A stretch of DNA of 64,000 bases from an uncultured Planctomycetia bacterium. Lineage in GTDB: Bacteria; Omnitrophota; Gorgyraeia; 2-02-FULL-51-18. Position 1 is the first letter of the stretch. Each line of letters opens with the position of its first letter. The notes below the pieces were generated by a model, which did no database searches, was not told where the DNA came from, and saw nothing but the letters and a program-made list of their open reading frames with translations. The position numbers were made by a program, and so were the translations under genes. Where the stretch lies: contig CAYSKO010000006.1 in NCBI GenBank assembly GCA_964431835.1, forward strand, positions 59,457 to 123,456, given 5' to 3'. This document shows, piece after piece, positions 1-64,000 of this stretch.

Positions 1-35
1 GCCGGTGTCCATCGGCACAGACTTCAATTCCCCCC

Positions 36-118
36 TGGGCGAGGTGGGAGTCGAACCCACATGGGCCGGAGCCCAACAGATTTTAAGTCTGTCGTGTATG
101 CCATTCCACCACTCGCCC
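36..118 (-). tRNA. tRNA-Leu (anticodon UAA), long variable arm, CCA not encoded
   Basis: Reverse complement folds as a cloverleaf: acceptor GGGCGAG/CUCGCCC, anticodon loop CUUAAAA, variable-arm stem GGGC..GCCC, T-arm GTGGGTTCGACTCCCAC. Confidence 0.7.
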
Positions 119-134
119 ATGGCTCGAAACAAAA

Positions 135-208
135 TGGAGGCGCGAACCAGACTTGAACTGGTGTACACGGTTTTGCAGACCGTTGCCTAACCCCTCGGCC
201 ATCGCGCC
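135..208 (-). tRNA. tRNA-Cys (anticodon GCA), CCA encoded
   Basis: Reverse complement GGCGCGAUGGCC...CUGCAAA...CCAGUUCAAGUCUGG...UCGCGCCUCCA; 7-bp acceptor stem, anticodon loop CUGCAAA. Confidence 0.8.
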
Positions 209-216
209 GAAACCTT

Positions 217-251
217 CTAGCCCCTTACGTGGAGCAGTGTTCGGGGGCTAG
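217..251. terminator. GC-rich hairpin between coaB stop and tRNA-Cys (CTAGCCCC-N19-GGGGCTAG), flanked by AACCTT direct repeats
   Basis: 8-bp perfect inverted repeat seen in the sequence; no clear U-tract on either strand. Confidence 0.3.
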
Positions 252-287
252 GAACCTTTAAATGTAGCAAAAATGCGGCGGTCCCGT

Positions 288-923
288 CTACGCTATTTTT
301 TTCGGGCGGAGCGCATGGGCGGCGCAATCTTCGGCCTCGCGGACGACGAGCTCCGCGGCTTGCTGCTTATTAATCGAATCAAAATGCCTGTAGCGGCGGT
401 CAGAAGTTAGGAGCATCGCTTCCAGGCGGGCCTCCCCGAACGGAGAGATTTTCGAACTAACCCTTTGCACGAGAATAGCTTCCAGCTTTTTTGAATCCAG
501 CTTCCGGAAACCGTTCCGAAGAAGATCTTTCGATTCGAGCGCGAATCCGAAGAAAACTTGGGCCTTCTTTTTGGTCCGCCCCAGCGTCGCCAGTACGTCC
601 GGGTTGCGGACGAGGCGGATCCTCTTTAAAGCCGTCTTTTTCGTTTTTTCGGAGCGCACCGTCACCGGGCGCACGTCGCAGACCGCGGCCGCCATCACGA
701 AGACGTCGCACCGGGGAACGAGCTTTTTCAGCTTCGCCAGGAGTTCGCGCGCCGTTTCCGCGTCTTCGGGGCAGCGCACGCGCGTCACTTCGTGCCCGCG
801 CTTCTGCGCGGCTTGAGCGACGCGGTCCCCCATGACGCCGGTGGAGTAGTTGGAAAGGTAACGGACGGGATCGAGCGGCTCGCGCGTCGGGCCCGACACC
901 ACGAGGAAACGCAGGCGCTTCAT
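288..923 (-). CDS. coaB: Phosphopantothenate--cysteine ligase (CoaB), separate from CoaC
   Basis: Internal start MKRLRFLVVSGPTREPLDPVRYLSNYSTG matches the CoaB N-terminus; ATGA overlap with coaC stop. The track ORF 288..1151 extends upstream artefactually. Confidence 0.75.
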   Translation of the reverse strand: MKRLRFLVVSGPTREPLDPVRYLSNYSTGVMGDRVAQAAQKRGHEVTRVRCPEDAETARELLAKLKKLVPRCDVFVMAAAVCDVRPVTVRSEKTKKTALKRIRLVRNPDVLATLGRTKKKAQVFFGFALESKDLLRNGFRKLDSKKLEAILVQRVSSKISPFGEARLEAMLLTSDRRYRHFDSINKQQAAELVVREAEDCAAHALRPKKIA

Positions 924-1474
924 TTCTTGGAAGCGATCGCCTCGCGCAAGGCGGCGAGGATCGCCGCGTTTTCGGCGATGTGCCCCATGCCCTCGCCGCT
1001 GCAGACCATGTGGCCGTGGACGGGCGGAACGATCCGAACGCCGTTCTTCTTCAGGCGCTCGAGATTCTCCCGGGTGAAGGGGTTGTTGTACATTTTTTCG
1101 TTCATCGCGGGGACGACGACAATCGGCGCTTCGGTAGCGAGCACCGTGCACGTGATCACGTCGTCGGCGAGGCCGTGTGAAATTTTTGCGAGTACGTCGG
1201 CCGAGGCCGGCGCGATGAGGACCGCGTCCGATTCTTGCGCGAGCTCGATGTGGATCGGCTTGATCTGCGCGTCGACCGAAAAGAAATCCGTGATCACGCG
1301 CGAGGCCGCGAGGCTCTGAAGCGAAAGCGGCGTGACGAAATGCTGCGCGTCTTTTGTCATGGCGACGCGCACCGCGTAGCCTGCGGCGCGGAGCTCCGTG
1401 ATCAGGTCGAGCGCACGATACGCCGCGATCGACGCCGAGACGCCGAGCAGGATCTTTTTCTTATTCGTGTCCAC
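920..1474 (-). CDS. coaC: Phosphopantothenoylcysteine decarboxylase flavoprotein (CoaC)
   Basis: 184 aa; ILLGVSASIAAYRALDLITEL...PAMNEKMYNNPFTRENLERLKKNGVRIV typical of the CoaC/Dfp N-domain. Confidence 0.85.
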   Translation of the reverse strand: MDTNKKKILLGVSASIAAYRALDLITELRAAGYAVRVAMTKDAQHFVTPLSLQSLAASRVITDFFSVDAQIKPIHIELAQESDAVLIAPASADVLAKISHGLADDVITCTVLATEAPIVVVPAMNEKMYNNPFTRENLERLKKNGVRIVPPVHGHMVCSGEGMGHIAENAAILAALREAIASKK

Positions 1475-2066
1475 GGCTCACCTTCGCGAGTCGCTCGGCG
1501 CGGATGATGGTCTTCAAGACCTCCGTCGCCACGGGGATCTCCCGGTTCACGATGCGGTAGTCGCAGAGCTTAAGATCGTTGAGTTCCACGAGCTCGCGCG
1601 TCGCGACGCGGTAACGCTTCATGATCTCGCCCTTCGATTCCGTCCCGCGCTTTTCGAGACGGCGCTTCAGCTCCTCCTTCGAAGGCGGCGCGAGAAAAAT
1701 GAAGACGGCGTCGGGCTTCGTCTTCTTGACCTTCTTCGCGCCCTGCACGTCGATGAGGAGAAGGACATCGCGGCCGTTCTCGGAATGGTCCTCGACTTGT
1801 TTCTTTGCGGTGCCGTAATACTGGCCGAACACGCTCGCCCACTCGAGGAAGCCGTTCTGGTCGCGCATCTTGAAGAATTCGCGCTTTGAGACGAAGAAGT
1901 AATCCTTGCCCTGGATTTCATTGTGGCGCGGCTTGCGCGTCGTGTACGAAACCGACTGGACGATGTTCTTGTCGACCTCGAAGATTTTGTTCGCGAGGGT
2001 CGTCTTCCCCGTTCCGGAAGAAGCGGAGATGACGAAGAGGCGGCCTTGGACGGGTTTACTCGACAT
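1461..2066 (-). CDS. gmk: Guanylate kinase
   Basis: 201 aa; P-loop ISASSGTGKTTL, YTTRKPR motif, GxxYGT. Confidence 0.9.
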   Translation of the reverse strand: MSSKPVQGRLFVISASSGTGKTTLANKIFEVDKNIVQSVSYTTRKPRHNEIQGKDYFFVSKREFFKMRDQNGFLEWASVFGQYYGTAKKQVEDHSENGRDVLLLIDVQGAKKVKKTKPDAVFIFLAPPSKEELKRRLEKRGTESKGEIMKRYRVATRELVELNDLKLCDYRIVNREIPVATEVLKTIIRAERLAKVSRGHE

Positions 2067-2946
2067 TTTGCGCCTGCTCCCTTATTTTCTCGATCGCGCT
2101 CTTGGCGCGTATCACCTGCTCGGCGATCAGGGTGTCACCCGATTTGGAACCCATGGTGTTGGTCTCGCGCACCATCTCCTGGGCGATGAAATCGAGTTTG
2201 CGTCCGAGCTCGCCGGTTTCGGCGAGCGACTTCCGCATCGCGGCGATGTGCGCGCGCAGGCGAGTAACTTCTTCCGAGATGTCCGAATTCTTGACGTAGG
2301 CCGCGGCGGCGTCGGCGGCGGCGCGCTGGCGCTCCGGTCCGGCCTCGGGTGCGAACGAGGAAATTTTTTTCTCGAGATGCGCGCGGAATTCCTTCGCGAG
2401 CGCGGGCAGCCGTCGTTCGATCGCCGCGAGCGCTGCCGCGATCTCGTCCAGGCGCTTCCGAAAATCGCGTTCGAGTGCCTTCCCTTCGTCTGTGCGCGAC
2501 GCCCGAAGATTCTCGACTGCCAGCTGCGCGGCACGCGTGATCGTCTTCGAAAGCTCGCCGCGGCCTTCCGGCGAAACCTCGCGCACGAGCACGTCGGGGT
2601 AACGGAGCACTTCGGAAAAAACGGAGGCGTCCTCCGCCGTGCCGCGCGTGCCCAGAATCTGACGGAGGCGCAGAACGCTCTTGTGGACGGCACGCGCGAG
2701 GGGCTCGTTCAAATGCACGCGTCCCGAATACGCGGCTGGATCCGGCGCGTTCGCGGTGACGACGACCTTCCCGCGGCGGAGTTCGGCCGACACGAGACGG
2801 CGAAGCTGGTCTTCGAATTCGACGAGATGGTTCGGAAGACGCGGGGCGACTTCGAGGAATTTATGGTTCGTGGTTTTGATCTCCACACGGACGAGACCGT
2901 GCGGCGACCGGAGTTCGGCCCGGCCGAAGCCGGTCATGCTCTTCAT
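2056..2946 (-). CDS. yicC: YicC-family stress-induced protein
   Basis: Internal start MKSMTGFGRAE is the YicC N-terminal signature; ATGA overlap with ndk stop. The track ORF extends to 3057. Confidence 0.8.
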   Translation of the reverse strand: MKSMTGFGRAELRSPHGLVRVEIKTTNHKFLEVAPRLPNHLVEFEDQLRRLVSAELRRGKVVVTANAPDPAAYSGRVHLNEPLARAVHKSVLRLRQILGTRGTAEDASVFSEVLRYPDVLVREVSPEGRGELSKTITRAAQLAVENLRASRTDEGKALERDFRKRLDEIAAALAAIERRLPALAKEFRAHLEKKISSFAPEAGPERQRAAADAAAAYVKNSDISEEVTRLRAHIAAMRKSLAETGELGRKLDFIAQEMVRETNTMGSKSGDTLIAEQVIRAKSAIEKIREQAQNVE

Positions 2947-3470
2947 CGCGCCGAGCTGACGGCGACGGAATCCCAGATTTTCCGTTTTTCTTTCTCGACG
3001 ACGAGGTCCTTTACAGGGTAAAGAGTCTCGAGCACGATCTCGTCGGGTCCGAACCAAAGCTGGATCTCGCGCTTGGCGTCCTCGGGACTGGACGACGCGT
3101 GGATCACGTTCTCGTACACGCCCTTCGTCGTGATGCGCCCGAACGAACCGCGGATCGTTCCCGGCTCGGCTTCCTCGGGGTTCGTCGCGCCGCAGATCTT
3201 ACGAACCTTCTTGATCGCGTCCTCGCCGTGGTACACGAGCGCCATCGTGCGCTTCGTGTGGAATTCGCCCATCAAATACTGAACGATCTCTTCGAAGAAA
3301 GGCTTTTCGCGCAGATCGCGGTAATGCTCTTCGGCGAGATTGCGCGAGACCTGCTTCACCTTCGCGGCCACGATGACCAGATGCGATTCGGAAAGACGCG
3401 TGAGCACGTTTCCAGTGAGGGATTTCTGAAGACCGTCGGGTTTGATGATGACGAGCGTCGCTTCTTGCAT
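2943..3470 (-). CDS. ndk: Nucleoside diphosphate kinase with ~35 aa C-terminal extension
   Basis: TLVIIKPDG...YHGEDAIKKVRKICGATNP...GTIRGSFG...NVIHASSSPEDAKREIQLWF; 175 aa vs the usual ~140. Confidence 0.9.
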   Translation of the reverse strand: MQEATLVIIKPDGLQKSLTGNVLTRLSESHLVIVAAKVKQVSRNLAEEHYRDLREKPFFEEIVQYLMGEFHTKRTMALVYHGEDAIKKVRKICGATNPEEAEPGTIRGSFGRITTKGVYENVIHASSSPEDAKREIQLWFGPDEIVLETLYPVKDLVVEKEKRKIWDSVAVSSAR

Positions 3471-3522
3471 ACGTTCCTCTATTTTATCGGGGATGCGGGC
3501 GAAGAGTCAACCCCGCGAACGG

Positions 3523-4365
3523 TTAAGCGCCGACCAAGCGCAGCACGCGGTCCAAATCGTCCAACGAAAGATACTCGATCACGATCTTGCCGCGCTTTTT
3601 TCCGTGTTTGATACGCACGCGCGTGCCGAGGCGGCGCGCCAGGCGCTGCTCGACGTCTTGCACGTCGCGGTCTTTCGCGACAAGCTTGGGCGTTCGGCGG
3701 CTACGAGCTTCGGGAGACGCCACTTGTTCGATTTGGCGCACCGAAAGCCCCTTCTCGACGATCTCGCGGCAAACCGCTTCCTGTCGCGCCGGGTCGCCCA
3801 GCGTCAAAAGCGCTTTGGCGTGTCCAAACGTGATGAGATTTTTCGACAAACACTCTTGTACTTCTTGTGGTAAGTTAAGTATTCGCAACAGGTTAGAGAT
3901 TGATGATTTATCTTTTCCGACCTTTTGCGCGATGGAATCTTGCGTCAAACCAAACTCCATCGCAAGGCGCTGATAAGCTTTCGCCTCTTCGATGGCATTC
4001 AATTCTTCGCGCTGAACATTCTCGATAATCGAGAGCTCGAGCAAATCTTCATCCGCCACGCGACGAACGATCGCAGGGATCTCCGTGAGACCCGCTTTTT
4101 GCGCGGCGCGCCAACGGCGCTCACCGGCGATAAGCTCAAAATAGTCGTTTCCGGCTGCACGCACCAGAATCGGTTGGATAACGCCCTTTTCGCGGATGGA
4201 GTTGGCGAGCTCTTCGATCCGGTCGTCGTTAAACGTCAACCGCGGCTGGAAACGGCTCGCCCGTACCCGTTCGACTCCAATGGTCTGAATCCGTTCCTTC
4301 GGTGCGGCATCGGACGAAATGAGCGAGTCCAGTCCTCGTCCCAAAACTTTTCGATCCATGGTCAT
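3523..4365 (-). CDS. parB: Chromosome partitioning protein ParB/Spo0J
   Basis: GRGLDSLIS N-terminus, ParB box IQPILVR, HTH region; 4-nt overlap with parA. Confidence 0.9.
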   Translation of the reverse strand: MTMDRKVLGRGLDSLISSDAAPKERIQTIGVERVRASRFQPRLTFNDDRIEELANSIREKGVIQPILVRAAGNDYFELIAGERRWRAAQKAGLTEIPAIVRRVADEDLLELSIIENVQREELNAIEEAKAYQRLAMEFGLTQDSIAQKVGKDKSSISNLLRILNLPQEVQECLSKNLITFGHAKALLTLGDPARQEAVCREIVEKGLSVRQIEQVASPEARSRRTPKLVAKDRDVQDVEQRLARRLGTRVRIKHGKKRGKIVIEYLSLDDLDRVLRLVGA

Positions 4366-5243
4366 GCCTCCTCCGCTTTGGTTTCGACCACCGGCAACGC
4401 TTCGTTCAGAGCTTCCACCGGCGGTTGCACCGTTTCGTCTTCAGGCGTCTCGGGCGAATCGACCGCCTTGGCACCCGGTTCTTTATATTTAGCTTTGATC
4501 TCGCGAACCAGTTCTTTGTATTTGCGAGCACCCTCGGACTCTTTATCATAGAGGAAGATCGGCTTACCGAACCCGGGCGCTTCGCTGAGACGGATGTTCC
4601 TCGGAATCACGCTCTTATAAACTTTTTCACCGAAGTGCTTTTTTACCTCATTAATGACTTCCTGAGTCAGGTTCGTCCTGAAATCCGCCATCGTCATGAG
4701 GATCCCCTCGATTTCGAGACACTCATTCAAATTGTCTTTAACGAGCTGGATCGACTTCGTCAGCGCTCCGAGGCCTTCGAGAGCATAGTACTCACACTGA
4801 ATAGGAACAATTACGGAATGAGCGGCAGTCAGAGCGTTGATCGTGAGGAGTCCGAAAGACGGCGGGCAATCGATAAAAATAAATTTGAAGGAGGGGTCCA
4901 CTCCCTGGAGCGACTTGCGAAGCTTCGTTTCACGGCCCAGCTCGGATACCAGCTCGACTTCGGCGCCGGCTAAATTCTCATTCGAAGGGACGACGTAAAG
5001 ATTCTTTATCTCCGTCGCGACGGCAACTTCGTGAATGGGCGTCCCCTCGAGGAGCGCATGATAGATGGAATATTTTGCGGCCCGCTTGTCGACCCCCACC
5101 CCACTTGTCGCATTCCCCTGAGGGTCGAGGTCGACCAAAAGGCATTTCTGCCCTTCTAGGGCTAAGCCGGAAGCTAAAGAAACAGCGGTGCTGGTTTTCC
5201 CAACACCGCCCTTCTGGTTGCAAATGGCTATAATTTTGGTCAT
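4362..5243 (-). CDS. parA: Chromosome partitioning ATPase ParA/Soj
   Basis: KIIAICNQKGGVGKTSTAVSLA deviant Walker A; 293 aa. Confidence 0.9.
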   Translation of the reverse strand: MTKIIAICNQKGGVGKTSTAVSLASGLALEGQKCLLVDLDPQGNATSGVGVDKRAAKYSIYHALLEGTPIHEVAVATEIKNLYVVPSNENLAGAEVELVSELGRETKLRKSLQGVDPSFKFIFIDCPPSFGLLTINALTAAHSVIVPIQCEYYALEGLGALTKSIQLVKDNLNECLEIEGILMTMADFRTNLTQEVINEVKKHFGEKVYKSVIPRNIRLSEAPGFGKPIFLYDKESEGARKYKELVREIKAKYKEPGAKAVDSPETPEDETVQPPVEALNEALPVVETKAEEA

Positions 5244-5281
5244 TGAAATGATCCTATCATTTATTGAAAGGATGTCAAAGA

Positions 5282-5337
5282 GTTTCCACGTGGAAACACG
5301 GTTTAAGCGTATTTAAGCAGTTTCCACGTGGAAACTG
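5282..5337. promoter_or_regulatory. parS: Two parS-like centromere palindromes (GTTTCCACGTGGAAAC at 5282-5297; CAGTTTCCACGTGGAAACTG at 5318-5337)
   Basis: Perfect 16-bp and 20-bp palindromes immediately upstream of parA; they differ from the Firmicute parS core GTTTCACGTGAAAC only by symmetric C/G insertions. Confidence 0.6.
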
Positions 5338-7155
5338 TCAATTTCGGCGGGAGCGCTTCTCGAGGTAAACAGCTAATAGAGAGAGGTCGCACGGCGTAAC
5401 CCCGGAAATCCGCGACGCCTGACCGAAGGAAACAGGCCGGACGCGGTCGAGTTTTTCTTGGGCCTCCCGGCTTAAACCCCGGATATCCTTAAAACAAAGG
5501 TCCATTGGGATCTTTTTATCGTCGTAGTGGCGCACTCGATTAATTATCCCCTCTTCCCTCTCGACATAACCCGAATACTTAACTTCTATTTCTACACGAT
5601 TTTTAACATCCGTTTCTTCTGTTTCGTTTAGGATGTCCAAAACATCCGTGAAGCTCACTTCGCTTCTTTTAAGATATTGTTCGAGGGAGACTAATTTGTA
5701 GCGTTCCTTCTTGAGCCGCGCAAGCCAACCGTCGATTCTCCCCTTCTTACGCTGGAACGTCTCGAACACATTGTCTGGGAGCAGTCCTAGACGATGCCCA
5801 TGAGGCATGAGCCTGTCGTCCGCGTTATCTTGACGCAGCAAAAGTCGGTGTTCCGCTCGAGAAGTGAACATCCGGTAAGGTTCTTCCGTCCCGTTCGTGA
5901 CTAAATCGTCAATGAGGACTCCAATATAGGCCTCAGAGCGTTTCAAAATGAACGGCGCTTCCCCTCGCAATTTTAAAACAGCGTTTATTGCGGCCATTAG
6001 TCCTTGGCAGGCGGCCTCTTCGTACCCTGAGGTGCCATTGATCTGCCCTGCAAAATATAAATTAGCTACATTTTTGGTCTCTAACGTAGCGGTCAGCTGA
6101 GTGGGAGGGCAAAAATCATACTCGATGGCATACCCAAATCTCATAAGCTCAGCATTTTCAAGACCTTGTATGCTTCTTACAATTTCTATCTGAAGATCCT
6201 GTGGAAAACTTGTGGATAAGCCGTTGACATATATTTCGCGCGTCTGGCGGCCTTCCGGTTCGAGAAAAATCTGGTGTCTCTCGCGATCGGCGAAACGATT
6301 TATTTTATCTTCGATCGAAGGGCAGTAGCGCGGGCCTCGGCTTTGAATTTTTCCGGAATAAAGGGGAGAGCGGGCGATGTTCGCGCGTATAAGCGCGTGC
6401 GTTGTCGCGTTCGTGTACGTGAGCCAGCAGGGGAGCTGCTCCTGCGTGATTTTTTCCGTTTGGAAACTGAAGGGGAGGGGAGTTGCGTCGCCGGGCTGGA
6501 TTTCGAGCTTCGAAAAATCGATCGTTTTCGCGTCGAGCCGCGGAGGCGTTCCCGTTTTCAAGCGCTTCACTTCGAAGCCGAGCGACGCGAGGCATCCGGA
6601 GAGTCCGTGCGACGCCTTGTCTCCCGCGCGGCCGCCGCCGAACGTGACGTCCCCGATGTGAATGAGGCCGTTCAAAAAAGTTCCGGTCGTCACGATCACG
6701 GCGCGTGCGCGGTGAAGCGTTCCGATCTGCGTGAGGACGCCCGCGACCTCGCCGCTTTCGACGAGAATTTCCTTCGCCTCGCCCTGTTTCAAATCGAGAT
6801 TTTCCTGCGACTCGAGAACTTCTTTCATCGCGGTCGCGTACGCGCGTTTATCGGCCTGCGCGCGCGGCGCCCATACGGCTGGACCCTTGGACATGTTCAG
6901 CATCCGGAATTGCACGCCCGTGCGGTCGGTGACTTTCGCCATCTCGCCGCCGAGCGCGTCGATCTCGCGCACGATGTGGCCTTTGGCGATGCCGCCGATC
7001 GCAGGGTTGCAAGACATCTGCGCGACCGTGTCGGGATTCATCGTGAGCATGAGCGTCTTCGCGCCCATGCGGGCGGAAGCGAGCGCGGCTTCGCAGCCAG
7101 CGTGGCCCGCGCCGATCACGATCACGTCGTATTTTTTTCCGCACTCGACCGTCAT
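5338..7155 (-). CDS. mnmG: tRNA uridine-5-carboxymethylaminomethyl synthesis enzyme MnmG (GidA)
   Basis: 605 aa; YDVIVIGAGHAGCEAALASARMG FAD-binding N-terminus; conserved along its length. Confidence 0.95.
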   Translation of the reverse strand: MTVECGKKYDVIVIGAGHAGCEAALASARMGAKTLMLTMNPDTVAQMSCNPAIGGIAKGHIVREIDALGGEMAKVTDRTGVQFRMLNMSKGPAVWAPRAQADKRAYATAMKEVLESQENLDLKQGEAKEILVESGEVAGVLTQIGTLHRARAVIVTTGTFLNGLIHIGDVTFGGGRAGDKASHGLSGCLASLGFEVKRLKTGTPPRLDAKTIDFSKLEIQPGDATPLPFSFQTEKITQEQLPCWLTYTNATTHALIRANIARSPLYSGKIQSRGPRYCPSIEDKINRFADRERHQIFLEPEGRQTREIYVNGLSTSFPQDLQIEIVRSIQGLENAELMRFGYAIEYDFCPPTQLTATLETKNVANLYFAGQINGTSGYEEAACQGLMAAINAVLKLRGEAPFILKRSEAYIGVLIDDLVTNGTEEPYRMFTSRAEHRLLLRQDNADDRLMPHGHRLGLLPDNVFETFQRKKGRIDGWLARLKKERYKLVSLEQYLKRSEVSFTDVLDILNETEETDVKNRVEIEVKYSGYVEREEGIINRVRHYDDKKIPMDLCFKDIRGLSREAQEKLDRVRPVSFGQASRISGVTPCDLSLLAVYLEKRSRRN

Positions 7156-7174
7156 GCGGCCATCCTTGCTTTTG

Positions 7175-8815
7175 TTATTTGGCGGCGGGGGAGAGTTGGA
7201 GGTTCTTGATTTTGAGCTGATAAGCCGTCATAAGGACGGTGTTCGTGAGCCAGTAAAGAACGAGTCCCGAGGGCATTCCGTAAAAAATGAATCCGAAGAG
7301 GACGGGCATCGTGTACGCCATCATCTTCTGCTGCGCGACCATCGCGGGGTCCTGGCCTTCGATCGTGGTCTGCGTGAATTTCTGCTGAACAAACATGGCG
7401 ACCGCCATGATGAGCGGAAGGACGTGCAGTTCGTTTCCGACGAGCGGGAGCGAGAAGGGCAGCGGCACGCGGTCGGGAGAGGAGAGGTCGCGAATCCAAA
7501 GGAACCCGGCGTTCACGAGAACCACCGATTTCGAGAGCGCGACATACAGTGCGATGAACACCGGCATCTGCGCGATCATCGGCAGGCAACCGCCGAACGG
7601 GTTCACCTTGTGCTTTTTGTAGAGCTCCATCATCTCGCGGTTCAGCTTTTCCGGATTTTTTTTGTGCTGCTCCCTCAGTTTATTCATCTGCGGCTGGATG
7701 AGCTGCATGCGCTTCATCGAGAGATAGCTCGCGCGCGTGAACGGGAAGAGGAGGAGGTTGATGAGGATCGTGAGCGCGATGATCGCAAGGCCCCAGTTGC
7801 GGAAAATCTTCTGAAGAAGCTCGAGACCGCCGACGAGGAGCTTCGCGATGCCGTCGAGCTTTCCGAAATTCACGATCGGGTCGAGCGCGTCGGGCAGCGT
7901 GGCCAGATCATTCGGACCCGCGTAAAATTCGAACGAATGCTCGAGCGTGCCGCCGGCCGGCACGGAAACCGTGGGAGAAACGAGCGCGCCCGAGAAACGG
8001 TCTTTTCCGAGACCCGCGATCAAACCCGTGAACGCGCCTTCCGAGACGGGGCGCAGGATGATCGAGAACTGCCGGTCCTTCACGGCGAGCCATTCCACGG
8101 GGCCGCGACTCTCGAGCGTCTTCCCGGCCTTGTTTTCTTTCACGTGACGAAGGTCGCTCTTTTTACCGTCGCGCTTTTCGTAGAAGTTCGCCTCGATGTA
8201 CTGGCCGTCGATGGAATTGCGCTGGGGGAAGCTTTCGCCGGCCGAGAGGCGGTAACGCATCGGAAGCGGCGCGCCTGTAGTATTCCGGAAACGAAGGACG
8301 AGCGAGCCCGCGTACGAACCGCGCGGAAGCGTGAAAATTTTCTCGATCTCGACGGGGCCGGCCTGTGCGACCGCGCGCACGCCGTCCTCCGTGGTCTCGA
8401 GCGTGTAATCCGCCGCGGTGCCGGGCACGCCCGCCGCGTCAACGCGGACGGTGAGGGGCGCGGTGCCTGCGCCGGTGAGGTCGAAGAGCCGCAGCGGTTT
8501 TTTCGTTTCAGGATCGGCAAAACGCTGAAACGCGACTTGGCGCACGGCCGCGTCTTTCGGATTGAACGCGAGACTCACCGAGCCGTTGTCGACGACAACG
8601 TCGTTCACGGCGGTGAAAGATGTGGGCGTTTCCGGCGAACCAGCCGAAACCGGGAGCTCCACCGCGGGCGCACCGGCCGCGGAAACCGCGGGGGCCGCGA
8701 CGGAAGCCCGCGACGCGGTCTTGACGGGCTTCGGAATCATGGTTTCGACAAAGACCTGGTACAGGCCGATTGTGAGGAAGCAGAGGATGAGGGCCAGAAC
8801 GGTGCGCTTTTCCAT
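7175..8815 (-). CDS. yidC: Membrane protein insertase YidC
   Basis: 546 aa; large periplasmic domain plus conserved C-terminal TM core (PMIAQMPVFIALY..., GLVLYWLTNTVLMTAYQ). Confidence 0.9.
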   Translation of the reverse strand: MEKRTVLALILCFLTIGLYQVFVETMIPKPVKTASRASVAAPAVSAAGAPAVELPVSAGSPETPTSFTAVNDVVVDNGSVSLAFNPKDAAVRQVAFQRFADPETKKPLRLFDLTGAGTAPLTVRVDAAGVPGTAADYTLETTEDGVRAVAQAGPVEIEKIFTLPRGSYAGSLVLRFRNTTGAPLPMRYRLSAGESFPQRNSIDGQYIEANFYEKRDGKKSDLRHVKENKAGKTLESRGPVEWLAVKDRQFSIILRPVSEGAFTGLIAGLGKDRFSGALVSPTVSVPAGGTLEHSFEFYAGPNDLATLPDALDPIVNFGKLDGIAKLLVGGLELLQKIFRNWGLAIIALTILINLLLFPFTRASYLSMKRMQLIQPQMNKLREQHKKNPEKLNREMMELYKKHKVNPFGGCLPMIAQMPVFIALYVALSKSVVLVNAGFLWIRDLSSPDRVPLPFSLPLVGNELHVLPLIMAVAMFVQQKFTQTTIEGQDPAMVAQQKMMAYTMPVLFGFIFYGMPSGLVLYWLTNTVLMTAYQLKIKNLQLSPAAK

Positions 8816-8816
8816 C

Positions 8817-9047
8817 TTAAGCCGCCTTTCCGGCGGGAATGGGATCCCAGCCGCCGGCCGAGAACGGGTGGCAACGTCCGACCCGGGCGGCGGTCAGCGC
8901 CGAGGCGCGGAAGAAACCGTAGGAACCGAACGCTTCCGCCGCGTACCGCGAGCAGGAAGGGTGGAAACGGCAGGCGCGGGGCGCGAGATACCGGAAGAAA
9001 CTGGCCACGAGACGGATACAGACGACCGCAAGACGATTCAGGATCAA
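8817..9047 (-). CDS. yidD: Membrane protein insertion efficiency factor YidD
   Basis: 76 aa; CRFHPSCSRYAAEAFGSYG...HPFSAGGWDP signature. Confidence 0.8.
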   Translation of the reverse strand: MILNRLAVVCIRLVASFFRYLAPRACRFHPSCSRYAAEAFGSYGFFRASALTAARVGRCHPFSAGGWDPIPAGKAA

Positions 9048-9340
9048 AGGGTTTTCCTTCTTTTATTGTCAGCGCGCACGAGTGCGTTTTTCAGCTCGGA
9101 CTTCGCGCTTTCCAAAGACGGCTCCGCCGGAGACGCCGTCACGCGGAAACGGAACACGTGTCCCGTCGGAGCCTCGAGGCCGCGTATCGCCTCGCGCAAG
9201 ACCCGGCGGATACGGTTCCGCTTCGTCGCCAATCGCACCGTTTTTTTGGGGATGGAGATCAAGGGACCGCGGCCGCCCGGTAATCCGGGCGTGTCCGCTC
9301 TTACGAGAGTGACCGCGAGCCAGATCGGCTCTTCGGGCAT
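9044..9340 (-). CDS. rnpA: RNase P protein component
   Basis: 98 aa basic protein in the conserved rpmH-rnpA-yidD-yidC order; KRNRIRRVLREAIR motif. Confidence 0.85.
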   Translation of the reverse strand: MPEEPIWLAVTLVRADTPGLPGGRGPLISIPKKTVRLATKRNRIRRVLREAIRGLEAPTGHVFRFRVTASPAEPSLESAKSELKNALVRADNKRRKTL

Positions 9341-9344
9341 CCGG

Positions 9345-9482
9345 TCAGACGGTCAGCTTCCAGCGGCCCTTTTGACGACGCTTCCTGAGAACGGCGCGAC
9401 CGTCCTTGGACTGCATCTTCTTCCGGAATCCGTGGGTTCTTTTCCGTTTAATATTCGATTTATTGGTAAGGGTTTTTTTCAT
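9345..9482 (-). CDS. rpmH: 50S ribosomal protein L34
   Basis: Translated by hand: [45 protein letters not shown] (45 aa, below the ORF-track cutoff). Confidence 0.9.
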
Positions 9483-9772
9483 GGTATCCCGTTATTAGAA
9501 TCCGAGGATTATAACACAGGCGCGGTTCGAGTCAAGGACGAGGGAAATACTTGTTGCGCTTTGCCTAGGACGGTTGCTATAATTTCTTGAAATTTTTAAG
9601 AAGTTCGTTAAGACGTCACAAATAATAGCCTGTGGATAACTTGTTGATAATTTCCATAGGGCCGTGGTAAAAGCTGTGAACATCGTTTTATTAGTTAAGT
9701 TATTTAATTTCAATAGGTTAGAATATCAATATAAAACTTCTGAAGTGTTTTCCCCAGGCTACCTGTGGATAA
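9483..9772. promoter_or_regulatory. oriC: Candidate oriC / dnaA promoter region: AT-rich, DnaA boxes TGTGGATAA (9631-9639, 9764-9772) and TGTTGATAA (9642-9650), promoter TTGCGC-N18-TATAAT (9554..9583), AT-rich unwinding-element candidate 9675-9745
   Basis: Perfect TTATCCACA-complement boxes seen directly; the strand-orientation switch of flanking genes occurs here. Confidence 0.6.
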
Positions 9773-11153
9773 CCTGACGCATAGAGACGCGGAAACGCTC
9801 TGGGCGCAGGTTGTTTCCTCCCTCGCCAAGGAACTCTCTCCTCACGTTTGCGACCGTTGGCTTCGCCCCATCAAGCCTCTCGAGATCGCCGACGACACTC
9901 TTTTTTTAAGCGTCCCGGACGAATTCTATAAATCCTGGATCGTCGACCATTACGGCGGAATGATGAACGCGGCTTTAAAGGAAGCGGCCGACGCCGGCGC
10001 GTCGCGCTTCGACTTCCGGGTCGACGCCGATTCATCGTTCGCGGTCCCGGTCTCGGCCGCGCCCGGTCTTCCGACACCTTCACCGGTTCCCGCCGGCCCG
10101 AACACCCCGGCGCTTCAGCCGATCTTCGCCGGCGAAGTGATGCTGAACGGGAAGTACACGTTCGAGAACTTCGTCGTGGGCCCCTCGAACCGTTTCGCGC
10201 ACGCGGCTTCCATGGCGGTCGCCGAAAGCCCGGCTAAAGCGTACAACCCGCTTTTCATCTACGGCCCGGTCGGCCTGGGCAAGACCCATCTCATGCAGGC
10301 GATCGGCCAGGAGACGATGCGGAAGTCGTTTCAGACCCGCGTTCTTTATATTACGAGCGAGAAGTTCACGAACCAGCTCATCAACGCGATCAAGACCGGC
10401 ACCACCGTCAAGTTCCGCGAGAAGTATAGGAACGTCGACGTGCTTCTCATCGACGACATCCATTTCATCGCCGGCAAAGAGGCGACGATGGAGGAATTCT
10501 TTCACACGTTCAACGCGCTCTACGATTCGCACAAGCAGATCGTGGTTTCGAGCGACAAGCCCCCGAAGGAAATCAACAACCTCGAGGAGAGACTAATCTC
10601 GCGCTTCGAGTGGGGACTCGTCACGGACATCCAGGCGCCCGACTACGAGACGCGCGCGGCAATTCTCCGGAAAAAAGCGGAAAAAGAGAACCTCTACGTT
10701 CCCGATTCCGTCACGTCGTTCATCGCCGACCGCGTGAAGTCGAATATCCGCGAGCTCGAAGGCGCGTTGATACGTGTGGTCGCCTATTCCAAACTCGTGG
10801 GGAAGGAAATCGACGAGGCGGTCGCGTACGACGTCTTAAAGGACATGATCGTCGAGACGCAGAAAAAAATCACGGTCGATCTCATTCAGCGGCGGGTCGC
10901 GGAATATTTCGAGGTCCGGCCTTCGGACATGACCGCTAAGCGCCGCTCCCGGAACGTCGTTTTTCCAAGGCATTTGGCGATGTATCTTTCGCGCGAGATG
11001 ACCGGGCTTTCCTACCCTGAAATCGGCGAACAATTCGGCGGTCGGGACCACACGACCGTGCTCCATGCGTGCGAGAAAGTAAGGAAGGAAATTAAGAAGG
11101 ATCAGAAGTCTAAATCGCTTGTGGATAAACTCATGACTGAAATTCGCAAATGA
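9765..11153 (+). CDS. dnaA: Chromosomal replication initiator DnaA
   Basis: 462 aa; Walker A GPVGLGKTHL, AAA+ and C-terminal DNA-binding domain. GTG start at 9765 lies inside a DnaA box, so the start is uncertain (CTG 9774 is the alternative). Confidence 0.9.
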   Translation: MDNLTHRDAETLWAQVVSSLAKELSPHVCDRWLRPIKPLEIADDTLFLSVPDEFYKSWIVDHYGGMMNAALKEAADAGASRFDFRVDADSSFAVPVSAAPGLPTPSPVPAGPNTPALQPIFAGEVMLNGKYTFENFVVGPSNRFAHAASMAVAESPAKAYNPLFIYGPVGLGKTHLMQAIGQETMRKSFQTRVLYITSEKFTNQLINAIKTGTTVKFREKYRNVDVLLIDDIHFIAGKEATMEEFFHTFNALYDSHKQIVVSSDKPPKEINNLEERLISRFEWGLVTDIQAPDYETRAAILRKKAEKENLYVPDSVTSFIADRVKSNIRELEGALIRVVAYSKLVGKEIDEAVAYDVLKDMIVETQKKITVDLIQRRVAEYFEVRPSDMTAKRRSRNVVFPRHLAMYLSREMTGLSYPEIGEQFGGRDHTTVLHACEKVRKEIKKDQKSKSLVDKLMTEIRK

Positions 11154-11313
11154 TTCAGACTGTGGATAAGAAAGAGTTTGTCCACAACTTACGGGTCCAT
11201 TTAAACTAGGAAACTGCAGGGGTTATGGACTTAACCCCGGAACTCGAGCGCCTAGTACTAACACTGGTTATGGAAATCTATAAATCAAAATCGAAATAAG
11301 GCGGAGTGGATAA
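11120..11313. promoter_or_regulatory. dnaA-dnaN intergenic DnaA-box cluster: TGTGGATAA 11120-11128 and 11161-11169, TTGTCCACA 11178-11186, AGTGGATAA 11305-11313
   Basis: Seen directly; the last box abuts the dnaN start. Confidence 0.5.
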
Positions 11314-11314
11314 C

Positions 11315-12420
11315 ATGAAAATCGTTACGTCGAAGGACGCATTACTCAAGGGAATCCAAGCGGTGCAGAACGCGGTTAGCACCAAGGCGACCCTTCCGAT
11401 TCTTTCCCACGTCCTTTTGGACGCGAAGAAGGACGCGGTGCGTCTTGTGGCCACCGATCTTGAGATTGGTGTGTCCGTGACGATTGAAGGCGAAGTGGCT
11501 GAAGAAGGAGCGATTACGCTACCGGCAAGAAAGTTCAGCGAAATAGTGAAAGAGCTGCCGTCGCAGTTGCCGATCCACATCGCGATGAAAAAAGCGCAGT
11601 CGGTGAGTATCGAATCCGGAAAAAGTTATTTCAAGTTAAACGGGCTTTCGAAAGAGGATTTCCCACAACTTCCAGAGTTTCCGACGAATTTGAAGGCGAT
11701 CGACGCGGCGAAGCTTCCGCAGAAATTACTAAAACACATGATTCAGCTCACAAGTTTCGCGATGAGTCATGATGAGACGCGTTACGTGTTAAACGGGATC
11801 CTGTTCTCGTTTAAGGAAAAGGCGCTCAAAATGGTGGCCACCGATGGACGCCGTCTTGCGATCATCGAAAAAGCGGTTCCGGAAATGGGACAGTTGCGGC
11901 GCGATGCGATCCTTCCGATGAAGACGATTCAGGAATTAAATAGGAACCTATCGGACACGGGTGATGTGATTTTCTCGTTCAAGGAAAACCAGCTCCAAGT
12001 GAATCTCGGCGCGATCACGATTAGCTCGAGACTCATTGAAGGCGAATATCCGAATTACGAACAGGTTATTCCGAAGAAAACAAAAGAAGAACTGAAAATC
12101 GGAACGCAGGAATTCCTGCAAGCCACGCGCCGCGCGAGTATCCTCACGAACCAGGATTCGCAGTCGATTAAGATTAATATCATCAAAGATAAGATGATTT
12201 TGACCAAGAACACGCCAGAGCTCGGCGAAGTGCGCGAGGAACTCGATGTTGATTATAAAGGTGGGGAACTCGCGATCGGGTTTAACCCCGCGTTCCTCAT
12301 TGATGTTCTCAAAAATCTCGAGGACCCCGACGTGCGTTTCGGATTCATCGATCCCGAGAAACCCGCGGTTATTAAGAGCGGCGAGGATTACATGTACATC
12401 GTCCTCCCGATGCAAGTGGC

Positions 12421-12424
<4 letters not shown>
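11315..12424 (+). CDS. dnaN: DNA polymerase III beta sliding clamp
   Basis: MKIVTSKDALLKGIQAVQNAV with SD AAGGCGGA 10 nt upstream; the track GTG start at 11306 is inside a DnaA-box-like site. Confidence 0.9.
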
Positions 12425-15293
<2,869 letters not shown>

Positions 15294-15309
15294 AGGGTAG
15301 AGAAGAAAA

Positions 15310-17877
15310 ATGGCGGACAAGACCGACAACCAGTACACGCGGAACGAGAAGGTCATCCCGGTTTTCATCGAAAAAGAGATGAAGACCGCGTACCTGAACT
15401 ACGCGATGAGCGTTATCGTCGGCCGCGCGCTGCCCGACGTCCGCGACGGTTTGAAGCCGGTCCACCGCCGTATTCTCTACGCCATGAAGGGCCTCGGCCT
15501 CGATCACAACAAGCCCTACAAGAAATCCGCCAAGATCGTTGGTGAAGTGCTCGGTAAATTCCATCCGCACGGCGACTCCGCCGTTTACGATTCGCTCGTT
15601 CGCATGGTTCAGGATTTCTCGCTGCGCTATCCGCTCGTCGACGGCCAGGGCAACTTCGGCTCGGTCGACGGCGACTCGCCGGCGTCCATGCGTTACACGG
15701 AAGCGCGCCTGGCCGGAATCTCGAACGAGATGCTCCGCGATATCGACAAGGACACCGTCAACTTCGCGCCGAACTACGACGAGTCCGAAGAAGAACCGAC
15801 GCTCCTGCCGTCCGTGCTCCCGGGCCTTCTCTGCAACGGCTCGGCCGGCATTGCGGTCGGCATGGCCACCAACATTCCCCCGCATAATCTAAACGAAGTT
15901 TCCGACGGCATCATCGCGGCGATCGAGAACCCCGAGATCACGCCGAAGGAACTCATGAAATACATCAAGGGTCCCGATTTCCCGACGGGCGCCACGATCT
16001 GCGGCGTCGAAGGCATCAAGTCGGCGTACGAGACGGGCCGCGGCATCCTCAAGATCCGCGCGAAAGCGGCGGTCGAGGAATCGCGCAACGGCCGCCAGGC
16101 GATCGCGATCTCGGAGATCCCGTACCAGGTCAACAAATCGAACATGATTCAGACCATCGCCGATCTCGTGAACGACAAGAAGATCGAAGGCATCTCGGAC
16201 GTCCGAGATGAGTCCGACCGCGAAGGCATGCGTATCGTGATCGAGCTGAAACGCGACGTGAACGCGCAAGTCGTGATGAACCAGCTCTACAAGCACACGC
16301 AGATGCAGACCACTTTCGGCATCATTTTCCTGGCCCTCGTCGACGGCAGCCCGCGGGTTCTGAATCTTAAACAGATCATCGAAGAGTACATCAAGCACCG
16401 CAAGGAAGTGATCCTCCGCCGCACGCGGTTTGATCTCGACAAGGCCCGCGACCGCGCGCACATCGTCGAGGGACTGAAGAAGGCCGTCGACATCCTCGAT
16501 AAGATTATCAAGACCATCCGCGCCTCGAAGAACCCGGCGGAAGCCAAAGCCCAGCTCATCGAGAAGTTCGAGTTTTCGGACCGTCAGGCGCAGGCGATCC
16601 TCGAGATGCAGCTCCAGAAGCTTACCGGCCTTGAGATCCACAAGCTCGAGGAGGAGTTCAAGGAGCTCATGAAGAAGATCGACTTCCTCGAGTCGATCCT
16701 GAAGTCCGAGAAGAAGGTCCTCGAGATCATCAAGGAAGAGCTCGCGAAACTGAAAGCAGACTACGGCGACGAGCGCCGCACCGACATTTCGCGCTCGATG
16801 GACACCGAGCTCAACATCGAAGACCTGATCGCGGACGAGGCGGTCGTCATTACGATTTCGCACCAGGGCTACGTGAAGCGCCTCCCGGTCGGCACGTACC
16901 GCAAGCAGAAGCGCGGCGGCGTGGGCGTAGGCTCCGGCGGCCAGGAAGAGGACTTCACCCAGCAGCTCTTCGTCGCGTCGACGCACGACAACCTGCTTCT
17001 TTTCACGACCAAGGGCAAGGCGTTCGTCATCAAGGTGTACGACATCCCCCAGGCGTCGCGCATCTCGAAGGGCAAGTTTATCGCCAATTTCGTCTCGCTT
17101 TCGCAGGGCGAGAAGGTCACGTCCTACATGCCCGTGAAGAAGTTCGACGAGGGCATCTTCGTCGTCATGGTCACGAAGAACGGCACGATCAAGAAGTGCC
17201 AGCTGACCGATTTCGAGAACGTCCGAAAGAGCGGCATCATCGCGATCGGGCTCGATCCCAAGGACGAGCTCGTCGAGGCCGACCTCACGAACGGCAAGCA
17301 GCAGATCCTCATCGCCACCCGCGAAGGCCAGTGCATCCGCTTCGACGAGGACGACGTGCGCTCGATGGGACGCGCCGCCAGCGGCGTGCGCGGAATCACG
17401 CTCGACGGTAAAGATTACGTGATCGGCATGGAAGTGGTAGACTCGAAGGACGCCACGATCCTGTCCGTCACCGAGAAGGGCTTCGGAAAGCGCTCGATGG
17501 TCGACGAGTACCGGGTCACCGGACGCGGCGGCAAGGGCGTCACGAATATCAAGGTTACCGAGAAGAACGGCGAGGTCGTGGGCTTCAAACTTGTCACCGA
17601 CCACGACGACGTCATGATCATGACCAAAGAAGGCATGGTCGTGCGGTGCTCGGTGAAGGACATCCGCGAAACGGGCCGCGTGGCGCAGGGCGTCCGGGTC
17701 ATCAATTTGAAGAAGGACAACGACAAGGTCGTCGCCGTCGCCGAGGTCGAGCCCGAAGACGAGGCGATGGCGCAAGAGAAGCTGACCGAGGCCGAGAAGG
17801 CCGCAGCGATCGTGGAAGCCGAAGCCGAAAAGGCCGAGAAATCCGCGAAAGCCGACAAAAAGAAGTCGGACAAGTAA
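15310..17877 (+). CDS. gyrA: DNA gyrase subunit A
   Basis: 855 aa; [19 protein letters not shown], active-site region AMRYTEARL, GyrA-box beta-pinwheel repeats, acidic/lysine tail. Confidence 0.95.
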
Positions 17878-17890
17878 CCCACCTTTCAGC

Positions 17891-17968
17891 GACCCCATCG
17901 TCTAGCCTGGTCTAGGACATCACCCTTTCACGGTGATGACGCGGGTTCGAATCCCGCTGGGGTCGCCA
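17891..17968 (+). tRNA. tRNA-Glu (anticodon UUC), CCA encoded
   Basis: GACCCCAUCGUCUAG...CACCCUUUCACGGUG...GGGUUCGAAUCCCGCUGGGGUCGCCA; aligns position-by-position with E. coli tRNA-Glu. Confidence 0.8.
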
Positions 17969-17986
17969 TTTTTGATCGTTCCTTAA

Positions 17987-18024
17987 AAATCCAAGCCAAG
18001 GGCTTAATCCCGGGGCTTGGATTT
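17987..18024. repeat. 11-bp perfect hairpin AAATCCAAGCC-N16-GGCTTGGATTT just 3' of tRNA-Glu
   Basis: Seen in the sequence; no downstream U-tract on the + strand. Confidence 0.4.
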
Positions 18025-18222
18025 CTTCCCCCTAAGAGCGAGAACGGCGGCGCACCTTTTAAGAGGATGAGATCATGCTGGTTCAAATGAAGCTACTGCT
18101 TCTCGTCGGAATGGGGTTTCTTTTATACGGTCTCTTGTCGTGGGATCGGACGGTCCCCGAAAGCTCGTCCGGGAGAAGAAAACCCTGGCGAAAACCCGAA
18201 CATCGGCGCAGGGGATTGATTG

Positions 18223-18354
18223 ATGGGCGCCAGCGTGCCGTTCTCGGAAGTCCTTACCACTCGTCGCTTCGTGCACTCCCGCGAACAGGTTTGGGAGGCC
18301 TTCTCCGACCCTGTGAAACTCGCCGCACGGAGTCGAGGCCGACGAGAAGCTTAA
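18223..18354 (+). pseudogene. N-terminal remnant of an SRPBCC (AHSA1/polyketide-cyclase-like) gene
   Basis: 43-aa ORF MGASVPFSEVLTTRRFVHSREQVWEAFSDPVKLAARS... carries the SRPBCC N-terminal signature (R.F.a.re.vW.A.tDPe.L) then terminates; it overlaps the low-complexity track ORF 18075..18461. Confidence 0.4.
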
Positions 18355-18432
18355 AAAGTTCATCACGGCGGCTAACGAAGAAAACTTCGACCGCCTCGAA
18401 GCACTGCTACATAAAACATGAGGCGATAAAAA

Positions 18433-18987
18433 ATGAGTTTATTCCGGTTCGGAAAGCGTAAATATCTGGAAACGTGTCTCAACGATGGCAGGCTTTCGTT
18501 CGGCCCTGCCGAGTTCAAGAACCCCGCGAAGGTGGCCGCTCCCAAAGACGCCGGACGCTCGAAGCCGGCGACCGGTGGCGGTCTCGTGAAAAGTCCTGCC
18601 GAGCTTCGCGTCGATTACCACACCTACGGAAACACTCTGAAATATTATTTCATCTCGTTCGCGGGTACCTTCGACGAGAAGATGTATAAGGAATTCAAAG
18701 CCGACGCGTGTCTCGAAATCACGGACGAGCGGGAATTCGCGAATCGCCTCGACGCGGCTCTCAAGGAAATGAACTGGAAAGGCTGCCTCGGAAACGTGGC
18801 CTATTTCAATGCGAAGAAGCTCGCCGGTTTAAGCGATTCGACCGAAAAACTGTTTTCCAAGAACAGCGACTATAAGCTTCAAAAAGAATCCCGTATGGCG
18901 ATCCTTCCGCTAGATTTCAAAGAATTGGTGCGCGACCGGAAGGAAGTGATCGTAAAACCGTTGTCGGATATCGCCCGGTTCGTTTAA
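18433..18987 (+). CDS. Hypothetical cytoplasmic protein; N-terminal motif LFRFGKRKYLETCLNDGRLSFGPAEFKNP weakly recalls DUF2971-type proteins
   Basis: 184 aa; lower local GC than neighbours; no confident family assignment. Confidence 0.45.
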   Translation: MSLFRFGKRKYLETCLNDGRLSFGPAEFKNPAKVAAPKDAGRSKPATGGGLVKSPAELRVDYHTYGNTLKYYFISFAGTFDEKMYKEFKADACLEITDEREFANRLDAALKEMNWKGCLGNVAYFNAKKLAGLSDSTEKLFSKNSDYKLQKESRMAILPLDFKELVRDRKEVIVKPLSDIARFV

Positions 18988-19097
18988 GAAGGAACCCCAA
19001 GAACACGGCTGGATGTACGAGCGGAGCTTCGCGGATTTGAACGGGCACCAGTGTGAGCCGTTTTTCATCGAAGAAACCAAGATTACGAAAGGTTAAG

Positions 19098-19757
19098 ATG
19101 AAAAAAGAAGACAAGGTACGCAAAAGCACTTACTTCGTGCTGGGGTTAACGGCCGTTTATCTTCTGGCCGCGGGGGCGTACGCGGTGGCTACCGGGTCGA
19201 AGGAATTTCTTCTTTATCTCGCCGTGTCGCCGTTTATCGTGGGCGGGGTCGTGTTTCTACACCGGAAGCTCGATCTGCCCGTTTCCTTGCTTTGGGCGCT
19301 CAGCTTCCTGGGCCTCGTCCACTGCGTCGGCGGACTCGTCATGGTTCCGGAAAGCTGGCCGACCGACGGCAAGAAATGGCTCTACAACTGGTGGCTCATC
19401 CCCGACAAGCTCAAGTTCGACCAGGTCGTTCACACCTACGGCAACGCGATCGCCACGTGGCTCTGCTGGCACCTTCTGCGCTACAGCATCGCGCTCGTCG
19501 TGAAAAGAGAGATCAAGGACATCCCGGCGCGGCCCGTGTTCCTACTCATCTGCTTCCTCGCGGGCATCGGCGTGGGTGCGCTCAATGAACTCCTCGAGTT
19601 CGGCGCCTCACAGACCGTACCCGGGGACACCAACGTGGGCGGGTACGTGAATACGGGGTGGGATTTGGTCTGCAACACCGTCGGGGGGGTTCTGACCTGC
19701 CTCGTGATATGGCTCAAGCGTAAGGACAAGCCGCTCCCGACGCCTGCGTGCGTCTGA
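19098..19757 (+). CDS. Polytopic membrane protein, DUF2238-like
   Basis: Start at MKKEDKV with SD AAAGG; 5-6 predicted TM helices; the ORF-track start at 19053 is probably too early. Confidence 0.55.
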   Translation: MKKEDKVRKSTYFVLGLTAVYLLAAGAYAVATGSKEFLLYLAVSPFIVGGVVFLHRKLDLPVSLLWALSFLGLVHCVGGLVMVPESWPTDGKKWLYNWWLIPDKLKFDQVVHTYGNAIATWLCWHLLRYSIALVVKREIKDIPARPVFLLICFLAGIGVGALNELLEFGASQTVPGDTNVGGYVNTGWDLVCNTVGGVLTCLVIWLKRKDKPLPTPACV

Positions 19758-19881
19758 GGGACGGCGCATAACGCCTGAAAATGAAGTAGTTAAGTGGTAC
19801 AATAGCGCCACGCATTTCTATGCCGCACCGGATCGGCGCGGAGAAAATAAAGCAGGCGCCCATTAACTCTACTGGAGGCGT

Positions 19882-22335
19882 ATGAAGACCCTTTTCCGTC
19901 GACTTGCCGTACTGACCGCATTCCTTACCGTCCAGGCTCCCGCTTGGGCAAGCGAAGCCGATCTCCGGATCCCTGACCTCCGCGAAGGCCGCTTCGAGAT
20001 GTTCGGGGACCTCACAGGCTACCAGATCCTCCTTTACGGAGCGTTCATCATTCTGGGAACCGTCGGCCTCTCGATCTTCCAGTTCCTCGAGATCAAGAAG
20101 CTTCCGGCCCACCGTTCGATGCTTGAAGTGGCCGAGACGATCTACCAGACCTGTGTGACTTACTTGAAGCAGCAGGCGAAGTTCCTGATGATGCTCTTCG
20201 CGATCATCGCCTCGGCGATGTCCTATTACTTCATCGGCCTCCAGCACGAAACCTTCGGGACCCTCGCGCTCGTTCTCTTCTTCTCCATCGTCGGCATGGC
20301 GGGCTCCACGCTCGTCGCCTGGTACGGTATCCGTGTGAACACCTACGCGAATTCGCGCACCGCGTTCGCCTCGCTCCGTGGCATTCCGTGGGACGTCGTG
20401 AACATTCCGCTCCGCGCGGGCATGTCGGTCGGCCTTTTCCTGATTTCGGTCGAGCTCGTCATGATGGTCATCATCCTTCTTTTCGTGCCGCGCGACATCG
20501 TGGGCTACTGCTTCCTCGGGTTCGCGATCGGCGAATCGCTGGGCGCCTCGGTGCTTCGCATCGCGGGCGGCATTTTCACGAAGATCGCCGACATCGGTTC
20601 GGACCTCATGAAGATCGTCTTCCAGGTGAAAGAGGACGACCCGCGCAATCCGGGCGTCATCGCCGACTGCGCGGGGGACAACGCCGGCGACTCCGTTGGC
20701 CCCACGGCGGACGGCTTCGAAACGTACGGCGTCACGGGCGTGGCGCTCATTTCGTTCATCACGCTCGCGGTCAAGGACACGGACCTTCAGGCTAAGCTGA
20801 TCGTCTGGATCTTCGCGATGCGCTTCCTGATGGATTTCATGTCGGGCGTGTCGTACTTCATCAACAAGGCGATCTCGGAGAAAAAGTACAAGGGCCTCAA
20901 GGAATTCGACTTCGAAGAACCGCTCACGCGCCTCATTCAGATCGCGACGGTGCTTTGTATTTCGACCTCGTACGGCATGTCGTACCTTCTCATCGGCGAT
21001 CTTCCGGACGGGACGCTCTGGTGGAAGCTCGCTTCGATCATCACGTGCGGCACGCTCGGCGCGTTCCTGATCCCCGAATTCACGAAGGCCTTCACGTCGT
21101 CTCACTCGAAGCACGTGCATGAGATCGTGACGGCTTCCCGCGAGGGCGGGGCGTCGCTGACGATCCTCTCGGGCATCGTGGCGGGTTCGTTCTCGGCATT
21201 CTGGAAGGGGATACTGATCGCGGGCCTCATGTTCGTCGCGTACCTGATCTCGGGAATGGGCCTCCAGAACATCATGCCGTACGCGTCGGTGTTCGCGTTC
21301 GGCCTCGTGGCTTACGGGTTCCTTTGCATGGGCCCGGTGAATATCGCGGTCGATTCGTACGGCCCGGTCACGGACAACGCGCAGTCGATCTTCGAACTTT
21401 CGCAGGCCGAATCGATCCCGGGCATCGAGAACGAGATCCAGAAGGATTTCGGCTTCAAGCCCGACTTCAAGCAGGGCAAGCACTACCTCGAAGCGAACGA
21501 CTCGGCGGGCAACACGTTCAAGGCGACCGCGAAGCCCGTCCTGATCGCGACGGCCGTCGCGGGCGCGACGACGATGATCTTCTCGATCATCCTGATCCTC
21601 CAGGAGCACTTGCGCGCGGGTGCGGTGGCCGCGGCAAACGGCGGAATCGTCCCGGACAACATCGGCGAGATCCTTCTCAACGAGAAGCTTTCCCTCACGT
21701 CGTCTCCGATCCTCCTCGGCTTCCTGTGCGGTGGCGCGGTGATCTACTGGTTCTGCGGCGCGTCGATCCAGGCCGTCACGACGGGCGCGTATTCGGCCGT
21801 CGAGTACATCAAGAAGAACATGAACCTGAAGATCAAAGAAGCCAAGCGCGAGGATTCGATTACGGTCGTCCGCATCTGCACCGAGTACGCGCAGAAAGGC
21901 ATGTGGAACATCTTCCTCGGCCTTCTCGCGTTCACCCTCGCGTTCGCGCTTTTCGACCCTTACTTCTTCATCGCCTACCTCATGGCCATCGCCGTGTTCG
22001 GCCTCTTCCAAGCCATGTACATGGCGAACGCGGGCGGCTCGTGGGATAACGCGAAGAAACTCGTCGAGGTGGACCTGGGCGAGAAGAACACGCCGCTCCA
22101 CGCGGCCACCGTCGTCGGCGACACCGTCGGCGATCCGTTCAAGGATACGACTTCCGTTTCGCTCAACCCGATCATCAAGTTCTCGACGCTCTTCGGCCTT
22201 CTCGCCGTCGAGATCGCGATCAAGATGAATCCGGCGACGACGCGCATCGCAGGGACGGTCTTCTTCCTGGTGGGTCTCTTCTTCGTTTGGAAGTCCTTCT
22301 ACGGAATGCGTATTCCCGAGAAAGTAAAAGCTTAA
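19882..22335 (+). CDS. hppA: Membrane-bound proton-translocating pyrophosphatase (V-type H+-PPase)
   Basis: 817 aa; pyrophosphate-binding motifs DCAGDNAGDSVGPTADGFETYGV and VGDTVGDPFKDT; ~16 TM helices. Confidence 0.95.
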   Translation: MKTLFRRLAVLTAFLTVQAPAWASEADLRIPDLREGRFEMFGDLTGYQILLYGAFIILGTVGLSIFQFLEIKKLPAHRSMLEVAETIYQTCVTYLKQQAKFLMMLFAIIASAMSYYFIGLQHETFGTLALVLFFSIVGMAGSTLVAWYGIRVNTYANSRTAFASLRGIPWDVVNIPLRAGMSVGLFLISVELVMMVIILLFVPRDIVGYCFLGFAIGESLGASVLRIAGGIFTKIADIGSDLMKIVFQVKEDDPRNPGVIADCAGDNAGDSVGPTADGFETYGVTGVALISFITLAVKDTDLQAKLIVWIFAMRFLMDFMSGVSYFINKAISEKKYKGLKEFDFEEPLTRLIQIATVLCISTSYGMSYLLIGDLPDGTLWWKLASIITCGTLGAFLIPEFTKAFTSSHSKHVHEIVTASREGGASLTILSGIVAGSFSAFWKGILIAGLMFVAYLISGMGLQNIMPYASVFAFGLVAYGFLCMGPVNIAVDSYGPVTDNAQSIFELSQAESIPGIENEIQKDFGFKPDFKQGKHYLEANDSAGNTFKATAKPVLIATAVAGATTMIFSIILILQEHLRAGAVAAANGGIVPDNIGEILLNEKLSLTSSPILLGFLCGGAVIYWFCGASIQAVTTGAYSAVEYIKKNMNLKIKEAKREDSITVVRICTEYAQKGMWNIFLGLLAFTLAFALFDPYFFIAYLMAIAVFGLFQAMYMANAGGSWDNAKKLVEVDLGEKNTPLHAATVVGDTVGDPFKDTTSVSLNPIIKFSTLFGLLAVEIAIKMNPATTRIAGTVFFLVGLFFVWKSFYGMRIPEKVKA

Positions 22336-22350
22336 GAAGTCCGGTCTTCA

Positions 22351-22386
22351 AGCGCCCGAGGGGCCAAACCCCCCGGCGCTTTTTTC
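22351..22386 (+). terminator. Rho-independent terminator after hppA
   Basis: AGCGCCCGAGGGGCCAAACCCCCCGGCGCT followed by TTTTTT. Confidence 0.6.
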
Positions 22387-22411
22387 TCCTCGTCCAACCC
22401 CTGAGGTTCCC

Positions 22412-23194
22412 ATGAAAACTCCGAGCGGCATCGTTTACGAAGACAACGGTCTCTCCGGCACGCCGGTGGTGTTCATCCACGGCTTTCCCTTCAACCGCCA
22501 CCTGTGGGACCCGCAGTTCGCGGCTCTGCGGAAGTCGCGTCGTGTCGTGACGTACGACGTGCGCGGGCACGGGGAGAGCGAGGAAGGGGACGGCCAGTAT
22601 TCGATCGAGCTTTTCGTGGACGACCTTTTCGCGCTGCTGGATCACCTTAAGATCGAGAAGGCGGTTCTCTGTGGGCTTTCGATGGGCGGCTACATCGCGC
22701 TTCGCGCGGCCGAGCGCGAACCCGCGCGCGTGGCGGGGCTCGTTCTCGCCGACACCAAAAGCGAGCCGGATGGCAACGAGGCGAAGCTGAAGAGGTTCAA
22801 GACGATGGATCTCGTGAAGCGGCTGGGAGTCGAGAAGTTCGCCGACGACTTCGTGGATTCGGTGGTGGGCGCGACCACGCTCAAGAAAAACCACGCGCTC
22901 GTGGACGAGGTCGCGAAACTCGTGCGCGGGAACTCCGCGAACGCGGTCGCGGGCACGCTCCTCGCGCTCGCGGCGCGCACCGACACGACACCCGCCTTAG
23001 GCAAGATGAAATTCCCCGTTCTTCTCCTCGTGGGGGCCGAGGATAAGCTCACGCCGCCGGCGGCGTCGGAAGCGATGCAGAAACTGCTCCCACAGGCCGA
23101 GCTCCACGTGATCCCCGGCGCGGGGCACCTCTCGAATCTCGAAAACGCGCCCGCGTTCAACGAGAAGCTCACGGCGTTCCTGGGGAGGTTCTAA
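22412..23194 (+). CDS. Alpha/beta-fold hydrolase (enol-lactonase/esterase-like)
   Basis: 260 aa; HGFPFN oxyanion region, GLSMGG nucleophile elbow, C-terminal GAGHLSNLE. Confidence 0.85.
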   Translation: MKTPSGIVYEDNGLSGTPVVFIHGFPFNRHLWDPQFAALRKSRRVVTYDVRGHGESEEGDGQYSIELFVDDLFALLDHLKIEKAVLCGLSMGGYIALRAAEREPARVAGLVLADTKSEPDGNEAKLKRFKTMDLVKRLGVEKFADDFVDSVVGATTLKKNHALVDEVAKLVRGNSANAVAGTLLALAARTDTTPALGKMKFPVLLLVGAEDKLTPPAASEAMQKLLPQAELHVIPGAGHLSNLENAPAFNEKLTAFLGRF

Positions 23195-23196
23195 AA

Positions 23197-23553
23197 GTGA
23201 CCGGACCCGTCTGGTTCGTGTTCAAAATGCTTTTTTCGGGCGCGGTCATCGCGTTCGCCTCGTCGCTCGCGGGAAAGAAGCCCGTGCTCGCGGGGTTCAT
23301 CATCGCGCTCCCCATGATGTCGATGATGAGCCTCCTCTTCATGTACGCGGAGTACCGCGACATGGCGAAGGCGAACACGTTCGCGCTCTCGGTGCTCGCG
23401 GCCGTGCCGCTCTCGCTTCTTTTCTTCCTGCCGTTCGTTTTGCACCGCTGGATGAAGCTCGGATTCGGGGCGACGTACCTGGCGGGAATCGTCTGCGTGA
23501 CGCTCGGCTATCTCGCGCACTCTCTGCTCGCGAAACGGTTTTTTCTCCAGTAG
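23197..23553 (+). CDS. Small hydrophobic membrane protein (3-4 TM), unknown function
   Basis: 118 aa; GTG start 3 nt after the hydrolase stop. Confidence 0.45.
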   Translation: MTGPVWFVFKMLFSGAVIAFASSLAGKKPVLAGFIIALPMMSMMSLLFMYAEYRDMAKANTFALSVLAAVPLSLLFFLPFVLHRWMKLGFGATYLAGIVCVTLGYLAHSLLAKRFFLQ

Positions 23554-23626
23554 CCTCGCCGATCCGGTCTTTTTTTTCGGTGTCGGTTGTGGTAAAATAG
23601 AACTCATTCCGATCCACCTCTACCCC

Positions 23627-24109
23627 ATGATCGATATCTCCAAAATAACGGACCATCTGTACGTCGGCTCGAAAGTTGGGTCGGACCACGCCGAAGAACT
23701 GAAGCTTCTGAACTTCGGCCTGATCATCTCCATGATCGGACAGTCCGCGCCGCACGAGATCTACATGCTGCCTCCGTTCAAGACGATCTGGATCCGCGCG
23801 TACGACACTTTCTTCACGCCCATTTCCCTGAAACAGCTCCAAAGCGGCGTCGACGCGGCGTTGCCCGTGATCCACGGCGGCGGAAAGGTGCTCGTTTTCT
23901 GCCTACAGGGGAGGCGTCGCAGCGTGACGATGGCAGCCGCGATCCTGATCGCCCTCGGCGCTTCCGCCGACGAGGCCACGGAGCTCCTCGTGAAAGCGCG
24001 CAAGGTCGCCGACCCGCGCCGTTGGTATGTCCGGCATAAAATCCATGAATTCGAAAAATACTGGCGGGGCTCGAACCCCGCTCCCCTTCCAGGAGGCACC
24101 CTCAAGTGA
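23627..24109 (+). CDS. Dual-specificity/tyrosine protein phosphatase-like
   Basis: 160 aa; CX5R(S) P-loop VFCLQGRRRSV. Confidence 0.6.
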   Translation: MIDISKITDHLYVGSKVGSDHAEELKLLNFGLIISMIGQSAPHEIYMLPPFKTIWIRAYDTFFTPISLKQLQSGVDAALPVIHGGGKVLVFCLQGRRRSVTMAAAILIALGASADEATELLVKARKVADPRRWYVRHKIHEFEKYWRGSNPAPLPGGTLK

Positions 24110-25062
24110 TTACCCCCGTTAAGAAGCTTAAAACGGTCCACGTGATCGTCAATCCTATCGCGGGAAAAAAGAAAGAGTCCACGCCCGAAGTCATCCGCGA
24201 GGCGATGGAACGCGCGGGAATCGTGGTTGTTCTTTCCACCACCGAGGGAGCCGGCGACGCGCTGCGCTTCGCGAAGGAAGCGGTGGAGAGCGGCGCGGAC
24301 GCGGTGGCGGTCTGCGGCGGAGACGGGACCGTTCTCGAGGTCGGCAACGGTCTCGTGGAGTCGGACATCCCGCTCTTGATCCTGCCCGGCGGCTCGGCGA
24401 ACGTACTCGCGACTGAGTTGGGAATCCCGAAAAGTGTCGAGGAGGCGTGCGGAATTCTCGCCGAGAGCCGCTACGAAATTCGCAGCATCGACGCGGCTCG
24501 GTTTCATAAGGGGTGTTTCTTCGGCCGCGCGGCGCTCGGTTTCGAGGCCGACATGGTCCGGAGCGCCGACCGCAAAACGAAGAACCGCTTCGGGGTTCTT
24601 GCGTATTTCGTCGCCGGCCTGCGTGCGCTGAAGAAGCTGCGGCTCGCCGAATACACGATCCGTATCGACGGCGAGGATTATTTCACGCGCGGGCTCACCT
24701 GCATCGTCACAAACGCGGGGAACTTGGGTTTCAGCCGCGTCTCGCTCGACAAGAACGTCGACGTCTCGGACGGGCTTCTCGACGTCATCGTCGTCAAGAA
24801 GGCGAGCCTCGGTCTCGTCGGCCACATCGCCGCGACGTTTTGGCGGGGCGAACGGGCCGACAACTGGGACCTCGTCGCGCATTGGCAGGGGAAGGACATC
24901 CACGTGACCTCCAAACCCCGGCAAAGGCTCGAGTGCGACGGCGAAATGTTCGACAATGCCCCTTTTCACGCGCAGGTAATCGCGGGCGGGCTCCGGATGG
25001 TCGTCCCCAAGGCCGCTCCGAAGCTCGAGGAAACGCCGGCCGTCGCCGATGCCGCCGTCTGA
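24106..25062 (+). CDS. Diacylglycerol-kinase-catalytic-domain lipid kinase (YegS/BmrU family)
   Basis: 318 aa; VCGGDGTVLEV motif. Confidence 0.8.
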   Translation: MITPVKKLKTVHVIVNPIAGKKKESTPEVIREAMERAGIVVVLSTTEGAGDALRFAKEAVESGADAVAVCGGDGTVLEVGNGLVESDIPLLILPGGSANVLATELGIPKSVEEACGILAESRYEIRSIDAARFHKGCFFGRAALGFEADMVRSADRKTKNRFGVLAYFVAGLRALKKLRLAEYTIRIDGEDYFTRGLTCIVTNAGNLGFSRVSLDKNVDVSDGLLDVIVVKKASLGLVGHIAATFWRGERADNWDLVAHWQGKDIHVTSKPRQRLECDGEMFDNAPFHAQVIAGGLRMVVPKAAPKLEETPAVADAAV

Positions 25063-25141
25063 TTCGGCGCACTCTGGCGGCGCTCGTGCGGGCGTACTCG
25101 CAGTGGAAGTGAAGACCGCGTCGCAAGACCACAAGAACACG

Positions 25142-25501
25142 ATGAAGGAGATCGTGCGCTACTGTCTCGTGACTCCGTTCGTCGGTCTCGTGGATTTCGG
25201 GACCTATTACGGCGCGCAGCACGTGATGCCTCTCGCCGCGGCCAAGGCGCTCTCTTTCGCGGCGGCGGCCGTCACGGGGTATCTTCTTAACAAGCACGTC
25301 ACGTTCGCGAAGCACCGGTCTTCTCCGGCGGAGGCCGCCCGGTATCTCGTCATCCAGTTCTCCCTGCTGGCGTTCAACGTCGCCACGAATCACGCCGCGC
25401 TTCTCCTTTCTTCGGGCCGCGTGTGGGAATCGATGCTCACGGCGTCGCTCCTGACGGCCGTCTTGAGCTTCATCTGCAAGAAGTGGTGGGTTTTCCGGTA
25501 A
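25142..25501 (+). CDS. GtrA-family membrane protein
   Basis: Start at MKEIVRYCLVTPFVGLVDFGTYY; 4 TM helices; the track ORF starts upstream at 25049. Confidence 0.55.
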   Translation: MKEIVRYCLVTPFVGLVDFGTYYGAQHVMPLAAAKALSFAAAAVTGYLLNKHVTFAKHRSSPAEAARYLVIQFSLLAFNVATNHAALLLSSGRVWESMLTASLLTAVLSFICKKWWVFR

Positions 25502-25518
25502 CGTTGTAGAATGGGCGC

Positions 25519-26295
25519 ATGAATCCCGTCACGGTCATCGCCCGAAGCAAGGCCAAGCCCGGTTTCGAGCCCGTGCTCGAAGCGGTGATTCGCGCCGCCG
25601 TCACGCCGACGCACGCGGAAGAAGGCTGTCTCAAGTACTCCTTTCAGCGCTGCCTCGAAGACCCCTCCTCGTACGTGATCGTCGAAAAGTGGACCTCGAA
25701 GGAGGCGCTCGACCTCCACCTGACCTCTCCCCATATCGCCGAACTTTTCTCCAAACTGCCCGACCTCCTCGCGGGCCCCCCTGAAATCCAGCTGTTCGAG
25801 TCGCTCGACGCCGGGGATCCGGAGAAAGCGGATATCGTCTCGAAGTACACGACGTTCGTCTATCCCGTCTATGTCCTGGGCACGCCCGAAAAAGTGTGGC
25901 AGGCGCTCGTGGATCCCGATCTGACGGAGAAGTATTTTTTCGGCCGCCGGGTCGAATCGTCCTGGAGGGTAGGCACGCCGATCAACTTCTGGGAAGCGCC
26001 GGGCAAGCGGGACGTTTTCGGAAAAATCCTGAAGTGCGAGCCGGGCAAAACGCTCTCCTACACGTTCGAACACGATCAGGACACGCTGCCGCGCGAAAAA
26101 TCGACCGTCGCGACGTTCGAGCTCTCCGCCGTAGGAAATGCGACGCGTCTGCGCCTGGTGCATGAACACCTTCTCCCGCGCGACGTCGAATTGAACCCGC
26201 ACGCGTTCCTCGGCGTCAACAACGGCTGGCCCGCGATCCTTTCGAACCTGAAGAACGTCGTCGAGACGGGCAAAAGCCTCGAATTCGGAAGCTGA
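25519..26295 (+). CDS. Fusion of an ABM (antibiotic biosynthesis monooxygenase-like) domain and an SRPBCC/AHSA1 domain
   Basis: N-terminal ~100 aa VIARSKAKPGFEPVLEAV...YVIVEKWTSKEALDLHLTSPH (ABM-like); C-terminal ~150 aa with the TPEKVWQALVDPDLTEKYF SRPBCC signature. Confidence 0.6.
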   Translation: MNPVTVIARSKAKPGFEPVLEAVIRAAVTPTHAEEGCLKYSFQRCLEDPSSYVIVEKWTSKEALDLHLTSPHIAELFSKLPDLLAGPPEIQLFESLDAGDPEKADIVSKYTTFVYPVYVLGTPEKVWQALVDPDLTEKYFFGRRVESSWRVGTPINFWEAPGKRDVFGKILKCEPGKTLSYTFEHDQDTLPREKSTVATFELSAVGNATRLRLVHEHLLPRDVELNPHAFLGVNNGWPAILSNLKNVVETGKSLEFGS

Positions 26296-26305
26296 CGTTC
26301 GTCGC

Positions 26306-26884
26306 ATGAGCCGCTGCCCCTGGCCCGCCGAAGATCCTCTTATGCTGGAGTACCACGACCGCGAGTGGGGCGTTCCGCTCCACGCCGACCGGCGGCTCTT
26401 CGAATTCCTGGTGCTCGAGACGATGCAGGCGGGGCTTTCCTGGCGCTGCGTGCTTCACAAGCGGGAGAATTTCAGGAAGGCGTACGAGGGGTTCGACCCT
26501 GAGAAGGTCGCGCGCTACGGGGCGGCGAAGACGAAGGCGCTCCTTGCGAACGCCGGAATCATCCGGAACCGCTTGAAGATCGCAGCTTCGATCACGAACG
26601 CACGGGCGTTCCTCGAAATCCGCGAGGAAGAGGGTTCGTTCGATTCCTACGTCTGGAAATTCACGGGCGGGAAACCGGTCGTGAACCGCTGGAAGACGGT
26701 GAAAGAGATTCCGGCCACGACCAAAGAATCGGACGCGCTTTCGAAGGATTTAAAGGCGAGGGGATTTCGTTTCGTCGGTTCGACCGTCTGCTACGCGCAC
26801 ATGCAGGCGACCGGAATGGTGAACGATCATCTCGTCTCGTGCTTTCGTCACGCGGACTGCGCGAAATCGATCACGAAGCGGTAA
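26306..26884 (+). CDS. tag: DNA-3-methyladenine glycosylase I
   Basis: 192 aa; CPWPAEDPLMLEYHDREWGVP and ETMQAGLSWRCVLHKRENFRKAYEGFD. Confidence 0.85.
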   Translation: MSRCPWPAEDPLMLEYHDREWGVPLHADRRLFEFLVLETMQAGLSWRCVLHKRENFRKAYEGFDPEKVARYGAAKTKALLANAGIIRNRLKIAASITNARAFLEIREEEGSFDSYVWKFTGGKPVVNRWKTVKEIPATTKESDALSKDLKARGFRFVGSTVCYAHMQATGMVNDHLVSCFRHADCAKSITKR

Positions 26885-27927
26885 CGCACGTCGCTCTTCA
26901 CGGTCCGTTCGAACGCCTCGTCGATGCGTTCGGGCGAAACCACCTCTACGTCCGCCGAAATTCCCGCCGCCGCACAAAAATCGAGCATTTCCTGCGTCTC
27001 CCGGATGCCTCCGATCAGAGAACCCGCGAGCTTCCGGCGCCGCATGACGAGTGCGGACGCGTCGACCGGGGTCGGGTCGGGGATTCCGACGAGCACCATC
27101 GTGCAGTCGCGTTTCAAGAGCCGCAGATACGCGTTGTAGTCGTGCGTCGCCGAGACGGTGTCGAGAAGGAAGTCGAAACGACCCGCGTTCCGCGCGAACG
27201 GATCCGCTTCCTCGGACGTGCCTCCCTCGGATTTCACGGATTTCGTCGCGATGAAATCGTCGGCGCCCAGGCGGAACGCGTCGGCGCGCTTGGAAGGGGA
27301 GTGGCTGAGGACCGTGACGCGCGCTCCCATGGCCTTGGCGATCTTCACCCCCATGTGCCCGAGCCCGCCCAGGCCCACAATACCGATCTCCTGACCCTTC
27401 TTCACGCCGTAGCGTTTGAGCGGCGAGTAGGTCGTGATCCCGGCGCAGAGAAGCGGGGCGGCCCCTTCGAGCGGCAGTCCCGCGGGGATTCGGAGGACGA
27501 AATCCTCGTTCACTGTCATCCGCGCCGAATAGCCGCCGTACGTGGGCGTCTTGCCGTCGCGTTCGAAGCTGTTGTAAGTGAACGACGGCTTGTTCGCGCA
27601 AAACTGCTCTTCGCCGTCGCCGCACGCTTCGCAGGTGCGACAGGAATCTACCATGCACCCGACGCCCACGACGTCTCCCGCGCGCCATTTCGTGACGGCC
27701 GCGCCGACGCCCGACACCTTCCCGACGATCTCGTGGCCGGGAACCATCGGAAAAATGCCGCCGCCCCACTCGTCGCGGGCCTGGTGGATGTCCGAATGGC
27801 AGATGCCGCAGTAAAGGACGTCGATCGAAACGTCCCGGGGGCCGGGTGAGCGCCGTTCGACGACGTGTCGGACGAACGGGCCGTTCGGAGTCAGGACCGC
27901 GTAAGCGTGGGTTGGGAGAGTCGGCAT
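26848..27927 (-). CDS. Zn-dependent NAD(P)-alcohol dehydrogenase (cinnamyl-alcohol-DH-like)
   Basis: 359 aa; GICHSDIH, GHEIVG, structural-Zn CxxCxxC...C, GLGGLGHMGVKIAKAMG Rossmann motif; 37-nt convergent overlap with tag. Confidence 0.85.
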   Translation of the reverse strand: MPTLPTHAYAVLTPNGPFVRHVVERRSPGPRDVSIDVLYCGICHSDIHQARDEWGGGIFPMVPGHEIVGKVSGVGAAVTKWRAGDVVGVGCMVDSCRTCEACGDGEEQFCANKPSFTYNSFERDGKTPTYGGYSARMTVNEDFVLRIPAGLPLEGAAPLLCAGITTYSPLKRYGVKKGQEIGIVGLGGLGHMGVKIAKAMGARVTVLSHSPSKRADAFRLGADDFIATKSVKSEGGTSEEADPFARNAGRFDFLLDTVSATHDYNAYLRLLKRDCTMVLVGIPDPTPVDASALVMRRRKLAGSLIGGIRETQEMLDFCAAAGISADVEVVSPERIDEAFERTVKSDVRYRFVIDFAQSA

Positions 27928-27988
27928 AGAAAGAACTTATAACATATTCCATTAGAGGTGCATTAAAATAGCATTAAAAGGAGCGGCC

Positions 27989-28549
27989 GTGCTTTTAGCG
28001 TTCCACAAGCCTTTCGGGGTTCTTTCCCAGTTTACGAAACAGGCGCCCGATCACTTGACGCTCGCCGAGTTTGGGTTCCCGGAAGACGTGTACCCGATCG
28101 GACGCCTCGATTCGGACAGCGAGGGCCTTCTCCTTTTGAGCGACGAGCCGGAATGGAACGACTGGCTGCTCAATCCCCGGCACGCGCACGAGCGCACGTA
28201 CCACGCGCAGGTGGAAGGGGTGGCGGTCGAAGAGGCGATGGCGAAGTTGCGGTTGGGAGTCGCGATTCAGGATTGGAAGACGAAGCCCTGCAAGGCGCGT
28301 CTCCTGGAGGATCCGGGCCATCCGCCGCGGAGCGTTCCCATTCGCTTCCGTAAAGCCATTCCGACGAGTTGGATCGAATTGACGCTCATCGAAGGAAAGA
28401 ATCGGCAGGTGCGTAAAATGACCGCGGCCGTGGGGTTTCCCACGCTCCGGCTCATTCGGGTCGCGATGAACGGTCTGCCGCTCGACCTCGCCGCCGGAAA
28501 GTGGCGGGAGCTGGGGATTCCGGAACGCGAAATACTGCTCAAGTCATAA
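27989..28549 (+). CDS. Pseudouridine synthase, RsuA/RluE family
   Basis: GTG start with SD AAAAGGA; IGRLDSDSEGLLLLSDE catalytic-Asp motif. Confidence 0.75.
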   Translation: MLLAFHKPFGVLSQFTKQAPDHLTLAEFGFPEDVYPIGRLDSDSEGLLLLSDEPEWNDWLLNPRHAHERTYHAQVEGVAVEEAMAKLRLGVAIQDWKTKPCKARLLEDPGHPPRSVPIRFRKAIPTSWIELTLIEGKNRQVRKMTAAVGFPTLRLIRVAMNGLPLDLAAGKWRELGIPEREILLKS

Positions 28550-28561
28550 AAGGAGAACGCG

Positions 28562-29317
28562 ATGAACGAAGGCTGGAACGGCAATCCCTGGATCGAATCG
28601 TTCGTAAGGCCCCGCCGGGCGCTCGAGAAGCTCCGTGACGGCGGTTTCACCGAGGCGCAGGCGTTCGGCCTCTACTTCCTGGGTTCGCTGGCGAGCGCGG
28701 CCGCCGGTGTGATGTTCCCGGACACCAGCGATTTTCGCTTCGGTGTGCCGGGCTTCGCTGCGGCGCACGTTTTTTCGCTCGTTCTTTATTGGCCGATGTC
28801 TTACGCGCTTCTGGCCGGAGTGAAGCTTTTCCGGGGGAACGCGACTTCGAAGGAAATCCGGCTTTTTCTGGGATGGACGCTCCTGCCGGATTTTTTGTGC
28901 GTGCTGCTTTTCCTTCCGCTTTTCGTTCTGAAGACGATGGGCGTGCTGACGGCGGCGGGATCCGTGCTCATCGTCATCGGGCTCATCAAAACGTTCATCC
29001 AGTTCTACAAGATCGTGTTGTCGGTGATCGGTCTTTCAGCTATCGGCCGCTTTTCCAAGCTCAAGTCGACTGCGAGCCTGCTTCTGGGCGCAATCCTCGT
29101 GATGGGGCCGCTTCTTTTGCTGCGGCCGGTGCTCGAGAAGCCCATCGGTGCGCTTCTGGGCAAATACGACACCGCCCCGGCTGCCGCGCCCGAGCTTTCC
29201 GCTCCGCCCGCGCCCGGCGAATTGCCGTCCGTGCCCACTCTGGCGACCCCTGCAGCGCCGTCCGCGGCTCCCGCAGCAAACCCGGCGCCCCCCGCGGCCC
29301 CGGAGGGGTCCGTCTAG
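28562..29317 (+). CDS. Membrane protein with Pro/Ala-rich C-terminal tail, unknown function
   Basis: 251 aa; 5 predicted TM helices, then PAAAPELSAPPAPGELPSVPTLATPAAPSAAPAANPAPPAAPEGSV. Confidence 0.5.
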   Translation: MNEGWNGNPWIESFVRPRRALEKLRDGGFTEAQAFGLYFLGSLASAAAGVMFPDTSDFRFGVPGFAAAHVFSLVLYWPMSYALLAGVKLFRGNATSKEIRLFLGWTLLPDFLCVLLFLPLFVLKTMGVLTAAGSVLIVIGLIKTFIQFYKIVLSVIGLSAIGRFSKLKSTASLLLGAILVMGPLLLLRPVLEKPIGALLGKYDTAPAAAPELSAPPAPGELPSVPTLATPAAPSAAPAANPAPPAAPEGSV

Positions 29318-29377
29318 AATTTTGCTTCCCATCCGCCCGCGGCAGGGTACAATAGGGGGCTAACAAAGGATGAATCC

Positions 29378-29518
29378 ATGAGACCTCAAGGCAACAACAT
29401 GTTCCGGAACCACGAGACGAAGAAAGAGAAGCCCACGCAGAACGACAAGCTGTACAACTACATCCAAAAGATGAAGCGTCAGCAGGCCGCCGCCAGCCAG
29501 AAGAAGGCCTCCGCTTAA
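29378..29518 (+). CDS. Small basic 46-aa protein (MRPQGNNMFRNHETKKEKPTQNDKLYNYIQKMKRQQAAASQKKASA)
   Basis: Hand-translated; TACAAT box at 29347-29352, SD AAAGGA 7 nt upstream, strong terminator downstream. Confidence 0.45.
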   Translation: MRPQGNNMFRNHETKKEKPTQNDKLYNYIQKMKRQQAAASQKKASA

Positions 29519-29534
29519 GCTCGTTCTCTCCGAA

Positions 29535-29573
29535 AAACCAAAGCAGGCCCCCTGGCCCGCTTTGGTTTTTTTA
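29535..29573 (+). terminator. Rho-independent terminator AAACCAAAGC-aggccccctggcc-GCTTTGGTTT plus T-run
   Basis: 10-bp stem followed by TTTTTT. Confidence 0.7.
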
Positions 29574-29676
29574 TTCCCGATCCACCGAGATTGGTTTCTT
29601 TTAATGCCTTTCTAATCCAACGCTAATCGCCCGGCTGTATCATACCCTACTCGACAAAAAATCAAACGGGGGCATC

Positions 29677-30819
29677 ATGAAGAAGCCGGGTTTTATCCTT
29701 TTTTTAGCGGGCGTGTTCTTTTTCTCTACTTCTGAAAATCTTTTATCAGCGGCGAGTTCGACCGAAGATCGTCCGACCGGGCCGGACGGTTTTACGGTCG
29801 CCCAAGAAAAAAGCCGCAACGCGGCGGTCGCGTTTTCCGAGATGCAGCCGGGCGCGCCTTCCGGAAACCTGCCGGCGCAGCCTGAGCCCGGCGTCGTCCC
29901 TCTGCCGGCCAAGGGTTCTTTCGCGAATCCAGGACGCCTCTTCTCGCCGAGCTCGTTTTGGAACGCCGCCCTCGCTCCGGGTCGGAAACTAAATCCCAAT
30001 TCCGCGGCGCTCGTCGGGGAGCTCGTGGCGAAGACCAAGTTAGGGGTGCCGCTCCTGCAGAACCGCAAGCACGGCACACCGCTCTTTTTCGTGAACGACC
30101 AAACGCCGAAAGCGCCGGTGTCGGTAATCACGCCCGCCGGCGTCCTTTTGAAGGACTCCAAGCTTCACGCCGAGTTCCGGAAGGGGGTCCCGATCCCCGC
30201 GAATATCGCGGAAGCCGCCGGAAACGACGGTCTGCCCACGATCCTGAACGTCGATACTGGGAAGCTTTACGAATTCCGGCGGCTCGAAAAGAAGAACGGC
30301 CAGTGGCGGACGAGCTGGGGTGGGATCATCGACGACGTAAAGTCCTCGAACGGCGTGATGCCGATCGTGAAGAATCCGGTCGGCAGGTCCGAGAAGTGGG
30401 GCGCGACGGCCTCAGGCCTTCCGGCGATCGGCGGGACCATCCTCCTGCACGAGTTGAAAAGCGGGAAGATCCCGCACGCCCTCTCTCTGGCGATTCCGTA
30501 CCCGAAGAACTCCTTCGTGTGGCCCGCCGCGCGCGCCGACGGAGGCATCCCGAAGGCGAGCGGCATCCCCGAGGGCTTGCGTTTCCGCCTGCCGAAAAAC
30601 ACCGCGATCGATCCGAAATGGAGCCCCCTCATCCAGATGATGGTCGCGGCCGCGCGGGATTACGGGATCGTGGTGAGCGACGCCGCCGCCTCCGTGACGT
30701 TCTTCGGCGAGGATCCCACTCCGTACGGCGGCGACCCGTACCGGCCGTACTACGGCGGTCTCCAGGCATGGGACGTGATGGAGCAGTTCCCGTTCGGGAA
30801 GCTGCAGGCGCTGGCTTAA
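29677..30819 (+). CDS. Secreted hypothetical protein (signal peptide), unknown function
   Basis: 380 aa; N-terminal MKKPGFILFLAGVFFFSTS; no recognisable catalytic motif. Confidence 0.5.
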   Translation: MKKPGFILFLAGVFFFSTSENLLSAASSTEDRPTGPDGFTVAQEKSRNAAVAFSEMQPGAPSGNLPAQPEPGVVPLPAKGSFANPGRLFSPSSFWNAALAPGRKLNPNSAALVGELVAKTKLGVPLLQNRKHGTPLFFVNDQTPKAPVSVITPAGVLLKDSKLHAEFRKGVPIPANIAEAAGNDGLPTILNVDTGKLYEFRRLEKKNGQWRTSWGGIIDDVKSSNGVMPIVKNPVGRSEKWGATASGLPAIGGTILLHELKSGKIPHALSLAIPYPKNSFVWPAARADGGIPKASGIPEGLRFRLPKNTAIDPKWSPLIQMMVAAARDYGIVVSDAAASVTFFGEDPTPYGGDPYRPYYGGLQAWDVMEQFPFGKLQALA

Positions 30820-30866
30820 GCGGCGGGGCTTCTGGCCCAGCCTTTTTTTTGTTACAATGGCTCCCG

Positions 30867-31163
30867 GTGCTTCCTTCCAGCGTACGAACGTTCCTGGCCG
30901 GGGTGAAGAGCGAGCTTAAGACCTACCGGCTCGTCCTCGAGCACCCCCGTACCCCCAAACGGGCCAAATGGCTTTTGGGGTTCGCCCTCGCTTACGTCGC
31001 TTCTCCGATCGACCTCATCCCAGACTTCATTCCCGTTCTCGGCCAGCTGGACGACTGGGCGGTTGCCGTTTTTCTCGTGCGATCCGCTCTCAAAATGATC
31101 CCTCCGGGAGTATTCGAGGAATGCCGGGCGAAAGCCTGCGCCATCGAGACCGGCGGTTCTTAA
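30867..31163 (+). CDS. DUF1232 (YkvA-like) small membrane protein
   Basis: YVASPIDLIPDFIPVLGQLDDWAVAVFLV signature; GTG start 9 nt after a TACAAT box (probably leaderless). The 401-aa track ORF 29958..31163 is otherwise low-complexity. Confidence 0.55.
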   Translation: MLPSSVRTFLAGVKSELKTYRLVLEHPRTPKRAKWLLGFALAYVASPIDLIPDFIPVLGQLDDWAVAVFLVRSALKMIPPGVFEECRAKACAIETGGS

Positions 31164-31230
31164 CACAAAATTAACTCGCCCCCGTGTCGTTGGAGGCTAT
31201 AATCGAAGGCGGAAAAGAGGAAGGTCTTCG

Positions 31231-31701
31231 ATGATTCTCGAAAAAATTCAGTCTCTGCTTCGGAAGCGCTCGTTTCTGAGCGTGGCCACGGCCAGCAAGA
31301 ACTGCGAGCCACACGCGGCTCCGAAGTTCGTTTTGAAGCTGTCCGAGGGAGATCTATTCCTCATCGACTACGCGATCGCCAAGACCGCCGAGAACATCCG
31401 CGCGAACCCGCGCGTCTCGGTGTCGTTCATGGACTTGGACGAACTCGAGGGTTACCGGCTGAGCGGCCCGGCCTCGCTCGTCGAAGACGGCCCGGAGCAC
31501 GAGGTGCTTCTCAAGGAATTCGACCAGAGGCTCCTCAAACTCTCGGCGGACCGTTTCATTGAGGGCATGAAGAGCGGCAAGCAGACCGGGCACTACGAGC
31601 TTGAGATCCCGAACAAGGTCATCGTGATCAAAGTCAAAGTGGACGAGGTCGTCCGCATCGGACGGCAAGGCGAACTTTTCAAGGAGAAACCCGGAATATG
31701 A
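31231..31701 (+). CDS. Pyridoxamine 5'-phosphate oxidase-like FMN-binding split-barrel protein
   Basis: 156 aa; FLSVATASKNCEPHAAPK...LIDYAIAKTAENIRANPRVSV. Confidence 0.65.
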   Translation: MILEKIQSLLRKRSFLSVATASKNCEPHAAPKFVLKLSEGDLFLIDYAIAKTAENIRANPRVSVSFMDLDELEGYRLSGPASLVEDGPEHEVLLKEFDQRLLKLSADRFIEGMKSGKQTGHYELEIPNKVIVIKVKVDEVVRIGRQGELFKEKPGI

Positions 31702-32096
31702 AGAGCGCGAAGTGGACGGATCTCGGAATCCTTTTCTTGCGCGTCCTCACGGGCGCGGGCATGGTTTATCACGGGTATCCCAAGGTGTTCGGCGGCATGA
31801 TGCCGCGGATGATCGAGGGAGTCGCGGCGATGGGCTTTCCTATGCCCGCGCTTTTTGCTTGGGCGGCGGCTCTTTCCGAGTTCGTCGGAGGAATCCTCCT
31901 CGTCCTGGGTTTCGGAGCGCGGTACGCCGCTTTTTTTATCTTCTGCACGATGAGCGTGGCTTTCTTCGTCACACACCGGGCGGATGCGTTCCAAGTGAAG
32001 GAGCTCGCGCTCGTGTACTGGGTCATTTCTGTAGCGCTGATCCTGACCGGAGCCGGTAAATACTCGCTGGACGGAGTCGTTCGTAAGGCGGACTGA
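31698..32096 (+). CDS. DoxX-family membrane protein
   Basis: 132 aa; DLGILFLRVLTGAGMVYHGYPKVFGG. Confidence 0.75.
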   Translation: MKSAKWTDLGILFLRVLTGAGMVYHGYPKVFGGMMPRMIEGVAAMGFPMPALFAWAAALSEFVGGILLVLGFGARYAAFFIFCTMSVAFFVTHRADAFQVKELALVYWVISVALILTGAGKYSLDGVVRKAD

Positions 32097-32211
32097 CTTT
32101 GGCCGTCTCTTCCAGCGCCAGGTTGAAGAAGAGCCCAGGTCCGAGCAAGACTAGTCGAAAGCGGCCTCCGGGTGTAGAATAGGGACACCCCAAAGACAAA
32201 AGGAGGCTCGT

Positions 32212-32703
32212 ATGCCAGCAGGTTCCACGTCCGTTCCCATCGACGTCGGTATTCCCGAAAACGACCGCAAGGCGATCGCCGAAGGTCTTTCCCGGTTTCT
32301 CGCGGACACCTATACGCTGTATCTCAAGACCCATAATTTCCACTGGAACGTGACGGGTCCGATGTTCCAGACCCTGCATCTCATGTTCGAGCAGCACTAC
32401 AACGAGCTTTGGACCGCGACCGACCTCATCGCCGAACGCATCCGCGCGCTGGGCGTCCTGGCACCGGCCACCTACGCGGAATTCTCGACCTTGAGCTCGA
32501 TCCAAGAGGAGAGGGGCCCGGTCAAGGCGGAGCAGATGATCCGCTCGCTCGTCTCCGGGCACGAATCCGTGATCCGCACCGCGCGCTCTATTTTCCCAGC
32601 CGCGGACAAGGCGCAGGATCAGGTCACGATGGATCTTCTCACGCAGCGCATGCAGATCCACGAGAAGACGGCCTGGATGTTGAGAAGTCTTCTCGAACAG
32701 TGA
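32212..32703 (+). CDS. dps: Dps (DNA-binding ferritin-like protein)
   Basis: 163 aa; [38 protein letters not shown] ferroxidase-centre region. Confidence 0.85.
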
Positions 32704-32720
32704 ACACCGTTCGGTATTCC

Positions 32721-34838
32721 ATGAAAGCGGCGGCAACGATCCTCTTTGCCGCCGCTTTTTCTTTTTCCGCCCATGCCGCTCCGGTGCGCGACGCCCACAC
32801 GGAGGTGGAGCTTGTCTCGTCTTCCGCATCGGCGTCGCCCGGAGCCGAGATCCGCGTGGCTGTGCATCTGCGTCCCGATCCGCGCTGGCACGTGTACTGG
32901 AAGAATCCGGGCGATTCCGGGCTTCCGCCGACGATCGATTGGCGCCTGCCCGAAGGCGCGACGATGGGTCCGGTCGAGTGGCCTTATCCCAGAAAGCTCA
33001 TCGTCAGCAACATCGTGAATTACGCATTCGAGGAGGATATTCTCCTCGTGGTTCCGGTTCGCGTGCCCGCCTCCGCGAAACCGGGCGCGACGCTCGAAAT
33101 CGGCGCTTCCGTGAGCTGGCTCGCCTGTGAAGTGGAATGCGTGCCGGGCAAAGCCGAACTCTCGCTCGCCCTCCCCGTAAAAGAAGGGACGCCCGAACCT
33201 GACCTCCGGTGGACGCCGGTGTTCGCCGCCGCGCGCTCAAAGCTTCCGATCGCCGGAGCCCCCTGGAGAGTGCGGGCGGCCTACGACGCTTCGCGCTACC
33301 GGCTCACGTTCACCCCCGAGGCGGGCGTGCCGGCGGAGCTTTCCGAAGCGTACTTTTTCCCTGACGACAACGAGCTCGTCGATCACGCCGAGCCGCAGAG
33401 CTTCGCCCGCGCCGGCGATTCCTGGACGCTCGACATGCCGCGCTCCTCGGTGACCGACCGCATTCCCTCGAAGCTCGAAGGCGTGCTTTTCTCTGAAACC
33501 GGATGGCGTGGCCCGGGCTCCGAAAAGGCGCTCGCGGTGAGCGTGCCGCTCGAAAAAACGACGTCCGCCGCCGCGCCCCCGGCTCCCGTTTCTCCGCTGG
33601 GGCTCTGGTCCGCCCTTCTTTTCGCGTTCGTGGGCGGTCTCATTCTGAACCTTATGCCCTGCGTTCTTCCGGTCCTCTCCCTCAAGATCTTCGCTTTCAT
33701 GAAGGAAGCGAGCGAGAACCCGCGAGCGCTTTTTGCCCACGGTCTGGCGTTCACCGCCGGCGTCGTGACGACCTTCTGGACGCTCGCGGGCGTGCTTTTG
33801 GCGATCAAGGCGGCGGGGCAGAAGGTAGGCTGGGGATTTCAGCTGCAGTCGCCGCAGTTCGTCATCGTCCTCGCGTTCGTTTTCTTCCTCTTCACGTTGA
33901 ATCTTTTCGGAACGTTTGAGATCGGCACGTCGCTGACGGGCGCCGGCGGCTCCCTGACGCGCCGCCGTGGCTTGGGCGGCGCATTCGCCAGCGGTGCATT
34001 CGCGACGGTGGTCGCCACACCCTGCACGGCTCCGTTCATGGGCACCGCGCTCGGCTTCACGCTCTCCCAGCCTCCGGTCGCTTCGTTCGCGGTGTTCACC
34101 GCGCTCGCCCTCGGCATGGCCGCGCCGTATCTGCTTCTCTGCTCCCAGCCCGCGCTTCTCAAATACGTGCCCAAACCCGGCGCCTGGATGGAAACGTTGA
34201 AGCAGGCGCTCGGATTTCCGCTCGCGGCCACGGTTATCTGGCTCGCGTGGGTGCTGGGTCTCCAGCGGGGCCTCGACGCTTCGATCGCGCTCGCCGCGGG
34301 TCTTCTCGTTTCCACGGTGGGCGCGTGGGCGTACGGACGCTGGGGGACCCCGATCGCTCCGGCCGCTCGCCGTCGTTTCGTGACCGCCGTGTTTATTCTC
34401 TCGATCGCCGGCGGCGTGGCGATCGCCTGGAAACTCCTGCCTTCCGAAGCACCTGCGGCCACGGGAGCCGGCGCTTCCGCGCACGGCATCTCCTGGGAGC
34501 CGTATTCGGACGAGCGCCTCGAGGCGCTGCTCACCGAAGGACGACCCGTTTTTCTCGATTTCACCGCCGCATGGTGCCTCACCTGCAAGGTGAACGAGCG
34601 GGTCGCGCTCGAGGTGCCCGCGGTCCAAAAGAAGTTCAAGGATTACGGCGTCGCGGCGCTAAAGGGCGATTGGACCAACCAGGACGAGGGCATCGCCCGC
34701 GCGCTCGCGCGTTACGGGCGCAACAGCGTCCCGCTCTACGTGCTGTACGTCCCCGGCGAGGCCGAACCGAGGGTCCTGCCGGAGATCCTGACTCCTTCGA
34801 TCGTGCTCGAGGCCCTCGACGCTCTCAAAAAGAAATGA
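32721..34838 (+). CDS. dsbD: Thiol:disulfide interchange protein DsbD
   Basis: Start at MKAAATILF (signal peptide); N-terminal periplasmic domain, central TM block, C-terminal thioredoxin WCLTC. The track ORF start at 32409 overlaps dps and is rejected. Confidence 0.85.
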   Translation: MKAAATILFAAAFSFSAHAAPVRDAHTEVELVSSSASASPGAEIRVAVHLRPDPRWHVYWKNPGDSGLPPTIDWRLPEGATMGPVEWPYPRKLIVSNIVNYAFEEDILLVVPVRVPASAKPGATLEIGASVSWLACEVECVPGKAELSLALPVKEGTPEPDLRWTPVFAAARSKLPIAGAPWRVRAAYDASRYRLTFTPEAGVPAELSEAYFFPDDNELVDHAEPQSFARAGDSWTLDMPRSSVTDRIPSKLEGVLFSETGWRGPGSEKALAVSVPLEKTTSAAAPPAPVSPLGLWSALLFAFVGGLILNLMPCVLPVLSLKIFAFMKEASENPRALFAHGLAFTAGVVTTFWTLAGVLLAIKAAGQKVGWGFQLQSPQFVIVLAFVFFLFTLNLFGTFEIGTSLTGAGGSLTRRRGLGGAFASGAFATVVATPCTAPFMGTALGFTLSQPPVASFAVFTALALGMAAPYLLLCSQPALLKYVPKPGAWMETLKQALGFPLAATVIWLAWVLGLQRGLDASIALAAGLLVSTVGAWAYGRWGTPIAPAARRRFVTAVFILSIAGGVAIAWKLLPSEAPAATGAGASAHGISWEPYSDERLEALLTEGRPVFLDFTAAWCLTCKVNERVALEVPAVQKKFKDYGVAALKGDWTNQDEGIARALARYGRNSVPLYVLYVPGEAEPRVLPEILTPSIVLEALDALKKK

Positions 34839-34883
34839 AGCTCGGAGTATAATCGGTACGTTCAATCTCACTGGAGGCTCGCT

Positions 34884-35495
34884 ATGAAAAAGATTTTCGG
34901 AACACTTTTTTCGCTCGTCCTGGCTTTCTCGCTCGTTTCGCCCGTGTCCGCCGAACCGGAGGTCGGGAAGCCGGCGCCGGATTTCACGCTGACCGACGTC
35001 GAAGGCAAGACGCATTCGCTGTCGCAGTTCAAAGGCAAGTTCGTGGTGCTCGAGTGGGTGAACCACGGCTGCCCGTTCGTCGTGAAGCACTACGAAAGCG
35101 GCAACATGCAGAATCTGCAGAAGACTTACACCGGCAAGGACGTGACGTGGCTCAGTGTTTGCTCGTCCGCCCCCGGGAAGCAAGGACACCACACCGCCGA
35201 AGAGTGGAAGGGCCTTCTCAAGGAGAAGAATTCCTCCGCCACCGCGACGCTTCTCGACGCCGATGGCAAGGTCGGCAAGCTCTACGGCGCGAAGACCACG
35301 CCGCACATGTACGTCGTGGACCCCGCCGGGAACCTCGTGTACAAGGGCGCGATCGACAGCATCGCGAGCACCGAGACCTCCGACGTTCCGAAGGCGAAGA
35401 ATCACGTGTCGGCCGCGCTCGACGAAGCCCTGGCCGGGAAGCCCGTCACCGAGTCTTCGACGAAGCCCTACGGCTGCTCCGTCAAATACGCGTAA
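34884..35495 (+). CDS. Secreted thioredoxin-fold redoxin (AhpC/TSA-like)
   Basis: 203 aa; signal peptide; FVVLEWVNHGCPFVVKHY. Confidence 0.65.
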   Translation: MKKIFGTLFSLVLAFSLVSPVSAEPEVGKPAPDFTLTDVEGKTHSLSQFKGKFVVLEWVNHGCPFVVKHYESGNMQNLQKTYTGKDVTWLSVCSSAPGKQGHHTAEEWKGLLKEKNSSATATLLDADGKVGKLYGAKTTPHMYVVDPAGNLVYKGAIDSIASTETSDVPKAKNHVSAALDEALAGKPVTESSTKPYGCSVKYA

Positions 35496-35502
35496 TTAAA
35501 AA

Positions 35503-35550
35503 ACCGCCGGCCGGCCGCCTTTTTTTCAGAGGGCGTCCGGCCGTTTTTTT
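35503..35550. terminator. Tandem GC-rich hairpins with T-runs (bidirectional terminator) after the redoxin gene
   Basis: AAAAAACCGCCGGCCGGCCGCCTTTTTTT and GGGCGTCCGGCCGTTTTTTT. Confidence 0.55.
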
Positions 35551-35600
35551 GAACGAATCCCAAGACCGCCGTCGTCTTGTCGGATAAAGGAATCGCCAAG

Positions 35601-37424
35601 ATGACCCCAACGACTCCCGAACTCACCGCGGCGCTCAAGCGCTTCTTCGGCTACGAGACGTTCCGGCCGCTCCAGCGCGAAATCATCGAAGATTCGCTGA
35701 TGGGGCGGGACACGCTCGCGATCCTTCCGACGGGAGCCGGCAAATCCCTCTGCTATCAACTTCAGGCGATGCTCCGGCCGGGCCTCACCGTCGTCGTGTC
35801 GCCGCTCATCGCGCTCATGAAAGACCAGGTGGACGCGATGGAGGCGGCCGGCATTCCCGCGACTTGCCTCAATTCGTCGCTCGAGGCCGACGACGCCCGC
35901 GAGCGCCTGCGTGGAATCGAAGAAGGTGGCATCAAGCTTCTGTACGCGGCACCCGAGCGCATCATGCTTCCTGGGTTCCTCGATTCGCTCCGGCGATGGA
36001 ACGTTTCACTGGTGGCTGTCGACGAAGCGCACTGCATCAGCGAGTGGGGACACGATTTCCGGCCCGAATACCGGCGCCTCGCCGAACTGCGCGATCTTTT
36101 GCCGGGCGTGCCGTTTCTGGCACTCACCGCCACCGCGACCGAGCGTGTACGCGAGGACATCGTGCGCCAGCTGCGGTTTTCGGGCGCGTCCGTCCATCTG
36201 GCGAGCTTCAACCGCCCTAATCTTACCTACCGCGTCGTCGCCAAGCATAAGCCTTACGACCAGCTCATCGAGTACGTCTCGAAAAACCCGTCCGAGAGCG
36301 GAATCGTCTACTGCCATAGCAGGAAAACCGTCGAAAGCGTCGCAGAGCGGTTGAACGAGGACGGCGTGCGCGCCGTTCCGTACCACGCGGGGCTCGACGC
36401 GGCCGTGCGCGACCGCAATCAGGAAAAGTTCCTCCGCGACGACGCGCGCGTGGTGACGGCCACAATCGCATTCGGCATGGGCATCCACAAGTCGAACGTG
36501 CGGTTCGTCGCGCACTACGACCTCCCGAAGAATGTGGAAGGCTACTATCAGGAAACAGGCCGTGCGGGCCGCGACGGCCTGCCCGCCGACTGCCTCCTCC
36601 TTTTCGGCGCGGGCGACGTCGTGAAGCACGCCCAGTTCATCGACGAAAAAGGGGACCTGCGCGAGCGTGAGGTGGCTCGCCGCCAGCTTCAGCAGGTCGT
36701 CCATTACGCCGAAAGCTCGACGTGCCGCCGCGTCGAGCTTTTGCGCTATTTCGGGGAGACGTACGACCGCGTTCCCTGCGGGGCCTGCGACAACTGCCTT
36801 ACGCCCAAAGAGACCTTCGACGGCACCGTCTCGGCTCAGAAGCTTCTGTCCTGCGTTGTCCGCATCCGCGAAAAAAACGGTTTTGGGGTGGGTCTAGCGC
36901 ACGTCACCGAGGTGCTGACGGGCGCCGACACGGAAAAGATCCGCAAGTGGGGCCACGAGGGGCTTTCCACGTACGGTATCGGCAAGGAACACACTCGCCC
37001 GGAGTGGTCCTCGATCGGCCGGGAACTCGTCCGGATGGGTTTTTTGCGGCAGACCGAGGGCAAATTTAGCGTCCTCGAACTCACCGAAGCGGGCCGCGTC
37101 GCTTTGAAAGAAAGACGGTCGATCACGCTCTCACGGCCCGTAGGGAAGCCCGCCGCGGCGCCCCGGCCCGCGCGCCGAGGGGAAATCGTCTGCGACGAAG
37201 CGCTCTTCGAAAAGCTGCGGCGCCTGCGGAAACGCCTGGCCGACGAGAAAAACGTGCCCGCCTACATCGTTTTCTCGGACGCCTCGCTCCGCATCATGGC
37301 GCGCGACCTGCCCGGTGACGAGATGGAGTTTGCCCGCATTGGCGGGGTGGGCGCAAAGAAATTGGAAGAGTTCGGCGGCGCGTTTCTCGCGGAAATCGCC
37401 GAATACCGGAACGGCGTCCGGTGA
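35601..37424 (+). CDS. recQ: ATP-dependent DNA helicase RecQ
   Basis: FGYETFRPLQREII, LPTGAGKSLCYQ, DEAH box VDEAHCISEWGHDFR, zinc-binding and HRDC regions; ATG at 35601 with SD AAAGG preferred over the track TTG at 35577. Confidence 0.9.
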   Translation: MTPTTPELTAALKRFFGYETFRPLQREIIEDSLMGRDTLAILPTGAGKSLCYQLQAMLRPGLTVVVSPLIALMKDQVDAMEAAGIPATCLNSSLEADDARERLRGIEEGGIKLLYAAPERIMLPGFLDSLRRWNVSLVAVDEAHCISEWGHDFRPEYRRLAELRDLLPGVPFLALTATATERVREDIVRQLRFSGASVHLASFNRPNLTYRVVAKHKPYDQLIEYVSKNPSESGIVYCHSRKTVESVAERLNEDGVRAVPYHAGLDAAVRDRNQEKFLRDDARVVTATIAFGMGIHKSNVRFVAHYDLPKNVEGYYQETGRAGRDGLPADCLLLFGAGDVVKHAQFIDEKGDLREREVARRQLQQVVHYAESSTCRRVELLRYFGETYDRVPCGACDNCLTPKETFDGTVSAQKLLSCVVRIREKNGFGVGLAHVTEVLTGADTEKIRKWGHEGLSTYGIGKEHTRPEWSSIGRELVRMGFLRQTEGKFSVLELTEAGRVALKERRSITLSRPVGKPAAAPRPARRGEIVCDEALFEKLRRLRKRLADEKNVPAYIVFSDASLRIMARDLPGDEMEFARIGGVGAKKLEEFGGAFLAEIAEYRNGVR

Positions 37425-38521
37425 AGCACGTTCTTTTTCTTTGGGCGCTCGCTTTTTTTTGCGGCGTTTCCGCACACGCCGAGGAAGGCAAGGCGCTTTT
37501 CGTCTCGGTGATCCAGGAGCCTCCGGTCCTCGAGAGCCGCAAGGACATCCGCCGCCTCGTCGCATTCGCCGAAGAAACGAACGTGAAAACGCTTTTCGTC
37601 CAGATCTACCGCGAGAATAAAGCCTGGTTTCCCTCCGCCGTCGCCGACGCTTCGCCCTACGAGGCCGCGAAGGCCGCCGTCGAGGAAGATCCCTTCGCAC
37701 GGCTCGTGCGCGAGGCGCACGCGAAGGGGATCGAGGTCCACGCCTGGATCAACCTTCTTAGTCTGAGTCAGAACGAAAACGCCCCGCTTCTCCGAGAGCA
37801 CGGTCCGGCCATCCTTACCCGGAACGCCGAGCCGAAAAAGACGCTCGCCGATTACCGCATCGACGACCAGTATTTCCTCGAGCCGGGCGACCCGCGAGTC
37901 CGAGAGACGCTGCTTGAGATCGTGGGGGAGATCGCCCACGCCTATCCCGAAATGGACGGACTCCAGTTCGACTACGTGCGCTACCCCGATTGGAAGCCCG
38001 CGTACGGACGCACGGAAGCCAACGAGTTCCGTTTCCGGCAGGCGACAGGCGTTCAGACCATCGACGAGCAGGATCCGCTTTGGCGGGAATGGAAACGCGA
38101 TCAGGTGACGAGTCTCGTCCGCGTGCTCCGCGCTCACGCACTCGAAATCAATCCGCGGCTCCGGGTGTCCACGACCGGACTCGTGCCTTATTCGCGCGCG
38201 CGGGAAGAGGCTTTCCAGGATTGGGCACTCTGGGTGGAGGAAGGACTCGCGGACTTCGTGACTCTCATGGCTTACAATATTTCCACGCCCCGCTTCGAAG
38301 AGATGATCCGCGACGCCGAACGGCGGATCGGAAGCCTATCGAAGGTCCACGTGGCGGTCGGCGCTTACACGGCGCTCAAAAACCCCGCGGTGTTCGAAGA
38401 GCAGTTCCGGCTCGCCGAGCGTTCGGGGGCCAGGGCCCCCGTGGTTTTCCATTACGGTAGCCTTCTCGAGAACCCGGCGCTCGTCGAGCCTCTCCGTGAG
38501 ACAAAGAAGCGCACGACCTGA
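37421..38521 (+). CDS. Family-10 glycosyl-hydrolase-like (GHL10/YngK-like) putative lipoprotein
   Basis: 366 aa; signal peptide with Cys; TIM-barrel-like EVHAWINLL, DGLQFDYVRYP. Confidence 0.55.
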   Translation: MKHVLFLWALAFFCGVSAHAEEGKALFVSVIQEPPVLESRKDIRRLVAFAEETNVKTLFVQIYRENKAWFPSAVADASPYEAAKAAVEEDPFARLVREAHAKGIEVHAWINLLSLSQNENAPLLREHGPAILTRNAEPKKTLADYRIDDQYFLEPGDPRVRETLLEIVGEIAHAYPEMDGLQFDYVRYPDWKPAYGRTEANEFRFRQATGVQTIDEQDPLWREWKRDQVTSLVRVLRAHALEINPRLRVSTTGLVPYSRAREEAFQDWALWVEEGLADFVTLMAYNISTPRFEEMIRDAERRIGSLSKVHVAVGAYTALKNPAVFEEQFRLAERSGARAPVVFHYGSLLENPALVEPLRETKKRTT

Positions 38522-38629
38522 TACAATGATCCGATAAGCGACGTCTATTAAAACCAAGGAGAGACCGATGAATACCATCATTCGTAAAGGGACCGCCCCG
38601 CGTTCGCGCTGGCGCTCGTCCTGACCTCC

Positions 38630-38905
38630 GTGCCCGCCTTCGCCGGAGAAGGCAAGGGAGAGATGTTCGAGAAGAAGCTTGAGAAAATGACCGAGAAGTT
38701 GTCGCTCACGGCCGACCAGCAGACGCAGATCCGCTCGATCCTCGAATCGAAGAAGAAGGAAATGGAAGACATGCGCCGCCGGACCGACGAGCAGATCCAC
38801 GCGGTCCTGACCGAAGAGCAGAAGAAGAAATACGAAGACATGAAGAAAGAATGGAAAGAAAAGAAGGCCGAGTGGAAAGAGAAGCAAAAAGAAGGCAAGA
38901 AATAG
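38630..38905 (+). CDS. Spy/CpxP-family (LTXXQ-motif) periplasmic protein; 5' end apparently frameshifted
   Basis: LSLTADQQTQIRSIL plus Lys/Glu-rich repeats. An upstream ATG at 38568 reads MNTIIRKG... in another frame that stops at 38622. Confidence 0.5.
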   Translation: MPAFAGEGKGEMFEKKLEKMTEKLSLTADQQTQIRSILESKKKEMEDMRRRTDEQIHAVLTEEQKKKYEDMKKEWKEKKAEWKEKQKEGKK

Positions 38906-38951
38906 GCGCCTGACGCCGCCGCTTTGACAGACCGCATTTAAGGAGACTCCC

Positions 38952-39626
38952 ATGAAACGTTCCGCTTTTTTCGGCCTTTTCCTCGCAGCGCTTTGCGTCG
39001 CCGTCGACGCGAACGCCGCCACCACCAACTTCGGCCCCCGTTCAAAAAAAACCGTCGAGACCCGCGACGAGCGAAAGTCCGCCGAACCCCGGCAATCCGC
39101 CTCGGCGACGATTCCCGTCACCGTGGTCGCCGAACCGGCACCCGCTCCAGTTTTTACCGGCAATCCGAAAGTCCGTATCGAAACGACCGCCGGAACGATC
39201 GAAGCTGAGCTTTTCGCCAAAGAAGTGCCGAAGACGGTCGAGAACTTCGTCACGCTCGCGAAGAAAGGTTTTTACGACGGCATCGTCTTCCACCGAGTGA
39301 TCCCGGGCTTCATGATTCAGACCGGCGATCCGACGGGCACCGGCACCGGCGACGCTGGTTATAAATTCGGGGACGAATTCTCGGCGTCTCTCAAGCACGA
39401 CGCCCCGGGCGTTCTCTCGATGGCGAATTCCGGACCGAACACCAACGGAAGCCAGTTCTTCATCACGGACGCTGCGACTCCCTGGCTCGACGGACGGCAC
39501 TCGGTGTTCGGCCGCGTCACCGGCGGACTCGACGTCGTGAAAAAGATCGCCACCGCCGAAAGAGACTCGAGCGACAAGCCGCGGACCGAGATTAAGATGA
39601 CGAAGGTGACGGTCACGGGCGCTTGA
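38952..39626 (+). CDS. ppiA: Secreted peptidyl-prolyl cis-trans isomerase, cyclophilin type
   Basis: [28 protein letters not shown]...[17 protein letters not shown]...HSVFGRV. Confidence 0.9.
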
Positions 39627-40651
39627 TCGCCGCCGAGTCCGCCGCCTCCGCGGCGGTCCCTCGGGAAGAAGCCGGTTCGCGCTGGATCCTAGGTCCCGCG
39701 CGCGACCGGCTCTTCTTCGTTTATTCACCCCTCCTTGCACTCGCACTGGGCGTCGCGGCGTCGCTCACGCCGCTCGCCGACGAGACGTTCTCTCTCTACG
39801 GCAGGTCCGAGTCCTGGGTCTCGCTCTTTTCGGGCGCGTTCACGATGGCGCATCTTTCGATCGTGTTCTTCCGCAGCCACGGGAACCCCGCGATTTTCAG
39901 CCTTTATCCGAAACGCTTTCTTCTGGCGCCGCCGCTTCTTTTGGGCGCGATGCTCGTTTCGAAATGGGCGCTCGTGACCGCGTTTGTCCTCGCCGTCTGG
40001 TGGGACGTGTATCACTCGGCGCTCCAGACGTTCGGTCTCGGCCGTTTGTACGACGCGAAAGCGGGGGCGGATTCCGAAGAAGCCCGCCGTCTCGACCGGG
40101 GCCTCAATCTCGTCCTCTATATTGGCCCGATCCTCGCCGGGGCAACCCTCATGGATCACGCGGCCCACTTCGACAAATTCGGCAATCTCGGCGCCGTGTT
40201 CCTCTCGGGCATTCCCGCCGCGCTCGACGCGCGCCGCGGACCGCTCTCGTTGGCCGCGCTCGGGGCGGGCGCCGCGTACGTGGCCTATTATCTTTGGCGC
40301 GTCCGCGCGCTCGTCCGGGCAGGTCTCCCGGTGCCGCGCGAAAAGACCGTGCTCTTCGCCTCCACCGCCGCCTGCTCGATCTACACGTGGGGATTCAACT
40401 CGTTCGGCCAGGCATTCTTCATCATGAATTTTTTCCACGCGCTCCAGTACTTCGCGCTCGTCTGGCACGCCGAGAAAACGCGCATCCGCTTCCTGCCGTT
40501 TCTTCTGGGCGCCGGTTTCGCCTACGGCGTATGGGCGAAACTGTGGGGCGAATCTTCGCACGCGGCGTTCGCCGTGCTTTTGACGGTGTCCCTGCTCCAC
40601 TTTTGGTATGATGGCTTCGTTTGGTCCGTGCGTAAAAAACAGATCGCTTAA
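39623..40651 (+). CDS. Polytopic membrane protein of unknown function
   Basis: 342 aa; ~8 TM helices; start codon uncertain (TTG at 39623). Confidence 0.45.
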
Positions 40652-40668
40652 AATAAGGAGAACCGCGA

Positions 40669-41055
40669 ATGACCCGTCAAAACGTCTCGACAGGCGGCAA
40701 GTGGGAACCCCTCATCGGCTACTCGCGTGCGGTGAAGGCGGGAGAATACGTCCACGTTTCGGGCACGACCGCCTCCGGTCCCGACGGACTCGTGGGAAAA
40801 GGGGACGTCCATGCGCAGACCGTTCAGACGTTGAAAAACATCGAAGCCGCGCTCGAGAAGGCCGGCGCGAAGCTCTCAGACGTCGTCCGGACGCGGATTT
40901 TCATGACGGACATTTCCGAATGGGAGAAGTGCGGCAGGGCACACGGGGAATTCTTCGGCACGATCCGTCCGGCCACGACGATGGTCCAAGTCGCGAAGCT
41001 GATCGATTCCGAAATGCTAGTTGAAATCGAAGCAGACGCTTACGTCGGTCGCTGA
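40669..41055 (+). CDS. ridA: RidA/YjgF-family reactive-intermediate deaminase
   Basis: 128 aa; [13 protein letters not shown]...RTRIFMTDI...TMVQVAKL. Confidence 0.85.
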
Positions 41056-41239
41056 AACGGTTTTACTAACAAAATTGTATTAATAAGTCTATTAAAGACT
41101 ATCATTCATTATTAGCCTCTGTGCGTATTTGATAACCTATTGAAAAGACTGACATTGCAAGGTAGTCTTCTTATAGACGCAAGTTGAGGCCGATTCTTTT
41201 AAGCTCTAATTGAAGACTTTAAAAAAGGCGGAAAGTAAG

Positions 41240-42790
41240 ATGAAGAAGCTGCTCCCCGCAATCCTGACGGCGATCGTGACGATTCAGTCCGTGCCTCAGG
41301 TCGCCTTCGCCGAAGAGGCTTCATTTAATCAGCAGCCCTTCGGGACCATGCCTTTCACCGCCTCCGAAAGCCGGGAAGCCGCCCAGCGCGGCCACGTCGC
41401 GAGCCTGAATGCGCTCGCGGACTTAGAGGCGCTGAACCGCGCCGCCATCGCAGCCCCCAGCGCGTCGCCTTTCACCGCGATGGCCTCGACCGGCACGGAC
41501 GGCCGGCCGGATTTCGCGGTCACGGTCGACGCCAAAGGCGTCCTCCGCGCCGCCTATAAAAACCGTACGCTCACCGGAAAATATGATTTCGTCTCGGGCC
41601 GCGCGGTTCTGAAGAGCGCCGATTCTCTCGAAACGTGGACGATCTCGATTCGCGACGAGGCCGGAGTCCGCACGGTCGCCTCGTTCCGCACGGAACAAGG
41701 CGGCGTGTCGGTCGACAGGAAATTCGACCGCAGCGGGCTTCTTGCCGCCCGCACGGGAGCGACGCGTTTCTCCGACGGCAGCGTTTCCGAGACCGCCGAC
41801 ACGTTCGCCTACGCGCGTATCGGCGGCCGTCCGATCGTGAACGCGACGACGAGTCTCTGGCGGTTCACGGACTCCGACGGCCGCATCCTGCAGGAAGCCG
41901 AAACCCGCGCGTCCACGCGGTACGGCACCGACGGCGCTGCGGAAAGCTCGGTTTCGCTTCAGCGGATCGTGGAGAACGGACAAGACTTTTACGGCGCTGC
42001 CGCTTTCGAATGGACCGACTCCCCCTCGGGCCAGGTTCGGACCAGCGCCTCGCTTTACGGTCTCGAGGAGAATCTCTTCCGGACCATCGGTGCGGCCGAC
42101 GCAGACGCGGTAATCTCGCGGGCGATCGTCGTGACGGAAGCGCATTACGGCGCCGGCCGTCTTCGTTTCCTCGCCGACCGCGAGCGCGACGCCGCGGGCG
42201 TACTGCGCGACAAGAGGACCATCCTTCCCGATGGCACGATCCGGATCGTCGTGGGCGAGGCGGATCCGCGCGACGGCGGCTCGGACGATCTCGTCTTCCG
42301 TCAGACTTCCGTCGGCGGCTGGTCGACCTTCTTCGGCGACAATTACGAAGCCGCCAACGGTTTCTGCTGCACGATTTACGAGGGCTACGGCCTCGCCTTC
42401 ACGAAGTACGTCGGCGGCGTTCCAGGAGAAGAGCGCAAAGTGCAGGTGGTCGTTGATTACCCGCGAGTGAAGACGGTCGAGCTGGAAGGCGTGACTTACC
42501 GCATCGACCTGGCCGGCGGCGAGGTTCGTCTGACCGAGGAAAAAATCGCTGCCGCAGCCGAGGCGCCCGCAGCCGTCGAAGAAATCGTGATCCACTCGTC
42601 TCTGCCGGCCGTCGAAAAGCGCGCTGCCGAGCCTTTCCGGATCCGTCCCGCCGAACACTTCGTGCCGTCTTTCACCTCTCCCGTGCCGCCCCAGGCTCTT
42701 CGCCGCGCCCCCTCCGACTTAAAGGCCCGCACGCGCAATGCTTCCGGCCGGCGCGACGACGAGGATTTCTTCGGAGCCGCCGAAGTTTAA
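41240..42790 (+). CDS. Secreted hypothetical protein (~517 aa)
   Basis: Start at MKKLLPAILTAIVTIQSVPQVAFA with SD AAGGCGGA; no recognisable domain. Confidence 0.5.
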   Translation: MKKLLPAILTAIVTIQSVPQVAFAEEASFNQQPFGTMPFTASESREAAQRGHVASLNALADLEALNRAAIAAPSASPFTAMASTGTDGRPDFAVTVDAKGVLRAAYKNRTLTGKYDFVSGRAVLKSADSLETWTISIRDEAGVRTVASFRTEQGGVSVDRKFDRSGLLAARTGATRFSDGSVSETADTFAYARIGGRPIVNATTSLWRFTDSDGRILQEAETRASTRYGTDGAAESSVSLQRIVENGQDFYGAAAFEWTDSPSGQVRTSASLYGLEENLFRTIGAADADAVISRAIVVTEAHYGAGRLRFLADRERDAAGVLRDKRTILPDGTIRIVVGEADPRDGGSDDLVFRQTSVGGWSTFFGDNYEAANGFCCTIYEGYGLAFTKYVGGVPGEERKVQVVVDYPRVKTVELEGVTYRIDLAGGEVRLTEEKIAAAAEAPAAVEEIVIHSSLPAVEKRAAEPFRIRPAEHFVPSFTSPVPPQALRRAPSDLKARTRNASGRRDDEDFFGAAEV

Positions 42791-42839
42791 GCCCGCTTGA
42801 CCGCCCGCCTCGTTCTGAGTTAGGCTAAATCTACCCCTC

Positions 42840-43073
42840 GTGCGATCGTTTTATTGGAAAGGATCTTTAGGTTTCATGTCTCAGGCGGTTTCTCCCCCCA
42901 AGCTCGGCCGCGAACGGACGGCCGTCACCGGTTTTCCCAATGAGCGCGCCGTGGCCCCGACGGCCTTCGCTGACGGCCGCTACAAATCCGATTACGTCCA
43001 CCCCAACGCAGAAGGTTACCGGAAGATCGCCGAACGCGTCCGCGAATTCCTCGACCGAAAAGGAGCTCTTTGA
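42840..43073 (+). pseudogene. C-terminal remnant of an SGNH/GDSL hydrolase
   Basis: 77-aa ORF ending ...FADGRYKSDYVHPNAEGYRKIAERVREFL (block V DxxHPN of SGNH hydrolases); no GDSL N-terminal block upstream. Confidence 0.4.
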
Positions 43074-43537
43074 AACCCCCGCGCAAGACGGCTTTCCCGA
43101 TCGTCAACGTTTACGAACGCTACGGGAAGATCGTCGTCGTCCCGACTTCCCAAACGCTCGCCGGTTTCTACGTCGACAAGGATCCCGCGAAGCTCTTGAA
43201 AGCCGACTGGAACGAGATCGGGGAGGCGGTGCTCGCGGCGCGTAAACGGTTCGAAGCTGGAGTGCCGGTGCCGGTGTGGACGAAAAAAAGCACGCACCCC
43301 GCGCGCGAGGCGTTCGGTGCGCGCTCCGAAGCCGAATTCCTGAACTACTGCCGGCTCTGCTCGGTGGAATTTACGCCCGAGAAAATTCATGCGATTCCGT
43401 ACCAGAACCGCGGCGCAGACGAGGGTTTCGTGCCCGCCGAAGCCGTCGCGTGCGAAGCCTTCGGCCCCGACGCCGCGGCCGTCGGCGACGCGGTCCGTCG
43501 TGCGCTGTCTCTTAGCGGTAAAGGAAAAGCCTCCTGA
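43070..43537 (+). CDS. Hypothetical protein, 155 aa
   Basis: TTG start with SD AAAAGGAG 5 nt upstream; no known domain. Confidence 0.4.
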   Translation: MKPPRKTAFPIVNVYERYGKIVVVPTSQTLAGFYVDKDPAKLLKADWNEIGEAVLAARKRFEAGVPVPVWTKKSTHPAREAFGARSEAEFLNYCRLCSVEFTPEKIHAIPYQNRGADEGFVPAEAVACEAFGPDAAAVGDAVRRALSLSGKGKAS

Positions 43538-43542
43538 AAAAA

Positions 43543-43766
43543 GAACCGGCCTAAAGACGAAATCCTGCCTCATGCCGTCGGCTTTAAATCCCCGAAAATT
43601 TCGACGGCAAACGGCAGGATTTCGTCTTTAGGCCGGTTCCTTCGTCCCGCATAAGACGAAACCCGAAAGAAAAGTGCGCAAAAAAAGAATCCGCCGTTGC
43701 CGTCGAAATTTTCGGGGATTTAAAGCCGACGGCGCAAGGCGGAGTCTTTTTTTGCGCACTTTCTCC
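43543..43766. repeat. Nested inverted-repeat element: 27-bp perfect IR (43543-43569 / 43613-43639) enclosing a palindromic 37-nt unit (43574-43610); an exact reverse-complement copy of that unit (43697-43733) enclosed by an ~18-20 bp second IR (43665-43688 / 43745-43766)
   Basis: All arms checked base-by-base in the sequence. Confidence 0.6.
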
Positions 43767-43893
43767 GATTCCCCTTGATTTTCATGAGGGAATTTAGTAC
43801 AATAACGTCACTTCAGATCGGAGTCCTTCCGGTCTACTCGTTCCAAGATCCTCCGTTAAGCTTGCTCCGAACATTCACGTTTAGGGGGTGCAC

Positions 43894-44376
43894 ATGCTCA
43901 ACAGACGACGGATATTTCACGTCCTCTTCTTCAGCGCGTTTACTTTGTTCTGCGTCGACGCGTCCGCCAAAGAATACTGGAACGGCAGCGAATGCGTCGC
44001 GTGTCCCGACGGCGCGTTCACCTCGTTCGATCCTCTCAAAAACAGCAGCCCCACGCGTGACTCATCGGGCGGCGGCGGCTCCCGGCCTCTTCCTTCCGCC
44101 GGCCCGACCGATTTCACTCTCAACGGTTCCGCCCGGCTCCCGGACGAATTCGTCCTCGTGCCTCAGGAATCGAGCGTGATGTATTTCGTCGTGGGTCCGG
44201 TCAAGCACGTCGACGCCAAGCAACACCTCGTCGTCGTGGAAAACCGCAGCACGCGTAAGAGGCAAAACATCTTTGTCTTCGACCCGATCATCCACTCCCT
44301 CCACGACCGCAACGTCGTCGAGGTGTGGCTTAAACCCGGCTCCAGCCGGGCGGAGAGGATCCACCGCCTCTCCTAA
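43894..44376 (+). CDS. Secreted cysteine-containing hypothetical protein
   Basis: Signal peptide MLNRRRIFHVLFFSAFTLFCVDASA; SD TAGGGGG. Confidence 0.45.
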   Translation: MLNRRRIFHVLFFSAFTLFCVDASAKEYWNGSECVACPDGAFTSFDPLKNSSPTRDSSGGGGSRPLPSAGPTDFTLNGSARLPDEFVLVPQESSVMYFVVGPVKHVDAKQHLVVVENRSTRKRQNIFVFDPIIHSLHDRNVVEVWLKPGSSRAERIHRLS

Positions 44377-44408
44377 CCGCTCTTCAAAACGTCCCCCCGT
44401 AGGAACCG

Positions 44409-44436
44409 CCCCGGGAGCCCTCCTCCCGGGGTTTTC
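44409..44436 (+). terminator. Rho-independent terminator CCCCGGGAG-ccctc-CTCCCGGGG plus TTTT
   Basis: 9-bp perfect stem followed by a U-tract. Confidence 0.6.
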
Positions 44437-44769
44437 ATTTATCCTCTCAGCCTCTTCTTACGCCCGGAATAATTGTTAAAGCTTAGATAATCGTCTCACT
44501 TATCATATGTTCTTATAATGGGTCAATAGACTCATTAATAGATATATTTATACTATATTCTGGGTTTAAATATAATTATTTCGAACTATATAGATTGTTA
44601 TCTCCACTTTCATTTATTCACAGGTTATTAGAAACTGTGGACAAGTGTAATATGGGCGCCACAAGCGGGATTCAGGGGTTCAAAAGGTATTTGACGAAGA
44701 TGGTCATGTATGATATCATTATGGCTCATTAAAGCTAAGCCTACCAGTCAGGTTTAAAGGGTGCATCCA

Positions 44770-45588
44770 ATGACAGATTCCCAGAAGTTCGACCATCTCG
44801 ATAAGCTCGAGAACCAGTCGATTTTCATCCTTCGCGAGGCCTATAAGAAGTTCAAGAAGCTAGCCATGCTTTGGTCCATCGGAAAGGACTCCAACGTCCT
44901 TCTATGGCTGGCACGGAAAGCCTTCTATGGGTATTGCCCGATCCCGCTCGTTCACATCGACACTTCCTATAAGATCCCCGAAATGATCGAGTTCCGCGAC
45001 CGCTACGCCAAAGAGTGGAACCTGAATCTCATCGTCGGGCAGAACAAGCAGGCGCTCGCCGACGGAATGAACTTCACGCAGGGGCGCATTACGTGCTGCA
45101 CGGCTTTGAAGACCACGGGCCTTCAGCAGATCATGGAACAGTACGATTACAAGGGTCTCATCCTCGGCATTCGCCGGGACGAGGAATCCACACGCGCCAA
45201 GGAGCGTTACTTTTCGCCCCGCGATAAGAACTTCGAGTGGGATTTCAAGGACCAGCCGCCGGAGCTTTGGGATCAGTTTAAGACCAACTTCGACGAGAAC
45301 ACGCACATCCGCATCCATCCGCTTCTCCACTGGACGGAGGTGAACGTCTGGGAATACATCCAGCGTGAACAGATTCCGGTCGTGTCGCTTTATTTCTCGA
45401 AGAACGGCAAGCGCTACCGGAGCCTGGGGTGCGCGCCTTGCACGGCCACGATTGATTCGCAGGCTTCTTCGATCCCCGAGATCATCACCGAGCTCAAGGC
45501 CACGAAAACCTCTGAGCGTGCCGGGCGCGCCCAGGACCAGGAAGACACCTACGCGATGCAGCGCCTCCGCGCCAAAGGATACATGTGA
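44770..45588 (+). CDS. cysD: Sulfate adenylyltransferase subunit 2
   Basis: [19 protein letters not shown]-loop; ATG at 44770 with SD AAAGGG. Confidence 0.9.
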
Positions 45589-46886
45589 TGAACACCGCTC
45601 CCCTGCGCGGCGAGGAGATCGTCGCCGAGACAAACGAAACGCTGAAATTCGTCATGGTCGGCCACGTCGACCACGGCAAATCCACGCTGGTCGGCCGCCT
45701 GCTCCACGAGACCGGCTTCATTCCCGACACCAAGGTCGAACACGTAAAGAAAGTCTGCGATGACCAGGGCAAGGGCTTCGAGTTCGCGTTCCTCCTGGAC
45801 GGCCTCGAGGAAGAGCGCGACCAGGGCATCACGATCGACGTCGCGCAAATGTTCTTCCGGACAAAGAAGCGCAACTACGTCGTCATCGACGCTCCCGGCC
45901 ACAAAGAATTCCTGAAGAACATGATCTCGGGCGCTTCGAACGCGGACGTGGCGTTCCTCCTGATTGACGCCGAAGAGGGTATTCAGGAGCAGACGAAGCG
46001 CCACGCGTACCTCCTTTCGCTTCTGGGCATCCGCCAGATCGCGGTCGTGATGAACAAAATGGACTTGGTCGGCTATTCCGAAGAGGTCTTCAACCGCACG
46101 CGCGACGCGTATCTCGAATACCTTTCGACGATCGGCGTGAAGCCTTACACGTTCATTCCGATCTCGGCCTACCACGGCGACAACGTCGTCAAAAAGAGCG
46201 ACAAGATGCCCTGGTACGCGGGAGGGTCGCTTCTCGAGACGCTCGACGCTTTCGAATCGAAGGACGATCGCTCGAAGCTGCCCTTGCGCCTTCCGGTGCA
46301 GGACGTCTACAAGTTCGACAAGCGCCGCATCATCGCGGGCCGCGTCGAGGCCGGCAGCGTGAAGGTGGGCGACGAACTCGTTTTCCTGCCCTCCGGCAAG
46401 ACCACGAAGGTAAAATCCATCGAGAAATGGAACGCAGCGACGCCCGAGCTCGTGATCGCGGGCGAATCGACGGGCCTGACGATGGAAGAGCAGATTTTCG
46501 TCGAGCGAGGCGACATCGCCTGCAAGAAGAACGAGCAGCAGGCGCTCGTGGCCGACCGCTTCACCGCGAATATCTTCTGGATGGGCAACAAGCACCTCCA
46601 GAAAGGCGGCAAGTACATCCTGAAGCTCGCGACGATGGACATCGAGTGCGTGATCGACTCGATCCCGCGCGTCATCAATTCCTCCACGCTCGAGGAGATC
46701 TCGAAGAACGCCGCCGAGGTCGCCAAGAACGAGGTCGCCGAGATCATCCTCACCACGAAGAAGCCGATCGCCTTCGACACGTTCGACCTGGTCCCCGAGA
46801 CCGGCCGTTTCGTGATCGTGCACGAGCACGACGTGCGCGGCGGCGGCATCATCCACAAACTCGTCGAGCATTACTCGGCAATCTGA
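45588..46886 (+). CDS. cysN: Sulfate adenylyltransferase subunit 1 (GTPase; no APS-kinase domain)
   Basis: [24 protein letters not shown]-motifs; ~433 aa. Confidence 0.9.
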
Positions 46887-46891
46887 TCTCC

Positions 46892-47638
46892 GTGACCCAT
46901 CCCGTCCTAGACCTCGAGAAGGCCAACGCCGAATTAGAAAAAGCGTCCGCCGTCGCGTTCCTTCAGTGGGCGTTCCGCACGTTCACGCCCGGGAAGATCG
47001 CATTCGCCTCGTCGTTCGGCTTGGAAGACGTGGTGGTGATCGATATCGTTCACAAGATCGATCCTTCCGTGCGGTTCTTCACGCTCGACACCGGGCGACT
47101 GAACGAGGAGACCTACGACGTGATGGAGCGCGTGCGCCGGAAGTACGACGTCTCGATCGAGAGCTATTTCCCGGACGCGACGAAGGTCGAGAACTTGGAA
47201 CGCGCGAAGGGTTTTTACTCCTTCCGCGAATCCGTAGAAAACCGCAAGGAGTGCTGCGCGATCCGGAAGATCGAGCCGCTCTCGCGCGCGCTAAAAGGGA
47301 TGGAGGCCTGGATCACGGGGCTTCGCCGCGAGCAGTCGGTGACGCGCACCGAGATCCGGAAGATCGAATCCGACGCGGGCGGGCTCCTCTATAAATTGAA
47401 TCCTCTTGCGGACTGGACGCTCGCGGACGTGTGGGCGTACATCAAGAAGAACGACGTCCCGTACAACGCGCTCGCCGACAAGGGATACCCCTCGATCGGC
47501 TGCTCGCCGTGCACACGCGCGACGGCTCCCGGCGAGGACGTGCGCGCGGGCCGCTGGTGGTGGGAGAGCCCCGAGCACAAGGAGTGCGGGCTCCACAACA
47601 ACCCGAACCACCCCAAGCTTCCGAACGGAAAACATTGA
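46892..47638 (+). CDS. cysH: Phosphoadenylyl-/adenylyl-sulfate reductase (CysH; Cys-cluster motifs suggest the APS-reductase type)
   Basis: GTG start after the cysN stop; KECCAIRK ... GYPSIGCSPCT ... ECGLH. Confidence 0.8.
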   Translation: MTHPVLDLEKANAELEKASAVAFLQWAFRTFTPGKIAFASSFGLEDVVVIDIVHKIDPSVRFFTLDTGRLNEETYDVMERVRRKYDVSIESYFPDATKVENLERAKGFYSFRESVENRKECCAIRKIEPLSRALKGMEAWITGLRREQSVTRTEIRKIESDAGGLLYKLNPLADWTLADVWAYIKKNDVPYNALADKGYPSIGCSPCTRATAPGEDVRAGRWWWESPEHKECGLHNNPNHPKLPNGKH

Positions 47639-48054
47639 TGACCGCTTCGACCGCCACGCTCACGCTGAAGCAAGCCGCCTACGACGCGATGATCGCGCAC
47701 GCGAAAGCCGGCTACCCGAACGAAGCCTGCGGAATTCTCGGGGGCGGCGCGGACACCGGCGAGCGTTTCTATCCGCTCAAGAACGCGGACGAATCGCCGA
47801 TCAGCTATTTCATGGACCCGAAGGAGCAGCTCCGGGTCTTCAAGGCCATGCGCGAGGGCGGCGTCGAGATGCGCGGCATTTTCCACTCGCACGTGACGAG
47901 CGAAGCGTACCCGTCGCAGAAGGACGTGCGCCTTGCGTTCTATCCCGAGGTGAGCTATCTCATCGTGTCGCTTTCGGACATGGAGAAGCCGGTTTTGAGA
48001 TCGTTCCGAATCAACGAGGAGAAGGTCAGCGAGGAGGAGATCCGAATTGTCTAA
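47638..48054 (+). CDS. mec: JAMM/MPN+ metalloprotease (Mec-like)
   Basis: 138 aa; NEACGILGG ... HSHVTSEAYPSQKD (JAMM motif ExnHxHx7Sx2D); ATGA overlap with cysH. Confidence 0.75.
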   Translation: MTASTATLTLKQAAYDAMIAHAKAGYPNEACGILGGGADTGERFYPLKNADESPISYFMDPKEQLRVFKAMREGGVEMRGIFHSHVTSEAYPSQKDVRLAFYPEVSYLIVSLSDMEKPVLRSFRINEEKVSEEEIRIV

Positions 48055-49183
48055 CCAAGCCGAACTCATCAAGATCACGCTGAACGGCAAGCCGAACGAG
48101 ATCCAGGGCGGCACCACGGTCTCGGCGCTCCTTGCGAAATGGAAGATCCGGCCCGAGCTCGTTACGGTCGAGATCAACGAGAACATCCTGCAGAAACTAG
48201 AATACGAAGAGACCGCGATCAAAGAAGGCGACAAGGTCGAGTTCGTGTTCTACATGGGCGGCGGCGCGCCGTACGAGTCGATCCTCGACTTCGTCGGAAA
48301 CACGCCCCTCGTGAAGCTCCAGAAGGTCGTCGAAAAGGGGAGCGCCACCGTTTACGCGAAGCTCGAGATGTTCAATCCGGGCGGCAGCGTGAAGGACCGC
48401 ATCGCGCTCAACATGATCGACGCGGCCGAGAAGAAGGGCCTCCTCAAGCCGGGTTCTGTCATCGTCGAGCCGACGAGCGGGAACACGGGCATTGGCCTAG
48501 CTATCGTCGGAGCCGTCAAAGGCTACAAAGTCATTCTCACGATGCCGGAAGGCATGAGCCAGGAACGCATTCAGATCGTCCAGAGCTTCGGCGCGGAGGT
48601 GGTTCTTACGCCCGCGAAGGAAGGCATGATCGGCGCCGTCGAAAAGGCGCGCGAGATCGTCGCCACGAAGAAGGACGCGTTCATGCCACAGCAGTTCATG
48701 AATCCGGACAACCCGGCGATGCACCGGAAGACCACGGCGAAAGAAATCCTGAAGGAGCTCGACCAGCTCGACGCGTTCGTCGCGGGCGTCGGCACCGGCG
48801 GGACGATCACCGGGGTCGGCGAGGTGCTGAAGAAACACGACCCGAAGATCCGCGTGATCGGCGTCGAGCCTAAAACTTCGGCGGTCCTTTCGGGTGGCCG
48901 CCCCGGGCCGCACATGATTCAGGGTATCGGCGCGGGTTTCGTTCCGGACGTCCTGAACCGCCAGGTGATCGACGAGGTCCACACCGTCGACGACCAGGAA
49001 GCGTACCAGATGGCTAAGCGGCTCTCGCGCGAGGAAGGCATTTTCGCTGGGCTGTCGTGCGGAGCAGCCTGCTCGGTCGCGGTGAAGGTCGCGAAGACTT
49101 TGGGCGCCGGCAAGACGGTGGTCGTGATTTTCCCCGATTCGGGCGAGCGGTACCTCAGCATCGAACCGTTTTTTAACATTTAA
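48047..49183 (+). CDS. cysM: In-frame fusion: ThiS-like sulfur-carrier domain (ends ...VEFVFYMGGG) + cysteine synthase CysM/CysK PLP domain
   Basis: TTG start with SD GAGGAGGAG; N-terminal 72 aa ITLNGKPNEIQGGTTVSALLAK...EGDKVEFVFYMGGG is ThiS-like; the remainder NTPLVKL...KLEMFNPGGSVKDRIA...TSGNTGIGLA is a PLP cysteine synthase. Confidence 0.75.
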   Translation: MSNQAELIKITLNGKPNEIQGGTTVSALLAKWKIRPELVTVEINENILQKLEYEETAIKEGDKVEFVFYMGGGAPYESILDFVGNTPLVKLQKVVEKGSATVYAKLEMFNPGGSVKDRIALNMIDAAEKKGLLKPGSVIVEPTSGNTGIGLAIVGAVKGYKVILTMPEGMSQERIQIVQSFGAEVVLTPAKEGMIGAVEKAREIVATKKDAFMPQQFMNPDNPAMHRKTTAKEILKELDQLDAFVAGVGTGGTITGVGEVLKKHDPKIRVIGVEPKTSAVLSGGRPGPHMIQGIGAGFVPDVLNRQVIDEVHTVDDQEAYQMAKRLSREEGIFAGLSCGAACSVAVKVAKTLGAGKTVVVIFPDSGERYLSIEPFFNI

Positions 49184-49194
49184 GGGACGCGCGA

Positions 49195-50457
49195 ATGAGT
49201 TACGTGAAAGGCTTACGCTGCAGGGAATGCCAACGCGAATATCCTGCGGCGGCGCTCTACGTCTGCGAGTTCTGTTTCGGCTCGCTCGAAGTGGATTACG
49301 ACTACGACAAGATCAAATCGAACATCTCGCGCGAGACGATCGAACGCGGTCCGAAGTCGATCTGGCGCTACCGCGACCTCCTGCCGATCGAAGGCGAGCC
49401 AACCGTCGGCTTCCACGCGGGCTTCACGCCGCTCTTCAAGGCCGACAACCTCGCGCGCGTCCTGGGTGTCCGCGAAGTGTGGGTCAAGGACGACTCGGTC
49501 TGCCATCCGACGCTCTCTTTCAAGGACCGCGTGGTGGCGGTCGCTCTCACGCGCGCCAAAGAACTTGGCTTTAAAACAGTCGCGTGCGCTTCCACCGGGA
49601 ATCTCGCAGGTTCGGTGAGCGCGCAGGCCGCCTGGGCCGGCCTCAACCGCTTCATCTTCATCCCACACGACTTGGAGCTCGGGAAAGTCGTGGGCTCGCT
49701 CACGTACGCACCGAACCTCATCTCGGTGGAAGGTAACTACGACGACGTAAACCGCCTTTGCGCGGAGATCGCCGCGAAGTACCGTTGGGCCTTCGTGAAC
49801 GTGAATATCCGCCCGTATTACGCGGAAGGTTCGAAGACCTACGGCTATGAGATCGCCGAACAGCTCGGCTGGAAGACGCCGCGCCACGTGGTCGTACCGG
49901 TGGCATCCGGCTCCCTCCTCGTGAAGATCTGGAAGGCGTTTAAGGAATTCAAGAAGCTCGGCCTCATCGATTCCGTGGATTCGAAGATCCACGGCGCGCA
50001 GGCCGAGGGCTGCTCGCCGGTCGCTGCCGCCTGGCGGGACAAGAGCGAGATCATAAAACCCGTGAAACCCAAGACGATCGCCAAGTCGCTCGCAATCGGG
50101 AATCCGGCCGACGGCATCTACGCACTCGACGCTATGAAGGAATCGGGGGGTTCCGCGGAGACCGCGACCGACCAGGAGATCATCGACGCGATCAAGCTTT
50201 TAGCGTCTACCGAAGGCATCTTCACCGAGACCGCCGGCGGCGTTACGATGGCGTGCGCGAAGAAGCTCGTCGAAAAAGGCGTCGTCAAGAAAGACGAGTC
50301 GATGGTGATTTGCATCACCGGCAACGGACTCAAGACCCAGGAAGCCATCACCGACCACATCGGCAAACCGTACAAGATCAAACCGAGTCTGGATTCGTTC
50401 GAGCAGAACCTCCGGAACGAATCGAAAATAAAGGAGGACGTATGGGCGTCAAAGTAA
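49195..50457 (+). CDS. Threonine-synthase-family PLP enzyme (ThrC-like)
   Basis: 420 aa; N-terminal CxxC...CxxC zinc-ribbon, PLP-lysine region HPTLSFKDR. Confidence 0.8.
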
Positions 50458-50960
50458 GGATTCCGACTCCACTTCAGAAACTGACGAACAACCAGAGCGA
50501 GGTGCAGTGCGAGGCCTCCGACGTGAACCAGCTCCTGAGCGAGCTCGAGAAGACCTATCCCGGCATCAAAGAGCGCCTCTGCGACACCGAGGGCAAGTTG
50601 CGCCGCTTCGTGAACGTGTACGTGAACGAAGAGGACATTCGCTTTCTGCAGGGCCAGGAGACGGCGCTCAAGACGGGCGACGACATTTCGATCATCCCGG
50701 CGATCGCCGGTGGTGCCGAGACCTCGAAAAAACGCGTCACGCTCGTTTTTCCGCCCGATCAGATCAAAGAACCGGTCGTTTTCACGATGGCCAAGAAGTA
50801 CGACGTGATGCCGAACATCCGAAAGGCCCGCGTCACCGAGACCGTCGGCGAGATGACCCTCGAGCTCGAGGGTGCCGAAAAGAACCTGGTCGACGGTATC
50901 AAGTACCTGGAATCGCGCGGGATCAAGGTCGAGCCCGTGACCGGGGACAGCGCGCGCTGA
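50442..50960 (+). CDS. MoaD/ThiS-like sulfur carrier (ends ...IIPAIAGG) fused to a C-terminal NIL domain
   Basis: Perfect SD AAGGAGG; start overlaps the last 16 nt of the ThrC-like gene; the extension [33 protein letters not shown]...MTLELEGAE...[12 protein letters not shown] matches the NIL domain pattern. Confidence 0.65.
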
Positions 50961-51192
50961 AACGCGTCTTCGGCGTTCTCGTCCGCGCGGTCCTTTACGC
51001 GGCCGCGTACGCCGCCTTTCCGGCGTGGGCGTTCTTCCGCGTTCGCGCCGAAGTCGAAAGCGCTTTCCGCTCGCACGCGGTAGCGCTTCCGCACGAGCCG
51101 TTCGCAGCCGTCTCCGGCGCCGCGGCCGCCTGCTTCGCGATTTCGATTTCCGTCGTCGCCCTGTCGTTCTTGAAAAAAAGGAGCGTGCCCGT

Positions 51193-51381
51193 ATGAAGAA
51201 ATCCGCTTTCGTCGCCTTGTTCATCCTGGGTTCCCTCGTCGCGCCCGCGTTCCAGAGCGCCGCGTCCGCCGACCCGCGCCTCGATAAGGTCCTCGCCAAT
51301 CAGGAACAGATCCTGAAGGAGCTCGAGGAGATCAAAAGGGAGCTCGAAATCGTGAAAGTCCGGGCCACCTTAAGGGGCTAA
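51193..51381 (+). CDS. Small secreted coiled-coil protein (62 aa)
   Basis: SD AAAGGAG; signal peptide MKKSAFVALFILGSLVAPAFQSAASA. Confidence 0.35.
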   Translation: MKKSAFVALFILGSLVAPAFQSAASADPRLDKVLANQEQILKELEEIKRELEIVKVRATLRG

Positions 51382-51384
51382 AAA

Positions 51385-51837
51385 GTGAAGTTCTCGACCC
51401 GCACCCTCTACGGACTCCGCGCCGTGCTCGTCCTGGCCAATCGCTTCGGCGAGGGCTCGCTCTCCGTGTCGCAGATCGCGCGCAAGGAAAGCCTCTCGAC
51501 GGCGTATCTCGAGCAGATCCTGAACGCGCTCAAGAAAAAGAGCCTCGTCAAGAGCGTGCGCGGCCCTCAAGGGGGCTATGTGCTCACGAAGAAACCTTCC
51601 GAGATTTCCCTGAAGACCCTCTTCTACGCGCTTGAGGAGGGCGCCGAAGCGGGATCCAACGGCAAGGCTCACGGCCCCGACGGCGACGAAGTGGCCATCG
51701 GGAACCGTATTTTCTGGATGAAACTCCAGGATTCGATCGATGCCGGGCTCGGCGCGACCACCTTAAAAGACCTCATCGACGAAGCCCGCCGCGTGAAGAA
51801 AACCAAGTCCTCAGGCTCCCCCAATTTCCATATCTAA
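51385..51837 (+). CDS. Rrf2-family transcriptional regulator (IscR/CymR-like)
   Basis: 150 aa; MKFSTRTLYGLRAVLVLA...VSQIARKESLSTAYLEQILNALKKKSLVKSVRGPQGGYVL. Confidence 0.8.
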   Translation: MKFSTRTLYGLRAVLVLANRFGEGSLSVSQIARKESLSTAYLEQILNALKKKSLVKSVRGPQGGYVLTKKPSEISLKTLFYALEEGAEAGSNGKAHGPDGDEVAIGNRIFWMKLQDSIDAGLGATTLKDLIDEARRVKKTKSSGSPNFHI

Positions 51838-51974
51838 AACCGCTCGGCACGCCCTCCCGTTTTTTCGCTTTCCTCGAAAGCCCATGCTATAATGATCGGA
51901 CTTTTAAAGCCGCTCCCTCTCTGGGCGAGCGGATATTTTATCTTCTAACATTATATGTAATTCCTTATGTTAGA

Positions 51975-52556
51975 ATGAGTTATGAGGATATGCTGACCAA
52001 ACAGAACGCACGGCAGGAACTGCGAGCGCGGCTCTCCGCCCAAGACCCGACCGACCGGGCGCGGCGAAGCCTGCTCATCCAACGGAAGCTCTTTTACTTG
52101 GAGACGTTCCGGAAGGCGCGCTGCGTGCTTTTCTTCGCTTCCCTGCCCGGCGAGGTGGACACGGCCTCGATGATCGACGCGGCGATCGAGAGCGGTAAGC
52201 GCGTGCTGGTTCCGCTCACGGATCTCGCGGCTCGGCGGCTCGATCTTTTCGAGATACGCGACCGTTCGGAGTTGAAAAAAGGCGCGACACTCGGAATTCC
52301 CGAACCCGACCCCGCGTCTGCGCGGCGCGCCTCGGCGTCGGAAGTGGAATTCGCGGTCGTCCCGGGTCTCGGCTTCGACGCGGACAGGAACCGCATCGGC
52401 CGCGGCGCGGGCTTGTACGACCGGTTTCTCACGTCACTCGCGCCAGGGACGCCCAAAGTGGCGATCGCGTTCGCGTGCCAGATCCTGCCGAGTGTGCCGG
52501 TGGAAGAGTTCGACGTGAAAGTGGACCTCATCTTAACCGAAGAAGGACAAGTATGA
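51975..52556 (+). CDS. 5-formyltetrahydrofolate cyclo-ligase
   Basis: 193 aa; VLVPLTDL...VVPGLGFDADRNRIGRGAGLYDRFL. Confidence 0.8.
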   Translation: MSYEDMLTKQNARQELRARLSAQDPTDRARRSLLIQRKLFYLETFRKARCVLFFASLPGEVDTASMIDAAIESGKRVLVPLTDLAARRLDLFEIRDRSELKKGATLGIPEPDPASARRASASEVEFAVVPGLGFDADRNRIGRGAGLYDRFLTSLAPGTPKVAIAFACQILPSVPVEEFDVKVDLILTEEGQV

Positions 52557-54124
52557 ACCTCACGATTCTCGTTATCTATCTCGTCGGCAGCCTCTTTTTC
52601 GGCGCGGTCGCGTTCGCGGCCGGCTGGGTCGTGCGGAAGCGCGTGGCCGAACGGCTCATCCGCACCGCCGAATCCAAAGCGCGCGAGATCCTCGTCGCCG
52701 CCAAACGCGAGTCCGAAGAGACGCTGAAGCGCTCCGACAAAGACGCCAAACAGCTCGTCTTCCGCGCGCAGAGCGAGTTCGATTCGAAGACGGCCCAGCG
52801 CATGCGGGACTTGGAGAACCGCGAGAAGGTCCTCTCGCACAAGGAAGAGACGACCCGCGACAGCGAACGGGGGATCGAGAAAAAGGAGCGCGAAGCCGCG
52901 TTCCGGCTCCAGGAAGCGGAGACGGTCGAGAAGACGCTCGACGAGAAGAACCGCTCGATCGACAAGCTCCTCGACGCGCAGCGCACCGCGCTCGCGGCGA
53001 TCGCCCAGCTCGACGTCGAAGCGGCCAAGCGCGAATATCTCCGCCGCCTCGAAATCGACCTGCGGGGGGACGCGTCGAAGCTCATCCGCCAAAGCGAGAC
53101 CGAAGCCCGCGAGGAAGCCGACAAGAAGGCGAAGTGGATCCTCTCCCTGGCGATCCAGCGCTGCGCGGCCCAGCACTCGATGGAATCCACCGCGACATTG
53201 GTCCAGCTCCCGAGCGACGAAATGAAAGGCCGCATCATCGGCAAGGACGGCCGCAACATCAAGACCTTCGAGACGCTCACCGGCGTCGACGTGGTTATCG
53301 ACGAAACCCCCGGCACGGTCACGCTCTCGGCCTTCGACGGCGTCCGCCGCGAGGTCGCGCGCCAGGCGCTCGTCGAGCTTCTGCGCGACGGCCGCATCCA
53401 GCCTGCGCGCATTGAGGAAGTCGTCCAGAAGACGAAGCGCTCCATGGAGAACACTTTGAAGGAAGAAGGCGAGAAAGCCATGGCCGACGCGAACGTGCCG
53501 ACCATGCACCCCGAGCTCGTGAAGCTCCTCGGTCGTCTGCGCTTCCGCTCGAGTTACGGGCAGAACGTGCTCGACCACTCGGTGGAAACCGCCTATCTCA
53601 TGAACGTCATCGCCGGCGAGATGAAACTCGACCCGCTCCTGGCGCGCCGCGCTGGGCTCCTGCACGACATCGGCAAGGCCGTTTCGTCCGACGTCGAAGG
53701 TCCGCACGCCTTGATCGGCGGCGAACTCGCGCGCCGCTACGGCGAGCACCCGGACGTGATTCACGGAATCGAAGCGCACCACGAGGACATCGAGATGAAG
53801 TCGCCGTGGCCCATGCTCGTCCAGGCCGCCGACGCCGTTTCGGCCGCGCGTCCCGGCGCCCGCCGCGAGAGCCTCGAAAATTACGTCAAGCGCCTGAAGC
53901 AATTGGAAGAGATCGCCGACAAGCATCCGGGCGTCGAGAAGTCGTACGCGATCCAGGGCGGCCGCGAGGTCCGCGTGGTCGTTCGCCCCGAGCGGGTGCC
54001 TGAAGATTCGCTCCCGGCGCTCGCGCGCGAGGTCGCGAAGAAGATCGAAGAAACGCTCGATTTCCCCGGGCAGATCAAAGTCATCGTGATCCGCGAGACG
54101 CGGGTCGAAGACGCCGCGAAGTAA
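52553..54124 (+). CDS. rny: Ribonuclease Y
   Basis: Start MNLTILVIYLVG (N-terminal TM), coiled-coil, KH domain (GRIIGKDGRNIKTFE), HD domain (HSVETAYLM...LLHDIGK); ATGA overlap with the upstream gene. Confidence 0.9.
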   Translation: MNLTILVIYLVGSLFFGAVAFAAGWVVRKRVAERLIRTAESKAREILVAAKRESEETLKRSDKDAKQLVFRAQSEFDSKTAQRMRDLENREKVLSHKEETTRDSERGIEKKEREAAFRLQEAETVEKTLDEKNRSIDKLLDAQRTALAAIAQLDVEAAKREYLRRLEIDLRGDASKLIRQSETEAREEADKKAKWILSLAIQRCAAQHSMESTATLVQLPSDEMKGRIIGKDGRNIKTFETLTGVDVVIDETPGTVTLSAFDGVRREVARQALVELLRDGRIQPARIEEVVQKTKRSMENTLKEEGEKAMADANVPTMHPELVKLLGRLRFRSSYGQNVLDHSVETAYLMNVIAGEMKLDPLLARRAGLLHDIGKAVSSDVEGPHALIGGELARRYGEHPDVIHGIEAHHEDIEMKSPWPMLVQAADAVSAARPGARRESLENYVKRLKQLEEIADKHPGVEKSYAIQGGREVRVVVRPERVPEDSLPALAREVAKKIEETLDFPGQIKVIVIRETRVEDAAK

Positions 54125-54139
54125 ACCGAAAGGGCGCCC

Positions 54140-54934
54140 GTGATCTTAAAGATCCTTCTCATCGGCGATACCTACGGCGAGCCGGGCCGCAAAGCCGTCG
54201 AGAAGCACGTCGCCGCGATGAAGCGCTCGGGCGAAGCGGATTTCGTGGTCTGCAACGCCGAGAACTCGGCAGACGGCGCGGGCATCACCGAGCGCATCGC
54301 CCGTGAACTTTTTCAGGTGGGGTGCGACGTCCTGACGTGCGGCGACCACGCGTTCGACAAGAGAAAAGACATCGAAGCCGCGTTCAAGAACGACCCGCGG
54401 CTCCTGCGTCCCGCGAATTTCCCGAAGGCGCTTCCCGGAGCGGGCTCGTGCGTCATCGAGTGCAAGGGCGTGAAGATCGGCGTGATCCACGTCGCGGGGC
54501 AGGTGTTCATGCGTTACCATTTCGATTCGCCGTTCCGCGCGGTCGACGAAGAGATCGAGAAAGTGAAGAAGGCGGGCGCTCAGGTGGTGGTGATCGACGT
54601 CCACGCGGAGGCCACGAGCGAGAAGATGGCGCTCTCGTGGTACGTCGACGGACGCGTCGCCGCCGCGGTCGGTTCGCACACGCACGTTCAGACCGCCGAC
54701 GAACGCGTGACCGCCAAGGGCACTGCCTGCCTGACCGATCTCGGCATGACCGGGCCGCACGACTCGGTGATCGGCGCGGAGAAGGAAGCGATCATCCAGC
54801 GTTTTCTTCTTCAAGCCGGCGCCCAGCGGAAGGAAGTGGCGCAGAACGACGTCAAGCTCTGCGGGGCGCTCGTTTCGGTGGATTCGCTCACCGGACGCGC
54901 GACCGCGATCGAACGGGTCCAGAGAGCGCTTTGA
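54140..54934 (+). CDS. ymdB: YmdB-like 2',3'-cyclic-nucleotide phosphodiesterase (metallophosphoesterase)
   Basis: GTG start; MILKILLIGDTYGEPGR...VVCNAEN...GDHAFD...VIDVHAEATSEK...GSHTHVQTADE. Confidence 0.8.
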   Translation: MILKILLIGDTYGEPGRKAVEKHVAAMKRSGEADFVVCNAENSADGAGITERIARELFQVGCDVLTCGDHAFDKRKDIEAAFKNDPRLLRPANFPKALPGAGSCVIECKGVKIGVIHVAGQVFMRYHFDSPFRAVDEEIEKVKKAGAQVVVIDVHAEATSEKMALSWYVDGRVAAAVGSHTHVQTADERVTAKGTACLTDLGMTGPHDSVIGAEKEAIIQRFLLQAGAQRKEVAQNDVKLCGALVSVDSLTGRATAIERVQRAL

Positions 54935-56148
54935 CGGTCGCCCCGGTGGAGCGGCAGGTGTTCACGGTCGCCGAGCTCACCCGGAACGTGCGTTTTCTCC
55001 TCGAGGACATGTTTCCGGGGGTCTGGGTCGAAGGCGAGATCGGCGGATTCAAGCGCCATTCGTCCGGCCATTCTTATTTTTGCGTGAAGGACGCGGAGGC
55101 CCAGCTTTCGTGCGTGATGTTCCGCCGGGAGGGCCAGGCGCTCGCGTTTGAGCCCGAAGAGGGACTCAAAGTTCTCGTCTACGGGCGTCTCAGCGTGTAC
55201 TCGCAGCGCGGGCAGTACCAGCTTTACGTGGAGCGCATGGAGCCGCAGGGACTCGGCGCGCTCCAGCTGCGTTTCCAGCAGCTCAAAGAGAAGCTCGAGA
55301 AGGAAGGCCTGTTCGACGCGGCCAGGAAGCGCGAGATCCCGGCACTGCCTCAAACGATCGGCATCGTGACCTCGGCGGATGGCGCCGCGCTCCGCGACGT
55401 CTTGAACGTGCTTGGCCGGCGCATGCCGTGCCAGCACGTCGTGATCCTTCCGACGGCCGTGCAAGGCTCTGGCGCGGCGGTGCAGATCGCAGCGGCGATC
55501 GACGAAGCCAACGAACTCGGGCTCGCGGACGTCCTTCTCGTGACGCGCGGCGGCGGAAGCCTCGAAGACCTCTGGGCGTTCAACGAGGAGATCGTTGCGC
55601 GGGCGATCCACCGTTCCGAAATTCCGGTGGTCTCGGCGGTCGGACACGAAATCGATTTCACGATCGCGGACTTCGTCGCGGATTTGCGCGCGGCGACGCC
55701 TTCGGCGGCGGCGGAGCTCCTCGTTCCGGTGCGCGACGAACTTTTGGGGAGGATCGAGGAGCTGAAGGGCCGCGGGTTTCAGGCGGCCCTGGCGCGCGTC
55801 CGAATTTTGAAGCGCGAGGTCGATTCGCTCGCCTCGAGTGCGGTCATGCGCGACCCTTTGCGGTATTTCGAGGTCCAGTGCCAGCGGCTCGACGAATTCC
55901 GCCGCCAGATCGCGTCGCGTTTCGAGGCCGTCGTGCGCTGGAAGCGCGAACGCGCGCTCGCGCTCGCCGGACGGCTCGAAGCTCTCGGGCCGCTCTCGAC
56001 CTTGAAGCGCGGCTTCGCGGTCGCTCTTAAATTGCCGGAAGGCCGCGTGGTCACGGACGTGCGGAAGCTCAAAGCCGGCGACCGCGTCGAGACGAGGCTC
56101 GCGAAGGGATATTTCATCGGGGAAGTGAAGGAAACGCATCCGGAGTGA
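54931..56148 (+). CDS. xseA: Exodeoxyribonuclease VII large subunit
   Basis: TTG start overlapping the ymdB stop (alternative GTG at 54946); VFTVAELTRNVRFLLED...WVEGEIGGFKRHSSGHSYFCVKD OB-fold plus catalytic domain. Confidence 0.85.
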   Translation: MTVAPVERQVFTVAELTRNVRFLLEDMFPGVWVEGEIGGFKRHSSGHSYFCVKDAEAQLSCVMFRREGQALAFEPEEGLKVLVYGRLSVYSQRGQYQLYVERMEPQGLGALQLRFQQLKEKLEKEGLFDAARKREIPALPQTIGIVTSADGAALRDVLNVLGRRMPCQHVVILPTAVQGSGAAVQIAAAIDEANELGLADVLLVTRGGGSLEDLWAFNEEIVARAIHRSEIPVVSAVGHEIDFTIADFVADLRAATPSAAAELLVPVRDELLGRIEELKGRGFQAALARVRILKREVDSLASSAVMRDPLRYFEVQCQRLDEFRRQIASRFEAVVRWKRERALALAGRLEALGPLSTLKRGFAVALKLPEGRVVTDVRKLKAGDRVETRLAKGYFIGEVKETHPE

Positions 56149-56153
56149 AGGAG

Positions 56154-56426
56154 ATGAAGATGGCGCAGGAACCCAAGGACATGGAATTCGAGCCGGCGCT
56201 CAAGCGGCTTGAGACGATCGTCGAAAACCTGGAACGCGGCGAGCTTTCGCTCGACGAGGCGCTCAAGGCCTACGAGGAAGGCGTCCGCATGGCCGACGTC
56301 TGTTCGAAACGCCTGACCGAGGCCGAGAAGCGCATCGAGGTCCTCATGAAGTCGACCGGTGGAAAGCCTAAGATCGTCGCTTTCGAAGAGGGAGAGGATG
56401 ACGCCCAGAAAAAGCGCCGCAAATAA
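56154..56426 (+). CDS. xseB: Exodeoxyribonuclease VII small subunit
   Basis: FEPALKRLETIVENLERGELSLDEALKAYEEGVRMADVCSKRL; the start codon is ambiguous among GTG 56145, ATG 56154 and ATG 56160. Confidence 0.8.
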   Translation: MKMAQEPKDMEFEPALKRLETIVENLERGELSLDEALKAYEEGVRMADVCSKRLTEAEKRIEVLMKSTGGKPKIVAFEEGEDDAQKKRRK

Positions 56427-57267
56427 GGCGTTCGACCTCGACGTTTTTTTCGAGGCCGAAAAAAAGAAGATTGAAACACATCTCGAGCGCGTTCTGCCGA
56501 GGGCGGAAGCCCGCCCGGCAGACCTCTGCGCCGCTGTGCGCTACGCGGTGCTCTCCGGGGGCAAGCGCATCCGGCCGATCCTCGCGCTCGAGGCTTGCCG
56601 CGCCGTCGGCGGGAACGAACGCGACGCCCTGCCCGCAGCGGCGGCGCTCGAGCTCATCCACAGCTACTCGCTCGTCCACGACGACCTGCCCTGCATGGAC
56701 GATGACGACGTGCGTCGCGGCCAGCCCACGTGCCATAAGAAGTACGGGGAAGTCACGGCGCTTCTGGCCGGCGACGCGCTCCTGACCCTCGCTTTCCGCG
56801 TGCTTGCGAACCCCGACGGTCTCCGTGGCGCGACCGCGTTCGCGCGGCGTCTGCGCGCGACGGCGGTGGTTGCCGAAGCGGCGGGTCTTCACGGAATGGT
56901 CGGCGGCCAAGCCGTCGACGTCCTCTTCAAGGAAAAGGAACCCGATCTCCCGACTATCGAATACATCAACGCCCACAAGTCGGGCGCGCTGATCGCCGCC
57001 GCGCTCGAGGCGGGGGCGATCCTGGGCGGCGGCACTCCTAGAGAGATCGCCGCGCTCGCGCATTACGGTCGCTCGATCGGCCTGCTTTTCCAGGTCGTGG
57101 ATGATATACTGGACCGCGAAGGGTACGCCAAGGTGATCGGCGTCCCCGAAGCTCGTAAGGAAGCCGAGGAACTCCTCGAGCGGGCCAAGCGCCACCTCGC
57201 CCCCTTGCGCGCCCAGGGGCGGGTCTTGGAAGAAATTGCCGAATTTATTCTCATGAGGACGAGCTGA
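56398..57267 (+). CDS. ispA: (2E,6E)-farnesyl diphosphate synthase / geranyltranstransferase
   Basis: GGKRIRP, first DDxxD LVHDDLPCMDDDDVRRG, second DDILD; overlaps the xseB end. Confidence 0.85.
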   Translation: MTPRKSAANKAFDLDVFFEAEKKKIETHLERVLPRAEARPADLCAAVRYAVLSGGKRIRPILALEACRAVGGNERDALPAAAALELIHSYSLVHDDLPCMDDDDVRRGQPTCHKKYGEVTALLAGDALLTLAFRVLANPDGLRGATAFARRLRATAVVAEAAGLHGMVGGQAVDVLFKEKEPDLPTIEYINAHKSGALIAAALEAGAILGGGTPREIAALAHYGRSIGLLFQVVDDILDREGYAKVIGVPEARKEAEELLERAKRHLAPLRAQGRVLEEIAEFILMRTS

Positions 57268-59225
57268 TGGGCCCCTTGTTGTCCCGGATCCAAAGTCCCG
57301 ACGACGTGAAGAAGCTTTCGCACAAGGAGCTCGAGGAGCTCACGACCGAGCTTCGCGCGTACATTCTCGAGGTCGTCTCCGTGAACGGCGGCCATCTCGG
57401 CGCCGCTCTCGGCGCGGTCGACCTCACGGTCGCGCTCCACTACTGCTTTACGACCCCCGTCGACACCGTCGTCTGGGACGTCGGCCACCAGGTGCACGCC
57501 CACAAGATCCTCACCGGACGCCGCGAGGCGTTCAAGACGTTCCGTCAGCCCGGCGGGATGTCGGGCTTCTCCAACAAAGACGAGAGCGAGCACGATCCGT
57601 TCACGACCGGCCACGCAGCCACGTCCATTTCGACCGGGCTCGGCATCGCGGTCGGCCGGCGTGTTTCGAGTGAAGGCGGTAAGGTCGTCGCGATCATCGG
57701 CGACGCGTCGATCGTCTCGGGCATGGCGTTCGAGGCGATGAACCACGCCGGCCACTTGAAGGACGACCTCATCGTGATCCTGAACGACAACGAGATGTCG
57801 ATCTCTCCGACCGTCGGCGCGTTCTCGGGGTATTTGAACCGCATCATTTCGAACCCGTCCTACAACCGTATGCGAAAGAACGTCGAGAACGCGATCCGCC
57901 ACATCCCGAAGGTCGGCGAGCGCATGGTGAAGAAGGCCAAGAAGATCGACGAGGGCGTGAAGAACCTGTTCATGCCGGGCCTCCTCTTCGAAGAGATGGG
58001 ATTCCGGTATTTTGGTCCGATCGACGGACACGACGTCCACGGCTTGGTCCAGATCCTGCACAACGTCTCGCTGATCAAGGGCCCGGTGTTCCTGCACGTC
58101 GTCACGAAGAAGGGCCGCGGCTATAAGATCGCCGAAGGGGACCCGCAGAAATGGCACGCCTCGACTCCGTTCGAGCTCGAGACCGGTTGCGTGCGGAAGA
58201 CCTCCTCCTCGCGCACGTACACGCAGGCGTTCGGCGAAGCGGCGCTCGAAGCCGCCGAGAAGAATCCGAAAGTCGTCGCGATCACGGCGGCGATGTGCGA
58301 CGGCACGGGACTACTCGAATTCTCGAAGCGTTTCCCGGACCGCTTTTTCGACGTCGGCATCGCCGAAGAGCACGGCGTCGCGTTCGCTGCGGGGCTCGCG
58401 GAGGCGGGAATCCGGCCTCTGGCCGCCATTTATTCCACGTTCCTCCAACGCGCACACGACCAGATCATCCACGACGTCGCGCTCCAGCGGCTCCCGGTCG
58501 CTTTTTGTCTCGACCGTGCGGGGCTGGTCGGTGAAGACGGCCCGACGCACCACGGCACCTTCGACATCGCGTACATGCGGAAAGTTCCGGGCATGACCGT
58601 TCTTTCGCCCCGCGACGGCCGGGAGCTCGCGCTCATGACCGCGTTCGTCGCCGAACACACGGCGGGACCGATTTCGCTCCGCTATCCGCGCGGTCCGGTC
58701 GCCGAAGAATCGGCGAGCCCGCTTCGCGATCGTACCCCCGAACCGCTCCGCCTGGGCGCCGCCGAGACGCTCCGCGCCGGCAAAGACGTCCTTTTCATCG
58801 CGTTCGGCAGCATGGTGTACCCCGCGTTCGAGGCGGCCGAAGCGCTCGCCGCCGACGGGGTCGAAGCGGCCGTTTTGAACGCCCGTTTCGCGAAGCCTCT
58901 GGACGAAGAAACGATCCTGCGCCTGGCGGACGGGAAGAAACTCGTCTTGACCGCGGAGGAAGGATCGCTGCCGGGAGGATTCGGAGCCGCGGTGCTGGAG
59001 CTCTTCGCTCGCCAGGACACGGCGATGCCGCCGGTTAAGAATCTCGGTATTCCCGACCGCTTCATCGAGCACGGCAAACGGGACGTGCTTTTGGATTCGA
59101 TCGGCCTCTCGGCCGCGAAGATGCGGCAGGAAGTCCTTAGAACTCTCGGGATTTCCGCGCGTCCCCGGAACGGGAACGGCTCGGGCGGGGAAAAGCTTAC
59201 TTCCGAATCGTTACGGAGTCGTTGA
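57267..59225 (+). CDS. dxs: 1-deoxy-D-xylulose-5-phosphate synthase
   Basis: 652 aa; GGHLGAALG, thiamine-PP motif GDASIVSGMAFEAMNHAG, transketolase C-terminal domain. Confidence 0.95.
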   Translation: MGPLLSRIQSPDDVKKLSHKELEELTTELRAYILEVVSVNGGHLGAALGAVDLTVALHYCFTTPVDTVVWDVGHQVHAHKILTGRREAFKTFRQPGGMSGFSNKDESEHDPFTTGHAATSISTGLGIAVGRRVSSEGGKVVAIIGDASIVSGMAFEAMNHAGHLKDDLIVILNDNEMSISPTVGAFSGYLNRIISNPSYNRMRKNVENAIRHIPKVGERMVKKAKKIDEGVKNLFMPGLLFEEMGFRYFGPIDGHDVHGLVQILHNVSLIKGPVFLHVVTKKGRGYKIAEGDPQKWHASTPFELETGCVRKTSSSRTYTQAFGEAALEAAEKNPKVVAITAAMCDGTGLLEFSKRFPDRFFDVGIAEEHGVAFAAGLAEAGIRPLAAIYSTFLQRAHDQIIHDVALQRLPVAFCLDRAGLVGEDGPTHHGTFDIAYMRKVPGMTVLSPRDGRELALMTAFVAEHTAGPISLRYPRGPVAEESASPLRDRTPEPLRLGAAETLRAGKDVLFIAFGSMVYPAFEAAEALAADGVEAAVLNARFAKPLDEETILRLADGKKLVLTAEEGSLPGGFGAAVLELFARQDTAMPPVKNLGIPDRFIEHGKRDVLLDSIGLSAAKMRQEVLRTLGISARPRNGNGSGGEKLTSESLRSR

Positions 59226-60180
59226 CCCGGATCTTGTAACCGGGCACGGCGTTCTTCACGCCGCACGCGGACATCACGTCGCGCACTTCTAAAACCTGCA
59301 AAGTCGCCAGCCATTCACCGTTCTTCACGACCTGAAGAACGGTGTCTTTTTTGATGCCGTCCGCTTTGCCGATGTCGACGACCACGAAGCCGTGCTCCTC
59401 ATTCACCGCGCGGACGCTGCCTTGTTTCTTTAAGGGCGCTTCGGCGGCTTCTCCGCTCCCACCGGCCCCGTCCACCTTGATGGATCCGAGATCCACGAGG
59501 TTCCATTCCTCTTCGACCCGGCGTTTGGCGGCCTCGATAGCCTGCTCGAGCCCGGACATCGTCAGGCTCGAGACGTTGATCGCACCCAGGCTCTCGCGGA
59601 CCGCGCCGTAAAGGCGTTCGAGCTTTTCGGCCAGGACCCGGTTCTGCTCGGCGAGACGGACGATCTCCTCGTCTTTGGATTTGAGCGTCGCGCCCTGTTC
59701 TTCGCCGACCGAGCCGCCGCGAAGCGCCTCGATCTGCTTAGTCTTATTGATCAGGATTTCCTCGAGGAAAACTTTCTCTTCGATCGCGCTCGCGTTCTTC
59801 TGGATGTCGTTCTTGAGGGAGTTGTTCTCGCGCTTGGCGGCGTCGAGCGCGGTCTGGAGCGAATTGGCGCGGCCCGAGAACTCGCGGTTCTCGTTTTCCA
59901 GCCGGGCGAGGGTGGTCTCGAGAGCTTTGTTCAGCTCCGAAAGGGTGCCCCGGCCGCTGAAGCTCCAAGCGAAAAGACCCGCAAAAAGGAGAGCGACCGC
60001 GGCGGCTCCACCCGCGGCCAGGAGCGAGCGGCGACGGAGTTCCCTGCGTTCGAGAGCGTGTTTCTGGACGAGGTCGTTCAAATGGCGGCTTTTTTCGGAC
60101 AGCGCGTCGTTTTGGCCCTGGAGGGCCTCTACTTTCTGGAGCAGATTTTCGGGGGAGAAAATGCTCGTCATGAAAGCCAT
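59197..60180 (-). CDS. Membrane-anchored coiled-coil protein with a C-terminal beta-rich domain, unknown function
   Basis: Preferred start MAFMTSIF; one TM helix, long coiled coil, C-terminal GFVVVDIGKADGIKKDTVLQVV... The track start at 60237 shares its ATG position with the divergent + gene. Converges on and overlaps the dxs 3' end by 29 nt. Confidence 0.45.
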   Translation of the reverse strand: MAFMTSIFSPENLLQKVEALQGQNDALSEKSRHLNDLVQKHALERRELRRRSLLAAGGAAAVALLFAGLFAWSFSGRGTLSELNKALETTLARLENENREFSGRANSLQTALDAAKRENNSLKNDIQKNASAIEEKVFLEEILINKTKQIEALRGGSVGEEQGATLKSKDEEIVRLAEQNRVLAEKLERLYGAVRESLGAINVSSLTMSGLEQAIEAAKRRVEEEWNLVDLGSIKVDGAGGSGEAAEAPLKKQGSVRAVNEEHGFVVVDIGKADGIKKDTVLQVVKNGEWLATLQVLEVRDVMSACGVKNAVPGYKIRVNDSVTIRK

Positions 60181-60235
60181 GCTAACACAAAGGTCCCGGA
60201 CAGGCAAACGGGGCCCGTCTGCTATAATCGGGCCC

Positions 60236-61771
60236 ATGAACCGGACCTTTTGGAAAACGCCTCTCTCGGATCGCGCCGTCGCCCTGATCGTTTGGACGCT
60301 TTACCTCGCCGCGGCCGGCTCCCTCCTCGCCCATCACGAAATCTGGCGCGACGAGGCGCGGGCGCTCGGCGTAATCCAGGAGAGCCGGACGCCGGGTGAC
60401 GTCGTGCGGGGACTCAAGAACGAAGGCCACCCACTTCTTTGGCACTTTATCCTTTTCGCCGGCTGGAAGATTTTTCACTCGCCGCTGGTCCTTCCGCTAT
60501 CGAACCTCGCGATCGCGTCCGCCGCTGCCTATTACTTCCTCCGCCGGGCGCCTTTTTCGTGGCCCGTCCGGATCGCTTTCGTATTCGGCTATTTTCCGCT
60601 CGTCGAGTACGGGATCATCGCGCGCAATTATTCGATGGGGCTCCTGGCTCTTTGTCTCTCGGCCGACGCGTGGCGGCAGCGCTTCACGCGTCCGGCTCTC
60701 TACGGCGCCGCGCTTTTTTTTCTCGCGAACACGCACGCCAACTGCCTCATCTTCGCGATCGCGCTCGTGAGTGCATGGGCGTTCGAAGGCACCTTCTCCA
60801 AAGAAGGCCGCTCGGCGAGCCGTCCGTACGCGGTGCTCGGAGGACTCGCGCTCGCCGGATGCGGCATCGCACTCTCCGTTCTTCAGATCCTGCCCGACCG
60901 CACGACCGACATGACGACCATCTACAAAATATCCCTATGGGGCGTGATTCCAGGTCTTCTCGACGGCCTCGTCATCGGCGGGTACGCGTTCCGCCACGCC
61001 TTCGGTTTCGAGAGCGCGTACGTCTCGGTGATGCTCGTTTGGCTCGGCTACCTCGTTTTTTGGAAGCGGCCGGGCCTTTTCGTTGCCTATCTTCTCGGCG
61101 TCATGGGGATGACGGCTTTTTTCCTTTTGATTTACGCGGGCTACCTGCGGCACCAGGGGTTCCTCGTGATGTACCTGGTCGCGCTCCTCTGGATGGACCG
61201 GACGGACCGGGAAGCTTGCGCCGCGGAGCCGCGCGAGTACGCCGGTTTCAAAAACGCTTATCTCCACGTGATCCTCGCGCTCCAGATCACGATGACGGGC
61301 GCCGCGGCCGTGGGAACCGTAAGGGACGAGTTTTCTTCGAGCAAAAAACTGGCCGAATTCGTGCGCGGGCGGCCGGCGCTCGAGGGGGCGGTCCTTCTCT
61401 CGGAGCCCGATTTCTACGGAGAGCCGATGAGTTATTATCTTCCGGAAAGCCCCCTCTATCTGGTGCGCGAAAAGCGGTTCGGGCGGAAGGTCAATTTCAC
61501 GAACCGGAACGGGCGGCACCTTTCGCTCCGGCGCCTCCTCGCCGAAGGAAACCGTCTCCGGCACCGGACGGGCCGCCCGGTCATTTTTCTGATCGGCCAC
61601 TCTTTGTTTCCCGAGGGTCCGTACGAACGGCCGTACGCCCGCGGAACGCGGTTCTATTACTCCAAGCGTTCGCTCGCGCTTTTTCTCAAGCGCGCGCCGC
61701 TCGCGGCGTCCATGAAGCACGCCGCGTGGGAAAATTTCGACGTGTACGTGCTGGGGGGCGCCGTTTCTTGA
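60236..61771 (+). CDS. Large polytopic membrane protein, glycosyltransferase-C-fold-like (DUF2029/PMT-like) by topology
   Basis: Start MNRTFWKTPLSDRAVALIVWTLYL 18 nt after a perfect TATAAT (60213-60218); >10 TM helices. The track ORF 59675..61771 is extended artefactually. Confidence 0.55.
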   Translation: MNRTFWKTPLSDRAVALIVWTLYLAAAGSLLAHHEIWRDEARALGVIQESRTPGDVVRGLKNEGHPLLWHFILFAGWKIFHSPLVLPLSNLAIASAAAYYFLRRAPFSWPVRIAFVFGYFPLVEYGIIARNYSMGLLALCLSADAWRQRFTRPALYGAALFFLANTHANCLIFAIALVSAWAFEGTFSKEGRSASRPYAVLGGLALAGCGIALSVLQILPDRTTDMTTIYKISLWGVIPGLLDGLVIGGYAFRHAFGFESAYVSVMLVWLGYLVFWKRPGLFVAYLLGVMGMTAFFLLIYAGYLRHQGFLVMYLVALLWMDRTDREACAAEPREYAGFKNAYLHVILALQITMTGAAAVGTVRDEFSSSKKLAEFVRGRPALEGAVLLSEPDFYGEPMSYYLPESPLYLVREKRFGRKVNFTNRNGRHLSLRRLLAEGNRLRHRTGRPVIFLIGHSLFPEGPYERPYARGTRFYYSKRSLALFLKRAPLAASMKHAAWENFDVYVLGGAVS

Positions 61772-61802
61772 CTCGACCCGGCGCGCGGATTATAGTGGGT
61801 CC

Positions 61803-61961
61803 ATGCCCGGATTCGGAGAAATCCTCCTTGTTCTTCTCATCGTGGTCCTCGTCTTCGGCGCCACGCGCATCCCGGAGATCGCCCGTTCCCTGGGGAAGGG
61901 CGTCCACGCGTTCAAGAAAGCTTCTAAAGAAAACCGCGACGACGAAGCGCCGCGACCGTAA
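61803..61961 (+). CDS. tatA: Twin-arginine translocase subunit TatA/E
   Basis: Hand-translated MPGFGEILLVLLIVVLVFGATRIPEIARSLGKGVHAFKKASKENRDDEAPRP (52 aa); TATAGT box 6 nt upstream of the ATG. Confidence 0.8.
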   Translation: MPGFGEILLVLLIVVLVFGATRIPEIARSLGKGVHAFKKASKENRDDEAPRP

Positions 61962-61979
61962 CCCGGAACGAGCGTCCGT

Positions 61980-62720
61980 TTGACCAAAAACCCGTACCTC
62001 TCGTTCTTCGAGCACCTCGAAGAGCTTAGAAAACGCCTTCTCATCTCGCTCGCCGCGGTGGGCGTCGCGTCCGTCGGCGGCTACCTCGCATCCGGTCCCG
62101 CAGTCGAATTCCTCACGGCTCCGCTGCGCTCCGAAGCGGGCGCGGTCTATTTCTTCTCTCCCCAAGGCGCTTTTACGGTGAAGCTGAAGGCCTCGCTTCT
62201 TCTGGGCGCGCTCGCAGCATCGCCGGTCGTCCTTCATCAGTTCTGGTCGTTCGTTTCGCCGGCGCTCTACCCGCGCGAGCGCCGCGCGGTCGTGCCGCTG
62301 GCGGCGGTCACGAGCGCCCTCTTCGTGACGGGCGCGGTGTTCGCGTATCTCGTGGTCCTCCCGGCCGCCATGAAATTCCTCTTGGGCATGCAGACCGGAT
62401 CACTCAAGCCCATGATCTCAGTCGAAGAGTACCTGTCGTTCGTGACGATGCTGGTCCTTTCCTTCGGCGTCGCTTTCAATCTGCCGGTGTTTGTCCTTGC
62501 GCTCGTCGGGGCGGGGATCACCGACGCGGCGGGGCTCAACCGTTTTCAGCGGCACGCGATCGTCGCCATCTTCATCGCGGCCGCGGTGCTCACGCCCGGG
62601 CCCGATATCGCGAGCCAATTGCTCCTGGCGCTGCCGCTTCTGGTTCTCTTCGAGATCAGCGTTCTCATCGCAGTTTTCATCGGCCGCCGTGCGCACTCGG
62701 CCCGGGGGGGCGTCCGGTGA
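61980..62720 (+). CDS. tatC: Twin-arginine translocase subunit TatC
   Basis: 246 aa; TTG start; LSFFEHLEELRKRLLISL, 6 TM helices. Confidence 0.9.
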   Translation: MTKNPYLSFFEHLEELRKRLLISLAAVGVASVGGYLASGPAVEFLTAPLRSEAGAVYFFSPQGAFTVKLKASLLLGALAASPVVLHQFWSFVSPALYPRERRAVVPLAAVTSALFVTGAVFAYLVVLPAAMKFLLGMQTGSLKPMISVEEYLSFVTMLVLSFGVAFNLPVFVLALVGAGITDAAGLNRFQRHAIVAIFIAAAVLTPGPDIASQLLLALPLLVLFEISVLIAVFIGRRAHSARGGVR

Positions 62721-63649
62721 GAGGCGTTCTTCTTCTCTCGGGAGCCGCCGCTTTTGTCGCGCTGGGCGTCTATCTTGCGTGGGCGATCCCCAAGTACACG
62801 CGCATGATCTCCAACATCTTCTTAAGCCTCGTTTATTCGCCCCCCGTCGAGACGACGCCCGCCGGCGAAGGGGAGCGTCTGACAATCCTCGACTCCTCCG
62901 AGAAGGAGATCGAGATCCTCGTCATTCAGAAGAAGTCTCCCCGCAAGGTCGCGATCTTCTGCCACGAATCGGGTTCGAGCAAGGAATCGTGGGAAAAGTA
63001 CGCGTATTTTCTGCCCGATCTCGGCTATGCCGTCGTGAGCGCGGACTTGAAACCCGCCACATCCGCCGGCGACGGAAAGAACGCGCTTATCCAGTGGCCG
63101 ACGCAGGCGGACGTCGAGCGCCTCGTCACCGTGATCCGCTGGTCCAAACGCGCGTTCCGGCCGGGCGTCTCGATCGTGCTCTTCGGCGTGTCGAACGGCG
63201 CGGACATCGCGTTCGCGGCCTCGTTCCGCGACGACGCGGTGAAGGCGGTCGTCGCCGACGGCTTGTTCTCGATGAAGGAGATCTTCCGGGATTACATCCG
63301 CCGCTGGGCTCCCGTTCTCGTTCGTCCCAACTTCTTCGGGGAGAAATTTCCCGAGTGGATCGTCAAAAGCTTCACCGAGCTCGGATTCCGCTACAGCGAG
63401 AAGCAGGCGAAGTGCCGTTTCGTGGATGTCGAGAAGCTCCTGGCGCGGAAGCACGTGCCACTTCTCATGATCCACGGCGCGAAAGACGACGTCATTCCCG
63501 ACGGCCATCGCCGTTTCCTCGGCCGGCTCGCGCGCGAACGCGCGGTTCGGAAAGTCGTCGTCGAAGAGGCGGGCCACAACCAGGGCGTCGTGACCGCGCG
63601 GGCCTTTTACGAAGCGGCCGTCCGCGAATTCCTGGAGAGCGCGTCGTGA
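62717..63649 (+). CDS. Alpha/beta hydrolase (dienelactone-hydrolase/BAAT-like), N-terminal membrane anchor
   Basis: 310 aa; GVSNGADIAF nucleophile elbow, C-terminal HGAKDDVIP...GHNQ. Confidence 0.6.
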   Translation: MRGVLLLSGAAAFVALGVYLAWAIPKYTRMISNIFLSLVYSPPVETTPAGEGERLTILDSSEKEIEILVIQKKSPRKVAIFCHESGSSKESWEKYAYFLPDLGYAVVSADLKPATSAGDGKNALIQWPTQADVERLVTVIRWSKRAFRPGVSIVLFGVSNGADIAFAASFRDDAVKAVVADGLFSMKEIFRDYIRRWAPVLVRPNFFGEKFPEWIVKSFTELGFRYSEKQAKCRFVDVEKLLARKHVPLLMIHGAKDDVIPDGHRRFLGRLARERAVRKVVVEEAGHNQGVVTARAFYEAAVREFLESAS

Positions 63650-64000
63650 AGCGCGTACTCGCGCTCGCCGCGGCTCTCGCGTTTTTTTCGGCACCGGCGC
63701 CCGCCGCCGTCGAGCCGTGGGAGACCGACCTCGCGCCGCGGGTGAAGGCGTTCGAAGCCGCCGCCCCCGACGACGCCTCGCGCGCTCTCGGGGCGGCGCT
63801 TTCGACGGCGCTCGAGCGTTACGCGGCCGTCGACGACTACCGGTCGCTTTTCAAGAAGCGAGAGAAGAACAAGGAAGGCGCGATGGGCCAGACCGAGGAG
63901 ATTTTCCTCAAGTTCGTGAAGCCGTTCAAGATTTTACTCGGCTGGCAGAACACGGATAAGAAGGGGCTGCAGGTCCTCTACGAGCGCGGGAAGCACGACG
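63646..64000 (+). CDS. Secreted hypothetical protein (5' partial in this window)
   Basis: GTG start; signal peptide VKRVLALAAALAFFSAPAPAA; runs off the window end. Confidence 0.4.
   Translation, partial: MKRVLALAAALAFFSAPAPAAVEPWETDLAPRVKAFEAAAPDDASRALGAALSTALERYAAVDDYRSLFKKREKNKEGAMGQTEEIFLKFVKPFKILLGWQNTDKKGLQVLYERGKHD

Follow-up and report, generated by a model that had tools for sequence, protein, structure and literature searches.

Hairpin-forming elements between bacterial genes

The described systems closest to the locus examined here are the bidirectional intrinsic (Rho-independent) terminators, in which a GC-rich stem with an A-tract and a T-tract yields a hairpin followed by a U-run on both strands; tandem and 'I-shaped' hairpin terminators are classes defined in WebGeSTer. 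Comparable structures are found among mobile and repeated elements. Bacterial MITEs (Correia/CREE, ERIC/IRU, RUP and BOX) are 100-230 bp in size, carry long inverted repeats that fold into a stable hairpin, occupy intergenic sites and can be present or absent between close strains. REP doublets, namely the BIMEs of E. coli and the REPINs of Pseudomonas, which are mobilised by RAYT transposases, consist of a close inverted pair of imperfect palindromes of about 37 nt, lie between co-directional genes, in the spacer that follows the first of them, and can form large hairpins; BIMEs attenuate transcription and stabilise the upstream mRNA. Integron attC sites are imperfect palindromes of 60-140 bp, located behind short orphan ORFs and folding in single-stranded form. 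Finally, palindromes stimulate deletion between short direct repeats by replication slippage, as in the 'precise excision' of Tn10 and Tn5.

Two large DNA hairpins with likenesses to these systems lie side by side between same-strand genes in the window, i.e. the whole 64-kb stretch of DNA that was analysed; its source is an uncultured, Omnitrophota-like bacterium. They form an odd-looking yet essentially ordinary feature, most likely a transcription stop signal. We put at about 55% the probability that the element is a locally evolved compound palindrome which provides a termination/insulation zone after the p526-p65-p155 unit and upstream of the p160 promoter.

Architecture of the two hairpins

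The first hairpin, H1 (43543-43639), consists of a perfect 27-bp outer stem (43543-43569/43613-43639), 3-nt bulges on each side and a core hairpin at the apex. This stem had already been proposed in an earlier note on the same DNA and was borne out both by an inverted-repeat search and by folding; taken alone, H1 folds as RNA at -68.4 kcal/mol (z -12.8) on the + strand and at -74.3 kcal/mol on the - strand. An A6 tract (43537-43542, + strand) abuts the 5' side of H1 and corresponds to a T6 tail after the hairpin on the minus strand, the only strand with a T-run; on the + strand the tail is CCTTCGTCCC, with no U-tail. A small linker hairpin, TTCGTC/GACGAA (43642-43660), is located between H1 and the second hairpin.

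The second hairpin, H2 (43671-43762), has a 25-nt stem with 96% complementarity and one A.G mismatch. The earlier note had recognized the hairpin but drawn its arms at 43665-43688/43745-43766, whereas the best pairing is 43671-43695/43738-43762. From the outside in, H2 is layered as AAAGTGCGC, A7, GAATCCGCC, a 42-nt loop with the core, GGCGGAGTC, T7 and GCGCACTTT: the outer stem AAAGTGCGC/GCGCACTTT is followed by A7 (43680-43686) paired to T7 (43747-43753) and then by the GC-rich inner stem GAATCCGCC/GGCGGAGTC (43687-43695/43738-43746), where the A.G mismatch is located. Of the A6 and T7 runs that had been assigned to the outer stems, A6 precedes H1 instead of being part of its stem, and T7 is found inside H2 together with A7. 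Pairing in H2 extends past the T-tract (GCGCAC/GTGCGC), and the RNA of this hairpin alone folds at -53.3 kcal/mol (z -6.5). The inner-stem sequences of the element are AAGACGAAATCCTGCC and GAATCCGCC, the latter being that of H2.

The folding of the element is far beyond chance. The top three short-range inverted repeats of the whole window are all at this locus, and when stems of at least 14 perfect bp with loops of at most 60 nt are considered, H1 and H2 are two of the three hairpins present in 64 kb. As RNA, a 246-nt region comprising the element reaches -128.7 kcal/mol (z -13.7) for the + strand and -137 kcal/mol (z -11.9) for the - strand; the DNA fold has a z of -14.0, and 0/200 shuffles folded equally well in these RNA/DNA foldings.

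Genomic context

The element occupies the gap between the stop codon of p155 (43537) and the promoter-like site of p160, both genes being on the + strand; it starts 6 nt past the p155 stop, and H2 begins 134 nt past it. The initial remark that no flanking gene explains the element was a fair one. The upstream neighbour had also been described as a gene remnant; p155 (43070-43537, + strand, TGA stop at 43535-43537) is instead a real gene, as indicated by its codon-position GC (0.65/0.49/0.76, typical of real genes in the window) and by its CdiI-family homologues. It has no Pfam match of its own, but 217 remote homologues were retrieved, and 11 of 31 of these match PF07262, the CdiI family of contact-dependent inhibition (CDI) immunity proteins; the homologue profile also matches the CdiI chains 4zqv and 4g6u in the PDB with E-values from 2e-9 to 5e-7. 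On the basis of this homology p155 is considered an orphan CDI-type immunity gene, distantly belonging to the CdiI family; no toxin gene is evident beside it. A gene remnant may be represented by the preceding 65-aa ORF (42877-43073), which overlaps the p155 start by 4 nt and whose DYVHPNAEGY motif resembles, and may correspond to, block V of the SGNH hydrolases.

On the other side of the element, p160 (43894-44376, + strand) is an orphan gene encoding a protein with a hydrophobic N-terminus; its codon-position GC profile is, like that of p155, the profile of real genes, and it is followed by its own canonical compact terminator (44408-44432). Its promoter-like site, TTGATT-17-TACAAT (43775-43803, + strand), is a consensus match only and lies 12 nt past the end of H2.

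These genes are part of a 3.7-kb island (41056-44760) placed between ridA and cysD, which contains a secreted 516-aa protein (p526/516), p65, p155, the element and p160. No homologue of the island proteins (p526/516, p65, p155 and p160) was found in related loci, and in a related Omnitrophota MAG (L027) ridA (9277-9657) is found about 350 nt upstream of cysD, which starts at 10001; judged from these comparisons, the island is lineage-specific. Its borders are AT-rich (GC 0.35-0.45 vs about 0.60) and have no flanking repeats; att sites were considered and rejected, no significant repeats linking the AT-rich borders at 41041-41245 and 44377-44775. From cysD onward the window is syntenic with MAGs of Candidatus Omnitrophota and 'Planctomycetia', where CysD is 88-91% identical; the loci retrieved from the MAGs with this level of CysD identity have a GC of 45-48%. 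In the window, the segment 44350-45400, which includes the region upstream of cysD and the 5' part of the gene, has a GC of 0.35-0.55 vs a genome average of 0.60, and it may have been transferred or be compositionally atypical. The window as a whole is core chromosome at the replication origin (yidC, dnaA, gyrB, gyrA and parAB), and neither transposases nor integrases were found among the window genes checked.

Evidence for transcription termination

A scan for hairpins with a T-run behind them picked out 43687-43746, which has T7 after it on either strand (-25.4 and -23.2 kcal/mol); these energies fall within the range of the clear terminators of the window. Compact terminators of the same design occur at several positions (A5/T5-flanked 29533-29570, 35498-35526, 32723-32759, 22352-22379, 30822-30842 and 44408-44432), and several of the clear ones, e.g. 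29533-29570 and 35498-35526, are bidirectional with A-/T-tract flanks. H2 matches this local grammar and resembles the bidirectional intrinsic terminators in having a GC-rich stem with an A-tract and a T-tract, so that a hairpin and a U-run are present on both the + and the - strand; H1 has the GC-rich stem-loop followed by a U-tract on the - strand only. As expected for intrinsic terminators, the element follows a stop codon where a transcription unit ends, with H2 preceding the next promoter-like site, and the succession of H1 and H2 recalls a tandem arrangement.

Termination at H2 is inferred from this anatomy. In the mechanism we propose, H2 would be the working part, where the inner stem (43687-43695/43738-43746) and the U7 would release + strand transcripts at about 43747-43753, while the mirror A7 would provide an equivalent signal for antisense transcripts. 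H1 would be, on the + strand, a very stable hairpin devoid of a U-tail, acting at most as a pause site or as a block to 3' exonucleases, and on the - strand a back-up terminator; overall it would represent a non-essential, genetically unstable accessory. A back-to-back pair of bidirectional terminators, as originally suggested, is the best supported of the three explanations that had been offered, and it applies to H2, with its A7 and T7 readable on both strands, but not to H1, whose T-run is found on the minus strand only.

Some features depart from those of intrinsic terminators. The H2 inner stem encloses 42 nt, which are structured and contain a further hairpin, and the H1 outer stem encloses 43 nt, vs loops of about 3-10 nt that are typical in the window; a standard terminator scan (loop 3-8) calls neither H1 nor H2. 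H2 also pairs outside its T-tract, and H1 has a perfect 27-bp stem without a U-tail on the coding strand; both exceed the needs of termination and point to a DNA-level process or to another function. Termination on the minus strand has no obvious client gene, because the neighbouring genes are all on the + strand. Lastly, both hairpins bear an identical 37-nt apex.

The shared core and the kinship of the hairpins

The apex sequence, GCCGTCGGCTTTAAATCCCCGAAAATTTCGACGGCAA, is composed of a GCCGTCG arm, an A/T-rich 21-nt loop and a CGACGGC arm. Copy 1 is found at 43574-43610 on the + strand and copy 2, its exact reverse complement, at 43697-43733 on the - strand, confirming the earlier observation of one 37-mer in both hairpins with opposite orientations. 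The self-complementarity ascribed to the 37-mer holds only weakly: alone, the core folds poorly (z -2.3 and -0.5), its 7-9 bp stem closing a loop of 19-21 nt. It occurs exactly twice in 64 kb, with no additional occurrence even when three mismatches are allowed, and never in shuffles. The two copies are 86 nt apart, with their centres separated by 123 bp, and could form a common duplex of 44 nt (93%).

The similarity between the hairpins is not restricted to the core. H1 can be aligned to the reverse complement of H2 through the adjoining stem segments, AAAGAC[GAAA]TCC[T]GCC ... GGC[A]GGA[TTTC]GTCTTT, by means of substitutions and paired indels after which each stem is still complementary; the outermost arms, GAACCGGCC and AAAGTGCGC, have no relation to each other. 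Since the alignment proceeds beyond the core with stem-preserving substitutions and indels, H1 and H2 look like old inverted paralogues, whose apex would have been kept identical or re-homogenised. The 37/37 identity of the core beside diverged stem segments is the one feature that the terminator model leaves unexplained. The element opens no long-standing question, and only this identity leaves room for something more specific: a sequence-specific module, either a low-copy REP-like unit of Omnitrophota, with its enzyme encoded elsewhere, or a protein-binding hairpin coupling termination of the CdiI-like operon to the control of the next gene. We regard such a module as very unlikely, but the contrast between the identical core and its diverged neighbours is the basis of two alternative explanations, one centred on recognition, discussed here, and the other on mobility, discussed below together with copy number.

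According to the first, the cores would bind a protein that regulates p160 or p155, as a paired DNA site, as a cruciform or as RNA, or would act in a long-range RNA switch. The conservation of 37/37 nt despite the divergence of the neighbouring stems would fit with such a role, as would the position of the core centres, 123 bp apart and directly upstream of a promoter-like site, and the possible mutual pairing of the cores. However, the long-range duplex is far less stable than the local hairpins, which would form first during transcription, and a sister strain tolerates the loss of one core (see below). The half-sites, moreover, would be 7-bp arms 21 nt apart, an unusual half-site spacing for dimeric regulators. 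A structured non-coding RNA was also among the explanations first put forward, but it received no support from Rfam: at E-values up to 10 only sub-threshold matches were obtained, the best being MIR9486 with 39 bits vs a gathering score of 100, and all of them were generic long-hairpin models of miRNA precursors. Homologues of the element in which covariation could be examined were not found in the collections searched, and 5.8 billion protein clusters contain no close homologue of p155 itself. Taken together, these points make a recognition site or RNA switch highly improbable, and a termination zone centred on H2 is still the preferred reading.

Strain polymorphism at the locus

The locus was recovered from several assemblies by exact-protein look-ups; those with p155, p160, ridA and cysD led only to a few samples, the same ones each time. 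Over 11.7 kb, a JGI contig (3300020596) does not differ from the window, and it has both cores. Conversely, a 9.6-kb contig from SRR6448207 (L001) spans the locus but lacks 43563-43661, a 99-bp segment that includes the first core and the H1 right arm, and thus keeps H2 only, which indicates that H1 is dispensable. The segment is delimited by two copies of a 9-nt direct repeat, AAGACGAAA, both on the + strand: the first (43554-43562) is within the left arm of H1 and marks the left bound, the second (43653-43661) is 14 nt beyond the right arm and marks the right bound. The strain represented by L001 is about 99.95% identical to that of the window, and over about 9.5 kb the other differences are four SNPs at 36881-37133 and one C-to-T substitution (43558), located 5 nt from the junction.

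The long form is probably the ancestral one, the polymorphism being due to a deletion and not to an insertion. Local templates are available for 66 nt of the 99 (37 nt of core from H2, 20 nt of the right outer arm and 9 nt of the direct repeat), and 33 nt have none; for this reason, a single templated event that would turn the short allele into the long one was rejected. Because only 66/99 nt have a local template, the passage from the short to the long form needs several steps, and a deletion only one. Moreover, 20 nt of the segment are exactly complementary to flanking sequence that the short allele retains, so that a simple transposon insertion is not possible.

The short allele is most simply explained by replication slippage between the 9-nt AAGACGAAA repeats bracketing most of H1, stimulated by the palindrome; the presence of a -68 kcal/mol hairpin between the repeats would favour a single slippage event. 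The loss of 99 bp with 9-nt direct repeats around a very stable hairpin, seen between near-identical strains, is what would be expected from a palindrome-stimulated deletion of the Tn10/Tn5 type. The case differs from those examples in that it is known as two alleles in metagenome assemblies, with its direction inferred, and in the linked SNP at 43558, which simple slippage leaves unexplained. If this interpretation is correct, the locus is a natural example of terminator-like palindromes that grow and shrink by DNA-level processes.

The same polymorphism could be seen as a sign that the element has no function at all, i.e. that the palindrome is a neutral by-product, generated by template switching, gene conversion or a local inverted duplication where the spacer of a lineage-specific gene island is under little constraint, any termination being incidental. 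The excess of pairing noted above, both in the perfect 27-bp stem and past the T-tract, agrees with this possibility, and so does the fact that the sister strain lost one hairpin without other change. The element also lies in a 3.7-kb island of orphan genes at a place where ridA and cysD are adjacent in L027, and it has no homologues in the collections searched. On the other hand, H2 fits the local terminator grammar on both strands, is the sole terminator-like signal between p155 and the p160 promoter and is retained in both alleles; furthermore, an identical 37-nt core beside diverged flanks suggests constraint or homogenisation, not free drift. A purely neutral origin is accordingly rather unlikely, and the reading of the element as a termination zone, with H2 as its retained part, is to be preferred.

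Copy number and comparison with mobile elements

A search of the GTDB species genomes with an exact 35-mer gave 0 matches. A 19-mer of the loop had 11 matches in the JGI metagenome contigs, all without the hairpin flanks and attributable to chance; this collection failed to return the JGI contig L015, which bears the element, and its silence therefore says little about the source genome. No match to the element was found in IMG/VR or, by blastn, in plasmids and phages. With H1, H2 and the core as queries, blastn-short and nhmmer produced chance matches only, whether in the remainder of the window, in 1.4 Mb of related loci or in 11 kb of additional flanking sequence; the sequence of the source genome searched for copies amounts to about 75 kb, corresponding to the window and the 11-kb flanks. 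The pattern GCCGTCG-N10-35-CGACGGC has one additional match, unrelated and inside a gene, at 27553.

Assembly graphs provided a further estimate of copy number. The Logan contigs of SRR6448209 and SRR6448212 break off at 43603 and resume at 43704, exactly 30 nt inside each core, the pattern expected of a 37-nt inverted repeat in a de Bruijn graph with k=31. In Logan all 31-mers are distinct within an accession (PMC12424806). L001, also a k=31 contig, is unbroken through its sole remaining core, so that no other exact copy of the core is present in the SRR6448207 sample; graph simplification can drop rare branches, and diverged copies are invisible to this test. For annotators of uncultured phyla such as Omnitrophota, the locus is a warning that long nested hairpins can be single-locus features and need not be mobile, and that short-k assemblies break exactly at inverted repeats of this kind. 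On the sequences surveyed, a high-copy family of identical units is excluded.

The explanation based on mobility holds that the element is a low-copy, lineage-specific unit of the REP/REPIN/BIME or MITE type, with a hairpin unit of about 37-75 nt, diverged copies elsewhere in the genome and a transposase, RAYT-like or of another kind, whose gene lies outside the window. The architecture is indeed that of a REP doublet, two inverted 37-nt imperfect palindromes 86 nt apart in the 3' spacer of co-directional genes. The border between the identical core and the diverged flanks is abrupt, each core tops a different outer stem, as if inserted in two unrelated hairpins, and presence or absence varies between strains; one locus per about 75 kb would still allow a few tens of copies per genome. 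REP families, however, comprise tens to hundreds of loci, whereas the element is found at a single locus in the searched sequence; no RAYT is present among the annotated genes of the window, and the core does not have a conserved 5' tetranucleotide of the GTAG type. Likewise, neither 75 kb of the genome nor the collections searched yielded a second locus, and the unbroken k=31 contig argues against other exact copies in the deletion strain. The element resembles BIME/REP doublets in layout, but their multi-copy hallmark is contradicted as far as exact copies are concerned.

The comparison with bacterial MITEs leads to a similar result, since the size, the long inverted repeats with a stable hairpin fold, the intergenic site and the presence/absence difference between close strains are shared, but target-site duplications are not. 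The 10-nt flanks of H1 (CCTGAAAAAA/CTTCGTCCCG) share no direct repeat, nor do those of H2 (ACCCGAAAGA/CTCCGATTCC), and no duplication is found at the ends of the whole element. The outer arms of H1 show no relation to those of H2, and the indel cuts an arm of H1, being bounded by internal direct repeats and not by the palindrome ends; the exact complementarity of 20 nt of the supposed insert to the flank is incompatible with simple transposition. The search of about 75 kb of the genome, of related loci and of public collections yielded no further copies, and neither a parent IS nor a transposase was found among the checked genes of the window. The MITE-like mobile remnant that had been suggested for this locus received no support from these comparisons, and a low-copy mobile unit of either type is considered quite unlikely; the interpretation as a locally evolved termination zone is again favoured.

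Other candidates were rejected. Integron attC sites share with the element the imperfect palindromes of 60-140 bp after short orphan ORFs and single-strand folding, but the R'' (RYYYAAC) and R' (GTTRRRY) boxes are absent from the ends of H1 and H2: those of H1 are GAACCGG... and ...CCGGTTCCTT, where GTTCCTT fails the RRR positions, and those of H2 are AAAGTGCGC and GCGCACTTT. In addition, the hairpins are adjacent, whereas each cassette would have a single one, the flanking genes come with a promoter-like site and with terminators of their own, and no integrase was seen among the checked window genes; identity with attC was rejected on account of the missing end boxes. The ends of IS200/IS605 elements and PATEs have hairpins that are direct-oriented on one strand, while those of the element are inverted; a Y1 transposase was not seen either. 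A CRISPR was discarded, two inverted copies being present rather than an array, and so was an invertible promoter switch between the inverted cores, as their 86-nt spacer contains no promoter-like site. The element, in conclusion, belongs to no testable known repeat or RNA family.

Additional features of the window and of related loci

The origin region of the window extends over 7175-17877 and includes yidC on the minus strand, dnaA (9765-11153), gyrB (12732-15293) and gyrA (15310-17877); 11306-12424 is predicted to be dnaN. Genes downstream of this region are nearly all on the + strand. Directly upstream of parA-parB (4362-5243 and 3523-4365, minus strand), the palindrome AGTTTCCACGTGGAAACT is found in two identical copies (5281-5297 and 5320-5336), 39 nt apart; it resembles the parS consensus GTTTCACGTGAAAC, but its central ACGT is flanked on either side by one additional base pair. 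CoaBC (288-1474, minus strand) is called in the Logan annotations as two overlapping separate genes, one for each half (a flavoprotein of 184 aa and a DFP protein of 211 aa), and the two-gene call reflects either a split arrangement or a frame shift.

A long intergenic hairpin was also observed in a related 'Planctomycetia'/Omnitrophota-like MAG (L022, CAZTBX010000011.1), at 3710-3830, between two same-strand genes. Its outer stem is GAAAAGCGAAAAGCGA..., it spans about 110 nt and it encloses a nested small hairpin, AGTCGCC-AAA-GGCGACT; it has no sequence similarity to the element described here, and its occurrence suggests that long nested intergenic hairpins recur in the clade.

Follow-up and report, generated by a model that had tools for sequence, protein, structure and literature searches.

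The window, i.e., the whole 64-kb stretch of DNA analysed, contained a string of sulfur-assimilation genes on the plus strand. The gene preceding this string is followed by a terminator-like hairpin (44408-44432). Upstream of cysD lies a promoter-like site (TTGACG-17-TATCAT with TG, 44691..44719), a consensus match that may represent the operon start. A riboswitch upstream of cysD was sought in Rfam (43000-52500, E<=0.1); only sub-threshold miRNA-like matches to the hairpin-rich spacer were obtained and judged to reflect chance or structure only. The first genes code for the small subunit of sulfate adenylyltransferase (cysD, 44770..45588; PAPS_reduct 152 bits, NF003587 CysD 375 bits, cut-off 195), its GTPase subunit without an APS kinase domain (cysN, 45588..46886; TIGR02034 CysN 386 bits, cut-off 336) and a cysH-type APS/PAPS reductase (46892..47638; NF002537 297 bits, TIGR02055 APS_reductase 270.5 bits, both above cut-off). 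They are followed by a JAMM/MPN+ metalloprotease of 138 aa resembling Mec, HcyD and QbsD (47638..48054; Prok-JAB PF14464 93 bits) with an intact catalytic motif, E29 ... H83-S-H85-x7-S93-x2-D96; its nearest solved structures were 2kks (E 6e-36) and PfJAMM1 5ld9. As the original prediction stated, the protease gene lies immediately upstream of the fusion gene described below, with an overlap of 8 nt. The ATGA coupling proposed at the same time did not hold, the overlaps being TGATG with 1 nt between cysH and the JAMM gene and 8 nt between the latter and the fusion gene, neither a classical ATGA. Downstream of the fusion a threonine-synthase-like PLP enzyme with an N-terminal zinc ribbon is encoded (49195..50457; PALP 231 bits, thrC models matched, nearest PDB entries threonine synthases). 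Its gene overlaps by 16 nt the gene of a CysO-like carrier fused to a NIL domain, MoaD::NIL, which was found in the same gene string (50442-50960) as had been claimed. A small conserved ORF of 62 aa, called as a gene in L001, has a hydrophobic N-terminus and then a coiled-coil-like stretch (51193..51381); a counterpart of 64 aa occupies the same position in L002/L003, a Pfam match was not obtained, and its membership in the system is uncertain. The last gene codes for a CymR-like regulator of the Rrf2 family (51385..51837; Rrf2 PF02082 99.7 bits; CymR model 99 bits, under the cut-off of 195) and is syntenic in relatives. The gene order cysD-cysN-cysH-JAMM-thiS-cysK-thrC-like-moaD::NIL-rrf2 is conserved across several phyla, and this context corresponds to classes 4c-4e among the sulfur-assimilation neighbourhoods in Iyer et al. 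2006.

The fusion gene (48047-49183) is a single ORF of 378 aa, starting with TTG and preceded at 7 nt by the Shine-Dalgarno sequence GAGGAGGAG. Its ThiS-type sulfur-carrier domain (aa 1-73, 48047..48265) ends in FVFYMGGG and matched Pfam ThiS PF02597 at aa 10-73 with 52 bits (cut-off 22.5) and NCBIfam thiS TIGR01683 over the full model (1-64/64) with 65 bits (cut-off 37.45). The remaining part (aa 74-378 plus stop codon, 48266..49183) matched Pfam PALP at aa 80-364 with 269 bits and NCBIfam cysK TIGR01139 with 439 bits (cut-off 351). The predicted in-frame fusion of a ThiS-like domain to a cysteine synthase was thus corroborated, with both domains full-length by HMM and both ThiS profiles above their cut-offs; the fused carrier is ThiS-type. 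The second domain had been described as CysM/CysK. A complete PLP domain is present, and by its profile scores it is to be regarded as CysK-type (O-acetylserine sulfhydrylase A, OASS-A) and not as M. tuberculosis CysM-type: cysM models gave 295-300 bits, under their cut-offs of 394-413. The top 60 PDB matches were CysK/OASS-A, the identity to solved CysK enzymes was 50-55 %, and Foldseek comparison with S. aureus and M. tuberculosis CysK yielded a TMt of 0.79-0.81. The PLP lysine K116 in SVKDR and the motifs TSGNTG (143-148) and GTGGT (249-253, in GVGTGGT) are invariant in the fused homologues. At the junction, the glycines G71, G72 and G73 (48257-48265) are invariant in an alignment of 29 fused homologues, and APYESILDFVGNTPL, the normal CysK N-terminus, follows directly after GGG, leaving no linker between the domains. 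The junction-spanning stretch reads ..FVFYMGGGAPYESILDFVGNTPLVK. With 305 residues in frame after GGG, Gly-Gly is not a free C-terminus of the translated fusion; a cut after G73 would create the ends ..YMGGG and APYES.... The pLDDT of the AF2 model was about 85-91 in the ThiS domain and fell below 50 nowhere but at residues 1-3, 72-75 and 294-298, which predicts a flexible junction and not a packed one.

The fusion is genuine, a rare yet recurrent variant of a known pathway and not an assembly error. Close relatives possess separate, overlapping genes, so one indel in thiS and cysK could mimic a fusion, either in sequencing or in assembly. This explanation is practically negligible: the Logan assembly of run SRR6448212 was 100 % identical over 9560 nt (window 43704-53263) and held no stop after GGG, and orthologous fusions in relatives, which the original prediction had suggested to look for, were numerous. 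The same single-ORF fusion was present in at least 33 protein clusters with 72-85 % identity from four sources (NCBI, JGI, ENA, Logan) and in five GTDB species-representative genomes, with linkers differing in sequence and length. In the 33 fused clusters FVFYMGGG is invariant; the linker behind it varies, has 3-11 residues and begins with A, S, G or T. Most carriers of the fusion are labelled Omnitrophota, and the syntenic JAMM gene was found in 6/6 fused Omnitrophota-like loci. Bootstrapped NJ trees, built from closely related sequences on which the count of independent fusion events rests, gave 4-5 changes between the fused and the split state and never fewer than two; a fusion in Saganbacteria appears to have originated independently. 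In a search of 50%-identity representatives, P0124 and the fragment P0232 were the only ThiS::CysK proteins among the best 150. The apparently full-length P0259 was rejected as a candidate, its N-terminus being an unrelated chimera. The architecture had been called unusual. It is rare, but it is not without precedent, as MoaD-MoaE fusions cut by JAMM proteases are known. A described fusion of ThiS or CysO with a cysteine synthase was not found in literature searches, and the survey of Iyer et al. 2006 listed ThiS fusions to ThiG, ThiF, MoaE and sulfite reductase only.

In close relatives with separate thiS and cysK genes the order JAMM-thiS-cysK is retained. At the split locus L002, ThiS ends with GGGER* and the stop codon overlaps the ATG of cysK. 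All 118 of the 118 nearest free ThiS clusters carry residues after GGG, 1-47 in number (one in 40 clusters, two in 41); at L048, ThiS ends exactly at GGG. The universality of tails in the nearest free homologues suggests that the carrier is in every case synthesised in precursor form, with CysK merely as the longest tail. The short tails of the relatives appear to have a structural-genomic cause. The glycine codons of split loci have the sequence GGAGG, which serves as the Shine-Dalgarno sequence of cysK, while the short tail is the spacer to the overlapping cysK start; an earlier description of such an origin of carrier tails was not found in the literature. In fused genes the glycine codons are mostly GGC GGC GGC. 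Between the split and the fused junction the stop and the start codon were both lost and the glycine codons altered, which exceeds a change of one base and also stands against a frameshift. The nucleotide sequence of the junction bears on a further explanation, namely two products without proteolysis: initiation at the in-frame ATG of codon 70 (MGGGAPYES...) would yield a free CysK of 309 aa, the size of the free homologues, and the full-length protein would be a minor or inert by-product, the thiS stop having been lost recently. We consider this very unlikely. A Shine-Dalgarno sequence is absent 5-12 nt from the codon-70 ATG; the GGAGG of the split loci lies downstream of that ATG and is lost in most fused genes. 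M70 is kept as a ThiS residue in the split forms as well, and the cell would be left without a functional ThiS although the domain is conserved.

Tailed carriers are mostly accompanied by the protease. A JAMM gene was located within about 7 kb at 37/43 loci with tailed carriers, and the six loci without JAMM in the available sequence are short. The operon contains a second buried Gly-Gly. The MoaD domain of MoaD::NIL (aa 1-91, 50442..50714; ThiS PF02597 64 bits) ends in SIIPAIAGG and is followed by a NIL domain of 81 aa plus stop codon (50715..50960; NIL PF09383 59.5 bits). Its nearest PDB entry was M. tuberculosis CysO (3dwg_C, E 8.5e-21), aligned through the terminal GG. This similarity points to MoaD::NIL, and not to the ThiS of the fusion, as the CysO-like carrier of the operon. 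MoaD::NIL is kept in all Omnitrophota-like loci and in L048, and all of the top 120 homologues contain both domains. What comes after the GG of the CysO-like carrier differs between lineages: nothing, short tails, NIL or a whole E1 domain.

The names given to the free homologues would permit another role for ThiS, as a carrier of the thiamin pathway or as a ubiquitin-like modifier with JAMM as deconjugase, the fusion to CysK being incidental. The thiS equivalog TIGR01683 was passed, the free homologues are listed as 'thiamine biosynthesis protein ThiS' by databases, JGI among them, and the best NCBIfam match of the JAMM protein was a desampylase, under the cut-off. The surroundings make such a role highly improbable: thiF, thiG, thiH, E2 and E3-like genes are absent nearby, the context is sulfate assimilation, and the cysD...rrf2 gene order is conserved in several phyla, matching classes 4c-4e of Iyer et al. 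2006. Moreover, the free homologues carry tails, whereas ThiS of the thiamin pathway is encoded together with thiF/thiG/thiH/thiO and ends exactly at GG.

The operon as seen does not contain a whole thiocarboxylate pathway, because E1, sulfite reductase and CysE were lacking in the ORFs and window searched. A six-frame search with an E1 motif regex and tblastn with five E1 proteins from related loci (E<=1) did not detect E1/ThiF/MoeZ in the 64-kb window; the E1 queries matched only at 50442-50717, through the MoaD part of a MoaD::E1 fusion. Homologous clusters of Nitrospirota include E1 genes. Sulfite reductase, rhodanese, CysE and SerB were not found with Pfam in 20 further ORFs of the window, which represent housekeeping functions (yidC, dnaA, gyrB, gyrA, H+-PPase, RecQ, DsbD, YmdB, Dxs, TatC). 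An E1 gene missing from the window would fit a fusion that stays uncleaved, with a CysK using free sulfide, a ThiS serving as non-catalytic appendage for solubility, docking or regulation, and a JAMM acting on MoaD::NIL only. The PLP domain indeed scores as a canonical CysK, is 50-55 % identical to sulfide-using enzymes and could function carrier-free. Nevertheless, we regard an uncleaved fusion as unlikely. GGG and the ThiS core are invariant across the fused forms while the following residues vary, an identity of 72-85 % over 33 clusters is unexpected of a decaying appendage, and sister lineages have the same ThiS as a separate protein, always beside JAMM and cysK. The predicted flexible, not packed, junction also speaks against it. 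The adenylation by E1 and the formation of the thiocarboxylate require a free terminal carboxylate, as in the chemistry of ThiS, MoaD and CysO. For this reason the suggested action of the uncleaved fusion in cis is excluded if ThiS is a sulfur carrier.

We favour as the probable function that the JAMM protease cleaves after G73 and frees ThiS and CysK for thiocarboxylate-dependent cysteine synthesis. The original prediction had assigned the release of the buried GG to this protease, and the tails in 118/118 clusters, the invariant GGG, the JAMM synteny and the second buried GG argue for such a cleavage. The predicted site G73/A74 (48263..48268) is deduced from the invariant GGG, the variable following residues, the low pLDDT and L048. 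ThiS(1-73)-CysK(74-378) would be translated as a polypeptide of 40.5 kDa, a self-contained precursor of a protein-thiocarboxylate cysteine synthase. Hydrolysis of G73-A74 by the co-transcribed JAMM would release an 8.1-kDa ThiS with Gly-Gly-Gly-COOH and a 32.4-kDa CysK. An E1-type adenylyltransferase from elsewhere in the genome may then adenylate free ThiS and lead to ThiS-COSH, its sulfur presumably being drawn from sulfate that the upstream CysDN and APS reductase have reduced. CysK would form the aminoacrylate intermediate from O-acetyl- or O-phospho-serine, to be attacked by the thiocarboxylate tail of ThiS. In solved CysK structures (3tbh, 4jbn, 5xoq) C-terminal peptides of partner proteins sit in the active site. 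The same JAMM would cut the ThiS-Cys adduct, as Mec does in M. tuberculosis, into cysteine and recycled ThiS. For the ThiS-CysK system the architecture, its conservation, the universal tails and the synteny are shown; that it is cleaved, where exactly, by what sulfur chemistry it works and with which acceptor substrate is what we infer. The protease would read the carrier with its GG and seems indifferent to the downstream residues, which would render appendages after GGG cost-free and may explain why fusion and fission recur. It is also predicted to separate the CysO-like MoaD from NIL; MoaD would then serve the ThrC-like enzyme, which is probably a MetM-type homocysteine synthase using the neighbouring carrier.

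Most of the characterisation of thiocarboxylate-dependent cysteine synthesis comes from M. tuberculosis, where the carrier is CysO and the enzyme the O-phosphoserine-specific CysM. For HcyS/HcyD of Wolinella and QbsE/QbsD of Pseudomonas, the Begley-lab literature describes a dedicated JAMM trimming the residues after GG before activation by E1. The CysO-CysM-Mec-MoeZ system has in common with the present one a beta-grasp GG-thiocarboxylate carrier delivering to a PLP beta-replacement enzyme, an adjacent JAMM for the hydrolysis of the bond after GG and the operon type (rows 4c-4e, Iyer et al. 2006); Mec of M. tuberculosis hydrolyses the peptide bond of CysO-Cys. In contrast, the present locus joins a ThiS-type carrier and a PLP enzyme of CysK type in one polypeptide, and E1 was not found nearby. 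Since the CysO-like protein of the operon is MoaD::NIL, CysO/CysM/Mec is an analogue and not an orthologue of ThiS::CysK/JAMM. The linear MoaD-MoaE fusions are similar in that one ORF encodes first the carrier and then its own partner enzyme, the two meeting at GG. MoaX of M. tuberculosis is cleaved after GG|S and needs this cleavage for activity, the MoaD-MoaE fusion of D. radiodurans (DR2607) is cut by the JAMM protein DR0402, and HvJAMM1 splits a linear fusion of SAMP1 and MoaE into subunits that are active. While JAMM cleavage after GG is required for the activity of MoaD-MoaE fusions, by analogy it is predicted for ThiS::CysK, in which the partner is a PLP cysteine synthase of amino-acid biosynthesis instead of MoaE of molybdopterin synthase and translation of the protease gene is coupled to that of the fusion gene. 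The GapMind preprint, in its account of the Streptomyces MetM/MetO pathway, lists Mec as required for MetO maturation. The free ThiS homologues, with tails of 1-47 aa after GG, resemble the pro-carriers HcyS, QbsE and MetO, whereas the 'extension' here is an enzyme of 305 residues. Compared with CysK (OASS-A), the cysK equivalog model was passed and the catalytic motifs and the fold are present, but the N-terminus is a sulfur-carrier domain and a JAMM/carrier operon replaces the pairing with CysE.

Uncultured lineages of the PVC group and related ones, most of them with the label Omnitrophota, besides Saganbacteria, Endomicrobia and Nitrospirota, combine a ThiS-type carrier with an ordinary CysK-type enzyme, the carrier being made as a precursor whose appendage can be the partner enzyme itself. 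A possible rule is that a JAMM reading the carrier and GG alone makes C-terminal appendages selectively neutral; from its disregard of the residues after GG, the tails and the NIL, E1 and CysK fusions with their repeated gain and loss would follow. Maturation by a single JAMM might even be a regulated checkpoint, in which the state of the pro-domain (NIL with methionine/SAM, CysK with or without substrate) gates cleavage, the pro-domains being CysK on ThiS, the methionine-binding-type NIL on the CysO-like MoaD and E1 in other phyla. We consider this extension doubtful; if true, control of the flux to cysteine and homocysteine would lie at the protease step, post-translational and stoichiometric, as a counterpart in metabolism of the processing of ubiquitin precursors. 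The current labels 'cysteine synthase A', 'thiamine biosynthesis protein ThiS' and 'molybdopterin synthase sulfur carrier subunit' would mask a route with two carriers and one protease to cysteine and probably homocysteine. For studies on the specificity of bacterial JAMM/Mec proteases, the fusion offers a handy natural substrate. Among the homologues, P0146 combines the protease and the synthase in a JAMM::CysK fusion.

The fusion gene is located on the + strand (48047-49183) and encodes a protein of 378 amino acids. Its TTG start codon lies 7 nt 3' of the ribosome-binding site GAGGAGGAG, and the gene shares 8 nt, stop codon included, with the end of the preceding JAMM metalloprotease gene. 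Pfam assigned residues 10-73 to ThiS and residues 80-364 to PALP. The NCBIfam equivalog model for thiS was aligned over its entire length (1-64/64) with 65 bits (cut-off 37.45), that for cysK reached 439 bits (cut-off 351). The sequence ...VEFVFYMGGG forms the end of the ThiS fold, with G71-G73 encoded at nt 48257-48265, and is followed directly after G73, without a linker, by the usual CysK N-terminus APYESILDFVGNTPLVKL. Thus ORF, domain models and motif bear out the original prediction of a ThiS-CysK fusion with a JAMM gene upstream; the ATGA coupling proposed for the JAMM gene was inaccurate, the overlaps being 1 nt (TGATG) and 8 nt. An AlphaFold2 model of the fusion had a mean pLDDT of 79.5 with confident ThiS and CysK domains. 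Values below 50 were confined to residues 1-3, 72-75 and 294-298, and the low score at residues 72-75 is consistent with an exposed junction between the modelled domains.

The junction is genuine and not an assembly frameshift: an independent Logan assembly of run SRR6448212 was identical to window positions 43704-53263 across 9,560 nt, and many protein clusters share the fusion. A search of 5.8 billion proteins revealed the ThiS+PALP architecture in 32 full-length clusters and a truncated one, with 72-85 % identity to the query and originating from NCBI, JGI, ENA and Logan. Of 80 species-representative genomes, five (L004-L008) had the fusion. Most of the relatives that bear a name are listed as Candidatus Omnitrophota, and the fusion was also present in two Saganbacteria/WOR-1 genomes (L024, L025). 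All fused clusters except the most divergent, P0032, retained the exact motif FVFYMGGG, and G71-G73 were invariant across an alignment of 29 fused proteins, P0032 included. The motif was followed by 3-11 variable residues, the first being A, S, G or T, and then by the CysK motif ILDLIGNTP. Among representatives of clusters built at 50 % identity the fusion was rare, occurring in two of the best 150, and public annotation named it just 'cysteine synthase A'. The representative library also contained a protein of 446 amino acids (P0146) in which a CysK domain is joined to a JAMM domain (EAC...HSHTHSQAYPSATD) at the N-terminus. It represents another type of fusion inside the same functional trio and a further link between JAMM and CysK.

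Many relatives with an 80-88 % identical CysK have at this position a separate thiS gene encoding 75 amino acids, the gene order being cysD-cysN-cysH-JAMM-thiS-cysK. In one of these split loci, L002, ThiS ends with ...FVFYMGGGER and the thiS stop codon overlaps the cysK ATG (ATGA). Across the split loci, ThiS had residues beyond GGG in all but one case (L048, ending exactly at GGG); the tails included ER, DLHS, SYGKI, S, SL, KS, I, MV, AWA and one of 27 residues. The nearest free ThiS clusters in the protein database that keep the motif had at least one residue after GGG in 118 of 118 cases, most often one (n = 40) or two (n = 41) and at most 47. The tails on the free homologues therefore indicate that translation of the ThiS carrier always yields a precursor. 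In the split loci the glycine codons GGC-GGA-GGA/GGG provide a GGAGG Shine-Dalgarno sequence 4-10 nt before the cysK ATG, as seen in L002 (7990-8004) and at the junctions of L009-L023, where thiS stop and cysK ATG share bases. The short ThiS tails of 1-5 residues arise because their codons form the spacer between Shine-Dalgarno sequence and cysK start, a genomic cause for 'pro-carrier' tails. Fused genes have mostly GGC GGC GGC as glycine codons; stop codon and start codon are both gone. From these sequences, the fusion appears as the extreme end of a continuum of tail lengths. Of wider interest is that all members of the carrier family are produced in precursor form, and that the cause is a simple genomic one.

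Neighbour-joining trees of the ThiS, CysK, JAMM and ThrC-like sequences of 25 loci placed the fused genomes scattered among the split ones, in at least three groups: the window with L004 and L005, L006 with L008, and L007. The fused Saganbacteria pair grouped apart from the other fused genomes. Fitch parsimony with 100 bootstraps gave mostly 4-5 changes between the fused and split state and never fewer than two, an exact number not to be over-read in simple neighbour-joining trees. The repeated changes fit a junction that may be nearly neutral to fusion and fission.

ThiS, MoaD and CysO require a free terminal carboxylate for adenylation by an E1 enzyme and formation of the thiocarboxylate. 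Because an internal GGG cannot be adenylated, the G73-A74 bond must be cut if the ThiS domain carries sulfur. Cleavage by the JAMM protein would yield a carrier ending with ..EFVFYMGGG and a peptide starting with APYESILDFVGNTPLVK. The JAMM gene (47638-48054) encodes a Prok-JAB protein of 138 amino acids with the full motif E29 and H83-S-H85-x7-S93-x2-D96. Being translationally coupled, catalytically intact, and present in every fused Omnitrophota-like locus and in 37 of the 43 loci whose carriers have a tail, it is the obvious candidate agent; the cleavage itself we infer by analogy. Mec of M. tuberculosis hydrolyses the peptide bond between the terminal glycine of CysO and cysteine, thus the fusion precursor would be one more carrier-GG-X substrate. 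MoaX is cut at the bond between G82 and S83 and has no activity unless cleaved, the MoaD-MoaE fusion of D. radiodurans is cut by the JAMM protein DR0402, and HvJAMM1 releases active subunits from a linear SAMP1-MoaE fusion by cutting it. CysK is known to take up the C-terminal ends of partner proteins in its active site (entries 3tbh, 4jbn, 5xoq), which makes a docking of the ThiS tail plausible. The mechanism proposed here follows these established precedents, and the fusion is best filed as a predicted JAMM-processed carrier-enzyme precursor, here for cysteine biosynthesis.

Unlike the textbook CysM, the PLP domain is of the CysK type: it passed the cysK model and failed the cysM models, and its best PDB and Foldseek matches were OASS-A enzymes with 50-55 % identity. 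The acceptor may be O-acetylserine or O-phosphoserine. The fused carrier is of the ThiS type, whereas the M. tuberculosis system uses CysO. A 2006 survey of prokaryotic ubiquitin-like proteins reported operons in which genes for ThiS/MoaD and JAB occur together with those for cysteine synthase or sulfate assimilation; its ThiS fusions were with ThiG, ThiF, MoaE and sulfite reductase, none with cysteine synthase or NIL. The literature searched held no description of a ThiS-cysteine synthase fusion. The observation holds up and is coherent and testable, with processing as its predicted step.

The operon encodes a second carrier (50442-50960) of the MoaD fold. Among solved structures it is nearest to CysO of M. 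tuberculosis (3dwg_C, E 8.5e-21), and the alignment extends through the terminal GG. A NIL domain continues in frame after the sequence SIIPAIAGG, so that the GG is buried. Elsewhere nothing follows the GG (L057), tails of 1-12 residues occur in some lineages and a separate NIL gene in others, and in Endomicrobia (L027/29/30) and Methylomirabilota (L055/71) the carrier runs into a complete E1 adenylyltransferase domain. Judged by these variable appendages after GG, the second carrier seems to behave like the ThiS carrier. MoaD::NIL proteins are very common in metagenomes (4,707 matches at E<=1e-10, both domains in all of the best 120) and go by no other names than 'MoaD/ThiS family protein' or 'molybdopterin synthase sulfur carrier subunit'. 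The gene at 49195-50457, overlapping the carrier gene by 16 nt, encodes a PLP enzyme that resembles threonine synthase and has a CxxC...CxxC zinc ribbon at its N-terminus. Enzyme and carrier resemble the recently reported pair MetM/MetO, a putative assignment. The description of that route, from O-phosphohomoserine to homocysteine, lists Mec as needed for carrier maturation. The enzyme, which annotation would name threonine synthase, is probably a MetM-type thiocarboxylate-dependent homocysteine synthase.

The operon appears to start at a promoter-like site (44691-44719) and to comprise cysD, cysN, cysH, JAMM, thiS::cysK, thrC-like and moaD::NIL. No terminator-like site was found between these genes on the + strand. 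Downstream of moaD::NIL follow a small conserved ORF (51193-51381) and a gene for an Rrf2/CymR-like regulator. The ORF encodes 62 amino acids (64 in L002/L003) with a hydrophobic N-terminus and a coiled-coil-like stretch (LANQEQILKELEEIKRELEIVK), and had no Pfam match. An E1 gene was found neither in the window nor within about 7 kb of the Omnitrophota-like clusters, and the window ORFs tested included no sulfite reductase or CysE. Nitrospirota/Leptospirillia clusters (L048, L051, L053, L056, L060, L063) possess two E1-type genes in the order thiS-cysK-E1-thrC-like-moaD-NIL-JAMM-E1, perhaps one per carrier.

In L002/L003 the operon carries an inserted ABC transporter (6550-7389 and 8937-10786), with the ATPase between cysH and JAMM; cysK and thrC-like are separated by the permease and an NMT1/SsuA-like binding protein. 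The window operon lacks all three genes, hence the gap between cysK and thrC-like is only 11 nt. A hairpin-rich intergenic stretch (43538-43757) had several sub-threshold matches to miRNA-precursor-like Rfam families on both strands, the best with 39 bits where the gathering score is 100. The stretch is possibly an inverted repeat or a structured RNA; alternatively, chance may have produced the matches. The genes yidC (- strand), dnaA, gyrB and gyrA are located together at 7175-17877, thus the window probably adjoins the chromosomal replication origin.
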